The position numbers were made by a program, and so were the translations under genes. A stretch of 64,000 nucleotides of DNA from Vicinamibacteria bacterium (GTDB lineage: Bacteria > Acidobacteriota > Vicinamibacteria > Marinacidobacterales > Marinacidobacteraceae): positions 2,488,887 to 2,552,886 of the forward strand of contig OY729431.1 of assembly GCA_963422395.1 (NCBI GenBank), given 5' to 3'. Below the pieces are notes generated by a model. That model ran no database searches, was not told the DNA's origin, and worked only from the letters and a program-made list of their open reading frames with translations. This document shows positions 1 to 64,000 of this stretch, piece by piece (positions within the stretch are counted from its first letter, which is position 1; each line of letters opens with the position of its first letter).

Positions 1-1263
1 CGAGACCGGCTGAAGCCGCCGCGAGACGAAGAAGGAAGTCAGGTTGGCGATCATGAGCGGCACGATGACCGCGTAGCTCTGGGTGATCTCGAAGATCATG
101 AAAACCGACGCCATCGGCACCCGGATGATGCCGGCGAACGCTGCGCCCATCCCGACCAGCGCGTAGGCCCCGGAACCGGCCGTGAAGTCGAACCACAGGT
201 CGGCCAGCCCGCCGACCACTCCACCGAGCATCGCGCCGAGGAAGATGCTCGGACCGAAGATGCCGCCGGCGTTTCCCGAGGCGTAGGCGATCACCGAGAG
301 CCCGAGGTGGAGCGCGAGCAGTGCAGCCATGGCGCCCATGGGGAGTTCGCCGGCGAGCGCCCGGCCGACCGGGCCGTAGCCGACTTCGAAGAGTCCGGGG
401 AGCATCAACCACGCCGCCGCGACCGCCGCCGCGCCGAGCGCCGGCTGGAACCAGCGCGTCGCAGCGGGGAGGCGGCGGAACACCGCACGCAGCCAGAGCA
501 GCAACCGGACGAAACCCACCGACATGAGCCCGCCCAGTACCCCGAGCACAGCGTAGATGAGGAGTTCCGCCGGATGCCCGAGCCGGTAGGCCGGGACCGC
601 GAAGAGCGGCTCGTCGCCGAGCGAGAGCCGCAGCACCAGCCAGCTGGCCACGGCGCTCAGCACGACCGACCCGAGCACGCGGGCGTGGAGGTTGCCGACG
701 ATCTCTTCGAGCGAGAAGAGAATCGCGGCGATCGGAGTGTTGAAGGCGGCGGCGATGGCGGCCGCCGTGCCCACCGGAATCAGTTGCCGCCGCTTTTCCG
801 CGTCGAGCCGCAGGGCCTCGCCCACCGAGGAAGCGATCCCCGCCCCGATCTGCGCCGAGGGTCCTTCTCGGCCGAGGGGGATCCCGCTCCCCAGAGTGAG
901 CGCCCCGCAGAGGAACTTCCCGAAGGGAACCCGGAAGGGGATCCGGCCGTCGCGGGCGACGAGCGCCGCCTTGGTGTCCGGGATGCCGCTTCCCCGCGCC
1001 TCGCCGAACCAGCGATGCATGAGGAAACCGGCGGCGAGGGCGGCGAGGAAGGGAGCGGCGAAGCGCGCTGCTCCGAGCGCCGGCCCGTGCACCACCGCCT
1101 CGGCGAGCCGCTCGGTCACCACGATGAAGGCGACCACCACGCCGCCCACCAGCGCCCCGATCCCGAGCGTCAGGCCGGTGAAGAATCCTGGGCGTTCCAC
1201 CAGGTCCCGCGAAGAAAGCCAGCCCACAGCGCGGCCGGCGGCAGGCATGAAGCGCTGCTTCAT
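1..1263 (-). CDS. ClC family voltage-gated chloride channel. Partial: the 3' end lies beyond the window start.
   Basis: The minus-strand translation gives MKQRFMPAAG...GSGIPDTKAA...GREGPSAQIG...GIFGPSIFLG...VFMIFEITQSYAVIVPLMIANL. The ClC signature motifs GSGIP, GREGP, GxFxP and FEIT are all present. The ATG at 1263..1261 overlaps the upstream gene's stop (ATGA). The ORF track misses it because it runs off the window edge. Confidence 0.8.
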   Translation of the reverse strand, partial: MKQRFMPAAGRAVGWLSSRDLVERPGFFTGLTLGIGALVGGVVVAFIVVTERLAEAVVHGPALGAARFAAPFLAALAAGFLMHRWFGEARGSGIPDTKAALVARDGRIPFRVPFGKFLCGALTLGSGIPLGREGPSAQIGAGIASSVGEALRLDAEKRRQLIPVGTAAAIAAAFNTPIAAILFSLEEIVGNLHARVLGSVVLSAVASWLVLRLSLGDEPLFAVPAYRLGHPAELLIYAVLGVLGGLMSVGFVRLLLWLRAVFRRLPAATRWFQPALGAAAVAAAWLMLPGLFEVGYGPVGRALAGELPMGAMAALLALHLGLSVIAYASGNAGGIFGPSIFLGAMLGGVVGGLADLWFDFTAGSGAYALVGMGAAFAGIIRVPMASVFMIFEITQSYAVIVPLMIANLTSFFVSRRLQPVS

Positions 1264-2975
1264 CGGGCATTCCCCGGGGAGCGTGCTCTCGGGAGCGAGT
1301 GGAGCGCCACACCGAGAAACACGGTCACGCCGGCGCCGATCAGGTTGTAGTAGAGATAGGAGATCCCCTCGACGCCGAGCGCACGGGGGACGAGGTCGGC
1401 GGTCCAGACCGCGGCGACGCCGCCGAGGACCGCCGGAAATGCGCGGCGGGCACCGCGGGAAGGGAAGACGGCGGCGAGTACGAACGCCCCGAGGATCGGT
1501 CCGTAGAAGTACGACCCCACCCGATTCACCGCTTCCACCGCGGAGCCGAGCCGGCCCATGTAGAGCGCGGCGCTGGTGGCCACCGTTCCCCAGAACAGGA
1601 TGCCCAGGCGCCCGGCTCGCAGGTAGTGCTTCTCGGAAGCGGCCCGGACGCCGGAGCGTTCCCGGAAACGGCGGTAGAAATCCACCACGCTCGCAGTGGA
1701 GAGTGCCGAGAGTTCCGATTCCACCGTGGACATGGCGGCGGCGAGCACCGCGATCAGGATGAGGCCGACGATTCCCGGAGGCAGCTGGGTGAAAACGAAG
1801 GTCGGGAAGACATGGTTCGTATCGCTCCACGGCTCGCCGCGCGCCGCAGAAGCAGCGCGAACGGCTTCGGTGCGGCTCTCCTGCAGGGCCCGGTCGGCGG
1901 CCAGGTAACGCTCACGGACCGCCGGCTCAGCCGCCTCTCCAGCAGCAGCGAAGCGGAGCGCGGCGTCGCGGCGCTCGGCGAAAGCCCGGTCGTAGCGGGC
2001 TTCGGTTTCCGCCATCGCCGCGGGATCGGCAGCGCGGGTTTCGGCGAGGGTCACCGGATCGAAGAGCAGCGGCGGCTTCTCGAATTGGTAGAAGACGAAG
2101 AGCAGCGCCCCGGTGAGCAGGATCACGAACTGCACCGGCAGCTTGGCGAAAGCGTTGAACAGCAGCGACAGCCGGCTCTCGCGCAGCGAGCGGCCGGTGA
2201 GGTAGCGCTGCACCTGGCTCTGGTCGCAACCGAAGTAGGAGAGCATCAGGAAGAGCCCGCCGAGCAGTCCGGTCCAGACGGTGTAGGTGAGCCGAGGATC
2301 GGGATCGAAGGAAAGGGTCTCGAGCCGCCCGGTGGCCCCGGCTAGCCGGAGCGCGTCACCCAGGCCGACCTGTTCCGGCAGACCGAAGACGACGGATCCG
2401 AGACAGAAGAAGATGCCGAGCAGGATGATGAGCATCTGCCAGGTCTCGACCCACATCACCGCCCGCATCCCCCCGAGCGCGGTATAGATGGTGGCGAAGC
2501 CGCCGATCAGGAGCACGGTGAGGGTCTCGTCGAGCGAGAACACCACCGAGAGCACCACCGACGGGGCGTAGATCACCACTGCGCCGGAGAGCGCCCGGCC
2601 GAACAGGAACAAAAGGCTGGTGAGGGAGCGGGTTCCGGGTCCGCACCGCTTTTCCAGGTATTCGTAGGCGGTGAACACCCGCGCCCGGTAGAAGAGCGGC
2701 ACCAGGGTGACGCACAGGATCACCATGGCGATCGGCAGCGCCAGGTAGATCTGGAGGAAGCGCATCCCGTCCACATAGGCCTGCCCGGTAGTGCCCACGA
2801 GGGTGATGGCGCTCGCCTGGGTCGCCATCACCGAGAGGCCCATCGCGTACCAGGGCATGGAACGGCGGGCCAGGAAGTAGTCTTCGAGCCCCCGGTTCCC
2901 CCGGCCGGTGAGCGCGCCGACGGCGACGATCAGGCCGAAGTAGGCCGCGACGACGATCCAGTCGAGGAGCTGCAC
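1260..2975 (-). CDS. Sodium:solute symporter (SSS/SSF family) with a long hydrophilic insertion loop.
   Basis: 571-aa ORF. The N-terminus MQLLDWIVVAAYFGLIVAVGALTGRGN...EDYFLARRSMPWYAMGLS...TQASAITLVG is typical of SSF transporters. It is multi-TM throughout. Confidence 0.85.
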   Translation of the reverse strand: MQLLDWIVVAAYFGLIVAVGALTGRGNRGLEDYFLARRSMPWYAMGLSVMATQASAITLVGTTGQAYVDGMRFLQIYLALPIAMVILCVTLVPLFYRARVFTAYEYLEKRCGPGTRSLTSLLFLFGRALSGAVVIYAPSVVLSVVFSLDETLTVLLIGGFATIYTALGGMRAVMWVETWQMLIILLGIFFCLGSVVFGLPEQVGLGDALRLAGATGRLETLSFDPDPRLTYTVWTGLLGGLFLMLSYFGCDQSQVQRYLTGRSLRESRLSLLFNAFAKLPVQFVILLTGALLFVFYQFEKPPLLFDPVTLAETRAADPAAMAETEARYDRAFAERRDAALRFAAAGEAAEPAVRERYLAADRALQESRTEAVRAASAARGEPWSDTNHVFPTFVFTQLPPGIVGLILIAVLAAAMSTVESELSALSTASVVDFYRRFRERSGVRAASEKHYLRAGRLGILFWGTVATSAALYMGRLGSAVEAVNRVGSYFYGPILGAFVLAAVFPSRGARRAFPAVLGGVAAVWTADLVPRALGVEGISYLYYNLIGAGVTVFLGVALHSLPRARSPGNAR

Positions 2976-3371
2976 CGTCCCCCCGATCAGGGCGCGAACG
3001 CCCGGGAGAACAGAAAGAGGAGGAGGTAGCTGGCGAGCGCGGTCATGAAGACCGCGGCGTAGAGCCGCCTCCAGGAGCGGAAGAAGCCGCTGCCCGCCGG
3101 AGGCGGGCCTTCCGCGTTCTCCGTCAAAAGACCGTTTCGGACGCCAGCGGGCGCGAACGCCGCACCCGGCGGACTCCCGTCAGGAGAGGCGAGGCACGCA
3201 GCGCGTTTTCCATCAGGGGAGTATCGAAGAGGCGGCTAGACTCACCGGCCGATACCGGGCCGCCGGCCGGCTCGTGCCGAGGATTCTAGGGAGCTGTCCG
3301 GAATCGCGGGATCCTTGGCGGTCCCGGCGAAGTACGGAATGGCGAAGCAAGGGGTGGCGAAGGACGGAATC

Positions 3372-6143
3372 ATGAGCATCTCGCCGCAGGCGAAGCGAGC
3401 CGCGCTTACGCCGCGCACTTTTCCGGTTGGCCCCCTCCTGGGCTTGTTCCTCGCGCTCGGGGCGCTCTTGGGAGCGGCGGCCCCTGCCGGCGCCCAGCTT
3501 CGCCCCCTCGCCGAAGACCGCGGCGCGACGGGTCTGGGTCTCAAGCTGCGCAAGATCGCGAGCGGAGTCTCGGTGCTCGCCATCACCGCGCATCCGGACG
3601 ACGAGAACAACGCCCTCCACGCGCTGCTGAGCCGGGGGCTGGGGGCGCGGGTGTCGCTCTTGACGCTGACCCGCGGCGGCGGCGGCCAGAACGAGATCGG
3701 ACCGGAGCTCGGCGATGGCCTGCGGCTGCTCCGGACCGAGGAACTCCGCGCTTCGCACCGGCTCGACGAAGTGGAGCAGTACTTCGGGATGGTGTCCGAC
3801 TTCGGTTATTCGTTCAGCGTCGAGGAGACCTTCGAGAAATGGGGCCGCGAGCAGACGCTCGGCGAGGTAGTGCGAATGATCCGGGCGATCCGGCCCGATG
3901 TCGTCCTCACCCTGCCGCCTTTCGGCACCGGCGGCGGCCAGCACCATCAGGCCGCCGGACGGCTCGCGCACCTCGCGTTCGATGCGGCGGGAGACCCCGA
4001 TCGCTTCCCGGAGCACGCCGCCCTCGGACTCCTCCCCTGGCAACCGCTGCGCCTCTTCGTGGGGGGAGTGGGCGGGGGTTCGGGCGCCGCCGACGGGCGG
4101 ACGGTCGAGATCGAGACCTCGATCTGGGACCCGCTCCTCGGCCGCACCTACGATGATCTCGGACAGGAGGCGCGATCCGCCCACCGCTGTCAGGGGATGG
4201 GGCAGGTCCGGGGAGCAGCGGGGTTTCCGACCCGCCTCGTCGAAACCCGTACCGCGGGTCCCGAAACCGAAAGCGGGGAGGGAATCTTCGCCGGCATTCC
4301 CACCGGGATCGAGCGGCTGGAGGCGTTCCTCGACGGAACGCCCGAGGCGATGGCCGAAGCCGGGGGCTTCCTCGACACGCTCGAGGAAGCAGTAGCAGAT
4401 GCCCAGGCCGCGTTCTCGGCGGTCTCACCCGGCGATTCGCTTCCCGGCCTCCGCCGGGCGCTCGCCTCGGCACGGAAACTGCGGAGGGGGGCGCTTCCCG
4501 AGGGGCTGACCGAGAAGAGCCGCCACGAGATCGAACACCGAGTGGCGCTCCGGGAGCGGCAGCTCGGGGAAGCGCTCGCGCTCGCCCACGGGCTTACCGT
4601 GGACGCGGTCGCCGATGCCGGCGAAGTCGTCCCTGGCGGCCGGTTTGGCGCCGAAGTCTTCGTGAGCGGCAGCGCCGCCGACCCGGTCACCGTAACCGGG
4701 GTCGACCTCGAAGTCCCCGAGGGATGGAGGGTGGCGATGGCGCAGGATGTCCTTTCTCCCCCGCGCGGCGCCGGCCCCCGCCGCCGGCCCCCGCCGCCGG
4801 CGCTCGGACCCGGCGACTTCCCGCGGCCAGCCGGCGCCGGAACCCCGCTGCGGACAGTCTTCGGCGTCTCGGTCCCCGAGGGCGCAGCGCTCAGCCGGCA
4901 GCCCTGGCGAGAGCTCTCCGGACAGGACCGCTTCGCGCCGGCAACGGAAGCGCTCTTCGGGCTGCCGGTGCGGCCGCCGCGGGTGAGAGCGCGGGTCTCC
5001 TTCGAATCCGGGGGTATTTCCGCTTCGGTGCGGCTGCCGCTGGAATACCGCTACGAAGGGGAGTGGGTCGGGACCGAAAAGCAGAAAGAGGTGTCGGTCC
5101 TGCCGCGGGTCTCGGTCGGGGTGACGCCGGAGATCGTGGTGTTCCCCCGCGGGGGCGGCCCCCGGCAGCTCACCGTTTCCGTCGTCCACCGGGGATCGGG
5201 GTCCGCGGAATTCGAGACCGCGCTGCGCGCTCCCGAGGGCTGGATCGTGAGCCCGGCCAGCGGACCGGTTTCCTTTTCCGGCCCCGGCGAAACTCGTCTG
5301 GAGTTCGAGGTGAGCGCGCCCCCGAACGCCGCCGCCGGCCGCTACCCGCTGGAAGCCCTGGCCCAGCCCGCCTCCGGCGGCGCGCCCTTCCGGGAGACCG
5401 TCGAAACCATCGCCTACCACCACATCGAAACCCGCTACCTCTTCCGGCGCGCCGAGGCCGGAGCGCGGGTGCTCGACGCGGCGGTCGCGCCGGTCCGCGT
5501 CGGCTATGTGGAAGGAGTCGGGGACGAGGTGGCGGAGGCCATCGCTCAGCTCGGCGTCCCGCTGACCTTCCTCGACGAAGAAGCGCTCGCTGCAGGCGAC
5601 CTCTCGATTTACGACACGATCGTGCTGGGGGTTCGCGCCTATCTGGCCCGCCCCGACCTGCGGACCCACAACGACCGCCTGCTGGAGTTCGTGGAAGCGG
5701 GAGGCACGCTGCTCGTCCAATACCACAAGTTCGAGTTCAACGCCGCGCAGTGGGGGCCCTACCCCGTTTCCGTCGGACGCGGCCGGGTGACCGTCGAGGA
5801 CGCCCCGATGCAGGTCCTCGTTCCCGACCACCCGGTATTCCTCGCGCCGAACCGGATCGGCGCCGCCGACTGGGACGACTGGGTCCAGGAGCGCGGGCTC
5901 TACTTCCTGGCGCCGGGCGGCGATCCCGCCTATCGGGACCTGCTCGCCTCCGAAGACCCCGTGGAATACAACGCCGGCGAAAAGCGCGGCCTCCTGGTCG
6001 AAGCACGGCACGGCGCGGGCCGCTGGCTCTACCTGGGCCTCGGCATCTGGCGCCAGCTCCCCGCCGGCACTCCGGGCGCCTACCGGCTGCTCGCGAACCT
6101 CCTCAGCCTCGGGTCGCGCTCGGCGGTCGCGACCGAGCCGTGA
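3372..6143 (+). CDS. PIG-L/LmbE-family N-acetylglucosaminyl deacetylase domain fused to a C-terminal ThuA-like (class I glutamine amidotransferase-like) domain. Secreted.
   Basis: The AHPDDE motif (ITAHPDDENNALHALL) is present with the downstream LmbE-like pattern. A signal-peptide-like N-terminus (MSISPQAKRAALTPRTFPVGPLLGLFLALGALLGAAAPAGAQ) begins at the ATG at 3372; the track ORF starts at 3315. The C-terminal region (VGYVEGVGDEV...TLLVQYHKFEF...) resembles the ThuA/GATase1 fold. Confidence 0.65.
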   Translation: MSISPQAKRAALTPRTFPVGPLLGLFLALGALLGAAAPAGAQLRPLAEDRGATGLGLKLRKIASGVSVLAITAHPDDENNALHALLSRGLGARVSLLTLTRGGGGQNEIGPELGDGLRLLRTEELRASHRLDEVEQYFGMVSDFGYSFSVEETFEKWGREQTLGEVVRMIRAIRPDVVLTLPPFGTGGGQHHQAAGRLAHLAFDAAGDPDRFPEHAALGLLPWQPLRLFVGGVGGGSGAADGRTVEIETSIWDPLLGRTYDDLGQEARSAHRCQGMGQVRGAAGFPTRLVETRTAGPETESGEGIFAGIPTGIERLEAFLDGTPEAMAEAGGFLDTLEEAVADAQAAFSAVSPGDSLPGLRRALASARKLRRGALPEGLTEKSRHEIEHRVALRERQLGEALALAHGLTVDAVADAGEVVPGGRFGAEVFVSGSAADPVTVTGVDLEVPEGWRVAMAQDVLSPPRGAGPRRRPPPPALGPGDFPRPAGAGTPLRTVFGVSVPEGAALSRQPWRELSGQDRFAPATEALFGLPVRPPRVRARVSFESGGISASVRLPLEYRYEGEWVGTEKQKEVSVLPRVSVGVTPEIVVFPRGGGPRQLTVSVVHRGSGSAEFETALRAPEGWIVSPASGPVSFSGPGETRLEFEVSAPPNAAAGRYPLEALAQPASGGAPFRETVETIAYHHIETRYLFRRAEAGARVLDAAVAPVRVGYVEGVGDEVAEAIAQLGVPLTFLDEEALAAGDLSIYDTIVLGVRAYLARPDLRTHNDRLLEFVEAGGTLLVQYHKFEFNAAQWGPYPVSVGRGRVTVEDAPMQVLVPDHPVFLAPNRIGAADWDDWVQERGLYFLAPGGDPAYRDLLASEDPVEYNAGEKRGLLVEARHGAGRWLYLGLGIWRQLPAGTPGAYRLLANLLSLGSRSAVATEP

Positions 6144-6499
6144 GCGACCGGTCATTCCTCCTACCTCGCCATCCTCCTCGCCCCGATCCGCGTCTCGGCG
6201 TCGTATCGGCCGCAATTCGGCAGGCGTGACTCCTGGCTCGGGTTTGGACATGCCGATGATGTCGATGATGTATGCCGCGCACGAGGCGGCCGGCGGTATC
6301 ACGAGCCTTCGACCGAAGATGCCGCGTGGTCCTACCGGGTTCCGGATCAGGGCCAGAGCTCCCGCCGGAGCCACAGACTGCTTGCTCTCGACGCCCTTTT
6401 CCACTCGACCGGATTCCGCCCGACGATGACCGCCAACGAAACCGCATCCGGCGAAACCCAAAGCGGGCGGCGGAAGGGGCGCCCGTCGAGGCCGACTCG

Positions 6500-8869
6500 C
6501 TACAGGCGGAAGAGATAGTTCAGCTTCAACGAAAGGCTGCGGTTCTCGACGAAGAAGACGTCCGACCACTCGTCGATCTCGGTATAGACCAGGAAGAGGT
6601 CGGTGCCTGGCTTCGGAATCCAGTGGAAGCGGACATTCGAGGCCAGGTCGTCGGTGGCGTCGTTGTACTGGAAGAGGCCGAGGAGGACCAGGTCGTTCCG
6701 GAAGGCGAGCCGCATCCGGGTCGAGATCAGGTGGGTGTTCAGATCGCCGCCGGGCAGCCGGATCCGGTTGTACTCGTAGCTTCCCCTCACTCCGAAGTTC
6801 CGGGTGATCCGGTAATTGCCGCCCAGCGACCAGAGGTCGCGCGTTCCACCCCAGAAACTACCGAATTCGTAATCGGTGCGGAGCGAGGCGTAGCGGCGGC
6901 GGTAGGTGTTCAGGGAGAACTGGTAGCGCCGGAACGGATACTCCCCAGCGGGGATCCGGACTCCGTTGATCGAGTAGTCATCGGAGGTGAACTCGTACTG
7001 GTCGGTGATCTCGAAGGAGAATTCGTCACCGCTCTCGAGGGCAGCCCGTCCGTTCAGCGTGGCGCGGCGGGTCTCTAGGACACCCTCGAGATTCGCGGTG
7101 CGGTTCAGGTTCGCCGAGAGATGCACCTGCCGTACCCGGGGAATGTCGGGGCGCCGTGAGACCCGCCCGGAGAGAAAGGACTTGCGGATGCCGCGGCGCC
7201 GGACGAAACCGACTCCAGGATCGAAGTTCTTCCCGATCTCGATGAACTTCACGGTTCCCCCGAACCGGTCGTCGTCGTAGGAGAGCCGCCCGCTGGCCAG
7301 GCCCGTGCTGTTCTGGCCCGTCTCCTCGAAGACCCGCGCCCAGACGCCCTCGAAGGTCCAGACATCGCGGAAGTACAGGCTGGTATCCAGTCCGGCGACC
7401 CGATTGAAGCGGACACCGTTGCTCCGGTCGGTGAAGACGGCGCCGACGGTCGAACGCGAGAACAGGTCGCGGCGCACCCGCGCCACGGTGAATCGTTCTC
7501 CGGGAGCGCCGCCAGCGGCGGCGGTGGCCATTCCCATGAGCCCCACGGTGTAGGCGCCCTGTCGGCCGGAGAGCCGGCCGCCGCCCAGGATGGGGACCGC
7601 CTGCCCCTCATCGGAAAGCCCGATTCGGCGGGTGAAGACGATGTCCGCGTCGCGGCGCTCGCCGAAGGAGAAGTTCCGCTGCCCTTCGAGGAAGATCTGC
7701 CGTTTTTCGGGGAAGCGGAGGGAGAATCGGCTGAAGTTGATCTGGAGGTCGTCCACTTCCTCCTGGGCGAAGTCGGTGTTCCAGGTGAAGTCGGCGGTGA
7801 GGCCGGGGGTTACCCCCCACTTCAGATCGAGTCCTCCGTCGGCGCGGCGGGCCTCTCCTTCCCACGCCGCGCCGCCGGACAACGCACCGAGCGCGTAGGG
7901 CCGGATCTCTATGTTCCGCCCCGGCTGGATGCCCTCGAGCCCGCGCAGTTTGCCGAGTTCGGCGGGGCGGTACCAGGTGGAGTCGTTCGAGACGAACGGC
8001 CAGTACACCTCCTCGGTCTTCATCGGCATGTTCCGCTTGAAACCGATGCCGAAGACCAGCGGCTGTCCGGGGAGCGGCGGCCGGAAACGGAGCGACTGGA
8101 ACGGCACCCGCACCTCGGCGGTCCAGCCGCCGGGGACGAACTGGCCGCGGGACTCCCAGACGGTGTCCCAGTCGAGGTTCCGGGTCTCGGGCCCCTGCCC
8201 GTTCTGGCTCATGTCGAAAACGATGCCGTTCGCGTTGGTGGCGAGGAAGACCGCGCTCCGCTGGTCGTCGTAGGCGTCGAGCATGATCGCCACTGCGTCG
8301 TCGCTGCCGATGTTCTCGTCACGGAACATCGTCCGGGGACGGCTTCGCTCGGCCGAGCGCTCCGCATGGGGAACCTCGTGTCCCTGGATGCGGTGCTCAC
8401 CGACCGTACAGAAGAAACCGAAGTAGAGATTCTCGTCGTCGTAGAGCACCCGCACGATCGTGGATTCGGTGGACGGCAACCCCTCGTCGGTCTCGCGCTC
8501 GTAGAAATCGCCGATCGGGCGCGCCCGCTCCCAGGCCGCTTCGTCCAGCCAGCCGTCCACCGAGATCCGTTCGCCGATGCGCTCGGCATGGATCTCCCAG
8601 CTCCTGGCCTCGAGCACCCGCACCCGATCCTCGCGGCTCAGCTGCCGCAGCTCGGCGGCAGTCGGCGAGACCGCCGGCGGCGCCGGCAGCAGGGCGGCGG
8701 CGCTGCGGCGGCCCGCGCCGCCGCCGGTGACCCGCTCCCGATCCTGACCCGCCTCGGAATGCCCCGGCCGCTCTTGACCGGCTCCCGCAGCGGCCAGGAC
8801 CAGGACCGCAGCAGCAGCGAGCACGGCGCGCGCTGCGGCACCCCCGGGCGAAAGGGTCCGCGTCGGCAT
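6500..8869 (-). CDS. DUF5916/CBM9-like outer-membrane beta-barrel protein with a carbohydrate-binding family 9-like N-terminal domain.
   Basis: The signal peptide MPTRTLSPGGAAARAVLAAAAVLVLAAAGAGQ starts at an internal ATG at 8869. A CBM9-like segment reads RVEVRSWEIHAERIGERISVDGWLDEAAWERARPIGDFYE. The C-terminus ends ...LKLNYLFRL, consistent with an OM beta-barrel terminal aromatic residue. Confidence 0.6.
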   Translation of the reverse strand: MPTRTLSPGGAAARAVLAAAAVLVLAAAGAGQERPGHSEAGQDRERVTGGGAGRRSAAALLPAPPAVSPTAAELRQLSREDRVRVLEARSWEIHAERIGERISVDGWLDEAAWERARPIGDFYERETDEGLPSTESTIVRVLYDDENLYFGFFCTVGEHRIQGHEVPHAERSAERSRPRTMFRDENIGSDDAVAIMLDAYDDQRSAVFLATNANGIVFDMSQNGQGPETRNLDWDTVWESRGQFVPGGWTAEVRVPFQSLRFRPPLPGQPLVFGIGFKRNMPMKTEEVYWPFVSNDSTWYRPAELGKLRGLEGIQPGRNIEIRPYALGALSGGAAWEGEARRADGGLDLKWGVTPGLTADFTWNTDFAQEEVDDLQINFSRFSLRFPEKRQIFLEGQRNFSFGERRDADIVFTRRIGLSDEGQAVPILGGGRLSGRQGAYTVGLMGMATAAAGGAPGERFTVARVRRDLFSRSTVGAVFTDRSNGVRFNRVAGLDTSLYFRDVWTFEGVWARVFEETGQNSTGLASGRLSYDDDRFGGTVKFIEIGKNFDPGVGFVRRRGIRKSFLSGRVSRRPDIPRVRQVHLSANLNRTANLEGVLETRRATLNGRAALESGDEFSFEITDQYEFTSDDYSINGVRIPAGEYPFRRYQFSLNTYRRRYASLRTDYEFGSFWGGTRDLWSLGGNYRITRNFGVRGSYEYNRIRLPGGDLNTHLISTRMRLAFRNDLVLLGLFQYNDATDDLASNVRFHWIPKPGTDLFLVYTEIDEWSDVFFVENRSLSLKLNYLFRL

Positions 8870-8883
8870 CCCGAAGAATCGGT

Positions 8884-9909
8884 TTAGGAGGTGCGCGCGA
8901 AACCGGTGGCGATCTCGGCCAACCACGGCTGGATCGCGCCGTAGAGACCGTCGCGGCAGTGGAAACGGTAGAGGTAGGTGCGGCCGTCCACGAAGTTGTA
9001 GATCACCCATTCGAGATAATCGGCGAGCTGGGTCTCGACCGAGTAGAGCACTGCGATTCCCCGGCCCTCCTCGAGGAGGTCGTGACGGAGCATTCGGTAG
9101 TTCTCGCCGAGACCCGCCGCCGCCGCGCTGTAGAAACCCTCGAGGGTCGTTCCCGGCTGCGCCTGGTTCACGGTGACCTCGAGCGTGGCGTGCACGGTCG
9201 CCCCGTCGCTGTCCACCGCGAGCGGCCCGCTACGGAAACCGACGAACAGCGTCTCCCCGGCCTGGCGGAGGAAGTGCGAGCGCGTCCAGCTTCGTGGGTA
9301 ACGGAGCGACAGCTCGAACGCAGCATCCTCGTAGAGATCGAAATGGCTGGCGGATTCGATCGAGAAACCCTGGTACATGCGGTCCAGCGTGGGCCCGTAG
9401 GCGAGCACGCTCCGCGCCTCCCCGGTGGCGAAGACGCCGTAGAGAACTTCTTCGACCTCGATCAACAGCAGGCGGCCGGATTGCGGCCGCCGCTCCCACT
9501 CGAAGCTCCACAAGAACCCCTCGGCGGCGCCGAGCCGGAACGACCTCTCCGAGAGCACCTTCTGCTCTCCGATGTAGAACCGGTCGGCCAGCTCGCGCAG
9601 CGACTGTCCGGCGGGCGCCGGACCGGCCATCACCTGGACCTGGATGCCGTCTCGCTCCGGGACATCCACCGACGGACCGGTGAAGGTGGTCATGCGAAAG
9701 CCGCCCTGCTGGTCCGCCGCCGAGCTCCAGCCCTGCGGCAGCGGCAGCGACACCGCGATGTCCGGCACATAGACGGTGATGAGCCGCTGCTTCGCGGGAT
9801 CGCGGCAGGAGAGCGCAGCGAGCGGCAGGAGCAACAGCGCCGCGGGCGCGAGACGAAACCGAATCGGGAAGGGCCGCGGACGCCGCGTGACTTCACTCAC
9901 ATCGTCCAC
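8884..9909 (-). CDS. Hypothetical lipoprotein.
   Basis: Signal and lipobox LLLLPLAALSC. The likely start is a GTG 7 nt after the guaB stop; the ATG at 9969 would overlap guaB by 52 nt. No recognisable catalytic motifs. Confidence 0.5.
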   Translation of the reverse strand: MDDVSEVTRRPRPFPIRFRLAPAALLLLPLAALSCRDPAKQRLITVYVPDIAVSLPLPQGWSSAADQQGGFRMTTFTGPSVDVPERDGIQVQVMAGPAPAGQSLRELADRFYIGEQKVLSERSFRLGAAEGFLWSFEWERRPQSGRLLLIEVEEVLYGVFATGEARSVLAYGPTLDRMYQGFSIESASHFDLYEDAAFELSLRYPRSWTRSHFLRQAGETLFVGFRSGPLAVDSDGATVHATLEVTVNQAQPGTTLEGFYSAAAAGLGENYRMLRHDLLEEGRGIAVLYSVETQLADYLEWVIYNFVDGRTYLYRFHCRDGLYGAIQPWLAEIATGFARTS

Positions 9910-9916
9910 CGAACCA

Positions 9917-11431
9917 CTACTCCAGCCGGTAGTTCGGCGCTTCCTTGGTGACCACCACATCGTGCGCATGCCCTTCGCGCTGCCCGGCCCCGGTGACCTG
10001 GACGAACTCGGCGCTCTCGGCGAGTTCAGCGATGGAGCGGCATCCGGTGTAGCCCATCCCCGAGCGGAGTCCGCCGACGAGCTGTTCCACCACCCCGGCC
10101 AGCGGCCCCTTCGTCGGAACCCGCCCTTCGATCCCTTCGGGGACCAGCTTCGACGGCTCGCGGCCGGTCTGGTAGTAGCGGTCCGCGGACCCGCCGCTCA
10201 TCGCTCCGAGCGACCCCATCCCTCGATACCCCTTGAAGGTGCGCCCCTGGTAGAGGATCGTCTCGCCGGGGCTCTCGTCGGTTCCGGCGAACAGATTGCC
10301 CACCATCACGCAATCGGCGCCGGCGCCGATGGCTTTCACGATGTCGCCGCTGAAGCGGATGCCGCCATCGGCGATCAGCGGCGGACCGCTCGCCGGGCGC
10401 ACCTGCCGGATCGCGGAGAACTGCGGCATTCCGGTTCCGGCCACCACTCGGGTGGTGCAGATCGAGCCGGGCCCCATGCCCACTTTCACTCCGTCGGCGC
10501 CGGCCTCCACCAGGTCGCGAGCAGCCTCGGCGGTGGCGATGTTGCCGGCCACCAGGTCCACGCCCTCGGGAAGGCGCTCCCGAAGCCGCCGCACGGTACC
10601 GAGGCCGGTCCCGGTGTGACCGTGCGCAGTGTCCACCACGATCGCATCTACCTGGCGCTCGGCGAGGAGTTCCGCGCGGGCCACCGCAGCCTCCCCCACG
10701 CCCACTGCGGCGGCACAGCGAAGACGGCCGAAGTCGTCCTTGGTGGCGTCGGGGTAGGCCATCGCCTTCTGGATGTCCTTGACGGTGAGGAGGCCGGCGA
10801 GCGTCCCGTGCTCGTCGAGGACCGGCAGCTTTTCCACCCGGTGCTCGTGCAGGATGGCCTTCGCCTCGTCGAGGGTGGTGCCGAGCGGGGCGGTATGGAG
10901 GGGCGAGCGGGTCATGAGCTCGGCCACCAGGAGATCGCCGCGGGTCACGAAGCGCAGGTCCCGGCTGGTCAGGATACCCACCAGCCGACCGGTCTCGACC
11001 ACCGGCAGGCCGGAAATCCCGTGGCGCTCCATGAGCCCGAGCGCCAGCTCGACCGGAGCGTCGGGGGGAACGGTGACCGGATCCACCACCATGCCGCTCT
11101 CCGAGCGCTTCACCTTGGCCACCTCGTCGGCCTGCTCTTCGGCGGAGAGGTTGCGATGGATCACGCCGATGCCGCCGAGCTGAGCGATGGCGATGGCGAG
11201 CCTCGCCTCGGTGACGGTGTCCATCGCAGCGCTGACCAGCGGGATGGCGAGGCCGATCCGGCGGCTGAAGCGAGTGCTCACCTCGGTGGCGGCGGGCAGC
11301 ACCTCCGAATACCGCGGCTTCAGCAGAACATCGTCGAAAGTGAGCGCGACGGCCGGACCTCGAGCCGGCTCCCGGGGCAGCTCACGAGGTTCGAGAGCGT
11401 CTGACGAACCCTGCGGATCGGAGGTCGGCAC
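9917..11431 (-). CDS. guaB: Inosine-5'-monophosphate dehydrogenase.
   Basis: [18 protein letters not shown] is present. The CBS pair reads [12 protein letters not shown]...ISGLPVV...[12 protein letters not shown]. The catalytic loop [11 protein letters not shown] is present, and the C-terminus has [12 protein letters not shown] and YRGMGS. The 1092-aa track ORF is an over-extension through secA. The start is assigned to the GTG at 11431, 14 nt after the secA stop; this is uncertain. Confidence 0.9.
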
Positions 11432-11445
11432 GGACAGCGGATCGC

Positions 11446-14232
11446 TCAGGCGGCGTGGCACTTCTTGTACTTCTTCCCGCTGCCGCAGGGGCAGGGCTCG
11501 TTCCTTCCCACCTTCTTCTGGCCGCTCCGGACCGGAATCACTCGCCCGCCACGCGGAGCGGCAGGCGCCGGCGTCCGCAGCCCGCCTCCACCGGGAGCAA
11601 CCGCAGCGATTCCCGAACCGGCAGCTGCGTCCGCAGCGGCTCCGTTTCCCGCTCCGCTGAGGACCAGGCGCGGCGCGGGGCGTGCCGGCGGAGGCGTCGG
11701 AGCGGCGCGAACCGCTTTGAGCACGAACAGCAGCCGCACCGTTTCCCGCTCGATGCGGTCCCACACCTCCTCGAACAGCGAGAACGACTCCTTCTTGTAC
11801 TCGATGAGCGGATCGCGCTGGCCGTAACCGCGAAGGCCGATTCCCTGTTTCAGGTGGTCCATCGAGTACAGATGGTCCTTCCACTGCGCATCGAGGATGT
11901 GGAGCATGATGTAACGCTCCTGGATGCGCATCAGCTCCGCGCCGATCTCCTGTTCCCTTTCGGTGTACCGCGCGGGAATCGCCTCGGCGAGCAGTTCTAC
12001 GACCTCGCCGCGCCCGAGCTCGTCGAAAGGAATGTCGTCTTTCGGTTCCGGAAGAAAGCCGTACTGTCCGCGGATTGCCTCGCGCAGCCCGGGGTAATCC
12101 CAATCGTCGGGATCCACTTCCTTCGAGAGCCGGGAGTCCACCAGGTTTTCCGCGGCGATCGACGCCAGATCGAGAACATATTCCCGCTGATCCTGCCCTT
12201 CGAGGATGCGGCGGCGGAGTCCATAGATGGCGACCCGCTGCTTGTTCATCACATCGTCGTATTCGAGCAGGTGTTTCCGGTAGGAGAAGTTCTGCGCTTC
12301 CACCTGTTTCTGGGCTCGTTCGATCGCCCGGGTAACCATTCCCGCCTCGACGGGAACTCCTTCCTCCATTCCCAGCCGCTGCATGAGCCCGCTCATGCGG
12401 CCGCTGCCGAAGATGCGCATCAGATCGTCTTCGAGCGAAAGGAAGAACCGGGAGCTCCCCGGATCTCCCTGCCGTCCGGAACGGCCCCGCAGCTGGTTGT
12501 CTATCCGCCGGGACTCGTGGCGTTCGGTCCCCACGATGTGCAGACCGCCGAGCTCCACCACCTCGTCGTGCGCCGCCCGGGTCTCTTCCCGGGCCTCGGC
12601 AACCGCGTTTTCCCAGACCTCGCCGGGCGCCTCCGTCCAGTCCACCCCTTCCTTGCGGAGCCGCGCCTTGGCGATCTCCTCGGGACTGCCGCCGAGCAGG
12701 ATGTCCGTGCCGCGGCCGGCCATATTGGTGGCGATGGTCACCGATCCGGCGCGGCCTGCTTGCGCCACGATCTCCGCCTCGCGCTGATGGTACTTGGCGT
12801 TCAGCACCACATGGGGAACCTGCTGGCGCTTCAGCAGCCGCGCGAGCCGTTCGCTCTTTTCGATCGAGGTCGTGCCGACCAGCACCGGCCGGCCCCGGCG
12901 CTGTTCTTCCCGGATTTCCTCGGCGATGGCATTCAGCTTTTCGCGCTCGGTGCGATAGACCACATCGGGATATTCGATGCGGACGAGCTCTCGGTTCGTG
13001 GGAATGGGAACGACTTCGAGCTCGTAGATCTTCTCGAACTCGGCGGCCTCGGTTTCGGCCGTTCCGGTCATGCCCGCGAGCTTCCGATACATGCGGAAGT
13101 AGTTTTGGAAGGTGATCGTCGCGAGCGTCTGGTTTTCCCGCTCGATCTTCACATTCTCCTTCGCTTCGACTGCCTGGTGGAGGCCGTCGGACCAACGCCG
13201 GCCCGGCATGAGACGCCCCGTGAACTCGTCCACGATGACGACCTTGCCTTCCTTTACCGTGTAGTCCTTTTCCCGCTTGTAGAGCGCGTGGGCACGGAGC
13301 GCCTGCAGCAGATGGTGCAGCAAGGTCATCTGCTCGGGCTCATAGAGGTTGTCCACCCGCAGCAGCTCTTCCGCCTTCGGAACACCCTCTTCGGTCAGAG
13401 TGACCGAGCGGGATTTCTCGTCCACGGTGTAGTCCACATCGCGGCGCAGCCGGGGAATGATGCGGTCCACCGTGTAATAGAGATCGGTGGATTGCTCCGC
13501 CGGGCCGCTGATGATGAGCGGTGTCCGCGCCTCGTCGATCAGGATCGAATCCACTTCATCCACGATGGCGAAATGGAACAGACGCTCCACTTCCTTGCCG
13601 TCGCGGCCCCGCTCGGTACGGGGGAAGATGCGGTGGACGAAGTTCTCGGCGCGGAACTTCATGTTGTCGCGCAGATAGTCGAATCCGAATTCGTTGTTCG
13701 TGCCGTAGGTGATGTCCGAGCCATAGGCGGCGCGTCGTTCCTCGTCGCCCAGGTCATGCTGGATGACTCCCACCTCCAGCCCGAGGAACCGATACAGCCG
13801 GCCCATCCAGTCCGCGTCGCGCCGGGCCAGGTAGTCGTTCACGGTGACCACATGGACTCCCATCCCGGAGAGTGCGTTGAGGACGGCCGGCAGAGTGGCC
13901 ACCAGGGTCTTTCCCTCGCCGGTCTTCATCTCGGCGATCCGCCCCTGGTGCAGGATGGCGCCTCCCAGCAACTGCACATCGAAGTGGCGCATCCCGAGGG
14001 TGCGCCGCGCCGCCTCCCGACAGACCGCGAAAGTCTCCGGCATCAGATCGTCGAGCGGCTCGCCGTTTTCGGCCCGCGACCGCAGCGCGGCGATCCGTTC
14101 GGGGAACTGCCGGTCCTCGATCCCGGAGAGTTCCGGCTCGAGAGCACCGACCCTGGCGACGAGCGGCCGCAGCCGCTTCAGCTCGCGCTCCGATTTCTTC
14201 CCGACGATGCTGGTGAGGACCTTCTGGAACAC
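11446..14232 (-). CDS. secA: Preprotein translocase ATPase SecA.
   Basis: 928 aa with a canonical SecA N-terminus ([21 protein letters not shown]). The DEAD motor motifs are present. The C-terminal zinc-binding tail reads [13 protein letters not shown]. Confidence 0.95.
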
Positions 14233-14254
14233 GTAACGATGCCGGGTAAACCGG

Positions 14255-14300
14255 AGAATTCTAGCAGCCTGTGGAAAAAGAGGCGCGAACCCCGAGATCG
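14255..14300. repeat. Solo terminal-repeat remnant of the CTAGCAGCCTGTGGA IS/MITE family.
   Basis: ctagcagcctgtggaaaaagaggcgcgaaccccgagatcgg matches the MITE/IS terminal sequence ctagcagtctgtggatgaagtggcgcgagccccaaggtcgg at about 34 of 41 positions. No partner end was found nearby. Confidence 0.4.
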
Positions 14301-14424
14301 GACCCGTTCTCCCGATGGGAGCCGCCGCGCGGTACCCGGCGGTTTTCCGGGGCGGCCGCTGCCAGCGAGACCGCTCCCACGAGCCGCTTCCGGAGGCGAA
14401 GCGGCGTGCTTCTACCGCGGACCG

Positions 14425-15372
14425 CTACGGGGCGTAATCCACGATGTGGTCGAGCGGGTTCTGCGCCCGCTCGTTCAACCAGACCTCGTAGTGGAGGTGC
14501 GGCGCGCGGCTCCGGCCGGTGTTCCCGACGAGCCCCACCAGCTGTCCCCGGCGGAGGCGCTGATTACGGCGGACATGGACCTGCGACAGGTGTGCGTAGC
14601 GGGTCACGGTGCCGAACCCGTGGGAAACCACCACGAACTTTCCGTAGGTCGCGGAAGCCGAGGTCTCGATGACCAAGCCATCTGCGGTGACCCGCACCGG
14701 AGTTCCGGTATTCGCCGAGATATCCACTCCGTAGTGCCATTCCAGATCGCCGGTGAACGGATCGTTGCGGCGCCCGAACCCCGAGGACAGGTACCCGCGA
14801 ACCGGCCAGATGGACGGAGTTCCCGCCAGCAACCGGCTTTTTTCCCGCATCATCCGTTCGAGGGCGGTTCCCTGCTGGTCCAGCGATGCGATCCGGCCCG
14901 ACAGGTCGTCGATCCGTTCACTCACATAGTCGTATCCCGCAGCGGTCCCCGAGCCGCCGACACCGCCGATCGGATTGGGAATCGGTTCGGCGCCGGCGAG
15001 CACCGCGAGCTTTCGCATCTGCGCCTCGAGCGATTCGAGCCGACCCGCCATCCGCTCGGTGTCCTGTGCATACCCGCGGTTCAGCCGGCGGAGCAGGTTC
15101 CGCTCCTCGGTCAGCGCCCGGGACGCTGGACTCTGGCGGACGAGGAGCCACCCGTAGTGGACGGCTCCGCCGAGTACCGCGACAGCAGCGAGGCGCAGCG
15201 CCCATCGCTTCCAGCCGGCGACCTGGATCTCGCGGGGGGTGTGCGTTCCCGCCCGGAAAACGATGAACCGGGTGGGACCGCCGCCGGTACGGAGAGGCAG
15301 CAGACGCCGGAAGAACTCCCGTACCCGATAAGACTTTCCTCGGAACATGGACTTCGGCAGGATTTGTAACAA
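14425..15372 (-). CDS. M23 family metallopeptidase, a membrane-anchored murein endopeptidase (EnvC/NlpD-like).
   Basis: An N-terminal TM segment is followed by a coiled-coil, then an M23 domain with HYGVD...HLHYEV motifs. An alternative start is MFRGK at 15348. Confidence 0.8.
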   Translation of the reverse strand: MLQILPKSMFRGKSYRVREFFRRLLPLRTGGGPTRFIVFRAGTHTPREIQVAGWKRWALRLAAVAVLGGAVHYGWLLVRQSPASRALTEERNLLRRLNRGYAQDTERMAGRLESLEAQMRKLAVLAGAEPIPNPIGGVGGSGTAAGYDYVSERIDDLSGRIASLDQQGTALERMMREKSRLLAGTPSIWPVRGYLSSGFGRRNDPFTGDLEWHYGVDISANTGTPVRVTADGLVIETSASATYGKFVVVSHGFGTVTRYAHLSQVHVRRNQRLRRGQLVGLVGNTGRSRAPHLHYEVWLNERAQNPLDHIVDYAP

Positions 15373-15506
15373 ATCGACCCTGGCAATTCAAGTTTCGGAC
15401 AGGGCAGCTGCCTTCATCCTCCGGGGCAGCGCTCCCTCGAAACTGCGCCCGAGGGTCGGTGACGACAGCGAAAAAAGGTCACCCGCGGCGCGACCCGAGG
15501 GGAAGT

Positions 15507-17183
15507 TCACTCCCGCCTGTCCGGGGAAGGAGGGGCGGGAGTGCCGAAAGCCTCCGGAGACGGGACATCGGCAGCGGCTCGGAACTGCAGCGCCTCCTCG
15601 AAGTGCGCCGGCTGGAGGACCGTATCGCCGGCGAGATCGGCGATCGTGCGGGCCACTCGGAACGCGCGGGTCACGCCGCGCGCGGACAGGCCGAGGCCGT
15701 CCATCGCCCAGGAAACCAGCGAGCGAAAGGGGCCCGCGCCACAGGCGCGCTTGACTTCCGCGACCGTGGTCCACGGATGCGCCTTCGCCGCCCGAAATCG
15801 CTCGTCGCGGGCATGGCGGGCGCGCCGCACCCGCTCCCGGACCACGGCGCTCGACTCGCCCGGGCCGCCGCTGAGCACATCGCGCGAACGCACCGGGCGC
15901 ACTGTCAGGTGCATGTCCATCCGGTCGAGGAGCGGGCCGGAAATGCGCCCTCGATACCGGGCCACCGCCGCCGGGGTACACCGGCACGGCCGACCGCCAT
16001 CGCCGTGAAAACCGCAGGGGCACGGATTCATGGCCGCCACCAGCTGGAAGGAAGCAGGAAAACGCAACGAATGCCGAACCCGTCCCACCTGGATGTCTCC
16101 GCTTTCGAGCGGTTGCCGCAGGCATTCGAGCACCGGGCGCTGGAACTCGGGGAGTTCGTCGAGGAACAGCACGCCGTGGTGGGCGAAGGTGATCTCGCCC
16201 GGGCTCGGACCCGGCCCGCCGCCGGCCATCGCCGCATACGAGATCGTGTGATGGGGAGCCCGGAACGGCGGACGGTTGCGAATCCGCGGCGATACCTCGC
16301 CGACCGCCGAGCGGATGCGCGCCACATCCATCGCCTGGCAGGGGGTCAACTCCGGCAACAGATCGGGCAGGATGCCGACCAGCAGGGTTTTCCCGCTCCC
16401 CGGGGGACCGATGAAGAGCAGGTTGTGCCGGCCCGCAGCGGCGATTTCGAGCGCCCGCCGGGCGCGCGGCTGCCCCTGCACTTCCGCGAGGTCCACTCCG
16501 GACCGAGGCTCCGGCGGCTGCCGCCGCGGCACATGCGCCGGAGGAAGCGTTTCGGCGGCGAGCAAATCCATCGCAGCGCCGAGACTTTCCGCCGGATAGA
16601 CCCGGAGCCCCGAGGCCAGCGCCGCCTCATCCGCATTTCCAGGAGGCAGGATCGCCATGCTCATCCCCGCAGCGGCAGCCTCCCAGGCGATCGGCAGCGC
16701 GCCGCGCACCGGTCGGAGAGCGCCGTCGAGCGCCACTTCACCGAGCAGCACCGTCTCGGACAGCCGGCGGCGCGGAACCATCCCCTTCGCGACCAGGATC
16801 CCGACCGCCACTGCCAGGTCGAACCCCGCACCCTCCTTGCGCACTCCGGCGGGAGCCAGATTCACGACGATGTGCGCATTTCCGGGATCGAATCCTCCGT
16901 TACGCAGAGCGGTCCGCACCCGCTGCTGCGCTTCCCGGACCACCGGATCGGGAAGGCCCACCATGTGGAAGCTCGGCTTGTCGGCGGGCTGCAGGTCCAC
17001 TTCCACCCGAACCAGCAGACCATCCACCCCGCGAACGGTCCCGGTGCGGGTGACCGCGAGGAGGCGGCCCTCGGCGGCGGTTCGCGGCGGCCGGGGCCCG
17101 CCGCCGGGGCCGGGGGAGCCGTCCGGCGAGGAGGCCGGAGGCGGTATCTCGCCCGAGTCGGGGTGCGAAGAATCGAAGCGCAT
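15507..17183 (-). CDS. comM: YifB/ComM family Mg-chelatase-like AAA+ ATPase.
   Basis: LLVRVEVD...MVGLPDPVVREAQQRV matches the ComM N-terminal Lon-like domain. Walker A FIGPPGSGKT and the C-terminal Mg-chelatase region are present. Starting at ATG 17183 leaves a Pro-rich N-terminal extension. The upstream part of the 659-aa track ORF is probably not coding. Confidence 0.85.
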   Translation of the reverse strand: MRFDSSHPDSGEIPPPASSPDGSPGPGGGPRPPRTAAEGRLLAVTRTGTVRGVDGLLVRVEVDLQPADKPSFHMVGLPDPVVREAQQRVRTALRNGGFDPGNAHIVVNLAPAGVRKEGAGFDLAVAVGILVAKGMVPRRRLSETVLLGEVALDGALRPVRGALPIAWEAAAAGMSMAILPPGNADEAALASGLRVYPAESLGAAMDLLAAETLPPAHVPRRQPPEPRSGVDLAEVQGQPRARRALEIAAAGRHNLLFIGPPGSGKTLLVGILPDLLPELTPCQAMDVARIRSAVGEVSPRIRNRPPFRAPHHTISYAAMAGGGPGPSPGEITFAHHGVLFLDELPEFQRPVLECLRQPLESGDIQVGRVRHSLRFPASFQLVAAMNPCPCGFHGDGGRPCRCTPAAVARYRGRISGPLLDRMDMHLTVRPVRSRDVLSGGPGESSAVVRERVRRARHARDERFRAAKAHPWTTVAEVKRACGAGPFRSLVSWAMDGLGLSARGVTRAFRVARTIADLAGDTVLQPAHFEEALQFRAAADVPSPEAFGTPAPPSPDRRE

Positions 17184-17463
17184 AGGAACATAGACGGGAT
17201 TCGGAGCGATTTCTTCCCACTTTTTTCGGTTGTCGGGAAAAGTCGTCTGTGTGAGAGCAGCCGCGTTCCCGCAGCGGATAGGATTCGCTGCTGCTGCAGG
17301 CGGCTGCGGTCGCGCTCTAGAGCGGCGGGGCGGCGCTTCACTGGAGTCGGTCCCGTCGGCGGTTCGGGCACGGAGGCGCGAACCCGGGCTCTCGAAGAGC
17401 GGCGGCGGGACTGCCGGAGCGCGGCCCTCGCCGGCGGTCCCTGCCCACGACCCCCGCCACGAC

Positions 17464-18195
17464 ATGGACATCCTGACTCTGCTCACCGCCGCGGGCGCCG
17501 GCGTACTGTCGTTCCTCTCGCCGTGCGTGCTCCCCCTGGTTCCCGGTTACATCTCGTTCGTGTCGGGATCATCGCTGAGCGATCTGGCGGGGGGCGCTCA
17601 AGACGCCGCCGCTCGGGGGCGCCGGCGGCGGGTCATCCGGAACACCGTCGCCTTCGTGCTCGGGTTTTCCCTCGTGTTCGTCGCGATGGGCGCTTCGGCG
17701 ACCTACGCAGGACAATGGCTCGCGGGGAACCGGGTGCTGCTCGGCCGGATCGCCGGAACGGTGATCGTGGTGTTCGGGCTCCATGTCATGGGGCTCTTCA
17801 AGATTCCGTTCCTGAATGTGGAGAAGCGCTTCCACTCGAACCGGGAGCCGGTCAGCCTGTTGGGCTCGTTCGGGATCGGATTGGCTTTCGCCTTCGGCTG
17901 GTCGCCCTGTATCGGCCCCATCCTCGCCGGAGTGCTGGTGCTGGCGGCGAGCCGAGAGACCGTGGGGCAGGGCATCGTATTGCTGAGCGTCTATTCCGCC
18001 GGGCTCGGAATCCCGTTCCTGCTCACCGGCATCGCGGTGGACCGATTCTTCGCCCTCTCGGCTCGGGCCAAGCGCCACTTGCGGGTAGTGGAGATCGTCG
18101 CCGGCGCGCTGCTCATCGTGATCGGAGTGCTGGTGTTCACCGACAGCCTGCAGGCGCTTTCGCGTTACCTCACCTTCCTGCCCGTCCTCGGCTGA
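17464..18195 (+). CDS. ccdA: Cytochrome c biogenesis protein CcdA (DsbD-family thiol-disulfide transporter).
   Basis: MDILTLLTAAGAGVLSFLSPCVLPLVPGYISF is the classic CcdA N-terminus with a conserved Cys. The second Cys lies in GWSPCIGPILAGVL. Confidence 0.85.
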   Translation: MDILTLLTAAGAGVLSFLSPCVLPLVPGYISFVSGSSLSDLAGGAQDAAARGRRRRVIRNTVAFVLGFSLVFVAMGASATYAGQWLAGNRVLLGRIAGTVIVVFGLHVMGLFKIPFLNVEKRFHSNREPVSLLGSFGIGLAFAFGWSPCIGPILAGVLVLAASRETVGQGIVLLSVYSAGLGIPFLLTGIAVDRFFALSARAKRHLRVVEIVAGALLIVIGVLVFTDSLQALSRYLTFLPVLG

Positions 18196-18217
18196 ACCTT
18201 CTCCTCGGGGGTATTCC

Positions 18218-18604
18218 ATGCCGCAACTGCTCGCTCTTTCCGCTCTGCTGGCCTTCGGGCTCACCGCTCAGGAACCCTGGGAGGTTCCCGAGGAGGCGCG
18301 CACGACTCCGAATCCGGTGCCGGGCGGCGAGGCGGCCGTTGCCGCCGGCAAGACCGCTTACGACGCTCGCTGCGCCTCCTGCCACGGCGACACCGGCAAG
18401 GGGGACGGGAAGGCCACGCGGTTCATCAAACCCGCGCCGGCAGACATCTCCACCGCCGAGGCTCGGGATCGGATGACCGACGGCGAGATGTTCTACAAGA
18501 TCACCGAAGGCAGGAAACCGATGCCCGGGATGGCGCGAACCCTGAGTGAAGAGGAACGCTGGCAGGTGGTCCACTACCTTCGGACGCTGCAACCGCTCCG
18601 GTGA
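18218..18604 (+). CDS. Class I c-type cytochrome, secreted.
   Basis: Signal peptide plus heme-binding CASCHG (CxxCH). A downstream Met ligand (KPMPGM) is present. 128 aa. Confidence 0.8.
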   Translation: MPQLLALSALLAFGLTAQEPWEVPEEARTTPNPVPGGEAAVAAGKTAYDARCASCHGDTGKGDGKATRFIKPAPADISTAEARDRMTDGEMFYKITEGRKPMPGMARTLSEEERWQVVHYLRTLQPLR

Positions 18605-18636
18605 AACCCCGGAAGTCCGAGAAAGGAGAACGTCTC

Positions 18637-19173
18637 ATGTCCATTGCCAGACTCCCCCACCCGCTTCTCGTCGGCGCTGCACTTCTGACCGCCGGCTGTG
18701 TCGCTCCTCCTCCCGGAGGCGGAGGAAGCGGAGGAGGAATGGCCGCCGAAGCGCCCGATCTGACGCTGATGCTCGTGGACGGCAGCCGGGATTTGAGCCT
18801 GCTCGCGGACGGCGGCGGAAAGGTGGTCCTCGTGGACCTCTGGGCGACCTGGTGTGTTCCCTGCGTCGCCGAACTCCCACACCTGCAACAGCTCTCCGAG
18901 TCGCTGCCGGAGGAGGATTTCCTGATGCTGGGCATCGTGCTGGAATCCGGAGACCCCGAAGATGTCGCGCCGTTCATCGCGGAGAAGGGCCTCAGCTACC
19001 CGAACGTGATGGGGTCCAACGAGGCCCGCGACGCCTTCGGCCCCTTCCTCGGCTATCCGACGAAGTACCTCATCGATCGCAACGGAAAGCTCGTGAAGCG
19101 GTATTTCGGTGCGGTCGGAGAGACCCTGGACGAAGAGATCGGCAAACTCCTCGAGAACGGCACCCTCGACTGA
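18637..19173 (+). CDS. TlpA/ResA-family thiol-disulfide oxidoreductase (thioredoxin-like lipoprotein).
   Basis: Lipobox LLTAGC; thioredoxin active site WATWCVPC. It follows ccdA and the cytochrome gene co-directionally. Confidence 0.8.
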   Translation: MSIARLPHPLLVGAALLTAGCVAPPPGGGGSGGGMAAEAPDLTLMLVDGSRDLSLLADGGGKVVLVDLWATWCVPCVAELPHLQQLSESLPEEDFLMLGIVLESGDPEDVAPFIAEKGLSYPNVMGSNEARDAFGPFLGYPTKYLIDRNGKLVKRYFGAVGETLDEEIGKLLENGTLD

Positions 19174-19241
19174 CCCACACCGCGGCGCTGCCGCGCCCCC
19201 GGCAGCTGCGGCCTCCGCCCCGCGGCTCCACACCTGCTGTG

Positions 19242-19260
19242 CCCGAAGCGAAGCTTCGGG
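19242..19260 (+). terminator. Putative intrinsic terminator hairpin after the ccdA-cyt c-tlpA cluster.
   Basis: An 8-bp perfect stem (cccgaagc / gcttcggg) with a GAA loop lies 70 nt after the tlpA stop. There is no U-tract, which is common at high GC. Confidence 0.25.
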
Positions 19261-19296
19261 TGCGGCGCAGCGGGAGAAAGTGTGAAAGGGGGCCTA

Positions 19297-20160
19297 GCAG
19301 CCCGTGGAAAAACTACCCTAATCGGTGAGGATCAGCGGCCCCGGAGGGGGTGCCGTGATCGGCGCAGTACGGCGTGCGGGCGCGGTCTGCGCGGGAAAAC
19401 CGCCCGACAGGGCGCTATCCAGGCCCAGGCGGGCGGTTCCCGGCTCCGGTAGGCGAAAATGAGAGCGAAAAGCGCGCCGCCGAACGCCGCCGCGCGCCCC
19501 TGCAGTCGTCGCGGCTTGCCGATTCCGCACCGGTGGCGCATCAGCAGCCCGAGGTCGAAGCCCGCTGCCTGGATCAACAGCCGCTTCCCGATGTTCCCCC
19601 GTCCGCGCAAATACAGCCGCCGCATCCCCCCGGTCTCGTAACCGTGCGCAAACGAGCGCTCCACCAACTCGCCCCGCCGGCGCAGCAGGCGCTTCCCGTG
19701 CTCACCACGAACGCGCCGCCGATTCGCAACCACCGCCCGGCGCTCCTCCTCCTTCCCCCGCCAGCTCCAAAGGCCTCGCTTCGGCTCCGATACATACGAA
19801 CGCACCCCCTCCCGCCGCAGACGCAACCGCGTCGCGTTGCTGTGATACTCCTTGTCGCACACCAGCTCTCGCGGACCAGCCGGTTCCCCGACCGCCGACG
19901 CCAGCGCCCCGCTCTCCCGGTCCAACCGCATCGAATCCGGACTCTTCCAGAATCCGGTTCAGCCGCTCGTAGAACGGATCCCCCGCGCTTCGAGGAAGAC
20001 TCGCCGTCGAAGTCCAGGATGTCCGGCGCTGCTCAACCCGACGCAATCCCATAGCCATACACACATACGGCCAAACTGACCCCGCTCGGTCGAGAGCTCC
20101 TGGTTCGCCGGGCGCCTCCCCGATCTTGGGGCTCGCGCCACTTCATCCACAGGCTGCCAG
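19297..20160. mobile_element. Internally deleted IS element (IS5/IS1182-superfamily-like) with terminal inverted repeats CTAGCAGCCCGTGGAAAAA / CTGGCAGCCTGTGGATGAA.
   Basis: The inverted termini lie at 19297 and 20160. Only the C-terminal half of a transposase remains. The right end is about 85% identical to the MITE at 23334..23530, and the left end is about 90% identical to the fragment at 25452..25659. Confidence 0.6.
19332..19931 (-). pseudogene. Transposase C-terminal fragment (DDE transposase, IS5/IS1182-like).
   Basis: ...GKRLLRRRGELVERSFAHGYETGGMRRLYLRGRGNIGKRLLIQAAGFDLGLLMR is the conserved C-terminal region of IS5-superfamily transposases. The N-terminal catalytic half is missing. 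Confidence 0.6.
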
Positions 20161-21561
20161 GAGGCCGGCAGCGAGGAAGGCCGCGGCGGCGGCGAATCCT
20201 CCCAGCAGCGCGTAAGGCAGCTGGGTATTCACATGGTCCACCAGGTCGGAGCCCGAGGCCATCGAAGCGATGATCGTGGTATCGGAGATGGGCGAACAGT
20301 GGTCACCGAAGATGCCGCCGGAGAGCACCGCGCCGGTGACCAGCGAAATGTCGAGCCCGAGTGTCGAAACCGCCGGGATCGCCAGCGGCAGCATGATAGC
20401 GAAGGTGCCCCAGGAGGTCCCCGTCGAGAAGGCCGTCGCCGCGCTCACCGCGAAGAGGACCGCCGGCAGGAGCCAGGCGGGCATCGCCGCTCCCGCGAGT
20501 TCCGCGAGATAGACCCCGGCGCCGAGGTCCCGCGCCACCCCGGAGATCGCGAAGGCGAGCAGCAGCACCGTGACCACCGGCACCATTCCGGAAGCTCCCT
20601 GCACCACCAGGTCCACGCTCTCGGAAAGCCGCAGCACCCGCTGGAAGAGCCCGAGCAGGGCGGCGGCCGCGACGGCGGCGAGAACCGCCCAGAGCACGGA
20701 AACGCCCCCGTCCCCGGCGAGCAGGTCCCCTTCCCCGGTGATCCAGAGCCCGAGGAAGATCATCGCGAGCAGGATCGCCAGCGGAACGACCAGGTTTCGC
20801 GCCCGATGGGGAACGCCAGGTCCGGGGGGCAGTGCGAGCACTTCGGTGGAAACCAGCGGGCGGGCGCCTTTCCGGAGGACCTGGCCGGTCTCCCGCGCCC
20901 GCCGCTGGGCGCGCGCCATCGGGCCGAAGTCCCGCCCCGAGAGGCCGAAGACGAAGGCCAGCGCGAGCGCGGCGAGTGCGTAGAAATTGAACGGGATGCT
21001 GCTCACCAGCACTGAAACGCCGCGTTCGACTCCGAGCGTCCCCAGGACGCCGATCACGAGCGCTCCCCAGCCGTTCATCGGGATCAGGATGCAAACCGGC
21101 GCCGAGGTGGAGTCGGTGAGATAGGCCAGCTTCTCCCGCGAGAGGCGGAAGCGGTCGAACAGGGGCCGCGACACCGTGCCGCTGACCAGGCAGGTGATGC
21201 TCGATTCGACGAAGATGCCCAGTCCGAGCAGCAGGGCGAGCGCCTGGGCGCCCCGCGGCCCGCTGACCAGCCGGCGCGAGGTGACCCAATGGACGAAGCC
21301 GGTGATCCCGCCGGTGCGTCCGACGAGCGCCAGCACTGCACCGACCAGGGTGCTGAAAAGCAGGATGGACGGATTTTCGGAAAATGCGGTGGTGATCCGG
21401 GTCACGGTGGCGGCCAGCGCCGAGAAGGGATTCCCGCCAACGAGGAGCAGCTCGCCGAACACCACCCCGGCCAGCAGCGCCAGCACCGCCTGCCTCGTTG
21501 TCAGGGCGACGAGAATCGCGAGGATCGGGGGAAGGATGCTGAGGAAGCCGAGGTCGTCCAC
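20143..21561 (-). CDS. Na+/H+ antiporter NhaC-family membrane transporter.
   Basis: 472 aa, polytopic, with NhaC-like repeated hairpin regions. Its last six codons (LLAACG*) lie inside the IS terminal repeat. Confidence 0.8.
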   Translation of the reverse strand: MDDLGFLSILPPILAILVALTTRQAVLALLAGVVFGELLLVGGNPFSALAATVTRITTAFSENPSILLFSTLVGAVLALVGRTGGITGFVHWVTSRRLVSGPRGAQALALLLGLGIFVESSITCLVSGTVSRPLFDRFRLSREKLAYLTDSTSAPVCILIPMNGWGALVIGVLGTLGVERGVSVLVSSIPFNFYALAALALAFVFGLSGRDFGPMARAQRRARETGQVLRKGARPLVSTEVLALPPGPGVPHRARNLVVPLAILLAMIFLGLWITGEGDLLAGDGGVSVLWAVLAAVAAAALLGLFQRVLRLSESVDLVVQGASGMVPVVTVLLLAFAISGVARDLGAGVYLAELAGAAMPAWLLPAVLFAVSAATAFSTGTSWGTFAIMLPLAIPAVSTLGLDISLVTGAVLSGGIFGDHCSPISDTTIIASMASGSDLVDHVNTQLPYALLGGFAAAAAFLAAGLLAACG

Positions 21562-21808
21562 GAGTGGGGAACTCCTTTTCGAGTCTGGTTGGCGGAGTCA
21601 GCCTCTCGTTCGGGTACGGCTGAGAGAGGAATCCGCGCTACGGCCCGCACCGAGCGGCCGAGCGTCGGCGGGCCGCCTGCCCACCTTCACGGAGGCGGGG
21701 CGTTGTCCGCGGGCGGCAATCGTTGCATGGCGGCGACGGTACACTCTCCCGCGGATCGGAACCGCCTCCTTCGGGCGGCGCTTCCGGACGATTCGGCGAC
21801 GGAGATCC

Positions 21809-23302
21809 TTGGAAGAACGAAACAAGACGCTACGGCCGGGGAGGGACCGGGGGGCTTCCGACACCGAGCCTGTCCGGCGGTCCGATCGGCAGGCAGGTAG
21901 GCAGCCCGCCGGTGAAGCGAGATCGCCGGAGTCGCGCCGGGACTCGAAACGGCAGGCGAGCCGGGAACGCGCCGGAGGACGAGGACCACACCCCACCGGA
22001 CCGTCTCCGGCTGAGATCGACGGGGTACGCATCGTTCGGGATGCGGCCGGGCTCGAGACGCTCATCGGCGAGGTGCGTGCTCAGGGGGAGTTCGCCCTCG
22101 ACACCGAGTTCATCCCGGAGAATCGCCTCTTCCCTGAACTCGGGCTGGTCCAGATCGCTTCGCCAGGGGTGGAAGCGGTCGTGGACCCACTCGAAATCGA
22201 GGATCTGGGTCCGCTCTTCGCGCTGGTCGCAGATCCCGCGATCCAGAAAGTCGTCCATTCGGGCAAGCACGACTTCGACATCTTCTACGCGCTGGCTTCG
22301 GTCGTGCCGCAGAATGTCTTCGACACCCAGATCGCCGCCGCGGTGATCGGCCACGGCAAGAAGGTGCAGGTTGCGCTCCGGACGCTGGTCGCGGGTTTCG
22401 TGGGCCGCGAGCTCTCGAAACAGGAGCAGATGTCCAACTGGCTGCGGCGTCCGCTGACGCCCCGCCAAGTGGAGTACGCGATCGCCGATGTCCGCTATCT
22501 CCTGCCGCTTCGGGCCAAGCTCATCGCGCGGGCGACCGCGCTCGGCCGACAGGACTGGTTGGACGAGGAGATGAAGCCGCTGACTATCGAGTCCGCTTAC
22601 CAGCTGCCGCCGGTCGAGGAGTGTTACCGCGCCCTCGACGCGCCCGGCCTCACGCCCTCGCAGCGCGGTTCGCTCCGAGAACTGGCCGCTTGGAGAGAAC
22701 GGCGCGCCCGGGCTTCCAACCGACCCCGCGGTTGGATCCTCAAGGACGGAGCGGTCCGCGACCTGGCGCGCCGCCAGCCACGGAACCGGGAACAGCTGTT
22801 GGCACCCTACGAATCCACCGGCGGCCGGCCGCCGAAGGGAGACCCGAGAACCGTCCAGCAGACGCGCGGGGCTCTGCAAAAGAACGCCGAAAAGGTACTC
22901 CGCCTGCTCGAAGCCGGCGCTTCTTGCCCGATTCCCTTCACCGGAACCGGGAAACAGGAGCGCCGCTCCGCTCCCGAGTCGCTGGCCCTGTTGCTGGAGA
23001 CCTGGCTCAAGCTGCGCGCCGCCGAGCACGGAGTCGCCCCCGAACTGCTGGCCACCCAGGAGGAGTTGCGCGCCATCGCTGCCGCCTGGCCGGAAGAGCC
23101 TCCCAGTGCGCGGCCGCTCACCGGATACCGCCGCCGTGTCCTGGGCAACGACTTGCTCCTCATTCTCTCCGGACAGGCGGTCATCCAGGTGGGCGCCAAG
23201 GGGAAACAGCCCGGCGAGCGGCCTCCGATCCGGCTCGCGCGTCTCGGCCGCCTCGGCCGGTTCGTCCTCCGGGACTACGGCAAAGGGAATGGGCCCCGAT
23301 GA
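21809..23302 (+). CDS. rnd: Ribonuclease D (3'-5' exonuclease with HRDC domains).
   Basis: The DEDDy exonuclease motifs FALDTEF, HSGKHDFDIF and YAIADVRYLL are present, with HRDC-like C-terminal repeats. There is no canonical start near the domain. The TTG at 21809 is preceded by GGAG and is proposed, leaving a low-complexity N-terminus. Confidence 0.75.
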   Translation: MEERNKTLRPGRDRGASDTEPVRRSDRQAGRQPAGEARSPESRRDSKRQASRERAGGRGPHPTGPSPAEIDGVRIVRDAAGLETLIGEVRAQGEFALDTEFIPENRLFPELGLVQIASPGVEAVVDPLEIEDLGPLFALVADPAIQKVVHSGKHDFDIFYALASVVPQNVFDTQIAAAVIGHGKKVQVALRTLVAGFVGRELSKQEQMSNWLRRPLTPRQVEYAIADVRYLLPLRAKLIARATALGRQDWLDEEMKPLTIESAYQLPPVEECYRALDAPGLTPSQRGSLRELAAWRERRARASNRPRGWILKDGAVRDLARRQPRNREQLLAPYESTGGRPPKGDPRTVQQTRGALQKNAEKVLRLLEAGASCPIPFTGTGKQERRSAPESLALLLETWLKLRAAEHGVAPELLATQEELRAIAAAWPEEPPSARPLTGYRRRVLGNDLLLILSGQAVIQVGAKGKQPGERPPIRLARLGRLGRFVLRDYGKGNGPR

Positions 23303-23333
23303 ACGAGCTGTCCCCGATCCTCGCACCGGCCCT

Positions 23334-23530
23334 AGCAGCCTGTGGACGAAGTCACACGGCCAAAGGTCGGCGATGCCCAGTCCTCCCGGTGGGGGCCCCG
23401 GCTGAACCGCTTCGCTCGGCGCTGCGATTCCGTCGGAATACACCCGGTATGCCTCCCGAATCGCGCCTTGTCCGCCGGGCGCCTCCCCGACCTTGGGGCT
23501 CGCGCCACTTCATCCACAGACTGCTAGTCC
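23334..23530. mobile_element. MITE (~197 bp) with 21-bp terminal inverted repeats CTAGCAGCCTGTGGACGAAGT / CTAGCAGTCTGTGGATGAAGT.
   Basis: Near-perfect terminal inverted repeats and no coding capacity. The internal sequence matches the right end of the IS remnant at 20090..20160. It sits 31 nt after the rnd stop and 59 nt before the DAACS transporter start. Confidence 0.6.
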
Positions 23531-23588
23531 ATGCTCTCGCCGCTGTCGACCGCAGAACGGCGAAGCCTCTTCCCGCTCCGCTTTCATC

Positions 23589-24893
23589 ATGAAGAACACT
23601 CCCTGGTACCGCAAGCTGTGGGTGCAGATCCTCGCGGGTCTCGCCCTGGGCGTCGTGTACGGCGCCTTCGCCGCCGCCGCCGGCTGGACGGAGTTCACCG
23701 AGGACTTCATCGCGCCGTTCGGGGTGGTTTTCTTCAACGGCCTGCAGCTGATCGCGGTGCCGCTCGTTCTCGCCTCGCTCATCATCGGGGTGTCCTCGCT
23801 CAGCGACATGCGCAAGGTGAGCCGGATCGGCGGAAAGACGATCGCCATCTATGTGGCGACCACCGCGATCTCGGTCACCATCGGCCTCGCCTACGCCAAT
23901 CTGCTGCGGCCCGGCGACCAGGTGCCGGAAGCGCTCCAGCAGGAACTCTCCGAACAGTACCGGGAGGCCGCGGAGGGGCGGGAGGGCCAGGCGGCCCGCC
24001 TGATGGAAGAGCGCGGTCCGCTCAGCTTCCTACTCGACATCGTGCCCTCGAACGCGGTGTCTTCGGCCTCGAACAACCGGAACATGCTCCAGGTTGTGTT
24101 CCTGGCGCTGCTGTTCGGCATCGCGCTGCTCCGGATCCCGCAGGAGAAGGCAGCGCCGCTGATCGGCTTCTTCAAGGGACTCGAAGCGGTCGTCGTCGAA
24201 TTCGTCGGAATCGTGATGCGGATGGCGCCGCTCGGAGTGTTCGCGCTCATCGCCCGCGCCATCACCGGGATGGCCGGAGACGACCCGCAGCAGGTCGCGC
24301 AACTGCTCGGCGCGCTCGGGTTCTACTGCTTCGTGGTGATCGCCGGACTCGCGACCCAGATGCTGGTCGTCTATCCGCTGATCCTGAAGCTCTTCACTCC
24401 GATCCGTTGGCGGCGCTTCTTCCCCGCGGCCGGCCAGGTGCAGCTGGTCGCGTTCTCGACGAGTTCCAGCGGCGCCACTCTCCCGGTGACGATGGATCGC
24501 GCCCAGCGCGATCTGGGAGTGTCCGAGGAGGTTTCGTCGTTCGTCCTTCCGCTCGGAGCCACGATCAACATGGACGGCACCGCGCTCTACCAGGCGGCGG
24601 CGGCGATCTTCATCGCGCAGTCTCTCGGAATGTCCATCGGTCTCGAGGGGCAGCTGGCCATCGTGCTCACCGCGGTGCTCGTCTCGATCGGGACGGCGGC
24701 GGTCCCGGGCGCGGGGATCATCATGCTGGTCATCATCCTGCAGGCCATCGGAGTGCCCACCGAGGGGGTGGCGCTCATCCTCGGAGTGGACCGCATCCTC
24801 GACATGATGCGGACCGCTACGAATGTCACCGGTGACCTGACGGTCGCTTCGGTGGTCGCCGCCTCGGAAAACCAGCTCTCGATCCGGAAGTGA
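23589..24893 (+). CDS. Dicarboxylate/amino acid:cation symporter (DAACS family, GltP/GltT-like).
   Basis: MKNTPWYRKLWVQILAGLALGVVYG. Conserved DAACS hairpin motifs are present. Confidence 0.9.
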   Translation: MKNTPWYRKLWVQILAGLALGVVYGAFAAAAGWTEFTEDFIAPFGVVFFNGLQLIAVPLVLASLIIGVSSLSDMRKVSRIGGKTIAIYVATTAISVTIGLAYANLLRPGDQVPEALQQELSEQYREAAEGREGQAARLMEERGPLSFLLDIVPSNAVSSASNNRNMLQVVFLALLFGIALLRIPQEKAAPLIGFFKGLEAVVVEFVGIVMRMAPLGVFALIARAITGMAGDDPQQVAQLLGALGFYCFVVIAGLATQMLVVYPLILKLFTPIRWRRFFPAAGQVQLVAFSTSSSGATLPVTMDRAQRDLGVSEEVSSFVLPLGATINMDGTALYQAAAAIFIAQSLGMSIGLEGQLAIVLTAVLVSIGTAAVPGAGIIMLVIILQAIGVPTEGVALILGVDRILDMMRTATNVTGDLTVASVVAASENQLSIRK

Positions 24894-24976
24894 GAAGCGG
24901 GAGGGTGGTTTGACCGCTATCGCTCTTCATCTCTCTCGAAGGGCCCCTCTGTCTGGTATAGCCTTGCCCGAGTCGC

Positions 24977-25451
24977 ATGTCCGCTACCAACTTCAACACC
25001 CGCAACGACACTTGGCGCAAACTGATGGCGAACGGCTTGAGTTACCGGGTGCCGAGGTTCCATAAGGGACTACAACTGGGGCCCGGAAGAGTGGGAGGAT
25101 CTCTGGCAGGACATCCTCGCCACCGTCGCACCGGGAGGCGAACCGGCTCATTACTTGGGCTACCTGGTTCTGCGCACCGACGACGAGAAACGCTTCGACG
25201 TCATTGACGGTCAGCAGCGCCTGACCACTCTCAGCATCCTGGTGCTGGCCGGGCTGCGCAGGCTCCGAGACACGATCGAAGCAGAGGAATCAGTCGAGGA
25301 GACGAAAAAGCGCCTCGATGGATTGCGCGGAGCGCACATCGGTTATATGGATCCGGTAACTCTGGTATCGGAAGCGAAACTGAAGCTGAATCGAAACAAC
25401 GACCACTACTTCCAGACCTACCTGATACCTCTGGTTAAACCTTTGCCCCCG
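24977..25451 (+). pseudogene. DUF262 (GmrSD-like, DGQQR ParB-like nuclease N-terminal domain) gene remnant, frameshifted and 3'-truncated.
   Basis: MSATNFNTRNDTWRKLMANGLSYRVPRF, then a 1-nt frameshift near 25061..25066, then DYNWGPEEWEDLWQDILATVAPGGEPAHYLGYLVLRTDDEKRFDVIDGQQRLTTLSILVLAG. These are the DUF262 hallmarks. The ORF ends abruptly where the IS-end fragment begins at about 25452, with the expected downstream domain absent. Confidence 0.6.
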
Positions 25452-25659
25452 CGATGACTGCAGGGGCGCGCGGCGGCGGTCGGCGCCGCGCTTTTCGCCT
25501 ACCGGAGCCGGGAAACGCCCGCCTGGGCCTGGATAGCGCCCTGTCGGGCGGTTTTCCCGCGCAGACCGCGCCCGCACGCCGTACTGCGCCGATCACGGCA
25601 CCCCCTCCGGGGCCGCTGATCCTCACCGATTACAGCAGTTTTTCCACAGGCTGCTAACC
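25452..25659. mobile_element. Truncated IS-end fragment, inverted relative to 19297..19505.
   Basis: About 90% identical to the left ~205 bp of the IS remnant, including the terminus ...cacaggctgctaa at 25659. The homology stops at about 25452. Confidence 0.55.
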
Positions 25660-25687
25660 TGAGGCGGACGTACACTCCGCCCTCGCC

Positions 25688-26563
25688 ATGCCCGAAAACA
25701 CCCTGCTCGACACTCTGGCAGAGGAGGCCCGGCCCCTGATCTCCGGAGAAGACGGCGAGGGCCCCGAACTCGTCCCCCTCGACCCGGAGCACCCGGGATT
25801 CCGCGACCCGGCCTACCGCGCGCGCCGGAATGCCATCGCCCGCCTCGCCTTCGGCCACACACCGGGGGATCCGGCCCCAACGGTCGCCTACACCGACGAA
25901 GAGCACGGCGTCTGGCGGCAGGTGCGGGAGCTGCTCGACCCGCGGCACCGCGTCTCCGCCAATTCCGAATACCTCGAGTGCGCGGCCGCGGCGGCGCTCG
26001 ATCCGGAGCGGATTCCACAACTCGAAGAAGTGAACGCGCGCATCCGTGCGATCAGTGGATTCCGGATGCAGCCGGTGGCGGGGCTGGTCACTGCGCGCGC
26101 TTTCCTCTCGTGCCTGGCGGACCGCATATTCCTCGCCACCCAGTACATCCGCCACCCGAGCCGTCCGCTCTATACCCCGGAGCCCGATGTCATCCACGAA
26201 CTCGTGGGGCACGCCGCATCGTTCGCCCATCCGGCGTATTCCGAGTTGAGCGCACACTTCGGCCGCGCCGCGCGGGCGGCGGACGAGGAGGAGGTCGAGC
26301 GGATCGCCCGGCTCTACTGGTTCACCCTGGAGTTCGGAGCGGCTCTCGAAGACGGTACCCCCAAGGCCTACGGCGCCGGCCTCCTCTCCTCGGTCGGCGA
26401 ACTGGACCGACTCGCCGAGGTCGAGCTGCGCCGCTTCGACTGCCGAACGATGGCGGAGACCCCGTTCGACCCAACGGATTTCCAGCCGTTCTATTTCGTG
26501 GCACCGAGCTTCGCCGCCATGAAGGAGGGAGTCAGCGCATACCTGCGCCGTTACGCCGACTGA
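25688..26563 (+). CDS. phhA: Phenylalanine-4-hydroxylase (biopterin-dependent aromatic amino acid hydroxylase).
   Basis: The iron-ligand region HELVGHA and EFGA motifs are present. The length (291 aa) and pattern match bacterial PhhA. Confidence 0.85.
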   Translation: MPENTLLDTLAEEARPLISGEDGEGPELVPLDPEHPGFRDPAYRARRNAIARLAFGHTPGDPAPTVAYTDEEHGVWRQVRELLDPRHRVSANSEYLECAAAAALDPERIPQLEEVNARIRAISGFRMQPVAGLVTARAFLSCLADRIFLATQYIRHPSRPLYTPEPDVIHELVGHAASFAHPAYSELSAHFGRAARAADEEEVERIARLYWFTLEFGAALEDGTPKAYGAGLLSSVGELDRLAEVELRRFDCRTMAETPFDPTDFQPFYFVAPSFAAMKEGVSAYLRRYAD

Positions 26564-26591
26564 CCGCTCGGGCGCGCCGCGCTCTTTTCCA

Positions 26592-27029
26592 TCACTCGCT
26601 ACCAGACCCTTTCGAGCGCGCAGCACGACCGACCCCGACTCCGACCCCGAGGGGGACGGAAGTCCAGAGTCCTAGTGCCAGAGGGAGACGAAGTCCCTCG
26701 ATCGGAAGGAGGAACGGGCCGTTCAGACGCCCGGTGAGGATCGCCGTGATCAGCCAGGCGCCGGCTCCGAATGTGATTCCGAGCCCGCCACCGAGAACGA
26801 GCCAGTCTCGAAACCTCGACTCGAAGAGAGTCCCCAGCCGAGTTCCGATGTGCACCCAAACCGGGAAGCCGAGCAGTATCCCGAAGGAAACGCCGAAACC
26901 CATCCGCAGCACATCCCACACGGACTCACGCTCTACGGCGACTCCCCACAGAACGAGCCCGATGAAGAAGCCCAACGCCAGGCTCACCCCTGGCCTCACG
27001 ACACTTGGCGCTACTTCGGTTACCGCCAT
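26592..27029 (-). CDS. Hypothetical 4-TM membrane protein, translationally coupled to the upstream Cys-rich protein gene.
   Basis: The start MAVTEV... overlaps the upstream stop (TGATG). It has four hydrophobic helices and Gly-rich turns. Local GC is low. Confidence 0.45.
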   Translation of the reverse strand: MAVTEVAPSVVRPGVSLALGFFIGLVLWGVAVERESVWDVLRMGFGVSFGILLGFPVWVHIGTRLGTLFESRFRDWLVLGGGLGITFGAGAWLITAILTGRLNGPFLLPIEGLRLPLALGLWTSVPLGVGVGVGRAARSKGSGSE

Positions 27030-27322
27030 CAGATCCAACAGGTAGAAAGGCAGTTGCTGAATCGATTCAGACATGCGTTCACTTCTTCGAGGTGTCTGTC
27101 GTAGCACTGTTCCAAGCAATTTTTCGCACCCCAGAACCCGCATTGGCGTGCACATGTCTCAAGGTCATCTTCCGCTGTCCGAAGGCAGTCGGAAAGATTA
27201 CCGCTGCACTCGGCCACACAGTCCTGCGGATTGGGTTGGGCACGACCGACAGCTGGAATTATGAGAAGAAGAAGAAGTCCGACATATGTGAGGGAGAATA
27301 GAAAAATTCGAAAAGTCTTCAT
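27029..27322 (-). CDS. Small secreted cysteine-rich protein (10 Cys, four CX3C motifs).
   Basis: An AGGAGA SD lies 8 nt before the ATG (MKTFRIF...). The signal peptide is MKTFRIFLFSLTYVGLLLLLIIPAVGRAQ. The mature ~69 aa contain CVAEC, CARQC, CLEQC and CLSTC plus two more Cys. Confidence 0.5.
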   Translation of the reverse strand: MKTFRIFLFSLTYVGLLLLLIIPAVGRAQPNPQDCVAECSGNLSDCLRTAEDDLETCARQCGFWGAKNCLEQCYDRHLEEVNACLNRFSNCLSTCWI

Positions 27323-27377
27323 GAGAGTTCTCCTGTTAGGCAGTTTCCGATGATCCATTTGGAAACAGCGGGAATCA

Positions 27378-27786
27378 CTATTCAGTCGAGAGCCGCTGCG
27401 ACAGCATCTCGAATCGTTTCACCTTCGCCTCCGTGAGGCTGGCAAGACGCGCCATCAGCTCAGCCAAATCCTCTTCTTGCATTCCACGCGTGCGAAGCAT
27501 CGACTCGATTTCGCGGAATCTGGTTTCATAGAGGGCTCTGAGGTCGATCTCGGCACTCCTTCTGCTCGGGACGAGGGGAGGACCTGGTCCATCGAAGGCA
27601 ACTGACGCTTCCGTAACCAGCGGCGCGTACGTCCGGGCAGTGGCCTCCGCCTGGCTCTGATCGACAGTCGCAATGGTTGGTGCCACGACCGAAGGGGTCG
27701 AGGTGTTTCCGGTACTGTCGCAACCGGAACCGACCGACAGCGCCGCGAAGATCGCAACGAGAAGGACGAGGGGGTTCTTTCGGAAC
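27378..27786 (-). CDS. Hypothetical lipoprotein with a C-terminal helical domain.
   Basis: Signal and lipobox MFRKNPLVLLVAIFAALSVGSGC. A Ser/Thr/Pro-rich linker is followed by a helical C-terminus. It is the first gene of the low-GC three-gene cassette. Confidence 0.5.
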
Positions 27787-28065
27787 ATGACGAGGGTCTC
27801 CTCTATGGAAAGTGTCAAGCCTTTGCTGATAGTTCGAGAAACCGGCCGAGTCGAGGACAACGGTTGCGAAGAATCACCCATCCTCGTGCGTCCTCGGTTG
27901 GGTCTCTACGAGTACCAACTGGTTTAGCGTGCCCCAATCCAATTTTCAACAGCAGATCCCCCGAAAATATCCTTCAGGCTCGGGATGGACCGGATCGCCG
28001 TATGGATTTGACTTTCGGTCTGGTTGTCGCAAGACTGCAGGTGAGGACCTCGAAGAAGGACGCGA

Positions 28066-29187
28066 GTGGCGGTTTCGGATCTCGAAGATCGGGGTTGCTG
28101 GTTCCGTGGCGCTGCCGGTGAGAATGCGGTCGAAGACGAAGACGAACGGCTCCCCGGAGAGACCGAGGGGCTGCCGGAATCGGGCGACATCATCCCGGAG
28201 CCGCCGGTCCCGGTAGGCGGGGCGGATGACCTGGGCATCGTGGGCCTCTATCTCCGGGACACCCGCCGGTGTGGTCGGCTTACCGGGAAAGATGAACAGC
28301 GGTGCGCCCGCTCCATGCGGAGGAACGCGCGAGGAAATCGAAAAGCCGAGCAGTCGGCCGCAGAGGCGGCCGCGTTCCATGCCAGCCGCCACCGGATGAT
28401 CGAGGGGAGCCTCGGACTCGTCGTTGCGATCGCAAGGGAATACGAACACCTGGGTCTGCCGCTTGAAGACCTCATCCAGGAAGGCAACCTCGGGCTGATC
28501 GCGGCAGTGGACAAGTTCGACCCCGAGCGGAACCTGAGGCTTTCGACCTACGCCGTGACCTGGATCCGAGAAGCGATCTGCCGGGCGCTCTCCCAGAAGT
28601 CCCGGACGATCCGGATTCCGCTCGACAAACTGGCGATTCGCCGCCGAGCGGCTAAAGTGCATGACGAGATAGAACAGCGGTACGGGAACGAGGCGTGCTG
28701 CGGTGGCTCTCGCCGGGCGCATACCCTGGAGGACGACGCCGGGGAACTCGGAGTGGATGCCGAAGTGCTGCGAACGACGATCCGGCTGGTGCCCGACATC
28801 GATCCGCTGGAGGACCGGCCGAGCGGCAGGCCATCCCTCTTGGCGTCGCTGCCAGACCCCCAGTCGCCGAATCCGGCGGACCGGGCTGCGGCTGCGGAGC
28901 AGCAGCAGCGAGTCAGGGACGCGGTTTCCGAACTCCCGCCCCGCCTGCAGTGGATCGTGCGGCGGCGCTATGGGCTTTCCGGCGGAGAAGAAGCCGGCTT
29001 GGCGAAGGTCGGACGCGAAGTGCGACTCTCCGCCGAGCGGGTTCGCCAGTTGCAGCGCCGAGCGCTGCGCCTGCTTCGTGGGATCCACGCTTCTTCTGCC
29101 GCGCGCACGGAACCGATCCGAGGTCGGCCCTCTCGAACCGCTTTGGCCCCTTTCGCCGGAGCGCCGCCCTTCAGATCGCCCGGATGA
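28066..29187 (+). CDS. Sigma-70 family RNA polymerase sigma factor (regions 1.2, 2, 3, 4).
   Basis: Region 2 reads LVVAIAREYEHLGLPLEDLIQEGNLGLIAAVDKFDPERNLRLSTYAVTWIREAI. A region 4 HTH near the C-terminus reads RRRYGL...RVRQLQRRALRLL. The N-terminus is acidic. Confidence 0.8.
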   Translation: MAVSDLEDRGCWFRGAAGENAVEDEDERLPGETEGLPESGDIIPEPPVPVGGADDLGIVGLYLRDTRRCGRLTGKDEQRCARSMRRNARGNRKAEQSAAEAAAFHASRHRMIEGSLGLVVAIAREYEHLGLPLEDLIQEGNLGLIAAVDKFDPERNLRLSTYAVTWIREAICRALSQKSRTIRIPLDKLAIRRRAAKVHDEIEQRYGNEACCGGSRRAHTLEDDAGELGVDAEVLRTTIRLVPDIDPLEDRPSGRPSLLASLPDPQSPNPADRAAAAEQQQRVRDAVSELPPRLQWIVRRRYGLSGGEEAGLAKVGREVRLSAERVRQLQRRALRLLRGIHASSAARTEPIRGRPSRTALAPFAGAPPFRSPG

Positions 29188-30616
29188 CGACTGCAGTGGC
29201 GTCGTCGTCCGGGGCGCCCCCCCGAAAACGACGAGCGGCGCGGACCACCGCGTCGCACACCTCCGCCGCCGGAGTGCCGAGTTCCCGTTCCCGACGCAGC
29301 AGCGCTGCGAGCCGTTTGCGGCCGTAGAGCTCTCCCCGCCGGTCCGAGGACTCGGTGATCCCATCGGTGTAGAGCGCCAGCAGATCGCCGTCCTCGAGCT
29401 GGATATCCTGTTCGAAGTAGCGCGGCGCAGGAAAGAGACCGACCGGGAGGCCCCCGGCCGGGATCTCCTCCGCCGAGCCATCGGCCCGGATCAGCAGCGG
29501 CGGCGGGTGGCCGGCATTGATGTGGATGAGGCGGCGCAGCGGGACATCGAGCACGCCGTAGAACAGGGTGGCGTACCGGCTCTCGCCGACGCTCTCATAG
29601 AGGAGCTGGTTCGTGCGTCCCAGGATCGTCCGCAGCGAGAAGTTCGAGTGGGCGAGCGAGAACACCGAGGCGCGGAGCGCCGCGACCAGGAGCGCGGCGG
29701 GGAGACCCTTGCCCGCTACATCGGCCACCGCGATCCCCCAGCGATCTTCGCCGAGCGCAACGAAGTCGTAGTAGTCCCCGCCGACCTGGGAGCAGGGCTC
29801 GTACACCGCCGCCACTTCGAGGCCGACGAGCGACGGGTTGTCGTGCGGCAGCAGGTCGTGCAGCACCTTTCCCGCCACTTCCATCTCGGAGACCAGCTTC
29901 CGGCCCTCCACCGCCTTCTCGTAGAAGAGGATGCGTTCGATGGCGGGAGCGGTTCCGGCCGCCCAGGCGCGGAGTGCGGTTCGGTCGCGCTCGCCGAAGG
30001 CCGCCGGCCGCTGCGATTCGGCGACGACGGCACCGAGGCGGCGGCCGCCCGCCCCGAGGAGCGGGGCGACGACCGCCGAACCGGTTTCCGGGCTCAGGTC
30101 GGGATCTTCGAACGCCATCCCCCCCTGAGCCGACCCGACGAGCTCCGGCCGACCGCTCTCCATGACCTGAGCCACGACCCCGCCCGCCGGAATCTCGCAG
30201 CCATCCGGGATTTCCGTATCCACCAGCTCGCTGGCGCGGCCACGCGCCCGCCTGCAGATCAGGCTTCCGTCGAGGCCGACGATGGTGAGCGTCGCGCGGT
30301 CGCAACCCGGCAGCACCTGGCGCAGCCCGGCGAGCACGGTGTCCGCGGTGCGCCCGATCTCCAGACTGCGCCCGACCTCCTGGAAGGCTTCGAGCAGTCG
30401 ATCGGCGTTCGTTTCGAGCAGGCCCTCGGCGGTCGCCCCTCGACGGTCATCGCTGGGAAGCCGAGGAGCGGGCACCGCCGCGTCGAGAGGCCCGGCAGCG
30501 AAACGAGAAGGGGGCAGCGCGGTTACCGCATCGCGAAGCAGTAGAACAGGCCGTCGCCTCCGGTTCCCTGGAGGTCCGCCTGCCCGCAGCCGCGCGAGCC
30601 GTGGGCCGAGTTCCAC
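29171..30616 (-). CDS. GAF domain-containing PP2C/SpoIIE-family serine phosphatase.
   Basis: An N-terminal GAF-like region is followed by the PP2C motifs GDYYDF, VADVAGKG and LYTDGITE. The true start is probably downstream of 30616, because the track ORF overlaps the preceding gene by 94 nt. Confidence 0.7.
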   Translation of the reverse strand: MELGPRLARLRAGGPPGNRRRRPVLLLRDAVTALPPSRFAAGPLDAAVPAPRLPSDDRRGATAEGLLETNADRLLEAFQEVGRSLEIGRTADTVLAGLRQVLPGCDRATLTIVGLDGSLICRRARGRASELVDTEIPDGCEIPAGGVVAQVMESGRPELVGSAQGGMAFEDPDLSPETGSAVVAPLLGAGGRRLGAVVAESQRPAAFGERDRTALRAWAAGTAPAIERILFYEKAVEGRKLVSEMEVAGKVLHDLLPHDNPSLVGLEVAAVYEPCSQVGGDYYDFVALGEDRWGIAVADVAGKGLPAALLVAALRASVFSLAHSNFSLRTILGRTNQLLYESVGESRYATLFYGVLDVPLRRLIHINAGHPPPLLIRADGSAEEIPAGGLPVGLFPAPRYFEQDIQLEDGDLLALYTDGITESSDRRGELYGRKRLAALLRRERELGTPAAEVCDAVVRAARRFRGGAPDDDATAVVIRAI

Positions 30617-31191
30617 GAAGAGCCGTCGTCGCCCCCGCCGACCCGGTCGTGGTGCCCCACCCGGGCGCTGCCATCGCCGGCGTTGCTCGTCCAGTCGGCA
30701 CAGGTGGTGTCCCCTTCCCCCTGAAAAGCGGTCCCGTCGGCGGCGGTCCCGGTGATGATGTCGTGGCGGTTCACCTCATCGCCGCGGCCGCTGATGACTT
30801 CGCCCTTCTCGGAGACGGAGTTCTCCTTGCTCAGCAAGTTGGCGTCGCTGTGGAGGCCGGCCCCATCCGCCGCGACCCTCACCCCGTTCGCGTTGTGCCA
30901 GGGGCCCGCGCCGATGCGGTCTCTGGCGTCCACTGCGCCGCTGCCGGTCGTGCTCAGGTAGGCGCGCCAGGTGAGGCCGTCAGCGGCCATCGCCTCGGAA
31001 GCGAGCAGCGCGCAATGCGAATCCGCGCCTTCGAGCCCGCCGAGGTCGGCGCCGTCGCCGGGACCACGGCTGGTGAGGAAGAAAGTCATCTCCTCCTGCG
31101 CAACACGCGCCGTCTCCGGGCTCCCCGAGGAAAATGCGAAAAGCGCCGGAACGCCGGTGGCGACCAACAGGGGCAGTGCGATGCGCTTCAT
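30523..31191 (-). CDS. Hypothetical secreted protein, possibly a C-type lectin-like fold.
   Basis: Signal peptide MKRIALPLLVATGVPALFAFSS. Conserved Cys/Trp spacing (HCALL...TWRAYL...WTS...WNSAHG...YCF) is reminiscent of lectin-like domains. Fold assignment is weak. Confidence 0.45.
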   Translation of the reverse strand: MKRIALPLLVATGVPALFAFSSGSPETARVAQEEMTFFLTSRGPGDGADLGGLEGADSHCALLASEAMAADGLTWRAYLSTTGSGAVDARDRIGAGPWHNANGVRVAADGAGLHSDANLLSKENSVSEKGEVISGRGDEVNRHDIITGTAADGTAFQGEGDTTCADWTSNAGDGSARVGHHDRVGGGDDGSSWNSAHGSRGCGQADLQGTGGDGLFYCFAMR

Positions 31192-31388
31192 GGAAGGCTC
31201 CTTTTCCGGTCGATTCGCCGGACCCGTCATTCTAGGAGTCTTTTCGGGGGTTCGCTCGGGAAGTTACGGATGCCATCCGAGGCAGCCGGGCATGAGCGCC
31301 TCCTCCCCCCGGGGCCGACAGGTCGAACCATTGCCGCAAGGAGCAGATCCGCAGCCACCGCTCCAACTCCACCGGCGGCGCGGATTCC

Positions 31389-32477
31389 TCAGCGAAGCCG
31401 GCGGATCCCGAACCAGAGGAGCGGCAGGATGAAGACCGCCCAGAACATGTAGGTGAGGATCCGGTAGCCGATCCCGATCAGGCCCTCGAGTCCCGCCTGC
31501 GCGAGCAGGACGGCGGCCAGCAGGACGATCGTCGAAGTCACCGGCCGCAGCCAGGGCCTGAGGGCGCGGCCGCTCTCCTCCATGGCGCGGGCGGCCCGCT
31601 CGTTGACTGCGTGGATCAGACTGGTCGCGGTTTCGATCAGGGTGCCGAACAGGATCAACTGGAAGGCGGCCGAAAGCAGCGGCGAGCCGATTCGCTCCAG
31701 CAGCACGAGTGAGGGAACGGTCTCCGCAAGCATTCCCGAGCCGAGCCCGGCGATCGCCACGAAGAAGAGCACGGCGGGGAGGATCCCGATGGGCCCGGCG
31801 AGGATTCCGGCGGTGATCGCGTCGCGCCGGGTCACCAGATGGCGGCCGCAGAAGAGCACCGCCGGCAGCGTGCCCACGTTGTAGGCCATGTATTCCGCTC
31901 CGCCGAGCGCCCAGTCACGGGTCGCGGCGCCGTCCCGGAGGGCGGCCGCGATGTCCGGCCCGAAGGAGCGGAAGGCGGCGAACAGCACCACCCCATAGAC
32001 GGCATAGAGGGCGAGCGACCAGAAGGAGAGGAAGTTCTCTACCGCTGCCGTACCCCGGAGGACCAGCCAGCCCACCGCCAGCATGATGCCGGCTACCCCG
32101 GCGGCATAGGGAAGGCCCAGCGAGCGGGAGGCGATTTCGCCGCCGGCGGCGGCCACCACCGAAACCACCGCCAGCATGGCGGCGAGATAGGTGACTTCGT
32201 AGAGCCAATACCCCCGGCCCAGGAGTTCCCGGGCGAAGCTCCGGTAGTCGTAGGCGCGGGCCCGCCGGGCGATCTCGAAAGTCAGCGCGCAGACCACCGA
32301 CCAGAGCGGCACGGTCACCAGGAGCATCCCCAGCAGGCCCCCCAGGACTCCCTTGCTCAGGAAGAAGTCCACCAGCTCGCGGCCGGTGCCGTACCCGCCG
32401 GCGATGATCATGGACTGGAAGCAGAATCCCGGCAGCAGAATCCTTCGGAACCAGTTGGAACGGAGGGGGTTTCGCAT
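31389..32477 (-). CDS. Hypothetical polytopic membrane protein (transporter-like).
   Basis: 362 aa with about 10 predicted TM helices and no soluble domains. Confidence 0.5.
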   Translation of the reverse strand: MRNPLRSNWFRRILLPGFCFQSMIIAGGYGTGRELVDFFLSKGVLGGLLGMLLVTVPLWSVVCALTFEIARRARAYDYRSFARELLGRGYWLYEVTYLAAMLAVVSVVAAAGGEIASRSLGLPYAAGVAGIMLAVGWLVLRGTAAVENFLSFWSLALYAVYGVVLFAAFRSFGPDIAAALRDGAATRDWALGGAEYMAYNVGTLPAVLFCGRHLVTRRDAITAGILAGPIGILPAVLFFVAIAGLGSGMLAETVPSLVLLERIGSPLLSAAFQLILFGTLIETATSLIHAVNERAARAMEESGRALRPWLRPVTSTIVLLAAVLLAQAGLEGLIGIGYRILTYMFWAVFILPLLWFGIRRLR

Positions 32478-32582
32478 CGGCGGGCCGGGGGGCGGGCACC
32501 GAGGATACCGGCTGCCGAGCCCAGGAAGCTGCGGCCGGACAGGGCCCGCCTCGCCGGGAAGGCGAACCGCTGCCGCCCGGGG

Positions 32583-35018
32583 CTATCCGTGGCGAAGGGC
32601 GGCGATGGGTTGGATGCGGGCGGACCGGCGGGCGGGGATGATGCTGGCTAGCACCGCGGCGCCGAGCACGATGACGAGGGTTGCGACCCAGGACGAAGGG
32701 TCGGACGCCCGCACTCCGAAGAGCAGGCTCTGGAGCAGCCGACTCGCGAACAGCGCTCCGACGAGCCCGGCCGCAAGCCCGATGGCGGCGAGACGCATCC
32801 CCTCGCTCAGGATCAGCCGCGTCAACTCGGCGCGGCCGGCGCCGAAGGCCATCCGGACGCCGATTTCGGCGGTCCGTTCCGCAGCCAGTGCCGACACCAC
32901 GCTGTAAGACCCGGCAGCCGCGAGCGCCACCGCGAGGGCGGCGAACACCGTCAGCAGCAGCGCGAGGAAGCGCGAGTCCTGCAAGGAGTCGGCGAGCACT
33001 GCCTCCATGCTGCGGAAGCCGTCCACCGGAAGCGCCGGATCGAGCTCGTGGGCGGCTTCCCGCACCGGCACCGCCAGCGCCTCGGGCGGCAGCTCCGAGC
33101 GCAGAACCACATGCATCGCGCGCGGCGCGTAACCGGCGGCAGCGGCCGTTTGCGGGTAGTGGAAATAGACTTCGGTGCCGGTCTCGGCCCCGAGTCCGCC
33201 CTGTTTCACATCCTTGGCTACGCCGATCACGGTGAACCAGGGGATCTCGGAGCCGGGGGGCTTCAGCCGCCGTCCGATGGGATCCTGATCGGGCCAGAAC
33301 AGCTCCGCTGCCGTCCGGTTCACGACCGCGACCGGCGTCGCCCCGCCGTCGTCGGAGGGAGTGAAGCCGCGCCCGGCGAGCAGCGGGATCCCCATGGTCT
33401 CGAAGTAACCCGACCCGGCGAACTGCCAGTAATCCATGTTCTGCTCGGGATACCCCTCACTCTCGGGCAGGCCCTCGATCAGGGTGTCGTTCGCGTTCAG
33501 CCGCCGGCGCGGCGGCAGTCCGCTCATCATGGTGACGGCTTCTACCCCGGGAATCCGTTCGATCCGGGCGCTCAGCCGGTCGAGGAAGGCCAACTGGTCC
33601 GTCGACTCCGGGTAATCGGTTTCGGGTAGAAAGGTCTGGAAGGCCGAAAGCTCCGACGGCGCAAAGCCGGGGTCCTCGGCCTGGAGAGCGAAGAGGCTTC
33701 GCACCAGCAGCAGGGAGGAGATCAGCAGCACTGCCGACAGGCCGATCTCGAAAGCCACGAGCCCCTGACGCAGCCGCCGCCGCTTCGGGGTGGTGCGGAG
33801 CCCGCCCGACTGCAGGCTCGCGAGCAGCTGCGCCTCCTGGCGTCCGGTGGCGAGGTAGGCCGCCGGCGCCGCTCCGCTGACGAGACCGGTGATCAGCACC
33901 GCAGCGACGGCGAAACCCAGCACCGGCCACGAGATTCCGATCTCGGCGATCCGGGGGATCCCGCCGGGGTAGGCGGCGACGAGGGCTTCGGTGGCAGCCG
34001 CGGCGAGGAACACGCCGAGGGCGCCGCCGAGGCCGGCGACGATGAAGCCCTCGCCCAGGAACGGCATGGCACTCCGGAAGCGCCCCGAGCCGAGCGCGGT
34101 GCGCACGGCGATCTCGCCGCGCCGCGCCTCCGCCCGCCCGAGAACGAGATTCCCGAGGTTCGCGCAGGCGGCGAAGAGCAACACCCCGGAGAGCGCCAGC
34201 AGCGCGAGCAGTCGGGCGCTGTGCTCGCCGACCACCTCCTCATGCAGATCCACCAGGATCACTGGATGGAACTCGGGATGGGGAGCGTGGGTGTCCTGCG
34301 ACTCCGATCTCCAACGGTCGAGAAGCACCGGCAACTCCGCGCGGGCGGAATCCAGCCCGGCCCCCTCGGCGAGCCGGGCCACCATGATGTAGTTGTGGGA
34401 TCCCCGCCCCGGCAAGTCGGCGGGATCGAGCGCGAGCGGAGTCCAGACCTCGATGCGGTGGTCGAGCAGGTCCACGCCTTTCGGCAGCACACCGATGACG
34501 GTGTGCTGCACCCCGTCCACCAGGAGTCGGGTTCCGAGCACCCCCGGATCGGCGCCGAAGGCCCGCTGCCAGAGACCGTGAGAGAGGACGACGACCGGTT
34601 CGGTGCCTGGGCGATCTTCCTCTTCGCCGAAGACGCGCCCGAGAGCCGCCGAGATGCCGAGGGTGCGGAAGAGGCTGGCAGTGACAGCCGCCTCCTGGGC
34701 CCGGAAGGGCGCCCCGCCTCCCTGAAGCGAGGCCATCCCGGCATTGAAGGCCCCGGCCTCCTCGAAAGAGGAGCTCCACTCGCGGTATTCGAGGTATTCC
34801 GGCGCGGAGATCCAGAACTTGTCGAACCCCATGGTGGGGAACTGCGTCGCGACCCGGACCAGATCGTCGGGCGCCCGGTAGGGCAGCGGGGCGAAGAGCG
34901 CCGTGTTCACCACGGTGAAGACGGCGGTGTTGACACCGACGCCGAGAGCGATCACCAGGACCGCGAAGGCTGCGTAGCCGGGGTTCTTCAACAGCGAGCG
35001 AACGGCGGGGAATTTCAC
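32583..35018 (-). CDS. ADOP-family duplicated FtsX/MacB-like ABC transporter permease.
   Basis: FPAVRSLLKNPGYAAFAVLVIALGVGVNTAVFTVVNTALF is the ADOP N-terminal signature. Two FtsX-like 4-TM modules are separated by large periplasmic domains. The GTG start at 35018 is preceded by AGAGG. Confidence 0.8.
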   Translation of the reverse strand: MKFPAVRSLLKNPGYAAFAVLVIALGVGVNTAVFTVVNTALFAPLPYRAPDDLVRVATQFPTMGFDKFWISAPEYLEYREWSSSFEEAGAFNAGMASLQGGGAPFRAQEAAVTASLFRTLGISAALGRVFGEEEDRPGTEPVVVLSHGLWQRAFGADPGVLGTRLLVDGVQHTVIGVLPKGVDLLDHRIEVWTPLALDPADLPGRGSHNYIMVARLAEGAGLDSARAELPVLLDRWRSESQDTHAPHPEFHPVILVDLHEEVVGEHSARLLALLALSGVLLFAACANLGNLVLGRAEARRGEIAVRTALGSGRFRSAMPFLGEGFIVAGLGGALGVFLAAAATEALVAAYPGGIPRIAEIGISWPVLGFAVAAVLITGLVSGAAPAAYLATGRQEAQLLASLQSGGLRTTPKRRRLRQGLVAFEIGLSAVLLISSLLLVRSLFALQAEDPGFAPSELSAFQTFLPETDYPESTDQLAFLDRLSARIERIPGVEAVTMMSGLPPRRRLNANDTLIEGLPESEGYPEQNMDYWQFAGSGYFETMGIPLLAGRGFTPSDDGGATPVAVVNRTAAELFWPDQDPIGRRLKPPGSEIPWFTVIGVAKDVKQGGLGAETGTEVYFHYPQTAAAAGYAPRAMHVVLRSELPPEALAVPVREAAHELDPALPVDGFRSMEAVLADSLQDSRFLALLLTVFAALAVALAAAGSYSVVSALAAERTAEIGVRMAFGAGRAELTRLILSEGMRLAAIGLAAGLVGALFASRLLQSLLFGVRASDPSSWVATLVIVLGAAVLASIIPARRSARIQPIAALRHG

Positions 35019-35103
35019 TGGGGCGCCTCTCGTTGACCAGATAGAACGATTCCGGCTGGCTGGAGGTTCATCGAGCCGCGGCCTCGCCGTTATGCTCGGC
35101 GGC

Positions 35104-35655
35104 ATGGACATCCGCCGGAGGTTTTCCCGGGGAATCGCCGCGCTCCCGATCCTCCTGGGCGCGCTCCTCCCGGGTACAGCGGCGGCCCATGAGGAATCGG
35201 AGGAGGCGTTGGTCGCGGCCCGGTGGTTCCGGCTCGTCGAGGGACTCGACGGGAGCGAGGCGAGCCGGGAAGCGTTCCTCGCTCTCTATGCCGAAGACGC
35301 GCTCCATATCCAGGGACCCTCCGGACCGCACCAGCGGGGAAGCGCCGCCTACTGGGGACGGGAGAAGGTGGGCCTCCTCGTGGACCGGCTGCTCGCCGAG
35401 TGGACGGACCACTCGATCCGTCCCGAAGTGGCCACCGCCGCCGAGGTCTCGGAGACGGTCTGGGCCGAGGCCCCGGGCCCCTGGGGCGGCCCCTTGGTCG
35501 CCGTCCAGTTCACGATCACCGGCACCCGCGTCGCCGACGAGACCCGCTGGCAGGTTCCGGGAGCGGCCTTCTTCCGAATCCGAGGCGGGGAACTGGTGCG
35601 GGTGCGGATCTACCTGGGACTCGGAGAAGCCGCCGAAGTCGAAATCCAGCGGTGA
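35104..35655 (+). CDS. Hypothetical secreted protein (NTF2/SnoaL-like size and composition).
   Basis: Signal peptide MDIRRRFSRGIAALPILLGALLPGTAAAHE. About 160 aa mature. No catalytic motifs recognised. Confidence 0.45.
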   Translation: MDIRRRFSRGIAALPILLGALLPGTAAAHEESEEALVAARWFRLVEGLDGSEASREAFLALYAEDALHIQGPSGPHQRGSAAYWGREKVGLLVDRLLAEWTDHSIRPEVATAAEVSETVWAEAPGPWGGPLVAVQFTITGTRVADETRWQVPGAAFFRIRGGELVRVRIYLGLGEAAEVEIQR

Positions 35656-35718
35656 ACGCTAGCACTGCCGCGGCTCTATATAGATAGCTTCGACATAGGG
35701 ATAGGATGGAAAGGGAGC

Positions 35719-36726
35719 ATGAAGGAGAGCGTTCGTCCCCGGTGTTACCTTCCGGCGATGCGACGCATCGTTCCCATGTTGTTCCTGGCCACCGCCTGCT
35801 CGGCGCCGCCCGAGATCGCCGATCCACCGGGTGAGCCCGAGACCGACCTGCCGCCCATCCTCGCCCAGAACGCCTTCCTCTACTACCGCGACCTCGCGGG
35901 TGCGGAGGCATTCTACGGAGAAGTGCTCGGATTGCCGCTCGCCGCCGACTTCGGGTTCGCCAAGATGTTCCGGGTTGCGGAATCGGCGTACTTGACCCTC
36001 GTGGACGAAGCCGAGGGGATGCACAGTGCCGACGAGCCGAAGACGGTGGCCTTCGCGCTGATCAGCGAGCGGCTCGCCGCCTGGCAGGAGCGGCTCGACG
36101 CGGCGGGCGCCGACTTCCGCAGCCGTTTCGACCCCGAAACGGCCGACCCGGAGGCGCCGCATCACGGCTTCACGGTGTACGACCCCGGCGGTTACCTCCT
36201 GGAGTTCGAGCGATTCCTGCCCCACCCAGAGAACACCGAGCTGATGCCGATCCTCGATTCCACCGAGCCGCTCGGCGGGGACGGCGCGGCGGCGGGACCG
36301 GGCATGGGGTTCGAGGCCATGATCGTCTGGCTCTACTACCCGGACATCCCGCCGCTCCTCGACTTCTATCGACAGGGGTTCGGGCTGCCGCAGACCGTGG
36401 ATCAGGGATGGGTGAAGATCCTGCGCACTTCGCACGCCGGATTCGTCGGCCTCGTGGACTCGAATCGGGGGATGCACTCCTTCACCGAGGAGAAGGCGGT
36501 CACGGTGAGCTTCTTCGTGGATGCGGTGGAGCCCTGGTTCGCGCGCCTCTCGTCCTTCCCCGGCTACCGCCGGCGGACCGGGATCCTCACCGAGAGCGAC
36601 CGGGTGCAGGTCTTCGTCGGCTACGACCCGGCGAACTACACGATCGAGTTCGACGAGTTCTTCGAGGCCCCCGGAAACGAGGAGTTGCGGGCTCAGCTCG
36701 CAGCGGTACCCCGGCAGAACCACTAG
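35719..36726 (+). CDS. VOC-family (glyoxalase/bleomycin-resistance/dioxygenase) tandem-domain lipoprotein.
   Basis: Lipobox LATAC. Two repeated VOC-like halves are present (AFLYYRDLAGAEAFYGEVLGLPL... and MIVWLYYPDIPPLLDFYRQGFGLPQ...). Confidence 0.65.
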   Translation: MKESVRPRCYLPAMRRIVPMLFLATACSAPPEIADPPGEPETDLPPILAQNAFLYYRDLAGAEAFYGEVLGLPLAADFGFAKMFRVAESAYLTLVDEAEGMHSADEPKTVAFALISERLAAWQERLDAAGADFRSRFDPETADPEAPHHGFTVYDPGGYLLEFERFLPHPENTELMPILDSTEPLGGDGAAAGPGMGFEAMIVWLYYPDIPPLLDFYRQGFGLPQTVDQGWVKILRTSHAGFVGLVDSNRGMHSFTEEKAVTVSFFVDAVEPWFARLSSFPGYRRRTGILTESDRVQVFVGYDPANYTIEFDEFFEAPGNEELRAQLAAVPRQNH

Positions 36727-36787
36727 CTGCGCAGGGGACCGGCAGCCTGCACGGCCGCCCCTCGCGGCGCCGCCGCCGGGCGCGCCG

Positions 36788-38146
36788 TTACATGTAGTCG
36801 GATTGATGGGTCGCGAGATGGTGGACGGCGCGGACCAGGGCATCCACCTCGCCGGGCATGTTGTAGAAGTGGACCGAAGCACGAACCGCGGAGAGATCGG
36901 GTTTCTCCACGGTGCGGATGAAGATCCGCTCGCGGTCCATCACTCCGGCGACGATGTTCTCGGGCGGGACCTCGCCGATGCTGAAGGCGGTGAGCGCCGC
37001 CGCGAGCCGCGGGTCCGCCGCAGTGCGCAGGGTGACCCCGGGAATACCGGAGAGCTCCTCCCGGAGGCGGTCGTTCATCGCACGGATCCGCGATTCGATG
37101 TTCTGCATGCCGATGGTCTGCTGCAGCTCGACCGCGGCGCCGAGGGCCAGCGACGAAGCCGCGTTCCGCTGCCCGCCGAAGTCGTAGATGCGCGCGCCCT
37201 GCTGGTATTCCCCCTTCTCCTCTTCGGCGACCCAGCAGTCGGGCCAGATCCGGTCCTGCAGATCGGACCGCACATAGGCGATCCCGGTTCCGGTGCCGGC
37301 GAGCAGCCACTTCTGCCCCGCACCGGCATAGTGGTCGCAGCCCATCGCACGGAGGTCGATATCCACCATGCCGACCGGATGGGCGCCGTCCACCGAACTG
37401 AGCACTCCGTGCTCGCGCGCCAGGGTGCAGAGCTCACGGACCGGCATCATCGCGCCGGTGGGGTACATGGCGTGGCTGACCACGAGGGCGCGGGTCTTCG
37501 GCCCCATCGCCTTCCGGTAGATGTCCACTACCTGCTCCGGGCTCTCCGGCGGCCAGGGGACATCCACCCATCGGATCCGCAGGCCGTGCCGTTTTTCGAG
37601 GCCGCGGTAGATCTGGATCGGCCAGGGGTGCTCATGCGGGTTCATGAGGACTTCGTCGCCCTCGCGCCAGTCGAGCCCCATGGCGAAAACGCGCATGCCC
37701 TCGGTGGTGTTGCGGACCAGCGAGATCTCGGAGATGTCGGCGCCGAGGAACTCGGCGAGCTGGCCCCGCACCACCTCCCGATCGGCGAAGCGGTAGCCGT
37801 TCCGAGGATCCTCGGAGACCTCGCGGGCGACCCGCTCCATCGTGTCGAGCACGACCCGAGGCGACGGCCCGAGCGTGCCGTTGTTCATGAAGGTCATGCC
37901 GTCGAGCACATTGAACTGCCCGCGAACCTTCCACCAGTAGGCCTCGTCCACGGCTCCGGCGGGAGGGACGAGGTCCCGAAGGGTGCCGGCGACCGACGGA
38001 TCGGGGTTCGCAGCGCCGAGCGCCGGGCGGGCAGCGAACGCGGCGGCGGCAGTGGCAGCAGCAGCAGTGGAAGCGCCGAGGAAGCCGCGGCGGGTCCAGC
38101 CGGCGGCGCCGTCCGTTTCGGGGTTCGGGGTCTTCGGGTTCGGCAT
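36788..38146 (-). CDS. Class V aminotransferase-fold PLP-dependent enzyme with a Tat signal.
   Basis: The twin-arginine motif reads RRGFLGASTAAAATAAAAFA. The class V fold includes the PLP-Lys region AGAGQKWLLAGTGTG. Confidence 0.75.
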   Translation of the reverse strand: MPNPKTPNPETDGAAGWTRRGFLGASTAAAATAAAAFAARPALGAANPDPSVAGTLRDLVPPAGAVDEAYWWKVRGQFNVLDGMTFMNNGTLGPSPRVVLDTMERVAREVSEDPRNGYRFADREVVRGQLAEFLGADISEISLVRNTTEGMRVFAMGLDWREGDEVLMNPHEHPWPIQIYRGLEKRHGLRIRWVDVPWPPESPEQVVDIYRKAMGPKTRALVVSHAMYPTGAMMPVRELCTLAREHGVLSSVDGAHPVGMVDIDLRAMGCDHYAGAGQKWLLAGTGTGIAYVRSDLQDRIWPDCWVAEEEKGEYQQGARIYDFGGQRNAASSLALGAAVELQQTIGMQNIESRIRAMNDRLREELSGIPGVTLRTAADPRLAAALTAFSIGEVPPENIVAGVMDRERIFIRTVEKPDLSAVRASVHFYNMPGEVDALVRAVHHLATHQSDYM

Positions 38147-38447
38147 GTCAGGGTCTCCTCAGGATCTCCGGGAAGCGCACCGACCAGCGAGCACCGCGAA
38201 CCGGAGAGGCCCCGGACGCTATCCGCTCGCGAGCCGAGCCGTCAATGGCCACTCGGGGGCTGCGCCGGGGGAGCTTCGGACAGGCGGTCGCAGGGGAGCG
38301 GACCGAGGCCCCACGGAAAGCTGCTCTTCCCGCCTATAGAAGAGGATGTTGCGCTTGCTTCGCAGGGGCTCGATGGGTGTCCCCGCATGGATGACGATTT
38401 TTGTCCAGGTGATCGAGTATCCTGTCTTGCTTCAGACCCTCTCTGCG

Positions 38448-40700
38448 ATGCCTTCTCGATCTGATCACTATTTCGCGCACAGCGCCCCCTCCGAAAACCC
38501 GTCCTCGTGGCACCGGCTGGACGACCACCTCCGGCACACCGGAGACCGCGCCGCCGGCTTCCTCGAACGGGTCGGGCTCGCCCACTTCGGTCGGGCCGCC
38601 GGGCTCCTCCATGACCTCGGCAAGTACACCGAGAAGTTCCAGCAGAGGCTCCGCGGCGGCCCGCGCGTGAATCATTCGACAGCCGGAGCCAAAATCGCGT
38701 GCGAACGCTATCCAGGCATCATCGGAAAAATGCTGGCATTCGGTGTTGCCGGCCATCACGCGGGACTTGCGAATGGTGTGAACGGCGAGAAAATCACTGC
38801 CCTCGCCGATCGGTTGCGCGAAAACACCCCCGAACTCGACCCGTTATGGAGCCAGGAAATACAACTCCCGCCGCTTGGTCCACCGCAGATCCAGAGCCGC
38901 AGTCGGGAGAACGCCGGATTTTCCGGGTCGTTCCTGATCCGCCTGCTGTTCTCGGCCCTGGTGGACGCAGACTATCTCGATACCGAGGCCTATTACGCAA
39001 GAATCGAGAAAACGAGTCCGAGTCGCGGAGGCCACCCCTCACTCGGAATACTTCGCGACCGCCTCGATGCCCACCTCGAAGGGCTCACCGCGCGGGCCTC
39101 GGCCAGCGAAGTGAACGCGCTCCGCCGCGAAGTGCTGCACCACGCCAGAAAACGGGCAGTGGACACGCCCGGCCTCTTCACTCTCACGGTACCTACCGGC
39201 GGCGGCAAGACCCTCACTTCACTGTCGTTCGCCCTCCACCACGCCGTGCACCACGGGCTCGACCGGATCCTCTATGTCATCCCGTACATGAACATCATCG
39301 AACAGACGGCCGCTGTTTTCCGCGATGTCCTGCAAGACGACGAATCCGAGGGGCCGCACTTCGTGATCGAGCATCACAGCACCTTCGACGAGCAGCGAGT
39401 CGAGAAACGTTCCGGTAAAGAGAAACTCCGTCTCGCGATGGAGAATTGGGACGCTCCCATCGTGGTCACCACCGCCGTCCAGTTCTTCGAGAGCCTTTTC
39501 TCGAACCGCCCGTCCCGCTGCCGAAAACTGCACAACATCGCTGGCAGCGTCGTCGTCCTAGATGAGGCGCAGACTCTTCCCCTCGAATTCCTGCGCCCCT
39601 GCGTCGCCGCGATGGATGAGCTGGCGCGGAATTGGCGCGCCACCGTCGTCCTCTGCAGTGCCACGCAGCCGGCGCTGCGCGAGGAGAGCGGCTTCTGTGG
39701 CGGATTGCGCGAAGTGCGTGAACTCGCACCCCAACCGACTCGGCTCCAGCGAAGCCTAAAGCGAACTCGTATCCACCAAAAAGGCCCGATGGAGGACTCC
39801 GAGATCACCGAACGATTGCGTGGAACGCCGCAGGCACTTTGCATCGTCAACACGCGGGCCCACGCACGGGCTCTGTACGAAGCAATCGAAGATCAGGATG
39901 GGGCCACGCACCTCACCACTTCGATGTGCGCCCGTCACCGTCGGGAGATTCTGGAAGAAGTCCGCTCCCGGCTGACGATCGGTGAACCGATTCGGTTGAT
40001 CGCCACCTCACTGGTCGAAGCCGGGGTGGACCTGGATTTTCCGGTCGTTTGGCGTGAGGAAGCAGGCCTCGAATCCATCATCCAGGCGGCAGGACGATGC
40101 AATCGGGAAGGGAAAGCGCCGTCCGGAGATGTGATCGTGTTCCGTTCGCAAGCCGGTGGTCGAGGATTGCCCGAGATACGGAAGGCCGCAGACGCTGCGC
40201 GCCAGGTCCTCCGGAAGCACCAGGATCCCATGTCTCTGCCCGCCATCCAGGAGTATTTCCAGACGCGCTACTGGATCGAAGGAGATAATGCCTTGGACAC
40301 CAAGGGGATCCTTCCCATGCTCCGTGAACGGAAAAGGAGTCTCGACTTTCCTTTCGAAACGATCTCTCGTGCGTTCTGCCTGATCGAAACACCCATGGCC
40401 CCGGTGATCGTCCCCTACAGAGGCCGAGAGGGGAAAGACAGAACCGCAGACCGCCTGATCGCCGCTCTCGAGCATGAAGAGCGCCCCGGCTGGCTGGCGC
40501 GTAGTCTGCAGCCGTACACGGTCCCCGTTCCGCTGCTCGGCCGGAAATCTCTACTGGACTCCAGGGCCGCCCGGATCATCCGGGAGGCCGATTTCGACGA
40601 ACAGTTCGTCGTCCTCGACAACCGAGACATCTATCGGGCGGACATCGGCCTCACCTGGGACGATCCAAGCTTTCACAGCGTCGAGGGGCTGATCTGTTGA
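38448..40700 (+). CDS. cas3: CRISPR-associated helicase/nuclease Cas3 (HD domain plus SF2 helicase).
   Basis: The HD motifs HYFAHS and LLHDLGKY are at the N-terminus. Helicase motifs VPTGGGKT and VLDEAQ follow. The start is assigned to ATG 38448 (MPSRSDHYFAHS). The track start at 38346 adds non-conserved residues. Confidence 0.95.
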   Translation: MPSRSDHYFAHSAPSENPSSWHRLDDHLRHTGDRAAGFLERVGLAHFGRAAGLLHDLGKYTEKFQQRLRGGPRVNHSTAGAKIACERYPGIIGKMLAFGVAGHHAGLANGVNGEKITALADRLRENTPELDPLWSQEIQLPPLGPPQIQSRSRENAGFSGSFLIRLLFSALVDADYLDTEAYYARIEKTSPSRGGHPSLGILRDRLDAHLEGLTARASASEVNALRREVLHHARKRAVDTPGLFTLTVPTGGGKTLTSLSFALHHAVHHGLDRILYVIPYMNIIEQTAAVFRDVLQDDESEGPHFVIEHHSTFDEQRVEKRSGKEKLRLAMENWDAPIVVTTAVQFFESLFSNRPSRCRKLHNIAGSVVVLDEAQTLPLEFLRPCVAAMDELARNWRATVVLCSATQPALREESGFCGGLREVRELAPQPTRLQRSLKRTRIHQKGPMEDSEITERLRGTPQALCIVNTRAHARALYEAIEDQDGATHLTTSMCARHRREILEEVRSRLTIGEPIRLIATSLVEAGVDLDFPVVWREEAGLESIIQAAGRCNREGKAPSGDVIVFRSQAGGRGLPEIRKAADAARQVLRKHQDPMSLPAIQEYFQTRYWIEGDNALDTKGILPMLRERKRSLDFPFETISRAFCLIETPMAPVIVPYRGREGKDRTADRLIAALEHEERPGWLARSLQPYTVPVPLLGRKSLLDSRAARIIREADFDEQFVVLDNRDIYRADIGLTWDDPSFHSVEGLIC

Positions 40701-40948
40701 ACCGGCAGGGATCCGTTCCAACGCAGCGAGGTGGAGTTGCGGCTTCCCCGGAGACCTCCTGGAATTCGGGTTCCTCACCATGCGAACGAAAAGAGCCATC
40801 CTTCCCAGCCATGACGGGGGCCACCCGCTCCCAACGAGTCGCAGCACGGGGACTGAAACGGATGGCGAGTACCGATGAGGACTGTCGTCCCCGGCTCGCC
40901 CGGGGACTCGGATCGACGGAGAGTACAGAAGTTCGGGGGAGGAAGACG

Positions 40949-41150
40949 ATGCCCGACTCCACTCATGAATGGCCGGAAAGTCCTTCGGACTCTGGAGCGC
41001 CAAGGATTCGAATGCGTGCGCCGGCGGGGAAGCCACCGCATCCTTCGAACCTCTGCCAGAGGCAGCGAACGGGTGACAGTCGCCGGGAAATAAGGCGACG
41101 AGCTACGGAAGGGAACCCCGGTGGCGGTCTCCTTCGACCTGCTACCACCA
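40949..41150 (+). pseudogene. hicA-like mRNA-interferase toxin remnant, with an in-frame stop and a probable frameshift.
   Basis: MNGRKVLRTLERQGFECVRRRGSHRILRTSARGSERVTVAGK*GDELRKGTPVAVSFDLL aligns with the HicA family pattern (LeklGfelvrqkGSH...vtvP.H.gkdl..GTlrsIlkqagL). A TAA interrupts it at 41091..41093. A strong SD (GGGGGAGGAAG) serves an ATG at 40949 that is out of frame with the HicA frame at 40965. Confidence 0.4.
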
Positions 41151-41244
41151 AGAGAGCTTTCCACTGCCGCCGCCTCGACTGCAGCGTACCGGGAACGACC
41201 CCGGAGCGGCTGATGCGGGGCGGACTTCTCGCCGGGGCGGCCTG

Positions 41245-41916
41245 ATGTCGTACGGAGCAAGACTCCATGTGTGGGGCGATTACGCATGTTTCACTCGCCC
41301 CGAGATGAAGGCCGAGCGCGTCTCCTACGACGTCATGACACCGTCGGCAGCGCGTGGAATTCTGGAAGCGATCCATTGGAAGCCGGCGATCCGGTGGATC
41401 GTGGATCGGATCCAGGTGTTGAAACGGATCCGGTTCGAAACGATTCGAAGAAACGAACTCGGAAGCAAGATTCCGGCAGGAAACATCAGCGTCGCGATGC
41501 AGCGCGGCGACACCGGAGGTCTCGCCGTCTCGATCGAAAGCGACCGGCAGCAGCGCGCCGCCACCGTACTGCGCGATGTCGCTTATCTCATCGAAGCGCA
41601 CTTCATCCTCACACCCGTTGCAAACCCAGACGATACTCCGGCGAAACACGCCGCGATGTTCCACCGGCGCGCCGCTCGAGGGCAGTGCTTCCACCGACCG
41701 TATCTGGGGACCCGCGAGTTCCCGGCCCACTTCGCCCCGGTCCCGGATCCGCCGCCATCATCCTCCCTACCGACCGATCAGTGTGATCGTGATCTAGGCT
41801 GGATGCTGCACGACCTCGACTACGCGAATGCCGCGTCGCCCAGATTCTTCCGCGCAACGCTCCGGAATGGCGTGGTGCATGTCCCGCCGCTTGATTCAGA
41901 GGAGGTCAAGGGATGA
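41245..41916 (+). CDS. cas5c: Cas5c (Cas5d), type I-C.
   Basis: MSYGARLHVWGDYACFTRPEMKAERVSYDVMTPSAARGILEAIHWKP is the canonical Cas5d N-terminus. The stop overlaps the cas8c start (ATGA). Confidence 0.95.
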   Translation: MSYGARLHVWGDYACFTRPEMKAERVSYDVMTPSAARGILEAIHWKPAIRWIVDRIQVLKRIRFETIRRNELGSKIPAGNISVAMQRGDTGGLAVSIESDRQQRAATVLRDVAYLIEAHFILTPVANPDDTPAKHAAMFHRRAARGQCFHRPYLGTREFPAHFAPVPDPPPSSSLPTDQCDRDLGWMLHDLDYANAASPRFFRATLRNGVVHVPPLDSEEVKG

Positions 41917-43682
41917 GCATCCTCCAAGCACTCATCCAGCGCTATGAGCGACAGGCAGCACGCGACCAGGCGCCGAAGTACGGCTTTTCGGAGCAGAAAA
42001 TTTCCTATGCAATAGTAATCGATCGGAGCGGTCAGGCCATCGACACGATCGATCTGAGGGATACGAGCGGGAAGAAGCCGCGGCCCAGCAAACGCGAAGT
42101 GCCGAATCCCGTAGTCCGTACCGCCAAAATCCAACCCCAATTCCTGTGGGACAAGACTGCCTATGCCCTTGGAGTCAAGAAAGCCCAAACAGGTTCCGCA
42201 GTCCCCGCCGAACGGGGAGAGTACGATGCTTTCGTTTCCTGCCATCGGAAACTCCTCTCCTGTTCCGAAGATGATGGGCTCCAGGCATTTCTCGCCTTCC
42301 TCGATAACTGGCGGCCCGATCGCTACAGTGACCTCCGGAACAGCGACGACATGTTGGACACCAATGTCGTTTTTCGTTTCGAAGCCGATTCCAAATCGTT
42401 CTTGCACGACCGCCCGGCGGCGCGGGAAATCTGGGTGCGACTTCTGACAGGAAACGAGACCGAGCGACATCTGTGCCTGGTGACCGGCGAGCAACTCTCG
42501 ATAGCCCGGGTGCACTCCAAGATCAAGGGTGTCCGGGGCGCCCAGACTTCCGGGGCATCGATCGTCTCCTTCAACCAGAAGGCATTCAATTCTTTCGGAA
42601 AGGAACAGGGCGGGAACGCGCCGATCTCGGATCGCGCTGCTTTCGCATACACCACCTCACTGAACTCCCTTCTCGCCCGAGGCAGCCGCAATCGAATCCA
42701 GATCGGCGATACGACGACTGTGTTCTGGGCAGACTCCGGAGACGATCCAGAGAGTGCCGAAGCCGCCGATAGCCTGTTCTCTGCGCTCATGGGCGCGCCG
42801 CCGACCGACGAAGAAGAGGCAGCAGTGGTCCGGGACAAAGTCGAAAAATTTCAAGCCGGGCGTCCGGTCGAATCTGTCGAGCCGGGCGTTCAGGAGGACA
42901 CGCGCTTCTTCGTTCTTGGTCTCGCACCCAATGCGGCGCGCCTTTCCGTCCGATTCTGGCATGAAGACACGATCGGCCGCATGGGAGAACGGCTTCGAGA
43001 GCACTGGGGCGATCTTCATATCGAACCGGTCCCTTGGCACACGCCCCCGGATGCTTGGCGGCTCCTGCGCGAGACCGCCATTCAGGGCAAGTCGGAGAAA
43101 ATACCGCCAGTGCTCAGCGGCACGCTCATGAGCGCGATCCTCCGGGGCAGCAGATACCCTCGATCGTTGTTGGCCAATGTATTGCTGCGGATGCGCTCCG
43201 ACGGCAACATCAATGGGTTGCGTGCTGCGATCTGCAAGGCATGTCTCGCCCGCGACCATCGCTTCGGTCTCGAAGAGGAGGCACTCCCCGTGAGTCTAAA
43301 CCCCGACGAAAAAAACCCGGCCTATCGCCTCGGCAGACTGTTCGCCATCTATGAAGGCGTTCAGCAGGCCGCGATGGGACGACGGGTGAACGTGACGATC
43401 AAGGATCAGTTCTACGGATCCGCGTCCGCCACCCCGGCCGCGGTCTTTCCGGTAATCAACCGGAAGGCCGCCCACCACCTCGGATCCCTTCGCAAGGACA
43501 AAGGGGGGTTGGCCGTCTGGTACGAACGACACCTGGACGCGGTATTCGATGGCTTCGAGACGGCGTTCCCGCGCAGCCTCGGGATCGAGGAACAGGGCCG
43601 CTTCACCATCGGCTATTACCACCAGCGGGCAAGCCTCAAAGGGAAGCCCGCCAACGACAGCGTCGAGACGCCGGAGGAATGA
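41913..43682 (+). CDS. cas8c: Cas8c (Csd1) large subunit, type I-C.
   Basis: [14 protein letters not shown]... 589 aa, positioned between cas5c and cas7c, with Csd1-like conserved blocks. Confidence 0.95.
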
Positions 43683-44623
43683 ACATCATGTCAGCAATCC
43701 GTAACCGATACGATTTCGTGTATCTGTTCGACATCTCCAACGGAAACCCCAACGGAGATCCCGATGCCGGAAACCTGCCCCGGCTCGATCCAGAAACCAA
43801 CCAGGGTCTCGTCACCGATGTGTGCCTCAAGCGAAAGATTCGAAATTTCGTCACGATGACGAAGGGGGGCGAACCACCGTATGGAATCTATATCGCCGAG
43901 CGTGCCGTGCTGGAGCGGCTGCAGCAGCGTGCCTGGGATGCGATCGTCCCGGACGCCAGCGACGAAGCTCGGAAAAAGTTGCCGAAAGACGAGGCAAAGG
44001 CGCGAAAACTGACCCGATGGATGTGCGACAATTTCTTCGATGTACGGACATTCGGCGCGGTGATGTCCACGAAGGGCGCCAACTGCGGCCAGGTCCGGGG
44101 GCCAGTCCAGTTCTCGTTCGGCCGATCCGTTGAACCGATCGTCCCGCTGGAGGTTTCGATCACCAGGATGGCGGCGACCACACAGAAGGACGCCGACGAG
44201 AAGGGCGATGTTCGCACGATGGGGCGCAAGTACATCGTGCCGTACGGTCTGTATCGCGCCCACGGCTTCGTCTCGGCATGCCTGGCCGGAAACGGTGCCG
44301 GGGGAACCGGCTTCTCGCAAGAAGACCTGGATCTGGTGTGGACCGCCCTCGAACAGATGTTCGATCACGACCGCTCCGCGGCAAGGGGCGAGATGACAGC
44401 CCGCCGTCTCATCATATTCCGCCACGAGAGCACGCTCGGCAACACCGCCGCCCACCGACTCTTCGACCGCGTCCGGGTTTCGCGGATCCACGAGGAGCAG
44501 GAAGCCTCCCTCGGTGCACCTGCTTCACGGAGCCTGCCCCCGGCACGGTCGTACTCCGATTACTCCGTTGTCGTGGATGCCGAAAACCTTCCTGAAGGGA
44601 TCACGATCCTGGATCGGATCTGA
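43679..44623 (+). CDS. cas7c: Cas7c (Csd2) backbone subunit, type I-C.
   Basis: [51 protein letters not shown] is the Csd2 signature. Confidence 0.95.
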
Positions 44624-45273
44624 TGTGCGGCGAGGACACCGATGCCGCGGCGCCCATCTCCGAGAACGAACTCGTCCCGATTTCCGCTCTTCAACACCTG
44701 CTCTACTGTCCCCGGCAGTGCGCGCTGATCCATGTCGAGCGCCTGTGGATGGAGAATCGATTCACCGCCGAGGGTCGCATCCTCCACAACAAGGTCGAAA
44801 AAGCCGCTTCGGATCGCCGTTTCGGCGTCCAAACCGAGCGCAGCGTTCCCCTGCGATCCTGGCGCCTCGGCGTCTTCGGGATCGCCGATGTGGTTGAAGT
44901 TCACGACGATGGGTGCGTATTTCTCGTGGAGTACAAGCGAGGCCGTCCCAAGCAGCATCGCGCCGATGAAGTGCAACTCTGTGCACAGGCGATCTGTCTC
45001 GAAGAGATGCTGGATCGACAGATTCCCGGAGGTGCCTTGTTCTACGGCCGCACCCGCCGCCGGACGCCGGTCGTCTTCGATGCGGCACTCCGAGGCCTCA
45101 CCGAGCGCACAGCCAGGGGCGCCCGAAAAATGATCGCAACCGGGGTCACGCCCGCTCCGATCTATGAATCCTGGAAGTGCGAACCTTGTTCGCTGAAGGT
45201 CGTCTGTAAGCCCGAAAAAATGCAGCAGACCGCCACAGTCGAATCGTGGCTGGAGGAAGCGCTCGCTGACTGA
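44623..45273 (+). CDS. cas4: Cas4 RecB-like exonuclease with an Fe-S cluster.
   Basis: The N-terminal Cys (LLYCPRQ) and the C-terminal cluster WKCEPCSLKVVC are present, with a RecB nuclease motif. The TGATG overlap with cas7c indicates coupling. Confidence 0.95.
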   Translation: MCGEDTDAAAPISENELVPISALQHLLYCPRQCALIHVERLWMENRFTAEGRILHNKVEKAASDRRFGVQTERSVPLRSWRLGVFGIADVVEVHDDGCVFLVEYKRGRPKQHRADEVQLCAQAICLEEMLDRQIPGGALFYGRTRRRTPVVFDAALRGLTERTARGARKMIATGVTPAPIYESWKCEPCSLKVVCKPEKMQQTATVESWLEEALAD

Positions 45274-45281
45274 GCACCACA

Positions 45282-46322
45282 GTGCGCCGCCATCTGAACA
45301 CGCTCTATGTCACGACCGAAGGGGCGATGCTCCACAAGGACGGAGAGAACGTCGTCGTTCGCGTCGAACGGGAAGAACGATGTCGCGTACCGTTTCACAT
45401 CGTGGATGGGATCGTTTGTTTCGGCGCCGTCGGCGTCACCCCATCTCTGATCGCACACTGCGCGAAATTCGGGATAACCCTGTCTTTTCTGAGTTGGACT
45501 GGCCGATTCTCCGCTCGGGTCGAGGGGCCGGTATCGGGCAATGTGTTACTTCGACGCACTCAGTATCGGCGTGCCGACGACCCTGTAGGAACGGCCGCAT
45601 TGGTGAGAAGTTTTCTGACTGGCAAACTGGTCAACCAGCGGGCTGTAATTCGGCGAGCCCTTCGTGACCATCGGTCGAAACTCACCGCGGACTTCGAACA
45701 ACGACTGGTGACCTGCGAACGACGACTCACCGGCTCGATTCGGCGCGCATCGAAAGGCACCGATACAGATTCTCTGAGGGGAATCGAGGGAGAAGCGGCG
45801 CGCTCGTACTACGGCGTGTTCGAATGTCTGATTCTGCGCGACCGATCATCACTCACATTCGCTCGTCGCTCTCGCCGTCCGCCAATGGATCCGGTCAACG
45901 CATTGCTTTCCTTCCTCTACACACTGCTGGTCCACGACTGTCGCTCGGCACTCGAATCCGTGGGTCTCGATCCCGCAGTCGGCTATCTGCACCGTGATCG
46001 ACCCGGACGACCAAGTCTCGCACTCGACCTGGTAGAGGAGCTCCGTCCAGTCATCGCCGACCGCCTTGCTCTGTCCATGATCAATCGGCGTCAAATTCTC
46101 CCGGGAGATTTCGAGACCGCAGTCAGCGGAGCGGTCAACATGAGCGAGAAAGCTCGCAAGGTATTACTCGTTGCCTACCAAGAACGCAAGCGTGACGAAA
46201 TCACCCATCCATTCCTCGGTGAGAAGACCACTGTTGGACTCGTTCCATTCTTGCAAGCAACAATAATGGCACGCTGTCTGCGCGGAGATCTAGACGCTTA
46301 TCCTCCCTTCCTCTGGAAGTAA
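45282..46322 (+). CDS. cas1: Cas1 integrase.
   Basis: 346 aa. LNTLYVTTEGAMLHKDGENVVV is the Cas1 N-terminus, and the conserved catalytic region is present. Confidence 0.95.
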   Translation: MRRHLNTLYVTTEGAMLHKDGENVVVRVEREERCRVPFHIVDGIVCFGAVGVTPSLIAHCAKFGITLSFLSWTGRFSARVEGPVSGNVLLRRTQYRRADDPVGTAALVRSFLTGKLVNQRAVIRRALRDHRSKLTADFEQRLVTCERRLTGSIRRASKGTDTDSLRGIEGEAARSYYGVFECLILRDRSSLTFARRSRRPPMDPVNALLSFLYTLLVHDCRSALESVGLDPAVGYLHRDRPGRPSLALDLVEELRPVIADRLALSMINRRQILPGDFETAVSGAVNMSEKARKVLLVAYQERKRDEITHPFLGEKTTVGLVPFLQATIMARCLRGDLDAYPPFLWK

Positions 46323-46330
46323 TACAAATC

Positions 46331-46621
46331 ATGCTGATTCTGGTCACCTATGATGTTGCAACTCAGAGCAGCGAGGGGCGACGGCGCCTGCGCCGCATTG
46401 CTCGGCATTGCAAAAACTACGGGCAGCGCGTCCAGTATTCCGTCTTCGAATGTCTGGTGGACCCGGCTCAGTGGACCGCCCTTCGGGCGGCCCTCCTCGC
46501 CGAGATGGATCCTGCCGAAGACAGCCTTCGGTTCTACCGACTGGGGTCGAACTGGAGACCTCGGATCGAGCATGTGGGGGCCAAGCGATCCTACGACCCC
46601 GACGCCCCATTGGTGATGTGA
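46331..46621 (+). CDS. cas2: Cas2.
   Basis: MLILVTYDVATQSSEGRRRLRRIARHCKNYGQRVQYSVFEC. 96 aa. Canonical. Confidence 0.95.
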   Translation: MLILVTYDVATQSSEGRRRLRRIARHCKNYGQRVQYSVFECLVDPAQWTALRAALLAEMDPAEDSLRFYRLGSNWRPRIEHVGAKRSYDPDAPLVM

Positions 46622-46800
46622 TCGGTGCGAACCCGTAGCGGTAGCCACTGACCAAAGCTTTCGCACAATTCGAAAATCATTATATTTCAACGAATTAGAC
46701 GAGCTATTCCACCCTGGTAATAGCTAGACTCCAACGGCTGGAGCAGGTTCGCACAAAGAGGCGGAATCTGCCAAGAGCCACCAGCAGATATATTCCTGCG
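46622..46800 (+). promoter_or_regulatory. CRISPR leader.
   Basis: A 179-bp AT-rich stretch (aaaatcattatatttcaacgaattagacgagctattccaccctggtaatagctagact) lies between cas2 and the first repeat. The array's degenerate repeats are at the distal end, which supports this polarity. Confidence 0.6.
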
Positions 46801-48849
46801 GTCGCCCCCCGCACGGGGGGCGCGGATTGAAACTTCTGGAATCGCACATTGGAGACATTGAATGCGGTGTCGCCCCCCGCACGGGGGGCGCGGATTGAAA
46901 CCGTGAGGCTGTCCAGGATCTCTCCTGCTATGTATGGTCGCCCCCCGCACGGGGGGCGCGGATTGAAACTCCTTTGCCGGCTTGCCGGCGGTTGATGTTG
47001 GAGTCGCCCCCCGCACGGGGGGCGCGGATTGAAACATCGCAGTCCGCGCATTTCCTCGCGTCGCTCTTTGTCGCCCCCCGCACGGGGGGCGCGGATTGAA
47101 ACGCACGCTGGGGCAGGAAAGCCGAAGAGCTCTATGTCGCCCCCCGCACGGGGGGCGCGGATTGAAACTCATCGAACCGGGGGCAAGCCCCCCAAAGGAA
47201 AAAGTCGCCCCCCGCACGGGGGGCGCGGATTGAAACATCGTGTTTTTCCTTTGCCGGCGGGCTGCCGGCGTCGCCCCCCGCACGGGGGGCGCGGATTGAA
47301 ACTGATCAGGATTGACAATCGCTAGCCGACTGCGCGACGTCGCCCCCCGCACGGGGGGCGCGGATTGAAACGAGTGAACGGAACGCCATTCGCGTAGGCA
47401 GCCGAGTCGCCCCCCGCACGGGGGGCGCGGATTGAAACTCGTCTGTACGGCGTGCTGGGCAGCCCGTAGGGCAGCGTCGCCCCCCGCACGGGGGGCGCGG
47501 ATTGAAACTCGTGTACGGGCTGGTCAGCCCGCCCAGCCCAGCGTCGCCCCCCGCACGGGGGGCGCGGATTGAAACAGTGGGGTGCCGCCGCCGCGCAGTC
47601 CGCGCAAAGTCGCCCCCCGCACGGGGGGCGCGGATTGAAACCCTCTCTGGTCGCGATCATCGGCAGTCTGCCGCGTCGCCCCCCGCACGGGGGGCGCGGA
47701 TTGAAACCCCACTTACTGCCACGCTGCCCTACCCCATGCGTCGCCCCCCGCACGGGGGGCGCGGATTGAAACCATATCCGCATCGCATTCCGCGCAGGCC
47801 TTCACGGTCGCCCCCCGCACGGGGGGCGCGGATTGAAACTATTCCATCCGGACTTGGTCCGACACCGCCTTGAGTCGCCCCCCGCACGGGGGGCGCGGAT
47901 TGAAACCACTTCCTGCTGACTGCGGCAGTCGGCATCTTGGTCGCCCCCCGCACGGGGGGCGCGGATTGAAACTTTGTCTCCTCCTCGATTTCCGCCCATC
48001 GGCGAAGGACGTCGCCCCCCGCACGGGGGGCGCGGATTGAAACTCCTTTGGCGGCCGGCGGCCGCCGTGTTGTTTGAGTCGCCCCCCGCACGGGGGGCGC
48101 GGATTGAAACGCTAGGCGGGCGTTGGATTTGCGCCTCCCGCCGCCGGTCGCCCCCCGCACGGGGGGCGCGGATTGAAACGTTGGATGCGGCCCGGACCAA
48201 AGCTCCTTGCATGCGTCGCCCCCCGCACGGGGGGCGCGGATTGAAACCTCCTTTCGGCGGCCGGCGGCCTCCGTGTTTGAGTCGCCCCCCGCACGGGGGG
48301 CGCGGATTGAAACGGTTGCGATTCGTGGAGTATGTCTGCTCGAATCGGGTCGCCCCCCGCACGGGGGGCGCGGATTGAAACCCTTCATCGCAACCGAACA
48401 CCGCCCCCGGCGGCGTCGCCCCCCGCACGGGGGGCGCGGATTGAAACCTTTGGCGCCGGGTTAGGCGCCGGTTTGATTCGCGTCGCCCCCCGCACGGGGG
48501 GCGCGGATTGAAACCAAGTGCACCTTGCCGGAGTGCTTTGAGGACCTGGGTCGCCCCCCGCACGGGGGGCGCGGATTGAAACTTCCTGGATTCGCGGCGA
48601 TGATGCCGTGTTTCCTGTCGCCCCCCGCACGGGGGGCGCGGATTGAAACCGCGCGCGTGTCTGTCCCTAGTGGGGACGAGCTGCGTCGCCCCCCGCACGG
48701 GGGGCGCGGATTGAAACGCCAAAGCATCGCTGACGCTCGCGAAGCCCGCGGTCGCCCCCCGCACGGAGGGCGCGGATTGAAACTCCATGGATTGGCGCCG
48801 AGGAACCGGTGTTCCCGTCGCCCCCCGCGCGGGGGGCGCGGATTGAAAC
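46801..48849 (+). CRISPR. Type I-C CRISPR array: 31 repeats of the 33-bp GTCGCCCCCCGCACGGGGGGCGCGGATTGAAAC and 30 spacers of 32-38 bp.
   Basis: Repeats start at 46801, 46869, 46937, 47003, 47070, 47136, 47204, 47270, 47339, 47406, 47476, 47543, 47609, 47675, 47740, 47807, 47874, 47940, 48011, 48078, 48147, 48215, 48281, 48349, 48415, 48482, 48550, 48617, 48685, 48751 and 48817. The last two carry point mutations (GGAGGG and GCGC). The repeat forms a 7-bp GCCCCCC/GGGGGGC hairpin. Confidence 0.97.
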
Positions 48850-48880
48850 GGGGCACTGAAGAGCGCCGCCCGGATTCTGC

Positions 48881-49261
48881 CTACCCTACCGAATCGGTGA
48901 TCCAGCGGAGGTAGTCGGGGTCGCCGGCCCCAGCCCGGCAGGCGAGGAACTCCGGGGTGTCATAGGAGTGGAGAGCGAGGAGGCGCTGCCGGAGGGATTC
49001 GAGCCGCTCCCCCGTCGTCTTCATCAGGAGGAGCGCCTCGTCCTCGCGCTCGACCTCGCCGCGCCAGCGATAGACGGACCGGATGGGAGAGAGGATGTTG
49101 ATGCAGGCGGCAAGACGCTCGCCGACGAGCGCCTCCGCAAGCCGCTCCGCCTCCTTCCGGCCAGGGGCGGTGGTGAGCGCCAGCCAGGTCTCCGGCCCGC
49201 TGGACGGGGGACTGGATGCCCTCGCCGGGTCGGCACTCGCCGTGCTGGATCGCCGGGACAT
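48881..49261 (-). CDS. cutA: Divalent-cation tolerance protein CutA.
   Basis: ERLAACINILSPIRSVYRWRGEVEREDEALLLMKTT...HSYDTPEFLA matches the CutA1 fold motifs. The real start may be downstream of 49261. Confidence 0.75.
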   Translation of the reverse strand: MSRRSSTASADPARASSPPSSGPETWLALTTAPGRKEAERLAEALVGERLAACINILSPIRSVYRWRGEVEREDEALLLMKTTGERLESLRQRLLALHSYDTPEFLACRAGAGDPDYLRWITDSVG

Positions 49262-49318
49262 CGGAGACCCTGGGGAGTGCAGCTGCTCCGTTGCTTCGAG
49301 CGGGGCGCGCCGACGCCT

Positions 49319-49963
49319 TCAGGCGGCTTCGGCCTGATTCTGCTCTTCCACTTCGGCGCCGAGGGCGGCCGACAGGGTGAAGGTCTCGTGCGCAGCACGC
49401 AGTGCGTCGTCCGGAGTCGGGAGAGTCTCCCCGACCCGGTCGATGCCGCTCCGGGCCTGCTGCCAGCACTCCCGCTGCCGGCTCCCATAGGGATCGAAGT
49501 AGCGAAGGTTGCCGGCGAACTCCGGACGGGCGGCCTCCAGGGCGCGGCGGATGAAACGGTTGCCGTTCATCGAGCCTTCGACCACATAGAAGGCGCCGAG
49601 CGCGGTGCCGGCGGACCACTCGGCCCCTCCGAGCCGCTCCACGAAAGCGGCGACCGCTGCGGAAGGCTTCGGCGCCTCACCATCCGAGAGGCCCTCGAGG
49701 TCCTGCGCCAGGCGGGAAGCGTGGGCGGCAGCCGCCCGGCGGAACGCGCTCCATTCGCCTGACTCCTGCGGGAGCCGGGAATGGAGGGCGCTCAAGAGTT
49801 CCAGCATCCCCGACTGGAAGGCGGCGAAGGCCGGGCGGGACACCTCGCCGCGGACGAGAGAGCGCTGGAACGCCTGGTTTTCGGCGGCGGCGTGGTCCTC
49901 GGCGGTGGCCTGCTTCAGCAGATCGGCGAGGGGAGTCACGGAGGCGCCGTTCGTGCTCGACAT
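49319..49963 (-). CDS. Heme oxygenase (HemO/PigA-like, biliverdin-producing).
   Basis: MSSTNGASVTPLADLLKQATAEDHAAAEN...FQSGMLELLSALHSRL matches the HO helical-fold pattern. The start at 49963 overlaps the stop of a small upstream ORF (TGATG). Confidence 0.65.
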   Translation of the reverse strand: MSSTNGASVTPLADLLKQATAEDHAAAENQAFQRSLVRGEVSRPAFAAFQSGMLELLSALHSRLPQESGEWSAFRRAAAAHASRLAQDLEGLSDGEAPKPSAAVAAFVERLGGAEWSAGTALGAFYVVEGSMNGNRFIRRALEAARPEFAGNLRYFDPYGSRQRECWQQARSGIDRVGETLPTPDDALRAAHETFTLSAALGAEVEEQNQAEAA

Positions 49964-49965
49964 CA

Positions 49966-50124
49966 GGAGAGACGGAAAGCGGACCACGCCGCGGCGGCGG
50001 CGATCCCGAGCCAGACGAGACCCTTGACGAGGAAGAAGAGGAAGGCGGCGCCCGCAGCCCGCTTGGCGATCCGAGAGTTACGGAACCTGCCCCACATTCC
50101 GGTACCGGATTTCGATTCCATGTC
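49966..50124 (-). CDS. Possible small single-TM membrane protein coupled to the heme oxygenase gene.
   Basis: MESKSGTGMWGRFRNSRIAKRAAGAAFLFFLVKGLVWLGIAAAAAWSAFRLS. Its stop overlaps the HO start. The assigned coordinates start at the internal Met; the track ORF (49963..50151) has earlier Met codons. There is no homology evidence. Confidence 0.2.
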
Positions 50125-50224
50125 CGGGCAGGCTAGTCGCGCACGGCTCACGGGTCAACGCCAGCTCGGCGCGCGAGCCTGGCTGCCGACATCCTGCGGC
50201 CCGCCCTGGGTCAAGCGCCCTGGG

Positions 50225-51814
50225 TCAACGAACGCGGCGGAACTCGGTGTCGCCGATCCGGAGACCGGCAGGCTTCCCGGCCGCGTCCAGCCGGAAGCTG
50301 ATCAGCGCCTCGCCGCGCCAGCGGGCGTCCCAGGCGACCCGGAAAGTGTCGAAGTGCCAATGACTGAGCGGTCCTCGGAGGCCCGGACCGTAATCGAGAC
50401 GGAGGGCCTCGCCGTCCAGACGCACCACCGCAGTGCCGCCGAGTTCGTGCTCGTAGGTCCCACCGTAGGCGGCGGAATCGAGGCTCGGTGCCGTGCCGAG
50501 GATCCGGCGGGCGCGCATCTCTTCGAGGGCGGCCGCCTGCGCTTCGGCGAGGCCGTCGTAGAGCGCGAGGAGTTCGGCGCTCCAGTCACGCTCCGGCGAT
50601 CCGAGCAGCGCGTCGAACGCGCGCAGCATCAGCGCGTGGCGGACCTCCACATGATCGCGGTTCCCGAGGACGAAGACCCCGATCTTCTCGTCGCGGACGA
50701 GACCCGCGATCGCCACCATGCCGTCGATGCTCCCGGTGTGGAAATCCACTGCCTGCCCGCCGTAGTCCTGCTGGAACCAGCCGAGCCCGTAGGTCACCCA
50801 ATGGGGCTTCGTGAGCCGCTCCGTCGGATAGAAGCCCGTCCGGTCCACGAGAGACTGCGGCCGGAACATCTCCTCGACCACCGCTTCGCTCAGAATCCGG
50901 GTTCCATCGGCAGCGACTCCGGAGGCGAGGAGCATCCGGAGCCAGAGCGACATCTCCCGGACCGAACTCCACACCGATCCGGCGGCGGCAACGGAGTCCA
51001 CCGAGGCGTTTTCGATGACCACCGTCTCGCCGTCCACGAGGTGGTGCGGCGAGGCGACATTGGCCCGGCGGCGGGCCAGGGAAAGCAGCGGCGCGGTCCG
51101 CTCCATGCCGAGCCGGTCGAAGATGCGGGAGTCCACGAAGTCGTGCCACGGCATTCCCGAGACCCGCTTCACGACCTCGCCGGCGGTCGCGTAGAGCACA
51201 TTCTGGTACACGAATCCGGAGCGCATCGAGTAGGCCGGCTCGACCTGTCGGAGCCGTTCGAGCATCTCCTCCATGTCGGTCTCCTGTCCGTACCAGAAGA
51301 CATCGGTATTCGGGAGCCCGCCGCGATGGGTCAGCAGATCGCGCACCGTCATCTCTCGGCTGACCCAGGCGTCCCGAACCGCGAACTCGGGGAGGTGCCG
51401 GCGCACCGGATCGTCCCAGGCGAGCTTCCCCTCGTCCACGAGCATGCCGACCGCGGCGGCGGTCATCGCCTTCGTGGTGGAGCCGATCGCGAAGAGGGTG
51501 TCGGGGTTCACCGGGTTCGGGCTTCCGAGTTCCAGCACTCCGTAGCCGCGGGCGAAGAGGAGTTCGTCTCCGCGCACCACGGCGACCGCGAGCCCGGTGG
51601 CGCCCCAGTCCGAAACCGCCCGGGCCGCATAGTCGTGGAAGGCCTCGGCATCGAAAGCAGCACTGGATTCATGGACAGCACCGGATTCTCGTCCGGTTTC
51701 GCTTTCTGGGGGCGGGGAGGCGGGCTTCCTCGCGCCCGGAACCGCCTCGGCGGCGGGCGCGGACCCGAGGAAGATCGCCAGCAGCAGCCGGGGGAACGAC
51801 GGGAAGCGGATCAC
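50225..51814 (-). CDS. Secreted serine hydrolase of the beta-lactamase/PBP4* family (class C-like).
   Basis: Signal peptide, then the SxxK motif in FAIGSTTKAMTAAAV. 529 aa. Confidence 0.8.
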   Translation of the reverse strand: MIRFPSFPRLLLAIFLGSAPAAEAVPGARKPASPPPESETGRESGAVHESSAAFDAEAFHDYAARAVSDWGATGLAVAVVRGDELLFARGYGVLELGSPNPVNPDTLFAIGSTTKAMTAAAVGMLVDEGKLAWDDPVRRHLPEFAVRDAWVSREMTVRDLLTHRGGLPNTDVFWYGQETDMEEMLERLRQVEPAYSMRSGFVYQNVLYATAGEVVKRVSGMPWHDFVDSRIFDRLGMERTAPLLSLARRRANVASPHHLVDGETVVIENASVDSVAAAGSVWSSVREMSLWLRMLLASGVAADGTRILSEAVVEEMFRPQSLVDRTGFYPTERLTKPHWVTYGLGWFQQDYGGQAVDFHTGSIDGMVAIAGLVRDEKIGVFVLGNRDHVEVRHALMLRAFDALLGSPERDWSAELLALYDGLAEAQAAALEEMRARRILGTAPSLDSAAYGGTYEHELGGTAVVRLDGEALRLDYGPGLRGPLSHWHFDTFRVAWDARWRGEALISFRLDAAGKPAGLRIGDTEFRRVR

Positions 51815-52660
51815 GGGGAGCAGCCCTCCTCTCCCGGCAACAGCGGGCGGGCAGCGAGCTGGTAGAGCGTCCCCCGATGGTTCCAGCGGGTCGCGTGGTT
51901 CGCGGTGCTGAAGATCTCGAGAAGGCGAGCGGCGGCGACGCCTTCGTGGACGCTGCAGGAAATCCGGGATTCGCCGCCGGTCGGCGGGTCGGGCAATGGC
52001 CAGGGAAGCTCGTTCGCCACCGTCGGATCGGCCGGATGCGGGTTCGAGATCATGTACACCTGCAGCCGGTCGCCCTCATAGGGGGCCGCAGCGGCCGTGA
52101 GGTCGCCGAGCCGCTGGACGAGTGCCTCGATGGGCGCGGCCCGCGGGTCCGTGTGTCGGACGGCGCCGAACGCCTCGATGGAGACCCGGTGGACGCCGCC
52201 GCGCTCTCGCAGGACCACTTGGAGGTTCGGTGCGTCGGCGATGATCGGCCCGGTGCTCGGCTGGGATGTGGAGGATTTCCACCTCGGGAAGCACGGTGGC
52301 CGCCGCCGCCGCGGCCACCGAGTCGAGCTCGGCCGCCGCAAGCTGCGTCATCAGGATGTTCGGGAGGATCGGCCCCGGATAGATCTCCAGGATCGGACCT
52401 TCCGAGTAGAGGACTCCAGAGACGGTCAGCGCATGCAGCGGAGGACGACCGAGTTGGTACTCGATGGGGATGAATCCGCCCGTCTTTTGCACTTCGAGGA
52501 AGATCACGCCGGGATCTTCGGGCAGATCGAACCCCAGGGGACCCGGGACCGGCTTCGGCGGGAGCAGGGTCGCGGGTCCAGGATGGTCGTCCGGTCCGCA
52601 GCCGGAGGCGGCGATCATCACCGGCAGCAATGCGGCAACGATCGGCAGCAAACCGGTCAT
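51811..52660 (-). pseudogene. Hypothetical lipoprotein gene split by an apparent frameshift.
   Basis: ORF 52076..52660 (MTGLLPIVAALLPVMIAASGC..., lipobox) loses plausibility after ...EVEILHIP. ORF 51811..52341 becomes protein-like only from ...IIADAPNLQVVLRERGG. The two frames overlap by about 266 nt, consistent with a single indel near 52240..52260. Confidence 0.35.
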
Positions 52661-52788
52661 CGACAGACCCCTCGGCAGCCCGTGGAGGAAGCGGCGCGAC
52701 CCCCGAGACGGATGCCGCTCGCATACCCGGCACGGCCGTGCGGCTTCGTCCAGGGACTGTTCACCGGCCCCGCGCGCGGGCGGAAGGC

Positions 52789-53889
52789 TCAGAAACCGAT
52801 CCCATCACCGATCGAATCCCTGATCACTCGAGCGAGCCCGTAGAGCCCCGCCGCGAGCAGGCCTCCGATCGCGGCGAGACGGCCTCCGCTGCGAAGAGCG
52901 CTCGATCCGGAGAACAGGCTCGCCGCGGCTCCCGAGCAGAAGAGCGCCAGTACCGCGAGCGCCGACGCGCCGAGGAGGGCCGTCCCCTCCGGGAGCAGGA
53001 GAAGCGGGACCAGCGGAATCGCAGCGCCGGCGCCGAAGCTTGCGAAGGAAGCGAGCGCCGACGCCCACGGTGAGCCCAGGTCGTCCGGATTCAGGCCCAG
53101 TTCCTCCCGGGTGAGCACATCGAGCGCTTTCGCCGGGTCGTCGATCAGCCGCTTGCCGAGCGTCCGCGCCTGTTCCCGTTCGAAGCCGCGCGCCTCGAAG
53201 ATGAGCGCCAGCTCCTCGGCCTCGTCGTCCGGATAGAGGCGCAGTTCTTCTTCTTCGAGCGCGATCTGCCGCTCGAACAATTCGACCCGGGAGCGCGCTG
53301 CGAAGTATTCCCCGGCGGCCATGGACACCGCACCGGCGAGCATCCCGAAGGCGCCGACGAGCAGCGCGGTGTGCGGTTCGGCACCGAGCCCACCGACCGC
53401 GAGCACGAGCGCGGTATTCGACACCAGCCCGTCGCCCAAGCCGAAGACCGCGGCGTGGAGGGCCACCACCCCGCGGGTGTACAGGTGGCGCTGTTCTTCG
53501 CCGAGCAGGTGATGGCGGGGTCCGGTCCGCTCGGGGGCGTCGGCCTCCCGTTCCAGCAGCGCTTCGAGGTTCGACGGCGCCGCGCGGTACAGCGAGAGCC
53601 CCCGCACCTTGAGCGCGGCGAGCGCGGGAAGGAGCGAGCGCGGGCCGATCCAGCGGACGAGAGCCCCCACCAGCCGCACCCGGAAAGAGGCCTCGTAAGG
53701 GCCCGGTGCGGGATCGCCTGCTTCTGCGATCGCCCGCACCCACGCCTGGCTCTGCTCCAGCGCGTCCTCCGAGAGCGCTTCGAAGAGGCGCTGCTTCTCT
53801 CCGGTCTCCACTCCGGCGAGCACCCGGTAGAGCCAGGCCGCCTGGACCTCGCTCTCCCAGCTCTCCCGGAGCGACGCGCGGTCAGCCAT
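52789..53889 (-). CDS. VIT1/CCC1-family iron/manganese transporter with an N-terminal ferritin-like domain.
   Basis: GLGDGLVSNTALVLAVGG...AGAVSMAAGEYFAARSRVELFE...EELGLNPDDLGSPWASALASFASFGAGAAIPLVP are the VIT family motifs. Confidence 0.8.
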   Translation of the reverse strand: MADRASLRESWESEVQAAWLYRVLAGVETGEKQRLFEALSEDALEQSQAWVRAIAEAGDPAPGPYEASFRVRLVGALVRWIGPRSLLPALAALKVRGLSLYRAAPSNLEALLEREADAPERTGPRHHLLGEEQRHLYTRGVVALHAAVFGLGDGLVSNTALVLAVGGLGAEPHTALLVGAFGMLAGAVSMAAGEYFAARSRVELFERQIALEEEELRLYPDDEAEELALIFEARGFEREQARTLGKRLIDDPAKALDVLTREELGLNPDDLGSPWASALASFASFGAGAAIPLVPLLLLPEGTALLGASALAVLALFCSGAAASLFSGSSALRSGGRLAAIGGLLAAGLYGLARVIRDSIGDGIGF

Positions 53890-54832
53890 GCGCCGAAGCC
53901 AGATCCTCGATCATCGGACCCACCGGCGAGTCGTCCAGCCAACGGGAGAAGGCTCGGGACGCCCCGCGCACCCAGGCCGAAGGGAACGGAATCACTCCCA
54001 CCCGAAACGAGCGCAAGCCGGCGCGGAAAGTTCCGTCCTCGACGGAGGGCTGGGAAGCCAGGATCAGGTTCACGAAGCGCTCTCCGAAGAGCGGAGCCGA
54101 AAACGGAAACGACGCCCGCACCTCGAGGTTGTCGTCGAGCATCGCCAACTCGAGACGGAGGCCGGGGTCCAATCCGGAGGCCGCCGATACCTCGGGCCAG
54201 GCAGCAGCCATCCGGGCCCCCATGAGCGAATCGGCGGAGTGCGATTCGACGGAGAGCGTCCGCCGCTCCGCCTCTGCGGCAGACGCGCCGAGCGGGGCCG
54301 CCACCGGAGTCTGGTCGGTGAGCAGCAGGAAGGCGACCGCGACGATGGCGAGCAGGGCAGCGCCGATGGCCGCAACCACCGCGAGCGTGACCAGCGCCGA
54401 GCGGAGGCCCCGCGCCAGGATCGTACCGAGCAGCACCCCGGGGAACATGCCGGCGAGCGGAACGAGCAGCGAGAGGAGCTCAGGAACGTCCAACGCCTCT
54501 AAAGCCCACCAGGACGTGTCGGCCGAACTCAGGGCGACGAGCACTGTGAGAACCGCCCCGAGCGCGAGCGAAGGGAGGAGGACGAAGAAGAAAACGGCGA
54601 GGATGCCGCGCATCCGCGGGAGCGCGAGCGGAACCAGCAGACCGATCGGGGTGAACCAGAGCGCCTGCCGCGCGAGCCCGGAGGTGAGCGAGCCCAGGTC
54701 CTGTCCGGGGAAGCCGAGCTCGGGCCCGGCCGAGGACGCGTACCAGCACCAGGCGGCGAGCCCGAGGAGCGCGCCGAGGTTCCTGAACCCGAACCGCGGG
54801 GGAGTGGTTTCCACCCGGGAATCCTCCACCAC
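53882..54832 (-). CDS. Hypothetical membrane protein.
   Basis: It is tightly packed between the BNR protein gene (1-nt gap) and the VIT gene (8-nt overlap). Several TM helices. No motif match. Confidence 0.45.
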   Translation of the reverse strand: MVEDSRVETTPPRFGFRNLGALLGLAAWCWYASSAGPELGFPGQDLGSLTSGLARQALWFTPIGLLVPLALPRMRGILAVFFFVLLPSLALGAVLTVLVALSSADTSWWALEALDVPELLSLLVPLAGMFPGVLLGTILARGLRSALVTLAVVAAIGAALLAIVAVAFLLLTDQTPVAAPLGASAAEAERRTLSVESHSADSLMGARMAAAWPEVSAASGLDPGLRLELAMLDDNLEVRASFPFSAPLFGERFVNLILASQPSVEDGTFRAGLRSFRVGVIPFPSAWVRGASRAFSRWLDDSPVGPMIEDLASAHG

Positions 54833-57800
54833 TCAGCGAGAGCGCGCCTCGGTCAGAGCCCGCCAGAAGGGAGGCAGCGTCTCGTCGCGAAGGCGCCGGA
54901 ACTCCTCGCGGGCCGTATCGAGCCGTTCGCTCAGCAGCGCATGGACCTCGCGCTGCTGATCGGTGGGGTGGAAATCGGCGCCGTCGTGACCGGCGTCGTT
55001 CGCAAGCGCCCCGAACCTCCCGTAGAGACGCATCGGCGCGCGGAAGGCATCCTCGCGGGAACCGGTGAGACCAGTGTCGAAAAGCCGTCCTTCCACGGCG
55101 ATCACGGTGCCTTCGATCTCGGCCGCGCTCTCGAGCAGCGCCTCGAATACCTCATCCCCTCGGTGGCGTTCCCTCAGACCCTCGAGCTCGCGGCGCATCC
55201 ATTCCAGCTCGTCCACCATCGCCGCCAGCTCGTTCAGCTGCTCTCGGATCGTCATGAGGAATTCGTGTTTCTCGGCGATCTCCGCCAGCGTCCCGGCGGA
55301 CGCCGGATCCTTTCGGACCTCGAAGGAGACCTCGGCGGAGTGCTCGCCCGCGGTGACCCGGGCGGTGTACCTGCCCGGCGGCGCCAACGGACCGCGGTAG
55401 CCGGGGAAGATATCGAGATCCCAAGTACGGATTCGCCGCTCACCGTCTTCGCCGAGCCGCACCCAGTCGAGGTCCGGGGGGCGGGTACGCAGCGTGGCGC
55501 GCTCCGCCGCCTCGTACCGGAGATCCCAGTACTCCCGATGGAGGCCGGCCTGCGCCGATCCTTCGAGTTCGCGGATCACCTCGCCGGCAGCGTCGAGGAT
55601 CTCGATGACCGCGCCCGTCCCTGCCTCCTCGGCGAGCCGCCAGGAGATGCCGGCTCCGTAGGGCGGATTCTGCCCGGTGACGAGGCTCCCGGGCTCCGAC
55701 TTGATCGCCTGGCGGGGAAGGAAGCGATAGGCCGCCGCGGGCGCGAAGACCCGGAGCGGCTCGGAGGGCGGATCGGCCAGCGCCCGCAACGGGCCGATGT
55801 CGTCGAGGATGAAGAAACCGCGTCCGTAGGTCGCCGCCACCAGGTCGTCGAAGCGCTCTTGCACCACGAGGCCGTAGATCGGGGCCGGAGGCATCCCCAG
55901 GCGGAGCGAGAACCAGAACTCCCCGTCGTCCAGACTGGCCCAGACCTGGTTGTCGGTCCCGGCGTAGAGCATCCCGGCCCGCTGCGGGTCCTCGCGGACC
56001 ACATGGACGAAGGAGAAAGGCGACTCGGGGAGGCCGCCGCTGATCCGCTCCCAGCTCGCGCCGAGGTCGCGGGTGCGGAAGATGTGGGGGCGGAAGTCGC
56101 CGGACTGGTGGCGGCTGACCGCGAGGTATGCGGTCTCGGGGTCGTGCCGCCCGGGCTCGATGGACTTGACCCAGCCTTCGATGTCGAGCCCGGGGACGTT
56201 TGCGCTCACATCGCGCCAGTTCGCACCGCCGTCCTCGGTGAGATGGACTCGGCCGTCCACGCTCCCCGCCCAGAGCTGGCCCCGGGCGAGCGGCGATTCG
56301 GCCAGCGCGAAGAGCACCGAGCCGTCGAAGGTGTAGAGGTTGTCCACCGTGACCCCGCCGGAGTCCTGCTGACGCGATTCGTCGTCGGTGGTGAGGTCGG
56401 GGCTGATCTGCCGCCACGACTGGCCGCGGTTTCGGCTCTCGTGGACGAACTGGCTGCCGACCCATGTCGTCCCCGGTTCGTTACGCGAGAGCACCATCGG
56501 GAAGTTCCAGTGCCAGCGCAACTTCACCTCCACGGGAGCCCAACCGTAGGAAGCTTCCGGCCATACCCGGACATCGCGAGTGTGCCCGGTGCGGTCGTCG
56601 TACACCTCGAGGCCACCGTCGTAGCAGCCCGACCAGACGATGTCGTCGTCGGCCGGTTCCGGGGTGGCCCAACCGCTCTCGCAGCCGCCGACCCCCTGCC
56701 AGAGACCGAGCGGGATGCCGCCCCCGCTCGTTCGGCTCGGTCCCCGGTAGGAATAGCCGTCCTGGCGATTCCCGTACACCCGGTAGGGGATCCGGTCGTC
56801 CACGCTCACCTGGTACATCTGGGCCACCGGGGGGACGATCCGCCGCCAGCTCGCACCCCGGTTCGTCGAGAGGCTGCCGCCGCCGTCGTGGGCGACCAGG
56901 ATGCGTTCCGGCAGGTAGGGGTCCACCCAGACATCGTGATTGTCGCCTCCGGCGCGGTAGGAGGTCTCGACCAGGCTCCGCCCGCCGTCCACGCTGGTAC
57001 TGAACAGCACCGAAGCGAAGTAGATCCGGTCCGGATCTCTGGAATCCACCGCGAAGCGGACATAGTAGGGAGCGCGTTCGGCGAGATCGTGGTGGGTGAG
57101 CGTGAGCCGCCAGGAGGCGCCGCCGTCGTCGGAGCGGTAGAAGCCGGGACTTTCGTCTTCGATCAGCGCGTACCAGCGATCCGGGTCGCTCGGGGCGATC
57201 CCGACTGCGATCTTTCCGACCTCGTGCTCCTCCCCACCGGGAAGCGCCGCGATCCGCTCCCAGGTGTCTCCGCCGTCGAGGCTTCGGTACGCCCCGCTGC
57301 CCGGCCCGCCGCTCGAGAGCCCCCCGGTATCGATCTGGAGTTGCCACATCCCGGCGAGCAAGCGCCGCGGGTGGCGAAGATCCAGCGCCAGATCGGAGCA
57401 CCCGGTGTTCTCGTCCACGAAGAGCACGAGCTCCCACGAATCCCCGCCGTCGGTCGTGCGATAGACCCCGCGCTCGGGCTGGGGCGCGTAGGAGTGGCCC
57501 AGCGCGCAGGCGTACACCAGGTCCGGGTCGCCGGGGTGGACGAGGATGCGCGCGATCCGCCCGCTGGCTTCGAGCCCACGATGGTGGAACGACCGGCCGC
57601 CGTCGGTCGAGCGGTAGATCCCGTTCCCCATGGCGAGCGCCGGACGGATGATGAAAGTCTCGCCGGTCCCCGCCCAGACCTGCGCCGGATCCGAGGGCGA
57701 CACCGCGAGCGCGCTGATCGAGGCGGCGTCCTGGTCGTCGAAGACCGGCTTCCAGCTCGTTCCACCGTCGTCCGTCCTCCAGATCCCTCCCGAAGCCGCC

Positions 57801-57982
57801 CCGAAAAACGCCACTTCGGGGTTTCCCCACTCCCCGACCGCCGCGCTGAGTCGGTTTCCGTCCGGCCCGATCGTCCGCCACTTCAGGGCGGGCGCGGTCT
57901 CTTCGCTGATCGGCGGTTGGGCAAATCCGGGGGCGGCGAGCAGCGGGACGAGGAAAAGGATGAGCAGGCAGGCAGCGCGCAT
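54833..57982 (-). CDS. BNR/Asp-box repeat (sortilin/Vps10-like) secreted protein.
   Basis: The signal peptide MRAACLLILFLVPLLAAPGFAQ starts at ATG 57982. Many S-x-D-x-G-x-T/S-W Asp-box repeats are present (TDDGGTSW, STDGGRSF, TTDGGDSW, SLDGGDTW, SDDGGASW, TEDGGANW). Confidence 0.8.
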   Translation of the reverse strand: MRAACLLILFLVPLLAAPGFAQPPISEETAPALKWRTIGPDGNRLSAAVGEWGNPEVAFFGAASGGIWRTDDGGTSWKPVFDDQDAASISALAVSPSDPAQVWAGTGETFIIRPALAMGNGIYRSTDGGRSFHHRGLEASGRIARILVHPGDPDLVYACALGHSYAPQPERGVYRTTDGGDSWELVLFVDENTGCSDLALDLRHPRRLLAGMWQLQIDTGGLSSGGPGSGAYRSLDGGDTWERIAALPGGEEHEVGKIAVGIAPSDPDRWYALIEDESPGFYRSDDGGASWRLTLTHHDLAERAPYYVRFAVDSRDPDRIYFASVLFSTSVDGGRSLVETSYRAGGDNHDVWVDPYLPERILVAHDGGGSLSTNRGASWRRIVPPVAQMYQVSVDDRIPYRVYGNRQDGYSYRGPSRTSGGGIPLGLWQGVGGCESGWATPEPADDDIVWSGCYDGGLEVYDDRTGHTRDVRVWPEASYGWAPVEVKLRWHWNFPMVLSRNEPGTTWVGSQFVHESRNRGQSWRQISPDLTTDDESRQQDSGGVTVDNLYTFDGSVLFALAESPLARGQLWAGSVDGRVHLTEDGGANWRDVSANVPGLDIEGWVKSIEPGRHDPETAYLAVSRHQSGDFRPHIFRTRDLGASWERISGGLPESPFSFVHVVREDPQRAGMLYAGTDNQVWASLDDGEFWFSLRLGMPPAPIYGLVVQERFDDLVAATYGRGFFILDDIGPLRALADPPSEPLRVFAPAAAYRFLPRQAIKSEPGSLVTGQNPPYGAGISWRLAEEAGTGAVIEILDAAGEVIRELEGSAQAGLHREYWDLRYEAAERATLRTRPPDLDWVRLGEDGERRIRTWDLDIFPGYRGPLAPPGRYTARVTAGEHSAEVSFEVRKDPASAGTLAEIAEKHEFLMTIREQLNELAAMVDELEWMRRELEGLRERHRGDEVFEALLESAAEIEGTVIAVEGRLFDTGLTGSREDAFRAPMRLYGRFGALANDAGHDGADFHPTDQQREVHALLSERLDTAREEFRRLRDETLPPFWRALTEARSR

Positions 57983-58082
57983 GGCCGAACGGTAGCAGTC
58001 CGTTCCCCGGACGGTGCTCTCGCGGGTTCCCGGCGAGTACGATGGGCCAGCAGCAGGAAACCTGCTGGAGGAGGAGAACACG

Positions 58083-59792
58083 ATGCCTCGATACTCGACG
58101 CTTCCTCTCTTTGCCGCGGCCTGCCTCTCGGCGGCGGCCGTCTCGGCACAACCCGCCTACGACCTGCTGCTCACCGGCGGCTGGGTGTTCGACGGCAGCG
58201 GAAACCCGGCAGTCCGCGCGGATGTCGGAATTCGGGGCGATGAAGTGGCGGCGGTCGGCCGGTTGGCGGGAAGACCCGGCCACCGGGCGGCACGCACCAT
58301 CGCGGTGGACGGACTCTTCCTCGCTCCGGGGTGGGTGGACCTGCACTCGCACGCCGACCGGTCGCTGGTCGGCGACGATCTGGAAGCGCGCAAGGCGTTG
58401 AATCTGGTGGCTCAGGGGATCACCACGGTGGTTCTGGGCGCCGACGGGCGGAATCCGATCTGGCCGATTCGGGACGAGATCGCCGCCTACCAGAGCCGTG
58501 GGATCGGACTGAATGTGGTCCCGGTAGTGGGACATTCGACGGTGCGGCTCGAAGTGATGGGCGCGGACCACGAACGCCCCGCCGCCGCGGACGAGGTCGC
58601 CCGGATGGCGGAGTTGGTCCGGGAAGGCATGGAGGACGGAGCCTGGGGCCTCGGCGCCGGCCCCGAGTACCGCCCGGCCCGTTTCTCCGAGACCAGCGAG
58701 ATCGTCGCTCTGGCCCAGGTGGTCGCCGAGTACGACGGCTTCTACTACTCCCACCAGCGCAGCCAGTCGCCGATGCCCCGCTGGCAAGTACCGAGTATCG
58801 TGGATGGGCCGACCCTCACCGGGACCGAAGGGATGGCCGAGACCATCCACATCGGGCGCGAGACGGGGATCCGGGTGGTGGGGACCCACATCAAGGCGAA
58901 GGGACCGTCGAGCTGGGGCCAAGCGGCGAAGGATGTGCAGGCGATCCGGGAGGCCCGGCGGCAGGGGGTGCAGGTCTATCTCGATCAATACCCCTTCGAA
59001 ACCTTCGGCGGCGGGCCGGTCGGGGTGATCCCGGTCTGGGGATTCGCGCCGCCGGGGACCGACCGTTCCGGCGGGCTGGACGATCCGAAGTGGCGGACCC
59101 CGGGTCTCCTGAACCTCGAAAACCTCGAAGCGAACCTGGCCGACGAGGCGATCCGCACCGAACTGCTCCACGATCTGGAACAGCAGCTCGACCTCTTCGG
59201 GGGCGCCGACCGGCTGGTCATCGTCCTTTTTCCGGAGGAACCCTCGCTGGTGGGGCGGACGGTCGCGGCCGTCTCGGCGGACGCCGGCAAGAGCGTCACC
59301 GAGACCCTGATCGACTTCGCCCGCACCGGGAATCAGGAACTGCTCCATGGGGTGCTGATCCGCCCGATCGCCGGACACCGTTTCGATGTGGAGACCTACA
59401 TGGTCCAGGACTACACCGCGACCTCCACCGACGCCGGGGTCGCGCTCGAGGCCGCTCCCGGACGCCATCCCCGTTACTGGGGGACCTACCCGCGGAAGAT
59501 CGCCCACTATGTCCGCGAGCGCGGGATCATCAGCCTCCCCTTCATGATTCGATCCTCGACGAGCCTCCCGGCAGCCATCGTGGGGCTGACCGATCGGGGA
59601 TGCCTCCGGGTCGGCTGCAAGGCCGACCTCGTGGCCTTCGACTACGAACGGGTCGAGGACCGCGCGACGATCCTCGATCCGGCCGCCGCTCCGACGGGCA
59701 TCCCATGGGTGCTGGTGGGCGGTGAGGTCGCCATCGAGAACGGCCGAGCCACCGGCGCGCTGGCCGGAGTCGTCATCCGCCGCGGCGGCTGA
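58083..59792 (+). CDS. N-acyl-D-amino-acid deacylase (D-aminoacylase) family amidohydrolase, secreted.
   Basis: Signal peptide MPRYSTLPLFAAACLSAAAVSAQ. The metal-binding HSH motif is in GWVDLHSHAD. D-aminoacylase family blocks DQYPF, VAFD and the C-terminal beta-sandwich are present. Confidence 0.8.
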   Translation: MPRYSTLPLFAAACLSAAAVSAQPAYDLLLTGGWVFDGSGNPAVRADVGIRGDEVAAVGRLAGRPGHRAARTIAVDGLFLAPGWVDLHSHADRSLVGDDLEARKALNLVAQGITTVVLGADGRNPIWPIRDEIAAYQSRGIGLNVVPVVGHSTVRLEVMGADHERPAAADEVARMAELVREGMEDGAWGLGAGPEYRPARFSETSEIVALAQVVAEYDGFYYSHQRSQSPMPRWQVPSIVDGPTLTGTEGMAETIHIGRETGIRVVGTHIKAKGPSSWGQAAKDVQAIREARRQGVQVYLDQYPFETFGGGPVGVIPVWGFAPPGTDRSGGLDDPKWRTPGLLNLENLEANLADEAIRTELLHDLEQQLDLFGGADRLVIVLFPEEPSLVGRTVAAVSADAGKSVTETLIDFARTGNQELLHGVLIRPIAGHRFDVETYMVQDYTATSTDAGVALEAAPGRHPRYWGTYPRKIAHYVRERGIISLPFMIRSSTSLPAAIVGLTDRGCLRVGCKADLVAFDYERVEDRATILDPAAAPTGIPWVLVGGEVAIENGRATGALAGVVIRRGG

Positions 59793-59918
59793 ACTCGGCC
59801 ATCATTCCCCGACCAGCGGCGGTGCACCGCATGAGCCGCCGGATCCAGCGGCGGTTTCGGCAGTCGGATTGTGATGATCTGAAGCGCCGCTTGAATATTA
59901 CATGATAATCTGCAGCAT

Positions 59919-61088
59919 GTGTATGACAGACGCTTGGACCTCCCACCTCCCGGAGCGCGCACCTTCTTCCTCTGGGGGCCGCGGCAGGTCGGCAAGACCA
60001 CATTGCTGCGGCGAAGCTATCCCGAAGCCCGCTGGGTGGACTTGCTGAAGGCCGACGAGTTCCGACGATACGCGACCCGGCCCGAGGCCCTGCGGTTGTC
60101 GCTGCAGGCGGAGGGCGCCGACCCGGCCCGGCAGGTGGTGGTGGATGAAGTGCTCAAGGTTCCCGCGCTGCTCGACGAAGTGCACTGGATGGTCGAGAAC
60201 CTCGGGCTCCGCTTCGCGCTTTGCGCCTCGAGCGCTCGCAAGGTGCGTCGCCGCACCGCCGGGCTCCTCGGCGGGCGGGCGGTGCGACACGAGCTGCGCG
60301 GCCTCACTGCGGTAGAACTAGGCGGCGATTTCGATCTCCGGCGCATGGTGAACCACGGATTTCTGCCCCGCGTGCATCAGGACCCCGAGCCCGTGCTGCT
60401 GGTCGAGTCGTACATCGCCGACTATCTCAAGGAAGAAGTCGCTGCCGAGGGACTGGTTCGCAACCTGCCGGCTTTCGCGGACTTCCTCGAGGCCGCCGCG
60501 ATCGCGGACACCGAGATGGTCAACTTCTCGAATGTGGCGCAGGACTGCGGTGTGAGCAGCCAGACGGCGAAGGCGTACTACGGCATTCTCGAAGACACCC
60601 TGCTCGGGCGGTGGCTTCCGGCCTTCCGGAAACGCCCGAAGCGGCGCGTGCTGCGCGCTCCCAAGTTCTATTTCGCCGATGTCGGCGTCGTGAATCGGCT
60701 CGCGCGCCGCGGCGCGATAGAGCCGGGTTCCGAACTCTTCGGAAAGGCGTTCGAGAACTGGGTCTTCCACGAACTGGACGCGAGCCTGAGCTATGGGGGT
60801 TCGCCCGAGCGGCTCTCCTATTGGCGCCTCGCTGGCGGGACGGAAGTGGACTTCATCGTCGGCGACATGCGAATCGCCATCGAGGCCAAGGCGGCAGCGC
60901 GTGTCGGCTCCCGCCATTTGAAAGGGTTGCGGGCACTCGCCGAGGACCATCCCGAGGTTCGGCGCCGCATCGCCGTCTGCCTCGAACCGCAGGCGCTCGT
61001 GACCGACGACGGCATCGATATCCTGCCGGTGGCCGACTTCCTCGAAAGCCTCGGGAACGGCGACCTGCTGGGGCAGACCGTCCGGTAG
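59919..61088 (+). CDS. DUF4143-containing AAA+ ATP-binding protein (COG1373-like).
   Basis: Walker A FLWGPRQVGKTTLL and Walker B VVVDEV are present, with a DUF4143-type C-terminal region. It is preceded by an AT-rich promoter-like stretch (ttgaatattacatgataatctgcagcatgtgtATG). Confidence 0.8.
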   Translation: MYDRRLDLPPPGARTFFLWGPRQVGKTTLLRRSYPEARWVDLLKADEFRRYATRPEALRLSLQAEGADPARQVVVDEVLKVPALLDEVHWMVENLGLRFALCASSARKVRRRTAGLLGGRAVRHELRGLTAVELGGDFDLRRMVNHGFLPRVHQDPEPVLLVESYIADYLKEEVAAEGLVRNLPAFADFLEAAAIADTEMVNFSNVAQDCGVSSQTAKAYYGILEDTLLGRWLPAFRKRPKRRVLRAPKFYFADVGVVNRLARRGAIEPGSELFGKAFENWVFHELDASLSYGGSPERLSYWRLAGGTEVDFIVGDMRIAIEAKAAARVGSRHLKGLRALAEDHPEVRRRIAVCLEPQALVTDDGIDILPVADFLESLGNGDLLGQTVR

Positions 61089-61292
61089 CAGTCCGTGGAT
61101 GAAATGGCGCGCGCCCTCGTCCACGGACTGCCAGTTTCGAAATTCCGAGGATCGTTTCGAGAAGATGTCTGCAGACTATCCCGGCACGGCCGTCACGATC
61201 GAGGTCAATACCTCGGACACAGCTCGCTATGTCGTCGCACGGGAGGGGCCGGTCCCGGATGATTTGCCACGGAGAAGGGCGTGATCCGATCC

Positions 61293-61657
61293 ATGTCGAA
61301 GCCGATCGTCGTTCCGGTCCATGACTTCATAGGTGGGCCGCTGCGGAAGATGGCGAGCATCTCTACGAGAAGATCGTTCCGCTCCTCGCTCAGGAAACGC
61401 TGGTGGTGCTCTCGTTCGAGGATGTGGAAATCATCATTTCTGCTTTCCTGAACGCTTCCGTAGGGCGTCTCTACGGCGAGTTTCCCGAAGAGACTATTCG
61501 GAAATTCCTTTCTTACGAGGGTCTGCAGAAGGATGATCTGGATATGCTGAAACGAGTCGTGGACAATGCGAAGAAATACTTCAGCAATCCACTCGACTAC
61601 GACCGGGCGTGGACAGAGGAGATCGGGCCGGAGGATGAGGAGCCGGATGTGTCATGA
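61293..61657 (+). pseudogene. DUF4325 (STAS-like domain) gene with a 1-nt frameshift.
   Basis: ATG 61293 gives MSKPIVVPVHDFIGG, which then drifts out of frame. The +2 frame continues AEDGEHLYEKIVPLLAQETLVVLSFEDVEIIISAFLNASVGRLYGEF..., matching the DUF4325 pattern (G..iye.i.p.l....vvLdFegV..issSFl). Local GC is low. Confidence 0.45.
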
Positions 61658-61800
61658 AGAACAGGATACATGACATCCAAGATTACGAATTCCTCCCTGA
61701 ATTTCTCTTTCTGTTCGACACGAATGTATGGATGTATATCCACGATATTTCCTCACCGACGAACAAAGCGCGGCACGCGGCCTCTGCGGCAAGCCGATGA
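61654..61800 (+). pseudogene. PIN-domain-like N-terminal fragment (truncated).
   Basis: MKNRIHDIQDYEFLPEFLFLFDTNVWMYIHDISS. The DTNV motif is the first acidic residue block of PIN nucleases. The ORF stops after 48 aa, where GC rises again. The ATGA overlaps the DUF4325 stop. Confidence 0.3.
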
Positions 61801-62005
61801 GCGAAGCGATCAGCCCGCCGTACCCCGCACCCGGCACGGCAGTGTGGTACGGCTTCGGGAGGAAACGGCAGGCGGCCTCATCAACCTCGCGGAAGCTCTC
61901 GATCCGATAACCGCGCGTTTCGCGACCCGCGCGATGCTCCAGCTACCGCCACGCTCGGGCGGCCCGGGGGCGGGCGCGCAGGGCGCCCGCCCGGGTCTTG
62001 GAAGA

Positions 62006-64000
62006 TCAGAAAGAGTAGCGGACCGCCAGCTCGATCTGGCGGGAAGGCGCGTTGATGTTCGCCGCCAGCGAGTTCTCGTTGTTGCCGAAGCTGGCTGACC
62101 GCAGGTTGCCGTTCGGGACATCGAAGTTCACCCGATCGAAGGCATTCAGCACCTGGAAGACCAGTTCGATCCCGTGGGTCCCGGAAAGGTAGAAATTCTT
62201 CGAGGCGCGGAAATCCACATTCAGGAAAGGCGAGCAGGTGAAGGATCCCACCGGGGCCCGACCGGTGGACTCGCGGTACGAGTTCGCCAGGCCGAGGTCC
62301 AGATTGCGGCATCCATAGGCGTTGGCGGCGGTGAAGCCCGGCGCGAGGTCCCCGGAGTAGCCGTCGCCGTTCAGGTTCGTTCCCGAGTTCACCAGCACCG
62401 GAAGCGGTGAGCGGTAGTCGAGGATCGTCGAAACCCGGATGTCTCCCGGCAGCACGAGGATGCCGCTGCTCACCAGCCGGTGCCGCCGGTCGGTGCCGCC
62501 CGGGTGGGTCGCCCACGCGTACCCCGGAAAGCTGCTGTCCCAGCTCGAGGGCTCGGTGTTCCGGGTCCAGAGTTCGGTGGTCTCGGTCTTGGCGAGCGTA
62601 TAGCTGACGAGGAACTGCCAGCCGTCCGCATAGCGCTTCTCGAACTTGGCGTAGAACGCCTGGTAGTCGTGATCGAGGATCGAATAGGAGGCGTTCACCC
62701 GGTTGAACTGGGGCCAGGGCCGCACGCCGTCCACCGGGTAGTTGATGTTCACGTTCCGCATCGCGTCGGCGCGGGTGGCCACCCGGGTCAGGTCGAGGGA
62801 GAGCGCCATGTCGTCCCGCAACTGATGCGCGAGCCCGAGGTTGAAGTGGTGGGCGTAGGGCTGCTGGTAGCCGTTGTCGAGAGTCGTGATGTTCGGCGGC
62901 GCCGTGGAGAGGAACTCCTCGCGCGAACGGCCGCCGAGCGGGTCGAGGAAGTCGGGGTCGTCGATGATGATCGTCTGCCCCTGGTGCCACCAGCGTTCGC
63001 CGAAGTTGGTGAGGGTGCGGATGTTCTCGAAGAACTTGCCGTAGCCGCCCTTCACCGTGGTGCGTCCGGTGCCGTCGCCCGAGAGGTCGTACACGAAGCC
63101 GATCCGCGGGCCCCAGTTGTTCCGGTCGCCCCTGGCGTCGGCACCCTCGTGGAACGGGATCGGCAGCGGGAACCGGATGTCCCGGATGTCCTCGTTGAAG
63201 GTTCCCACCTGCAGGTCGTAGCGGAGCCCCAGGTTCAGGGTGAGGCGGTCGGTGCTCCAGTCGTCCTGGGTATAGATCGAGAAGTGGTGCACCGGCACCC
63301 GGTCGTAGCGCGGCTGGGTCTGCGTGTACTGGATCGGGTGGGTTTCGGGATCGTTCGGATCGAACGCCTCGTCGGTGTCGAAGGTGAATCGGCCCGAGTA
63401 GTTGCCCACGCTGTCCGCCGCGAAATCGATCCAGTTGTAGTCCACACCGAACTTGATCTGGTGATCCCCGCCGAACCCCTGCTGGAAGAGGGTGAAGTCG
63501 TCCTTGAACTGCCAGCGGGTCTCGGGGCCCATTTGGTCGTTGCAGGATCCGGTGCGCAGGGTGGGCCGCCGAATGTTCATTTCACAGAGGGCGAGGCGCT
63601 CGGAGTTGAAATCGCCGGGATCCCAGGAACCGTGGGAGAACGCCTCGCTGACTTCGTACTTCGAGAAGGCGCGCTGGAAGCGGAACTCGTTCAGCGAGTT
63701 CGCGCCGGTCACCGAAGTGACTCCGAATACCTCGGCGTTCCGCGGCACCGCGAAGTCGAAACCGTCCACGGTGATCCCCCGCGCGTTCAGATTCGGGCGG
63801 TACTCGTTCTCCCAGGCTACCCGCAGCCAGATCGAATGGTCTTCGTTCAGCTGGTGGTTCAACCGGCCGAGCCACATGTAGCGCCACTCGTCCTTCGGGA
63901 AGGTTCCCTCGACCTCGGGGAATACGCCGCCGTTCGAGATCGTGTAGAACAGCTCCTCGTCGGTGCGCTCGAACGCGAAGAAGAAGTGGGTCCGATCCTC
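62006..64000 (-). CDS. TonB-dependent outer-membrane receptor. Partial: the N-terminus lies beyond the window end.
   Basis: The beta-barrel C-terminus ends ...QIELAVRYSF with a terminal Phe. The frame is open through 64000 (EDRTHFFFAFERTDEELFYTISNGG...). Confidence 0.8.
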   Translation of the reverse strand, partial: EDRTHFFFAFERTDEELFYTISNGGVFPEVEGTFPKDEWRYMWLGRLNHQLNEDHSIWLRVAWENEYRPNLNARGITVDGFDFAVPRNAEVFGVTSVTGANSLNEFRFQRAFSKYEVSEAFSHGSWDPGDFNSERLALCEMNIRRPTLRTGSCNDQMGPETRWQFKDDFTLFQQGFGGDHQIKFGVDYNWIDFAADSVGNYSGRFTFDTDEAFDPNDPETHPIQYTQTQPRYDRVPVHHFSIYTQDDWSTDRLTLNLGLRYDLQVGTFNEDIRDIRFPLPIPFHEGADARGDRNNWGPRIGFVYDLSGDGTGRTTVKGGYGKFFENIRTLTNFGERWWHQGQTIIIDDPDFLDPLGGRSREEFLSTAPPNITTLDNGYQQPYAHHFNLGLAHQLRDDMALSLDLTRVATRADAMRNVNINYPVDGVRPWPQFNRVNASYSILDHDYQAFYAKFEKRYADGWQFLVSYTLAKTETTELWTRNTEPSSWDSSFPGYAWATHPGGTDRRHRLVSSGILVLPGDIRVSTILDYRSPLPVLVNSGTNLNGDGYSGDLAPGFTAANAYGCRNLDLGLANSYRESTGRAPVGSFTCSPFLNVDFRASKNFYLSGTHGIELVFQVLNAFDRVNFDVPNGNLRSASFGNNENSLAANINAPSRQIELAVRYSF

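What the first reader, a model, noticed from the sequence alone, without database searches (positions are those of the whole stretch)
59793..61800. Second low-GC islet: DUF4143 AAA+ ATPase, frameshifted DUF4325 STAS-like gene and truncated PIN-like fragment
Between the D-aminoacylase and TonB-receptor genes, GC falls to roughly 50-55% and there is an AT-rich promoter. The islet has three parts: an intact DUF4143 ATPase (Walker A GPRQVGKTT); a DUF4325 STAS-like ORF readable only across a 1-nt frameshift (…VHDFIGG / AEDGEHLYEKIVPLLAQETLVVLSFEDVEIIISAF…); and a 48-aa ORF with a PIN-type DTNV N-terminal motif that ends where GC rises. This looks like a decaying accessory module of DUF4143-type ATPase, STAS-like regulator and PIN nuclease, probably a horizontally acquired toxin-antitoxin or defence-type cassette being eroded.
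Basis: partly seen in the sequence, partly recalled or inferred. Interest (0 to 1): 0.5.

Follow-up and report, generated by a model that had tools for sequence, protein, structure and literature searches.

The report
Decayed vapKSC operon beside DUF4143 ATPase
The low-GC patch is the wreck of a three-gene anti-phage toxin-antitoxin operon first described in 2026 (vapKSC: kinase, STAS antitoxin, PIN toxin), broken in three places, and it lies next to an unrelated, intact DUF4143 ATPase gene; this is an ordinary case of a defence cassette being lost.

Summary
Only 61.1-61.8 kb is low in GC (48-56% against 67% for the window). The DUF4143/AAA_14 ATPase gene (59919-61088) has native composition (67% GC, GC3 0.83). 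It has orthologues at the same locus in eight sister Vicinamibacteria species, at the same divergence as the flanking genes, and it is under purifying selection. It is not part of the islet.

The islet is the remnant of a vapKSC operon (Chambers et al., EMBO J 2026). A closely related metagenome contig (L001) carries the intact cassette at the same site. Profiles of the vapS and vapC families hit the VapS-VapC crystal structure 9z7o (E 7e-20 and 1e-11).

In 80 metagenomic loci this vapS subfamily is mostly embedded inside Hma (BREX-related) operons, so the remnant is probably the last trace of a larger lost island. The kind of system is known and this copy is dead, so interest is low.

The parts
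59890..59915 (+). AT-rich element CTTGAATATTACATGATAATCTGCAG, 3 nt upstream of the GTG start of the ATPase gene. In the orthologues it reads CTTGAAAAAAACATGATAATTTCAAG, with an inverted repeat CTTGAAA/TTTCAAG. It is a putative promoter or operator of the DUF4143 gene.
   Evidence: It is conserved in all 7 orthologous loci, while sequence further upstream is unalignable. No canonical + strand sigma-70 match was found. Function is inferred.
59919..61088 (+). Intact DUF4143 / AAA_14 ATPase gene (389 aa; PADLOC candidate PDC-S01). It has Walker A GPRQVGKTT, Walker B VVVDE and a C-terminal PD-(D/E)xK-like EVDF...IEAK motif. It is a long-term resident of this locus and not part of the low-GC islet.
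   Evidence: Pfam E 8.6e-30 and 4.3e-12. PADLOC PDC-S01 E 1.4e-50. GC 67%, GC3 0.83. Full-length orthologues in eight sister species at the same locus. Omega 0.12-0.17.
61088..61131 (.). A 44-nt palindromic hairpin overlapping the last base of the ATPase stop codon and ending at the vapK truncation breakpoint. It belongs to a small family of palindromic repeats in this window.
   Evidence: Arms 61088-61102 and 61117-61131. dG -34.1 kcal/mol, z -5.0. The same termini occur at 52675-52760, 23335-23524 and elsewhere: 13 matches against 2.55 expected.
61133..61284 (+). vapK pseudogene fragment: the last 50 codons plus stop of a 296-aa STAS+GHKL kinase gene (the tail after the G2 box, ...GTAVTIEVN...). 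The 61-aa ORF 61099-61284 is a chimera of hairpin sequence and this fragment.
   Evidence: 96% identical to residues 247-296 of the L001 kinase, and 42% to the L002 kinase. DNA homology to L001 starts at 61133.
61293..61657 (+). vapS pseudogene (DUF4325 STAS-like antitoxin). ATG at 61293. A 10-nt deletion at about 61341-61344 (CTG|CGG) removes CVS plus one base and shifts frame 0 to frame 2. Stop TGA at 61655-61657, overlapping the vapC ATG (ATGA). It keeps the phospho-acceptor Ser in IISAFLNA.
   Evidence: Pfam DUF4325 E 4.1e-14. 82% identical to the intact 123-aa P0001. Indel mapped. The family profile hits PDB 9z7o_A (VapS) at E 7.1e-20, with VapS S48 aligned to this Ser.
61654..61766 (+). 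vapC pseudogene fragment: the first 37 codons of a 185-aa PIN toxin gene (it keeps only the first catalytic Asp, in FDTNVW). The deletion junction is 61766|61767. The remaining 10 codons of the 48-aa ORF are read-through into unrelated DNA.
   Evidence: 100% identical to L001 PIN residues 1-37. L001 1711-2297 (587 bp) is absent. The intact L001 protein matches PIN PF01850 at E 7e-6, above the cut-off. The family profile hits 9z7o_C (VapC) at E 1.1e-11.
61767..62005 (.). GC-rich (about 73%) non-coding spacer between the deletion junction and the stop of the outer-membrane receptor gene. Most of it is shared only with L001; the last 40 bp or so (61967-62005) also align with some sister species.
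   Evidence: 95% identical to L001 2298-2540, with four small indels. Homology to sister species resumes at 61967-62008.

Best explanation
Two independent things lie side by side.

(1) 59919-61088 is a functional single-gene unit, a DUF4143/AAA_14 ATPase with a C-terminal PD-(D/E)xK nuclease-like domain (PADLOC candidate PDC-S01). It has sat in the variable D-aminoacylase-to-receptor locus of this marine Vicinamibacteria (Acidobacteriota) clade since before the sampled species diverged. It is probably an NTP-dependent nuclease acting on foreign DNA; this is inferred and unproven.

(2) 61133-61766 is the dead remnant of a horizontally acquired, low-GC vapKSC operon. In the intact system (shown by Chambers et al. 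2026 for an Escherichia homologue) VapS, a STAS-domain antitoxin, binds the PIN toxin VapC and blocks it. VapK, a STAS+GHKL kinase predicted to be switched on by single-stranded DNA, phosphorylates a conserved Ser of VapS, which frees VapC and stops growth of the infected cell.

In this genome three separate lesions have destroyed the operon. A deletion removed everything upstream of vapK codon 247, with the junction at a palindromic repeat after the ATPase gene. A 10-nt deletion frameshifts vapS. A 587-bp deletion removed vapC from codon 38 onwards. Nothing functional is expected to remain.

The cassette probably arrived as part of a larger Hma (BREX-related) island that has been deleted piecemeal (inferred).
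For: Intact ancestral state:
- L001, a metagenome contig, is 99.0% identical to 61767-64000 and 92.5% identical to 61133-61766. At the same place it carries a 296-aa GHKL gene, a 123-aa DUF4325 gene and a 185-aa PIN gene.

Identity with vapKSC:
- A 35-sequence VapS profile hits PDB 9z7o_A 'Escherichia VapS' at E 7.1e-20.
- The profile of the downstream PIN proteins hits 9z7o_C 'Escherichia VapC' at E 1.1e-11.
- The phospho-acceptor S48 aligns with a Ser that is at least 90% conserved and is Thr in one member. VapC D28 aligns with the invariant Asp of DTNVW.
- Of 44 proteins in the upstream position, 42 match HATPase_c and 27 match STAS_2. The N-box E..N..H and the G1 and G2 boxes are invariant.
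- The order K-S-C holds in 60/66 and 61/66 metagenomic loci and on a Deinococcus plasmid.
- Mechanism and naming are from PMC13373217.

Lesions.

Foreign origin:
- The remnant is 48-61% GC and the intact L001 genes 48-54%, against 67% for the window.
- None of the 23 Vicinamibacteria-type sister loci tested has vapK/S/C.

ATPase is independent and functional.

Hma link:
- HmaA lies upstream in 31/39 loci, HmaB downstream in 39/45 and HmaC in 26/29. The same arrangement is seen.
- L001 has a DUF499/HmaC fragment directly upstream of vapK.
Against: - The intact state rests on one metagenome contig (L001), which ends 330 bp upstream of vapK. It is therefore not shown that the L001 strain has the DUF4143 gene, nor what was lost on the left side in the window.
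- The window itself holds no Hma remnant.
- A single VapK sequence scores below the Pfam cut-off for HATPase_c (20.9 against 26.4 bits), and the VapK profile has no significant PDB hit.
- Divergence from L001 is about 6% across 61179-61990 but 0.25% in the adjacent receptor gene (dS 0.205 in vapS against 0.009). Simple vertical decay does not predict this.
- The defence role of PDC-S01 is unproven. One representative gave no protection against T4, T5 or T7 in E. coli (10.1101/2024.09.26.614923).
Confidence: 0.9

Rival explanations
1. One reading: one decaying accessory module made of the DUF4143 ATPase, a STAS-like regulator and a PIN nuclease, acquired together.
For: The three lie on the same strand within 1.9 kb. 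The DUF4143 family is itself a defence candidate (PDC-S01).
Against: The ATPase has native GC and GC3. Full-length orthologues occur in eight sister species at the same locus without any vapK/S/C, and omega is 0.12-0.17. A vapK 3' fragment and a hairpin separate it from vapS. In 80 metagenomic loci the gene upstream of vapS is a STAS+GHKL kinase.
Confidence: 0.03
2. Sequencing or assembly artefact: the real genome has an intact DUF4325 gene (or an intact cassette), and the frameshift is an error.
For: The source looks like a metagenome-derived assembly, since its relatives are all MAGs. The public annotation calls only the 84-aa 3' ORF (P0002).
Against: The lesion is a 10-nt deletion in non-repetitive sequence, flanked by a possible 3-nt CTG microhomology, not a homopolymer slip. 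Two further independent lesions (loss of vapK codons 1-246 and a 587-bp loss in vapC) cannot be base-calling errors. Repairing vapS alone would still leave an antitoxin with no toxin and no kinase.
Confidence: 0.03
3. The remnant is not dead. The 84-aa C-terminal VapS fragment (61403-61657, GTG start) is kept as an orphan antitoxin or decoy, for example against vapC toxins carried by incoming elements, or full-length VapS is made by programmed frameshifting.
For: The 84-aa ORF keeps the phospho-Ser motif and the C-terminal helix that blocks VapC in the crystal structure. Omega over this part against L001 is 0.38, that is below 1. Solitary VapS-like genes do exist: L010/L011 have one among small phage-like genes.
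Against: It lacks about 40 N-terminal residues of the STAS fold, including the invariant D-G. The omega value sums both lineages and mostly reflects the time before the lesion. There is no slippery site, and three conserved residues (CVS) are physically missing, so no frameshift can restore the protein. No promoter-like site was found upstream.
Confidence: 0.04

Closest known systems
vapKSC anti-phage toxin-antitoxin system (Chambers, Rani, Min, Villa, Corbett, EMBO J 2026, PMC13373217; structure PDB 9z7o)
   Same: The gene order is kinase-STAS-PIN, with overlapping vapS stop and vapC start. The VapS and VapC families are homologous to the crystallised proteins (E 7e-20 and 1e-11). The phospho-acceptor Ser and the catalytic Asp are conserved, and the kinase has the STAS+GHKL architecture.
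   Different: The window copy is a triple pseudogene (50 codons of vapK, a frameshifted vapS, 37 codons of vapC). It is from Acidobacteriota, only about 33-40% identical to the Escherichia proteins over the aligned parts. Its subfamily is mostly embedded in Hma operons, a context the paper's main text and held supplements do not mention.
PADLOC candidate PDC-S01 = COG1373 / AAA_14 + DUF4143 ATPase with a PD-(D/E)xK domain (Steczkiewicz 2012, PMC3424549; Payne et al. 2024 preprint; PMC12988326)
   Same: The domain architecture and motifs are the same. The PADLOC model hits at E 1.4e-50. It is a single-gene unit in a variable locus.
   Different: Here it is syntenic and vertically inherited across species rather than obviously mobile. 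A defence function has not been shown for the family, and one test was negative.
Hma system / type-1 DUF499-centred BREX-related (BR) system (PMC11232893; PMC12839542; 10.1101/2024.01.29.577857)
   Same: This is the usual host operon of this vapKSC subfamily: SNF2+NOV_C helicase | vapKSC | DUF1156 methylase | HEPN+DUF499 ATPase. Hma is known to carry embedded defence genes between hmaA and hmaB.
   Different: No Hma gene or fragment is left in the window. Only L001 keeps a 68-residue DUF499 fragment.
CapK-CapS regulators and the SpoIIAB-SpoIIAA / RsbW-RsbV partner-switching pairs
   Same: A GHKL Ser kinase phosphorylates a conserved Ser at the start of a STAS helix, which breaks a protein-protein complex (PMC13373217). 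The N-box and G-boxes are conserved in VapK.
   Different: The partner released is a PIN nuclease, not a sigma factor or DNA. VapS lacks the wHTH of CapS, and VapK lacks the HTH of CapK.
Classical type II VapBC toxin-antitoxin pairs; PIN.4 group of Matelska et al. 2017 (PMC5499597)
   Same: The toxin is a PIN-domain protein with the conserved acidic residues. [quoted passage not shown]
   Different: The antitoxin is a STAS protein, not a DNA-binding VapB, and is encoded together with a kinase. Release is by phosphorylation rather than by antitoxin proteolysis.

Membership tests
vapKSC | Three-gene operon in the order vapK (kinase), vapS (STAS), vapC (PIN) | tested here: met
   The fragments lie in this order on the + strand of the window (61133-61284, 61293-61657, 61654-61766). 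The operon is intact in the syntenic L001. The order holds in 60/66 and 61/66 related loci.
vapKSC | VapS: STAS domain plus a short C-terminal helix, homologous to the crystallised VapS | tested here: met
   Pfam DUF4325 E 4.1e-14 on the rejoined window protein. The family profile hits 9z7o_A at E 7.1e-20 over residues 20-128, including the C-terminal region. The window gene is nevertheless frameshifted.
vapKSC | Conserved Ser/Thr phospho-acceptor in VapS (Escherichia S48) | tested here: met
   S48 (S66 of the tagged chain) aligns with the Ser of I-S-A-F-L-N-A. That column is Ser in at least 90% of 35 sequences and Thr in P0071. The window keeps it in IISAFLNA.
vapKSC | VapC: complete PIN domain with its catalytic acidic residues (D28 and others) | tested here: not met
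   The window keeps only codons 1-37, with the first Asp. E69, D142/D145 and D163/D165 (L001 numbering) are deleted. The feature is met in L001 (PIN E 7e-6; 9z7o_C E 1.1e-11). The window copy is therefore a remnant, not a working member.
vapKSC | VapK: CapK-like STAS + GHKL kinase without the N-terminal HTH | tested here: not met
   The window keeps only the last 50 residues. In the family, 42/44 proteins match HATPase_c and 27/44 match STAS_2, and E144/N148/H152, D178xGxG and G219GxG are invariant.
vapKSC | VapC toxicity neutralised by VapS; phage protection that depends on VapK | not testable with these tools
   This was shown only for the Escherichia sp. E4736 operon (PMC13373217).
PDC-S01 / DUF4143 ATPase (COG1373) | AAA_14 P-loop domain followed by the DUF4143 region with a PD-(D/E)xK motif, as a single gene | tested here: met
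   Both Pfam domains score above their cut-offs. PADLOC PDC-S01 E 1.4e-50. Walker A, Walker B and EVDF...IEAK are conserved in 7 orthologues.
PDC-S01 / DUF4143 ATPase (COG1373) | Anti-phage activity | not testable with these tools
   It is a candidate by 'guilt by embedding' only. One representative gave no protection in E. coli B.
Hma / type-1 BR system | SNF2-type helicase-nuclease, DUF1156 methyltransferase and DUF499 ATPase genes | tested here: not met
   tblastn of all three against the window gives no hit. They are present around vapKSC in most distant relatives, and as a DUF499 fragment in L001.
VapBC type II toxin-antitoxin | DNA-binding VapB antitoxin encoded upstream of the PIN toxin | tested here: not met
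   The upstream gene is a DUF4325 STAS protein. No VapB-type family was hit.

The most novel reading that the evidence does not exclude
In this VapS subfamily vapKSC is not a free-standing toxin-antitoxin operon but a regular insert of Hma (type-1 BREX-related) operons, between the helicase-nuclease and the methylase. HmaA lies upstream in 31/39 loci, HmaB downstream in 39/45 and HmaC in 26/29. If VapK senses ssDNA, it could read out the action, or the phage-induced failure, of the Hma helicase-nuclease and fire the PIN toxin as a second, abortive line of defence. The window's fragment would then be the last trace of a whole Hma island lost from this genome. The genomic association is measured here; the functional coupling is speculation, and it concerns relatives rather than the window.
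Probability: 0.35. Interest if true: 0.5.

Novelty: new member of a known kind. Interest (0 to 1): 0.2.

Why it matters
For the window it matters little: a defence cassette acquired by horizontal transfer has been inactivated by three deletions, a routine outcome of defence-island turnover.

It is useful as a clean, datable example, because an intact sister allele exists. It shows that a vapKSC operon is lost toxin, kinase and antitoxin alike. It also corrects the annotation in three ways:
- the 84-aa 'protein' is a pseudogene piece;
- the 61-aa and 48-aa ORFs are gene stumps;
- the DUF4143 ATPase is a separate, conserved gene.

The wider point is that this vapKSC subfamily sits inside Hma operons in about 80-90% of sampled loci. 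That suggests an experiment on layered immunity, but it is not a property of this window.

Tried and rejected
- Exact-sequence look-ups of the 84-aa ORF (P0002) and of the ATPase found no contig. The cluster look-up gave no accession.
- NCBIfam gave nothing for any of the four proteins.
- PADLOC has no model for VapS. It gave only weak hits for VapK (DrmA GHKL region, E 1.7e-6) and VapC. The cassette is therefore not one of the PADLOC v2 HEC/PDC candidates.
- VapK profiles (5 and 44 sequences) found no significant PDB relative. The best were ZraS at E 0.07 and STAS proteins TM1442 and RsbS at E 0.2-0.5. The ATPase has no PDB relative by sequence.
- Rfam found nothing, either in 59000-62500 at E up to 1 or in the whole window at gathering score. 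There is no tRNA near the islet.
- The idea that the DUF4143 gene was inserted into vapK was rejected. The orthologues show that the ATPase is the older resident, so the left junction is better read as a deletion.
- The hairpin 61088-61131 is not found after the orthologous ATPase genes or in L001. It is specific to this genome.
- A remnant of the DUF2177 membrane-protein gene that follows the ATPase in sister species was looked for and not found.
- Structure prediction was not run, because the sequence hits to 9z7o were already decisive.
Full report
**1. What is in the sequence**

The interval lies between a 592-aa Amidohydro_3 (D-aminoacylase-type) gene ending at 59792 and an outer-membrane beta-barrel receptor gene on the minus strand whose stop is at 62006. 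The window is 67.1% GC.

The drop in GC is real but much narrower than described:

| Interval | GC |
|---|---|
| 59919-61088 (ATPase gene) | 67.0% (GC3 0.83; the D-aminoacylase gene has GC3 0.84) |
| 61089-61280 | 60.9% |
| 61281-61657 | 54.1% |
| 61654-61800 | 47.6% |
| 61801-62005 | 72.7% |

Pfam gives the following:
- The 389-aa ORF matches DUF4143 (E 8.6e-30) and AAA_14 (E 4.3e-12).
- The rejoined split ORF matches DUF4325 (E 4.1e-14), and its 84-aa 3' part alone scores E 1.3e-10.
- The 48-aa ORF gives no hit.

**2. The intact ancestral cassette**

A search with the rejoined DUF4325 protein returned 71 relatives. The closest intact one is P0001 (123 aa, 82% identity). It lies on a 6.8-kb metagenome contig, L001, which is syntenic with the window:
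- L001 2298-4535 equals window 61767-64000 at 99.0% identity (the receptor gene).
- L001 1070-1710 equals window 61133-61766 at 92.5% identity.

L001 carries three complete genes of 48-54% GC:
- a 296-aa protein with a weak HATPase_c match and clear N, G1 and G2 boxes;
- the 123-aa DUF4325 protein;
- a 185-aa PIN protein (PF01850, E 7e-6, above the cut-off).

Measured against L001, the window has three lesions:
- Homology begins only at 61133, so only the last 50 codons of the first gene survive (96% identical). The 61-aa ORF 61099-61284 is a chimera.
- The DUF4325 gene lacks 10 nt. The family has GGPLCVS(A/T)EDG, and the window reads GGPL|AEDG one base out of frame. L001 separately lacks one Gly codon, so the net difference from L001 is 7 nt.
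- L001 1711-2297 (587 bp) is missing. This leaves 37 codons of the PIN gene, 100% identical to L001, with the junction at 61766|61767 and no real microhomology.

Fragments of genes cannot be the ancestral state, so the window form is derived from an L001-like form.

**3. What the cassette is**

A profile of 35 DUF4325 relatives hits PDB 9z7o chain A, 'Escherichia VapS', at E 7.1e-20. A profile of the downstream PIN proteins hits chain C of the same entry, 'Escherichia VapC', at E 1.1e-11.

The entry belongs to Chambers et al., EMBO J 2026 (PMC13373217), who define the vapKSC operon:
- VapK is a CapK-like STAS+GHKL kinase.
- VapS is a STAS protein whose C-terminal helix reaches the VapC active site.
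- VapC is a PIN toxin.

They show that VapC is toxic and that VapS neutralises it. The phospho-mimic S48E abolishes binding. The operon gives about 2 logs of protection against one phage, and this protection depends on VapC D28, VapS S48 and VapK F54. Activation of VapK by ssDNA is predicted, not shown.

The family features hold here:
- S48 aligns with the Ser of ISAFLNA. That column is Ser in at least 90% of sequences and Thr in one, and the window retains it.
- D28 aligns with the invariant Asp of DTNVW.
- Of 44 proteins in the upstream position, 42 match HATPase_c and 27 match STAS_2. E144, N148, H152, D178xGxG and G219GxG are invariant.

The DUF4325-PIN coupling had already been listed as group PIN.4, function unknown, in 2017 (PMC5499597).

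**4. The DUF4143 ATPase is a separate matter**

A scan of species-representative genomes with the D-aminoacylase returned 27 loci. Of these, 23 are from marine or sponge Acidobacteriota of the class Vicinamibacteria ('Ca. Marinacidobacterium') at 78-85% identity.

- In eight of them a full-length DUF4143 orthologue lies between the same flanking genes. It is 69-83% identical in protein and about 70-77% in DNA, the same divergence as the flanks. A ninth locus has a fragment.
- In at least nine others it is absent.
- The distances to the neighbouring genes vary from 0.1 to 8 kb.
- None of these loci has vapK, vapS, vapC or Hma genes.
- Omega against six orthologues is 0.12-0.17. Walker A, Walker B and the EVDF...IEAK motif are conserved.
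- A 26-nt AT-rich element next to the start codon is conserved in all seven loci, while the rest of the upstream region is unalignable.

The gene matches PADLOC candidate PDC-S01 (E 1.4e-50). That family is very common, contains a PD-(D/E)xK domain and is unvalidated. One representative gave no protection in E. coli.

The segment specific to the window and L001 lineage is therefore about 61089-61967.

**5. Likely history**

In six sampled contexts and then in 80 metagenomic loci, this VapS subfamily sits in a fixed arrangement:

SNF2+NOV_C helicase (HmaA) | vapK | vapS | vapC | DUF1156 methylase (HmaB) | HEPN+DUF499 ATPase (HmaC)

| Neighbour | Present / loci with enough flank |
|---|---|
| VapK | 60/66 |
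| VapC | 61/66 |
| HmaA | 31/39 |
| HmaB | 39/45 |
| HmaC | 26/29 |

Hma operons, now also called type-1 BREX-related systems, are known to carry embedded defence genes in exactly this slot (PMC11232893; 10.1101/2024.01.29.577857; PMC12839542). The vapKSC paper does not mention Hma, either in its text or in the supplements held.

L001 has a 68-residue DUF499 fragment directly upstream of vapK. The window has none.

The most economical reading is that an Hma-type island entered between the ATPase and the receptor gene and has been deleted stepwise. L001 is an earlier stage and the window a later one. The left junction in the window coincides with the end of a 44-nt palindrome (dG -34 kcal/mol, z -5) that belongs to a repeat family of this genome. 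This may have played a part in the deletion (inferred).

**6. What does not fit**

Between the window and L001 there are 52 differences in 61179-61990 (about 6%, with indels) but only 5 in the next 2000 bases of the receptor gene. Estimated dS is 0.205 in vapS and 0.116 in the vapK stump, against 0.009 in the receptor gene. No difference at all occurs in 61637-61790.

Derived amino-acid changes in VapS fall on both lineages (4 in the window, 6 in L001, 7 unresolved). The excess is therefore not just decay in the window.

Recombination is the likely cause, either a recent sweep of the receptor gene or an exchange of vapKS alleles. It cannot be resolved with one contig.

**7. Verdict**

The system is a member of a kind described in 2026, and here it is dead. 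The neighbouring ATPase is a common, uncharacterised defence candidate. Interest is low. The only lead of wider value is the tight embedding of this vapKSC subfamily in Hma operons.

Noticed in passing
window 61088-61131, 52675-52760, 23335-23524, 20143-20157, 19297-19311: A family of palindromic elements shares the termini GCAG(Y)C(Y)GTGGA(N)GAAG...CTTC(N)TCCAC(R)G(R)CTGC, with cores of 14 to about 160 nt. The 15-mer occurs 13 times at up to 3 mismatches against 2.55 expected. The elements fold strongly (-34, -49 and -100 kcal/mol). They have no Rfam match and are absent from sister-species loci. They look REP- or MITE-like.
   Followed up: partly
window 61179-64000 versus L001 1070-4535: Divergence is a mosaic: about 6% in the islet (dS 0.205 in vapS) but 0.25% in the adjacent receptor gene (dS 0.009), with a sharp boundary at the receptor stop codon and a difference-free stretch at 61637-61790. 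This is unexplained; recombination is suspected.
   Followed up: partly
L002-L009, L040-L119 (metagenome loci): vapKSC of this subfamily is embedded between the helicase and the methylase of Hma / type-1 BREX-related operons in about 80-90% of loci with enough flank. A few loci show partial cassettes, for example L094, L104 and L107.
   Followed up: yes
L010 86-445, L011 59-418: A VapS-like gene (P0034) stands alone among many small unannotated genes plus an fn3 protein, a phage-like context, with no vapK or vapC. Its motif reads ISDFLNA, with an Asp right after the phospho-acceptor Ser. It could be a phage-borne antitoxin mimic.
   Followed up: no
window 38346-48200: The broad lower-GC stretch (58-63%) is a type I-C CRISPR-Cas locus: Cas3 (HD + helicase), Cas5d, Csd1/Cas8c, Cas7 and Cas1. 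It is followed by an array of at least 21 repeats, GTCGCCCCCCGCACGGGGGGCGCGGATTGAAAC, starting at 46801.
   Followed up: partly
window 27000-28100: The 'first low-GC islet' (50-58% GC) holds only small hypothetical proteins with signal-like N-termini: a Cys-rich 109-aa ORF at 27029-27358(-) and a 167-aa ORF at 27378-27881(-). By the look of the translations, not by an HMM search, it lies between what appear to be an aromatic amino acid hydroxylase-like gene and a sigma-70-family gene.
   Followed up: no
L019 12048-13206; also L017, L018, L020, L023, L034: In sister species the slot between the D-aminoacylase and the DUF4143 gene often holds a 132-aa PIN protein followed by a 249-aa PP2C phosphatase. 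A DUF2177 membrane protein follows the ATPase. None of these is in the window.
   Followed up: partly
L001 47-250: There is a pseudogene fragment of a DUF499/HmaC ATPase (residues about 617-684 of about 1100, 55% identical, with an in-frame stop upstream) directly upstream of the intact vapK. This shows that the L001 island is itself decaying.
   Followed up: yes
window 21900-22002: ARAGORN calls a 103-nt tRNA-Gly(CCC), but Rfam finds no tRNA, or any other family, at gathering score anywhere in the window. The call is doubtful, or the gene is interrupted.
   Followed up: no
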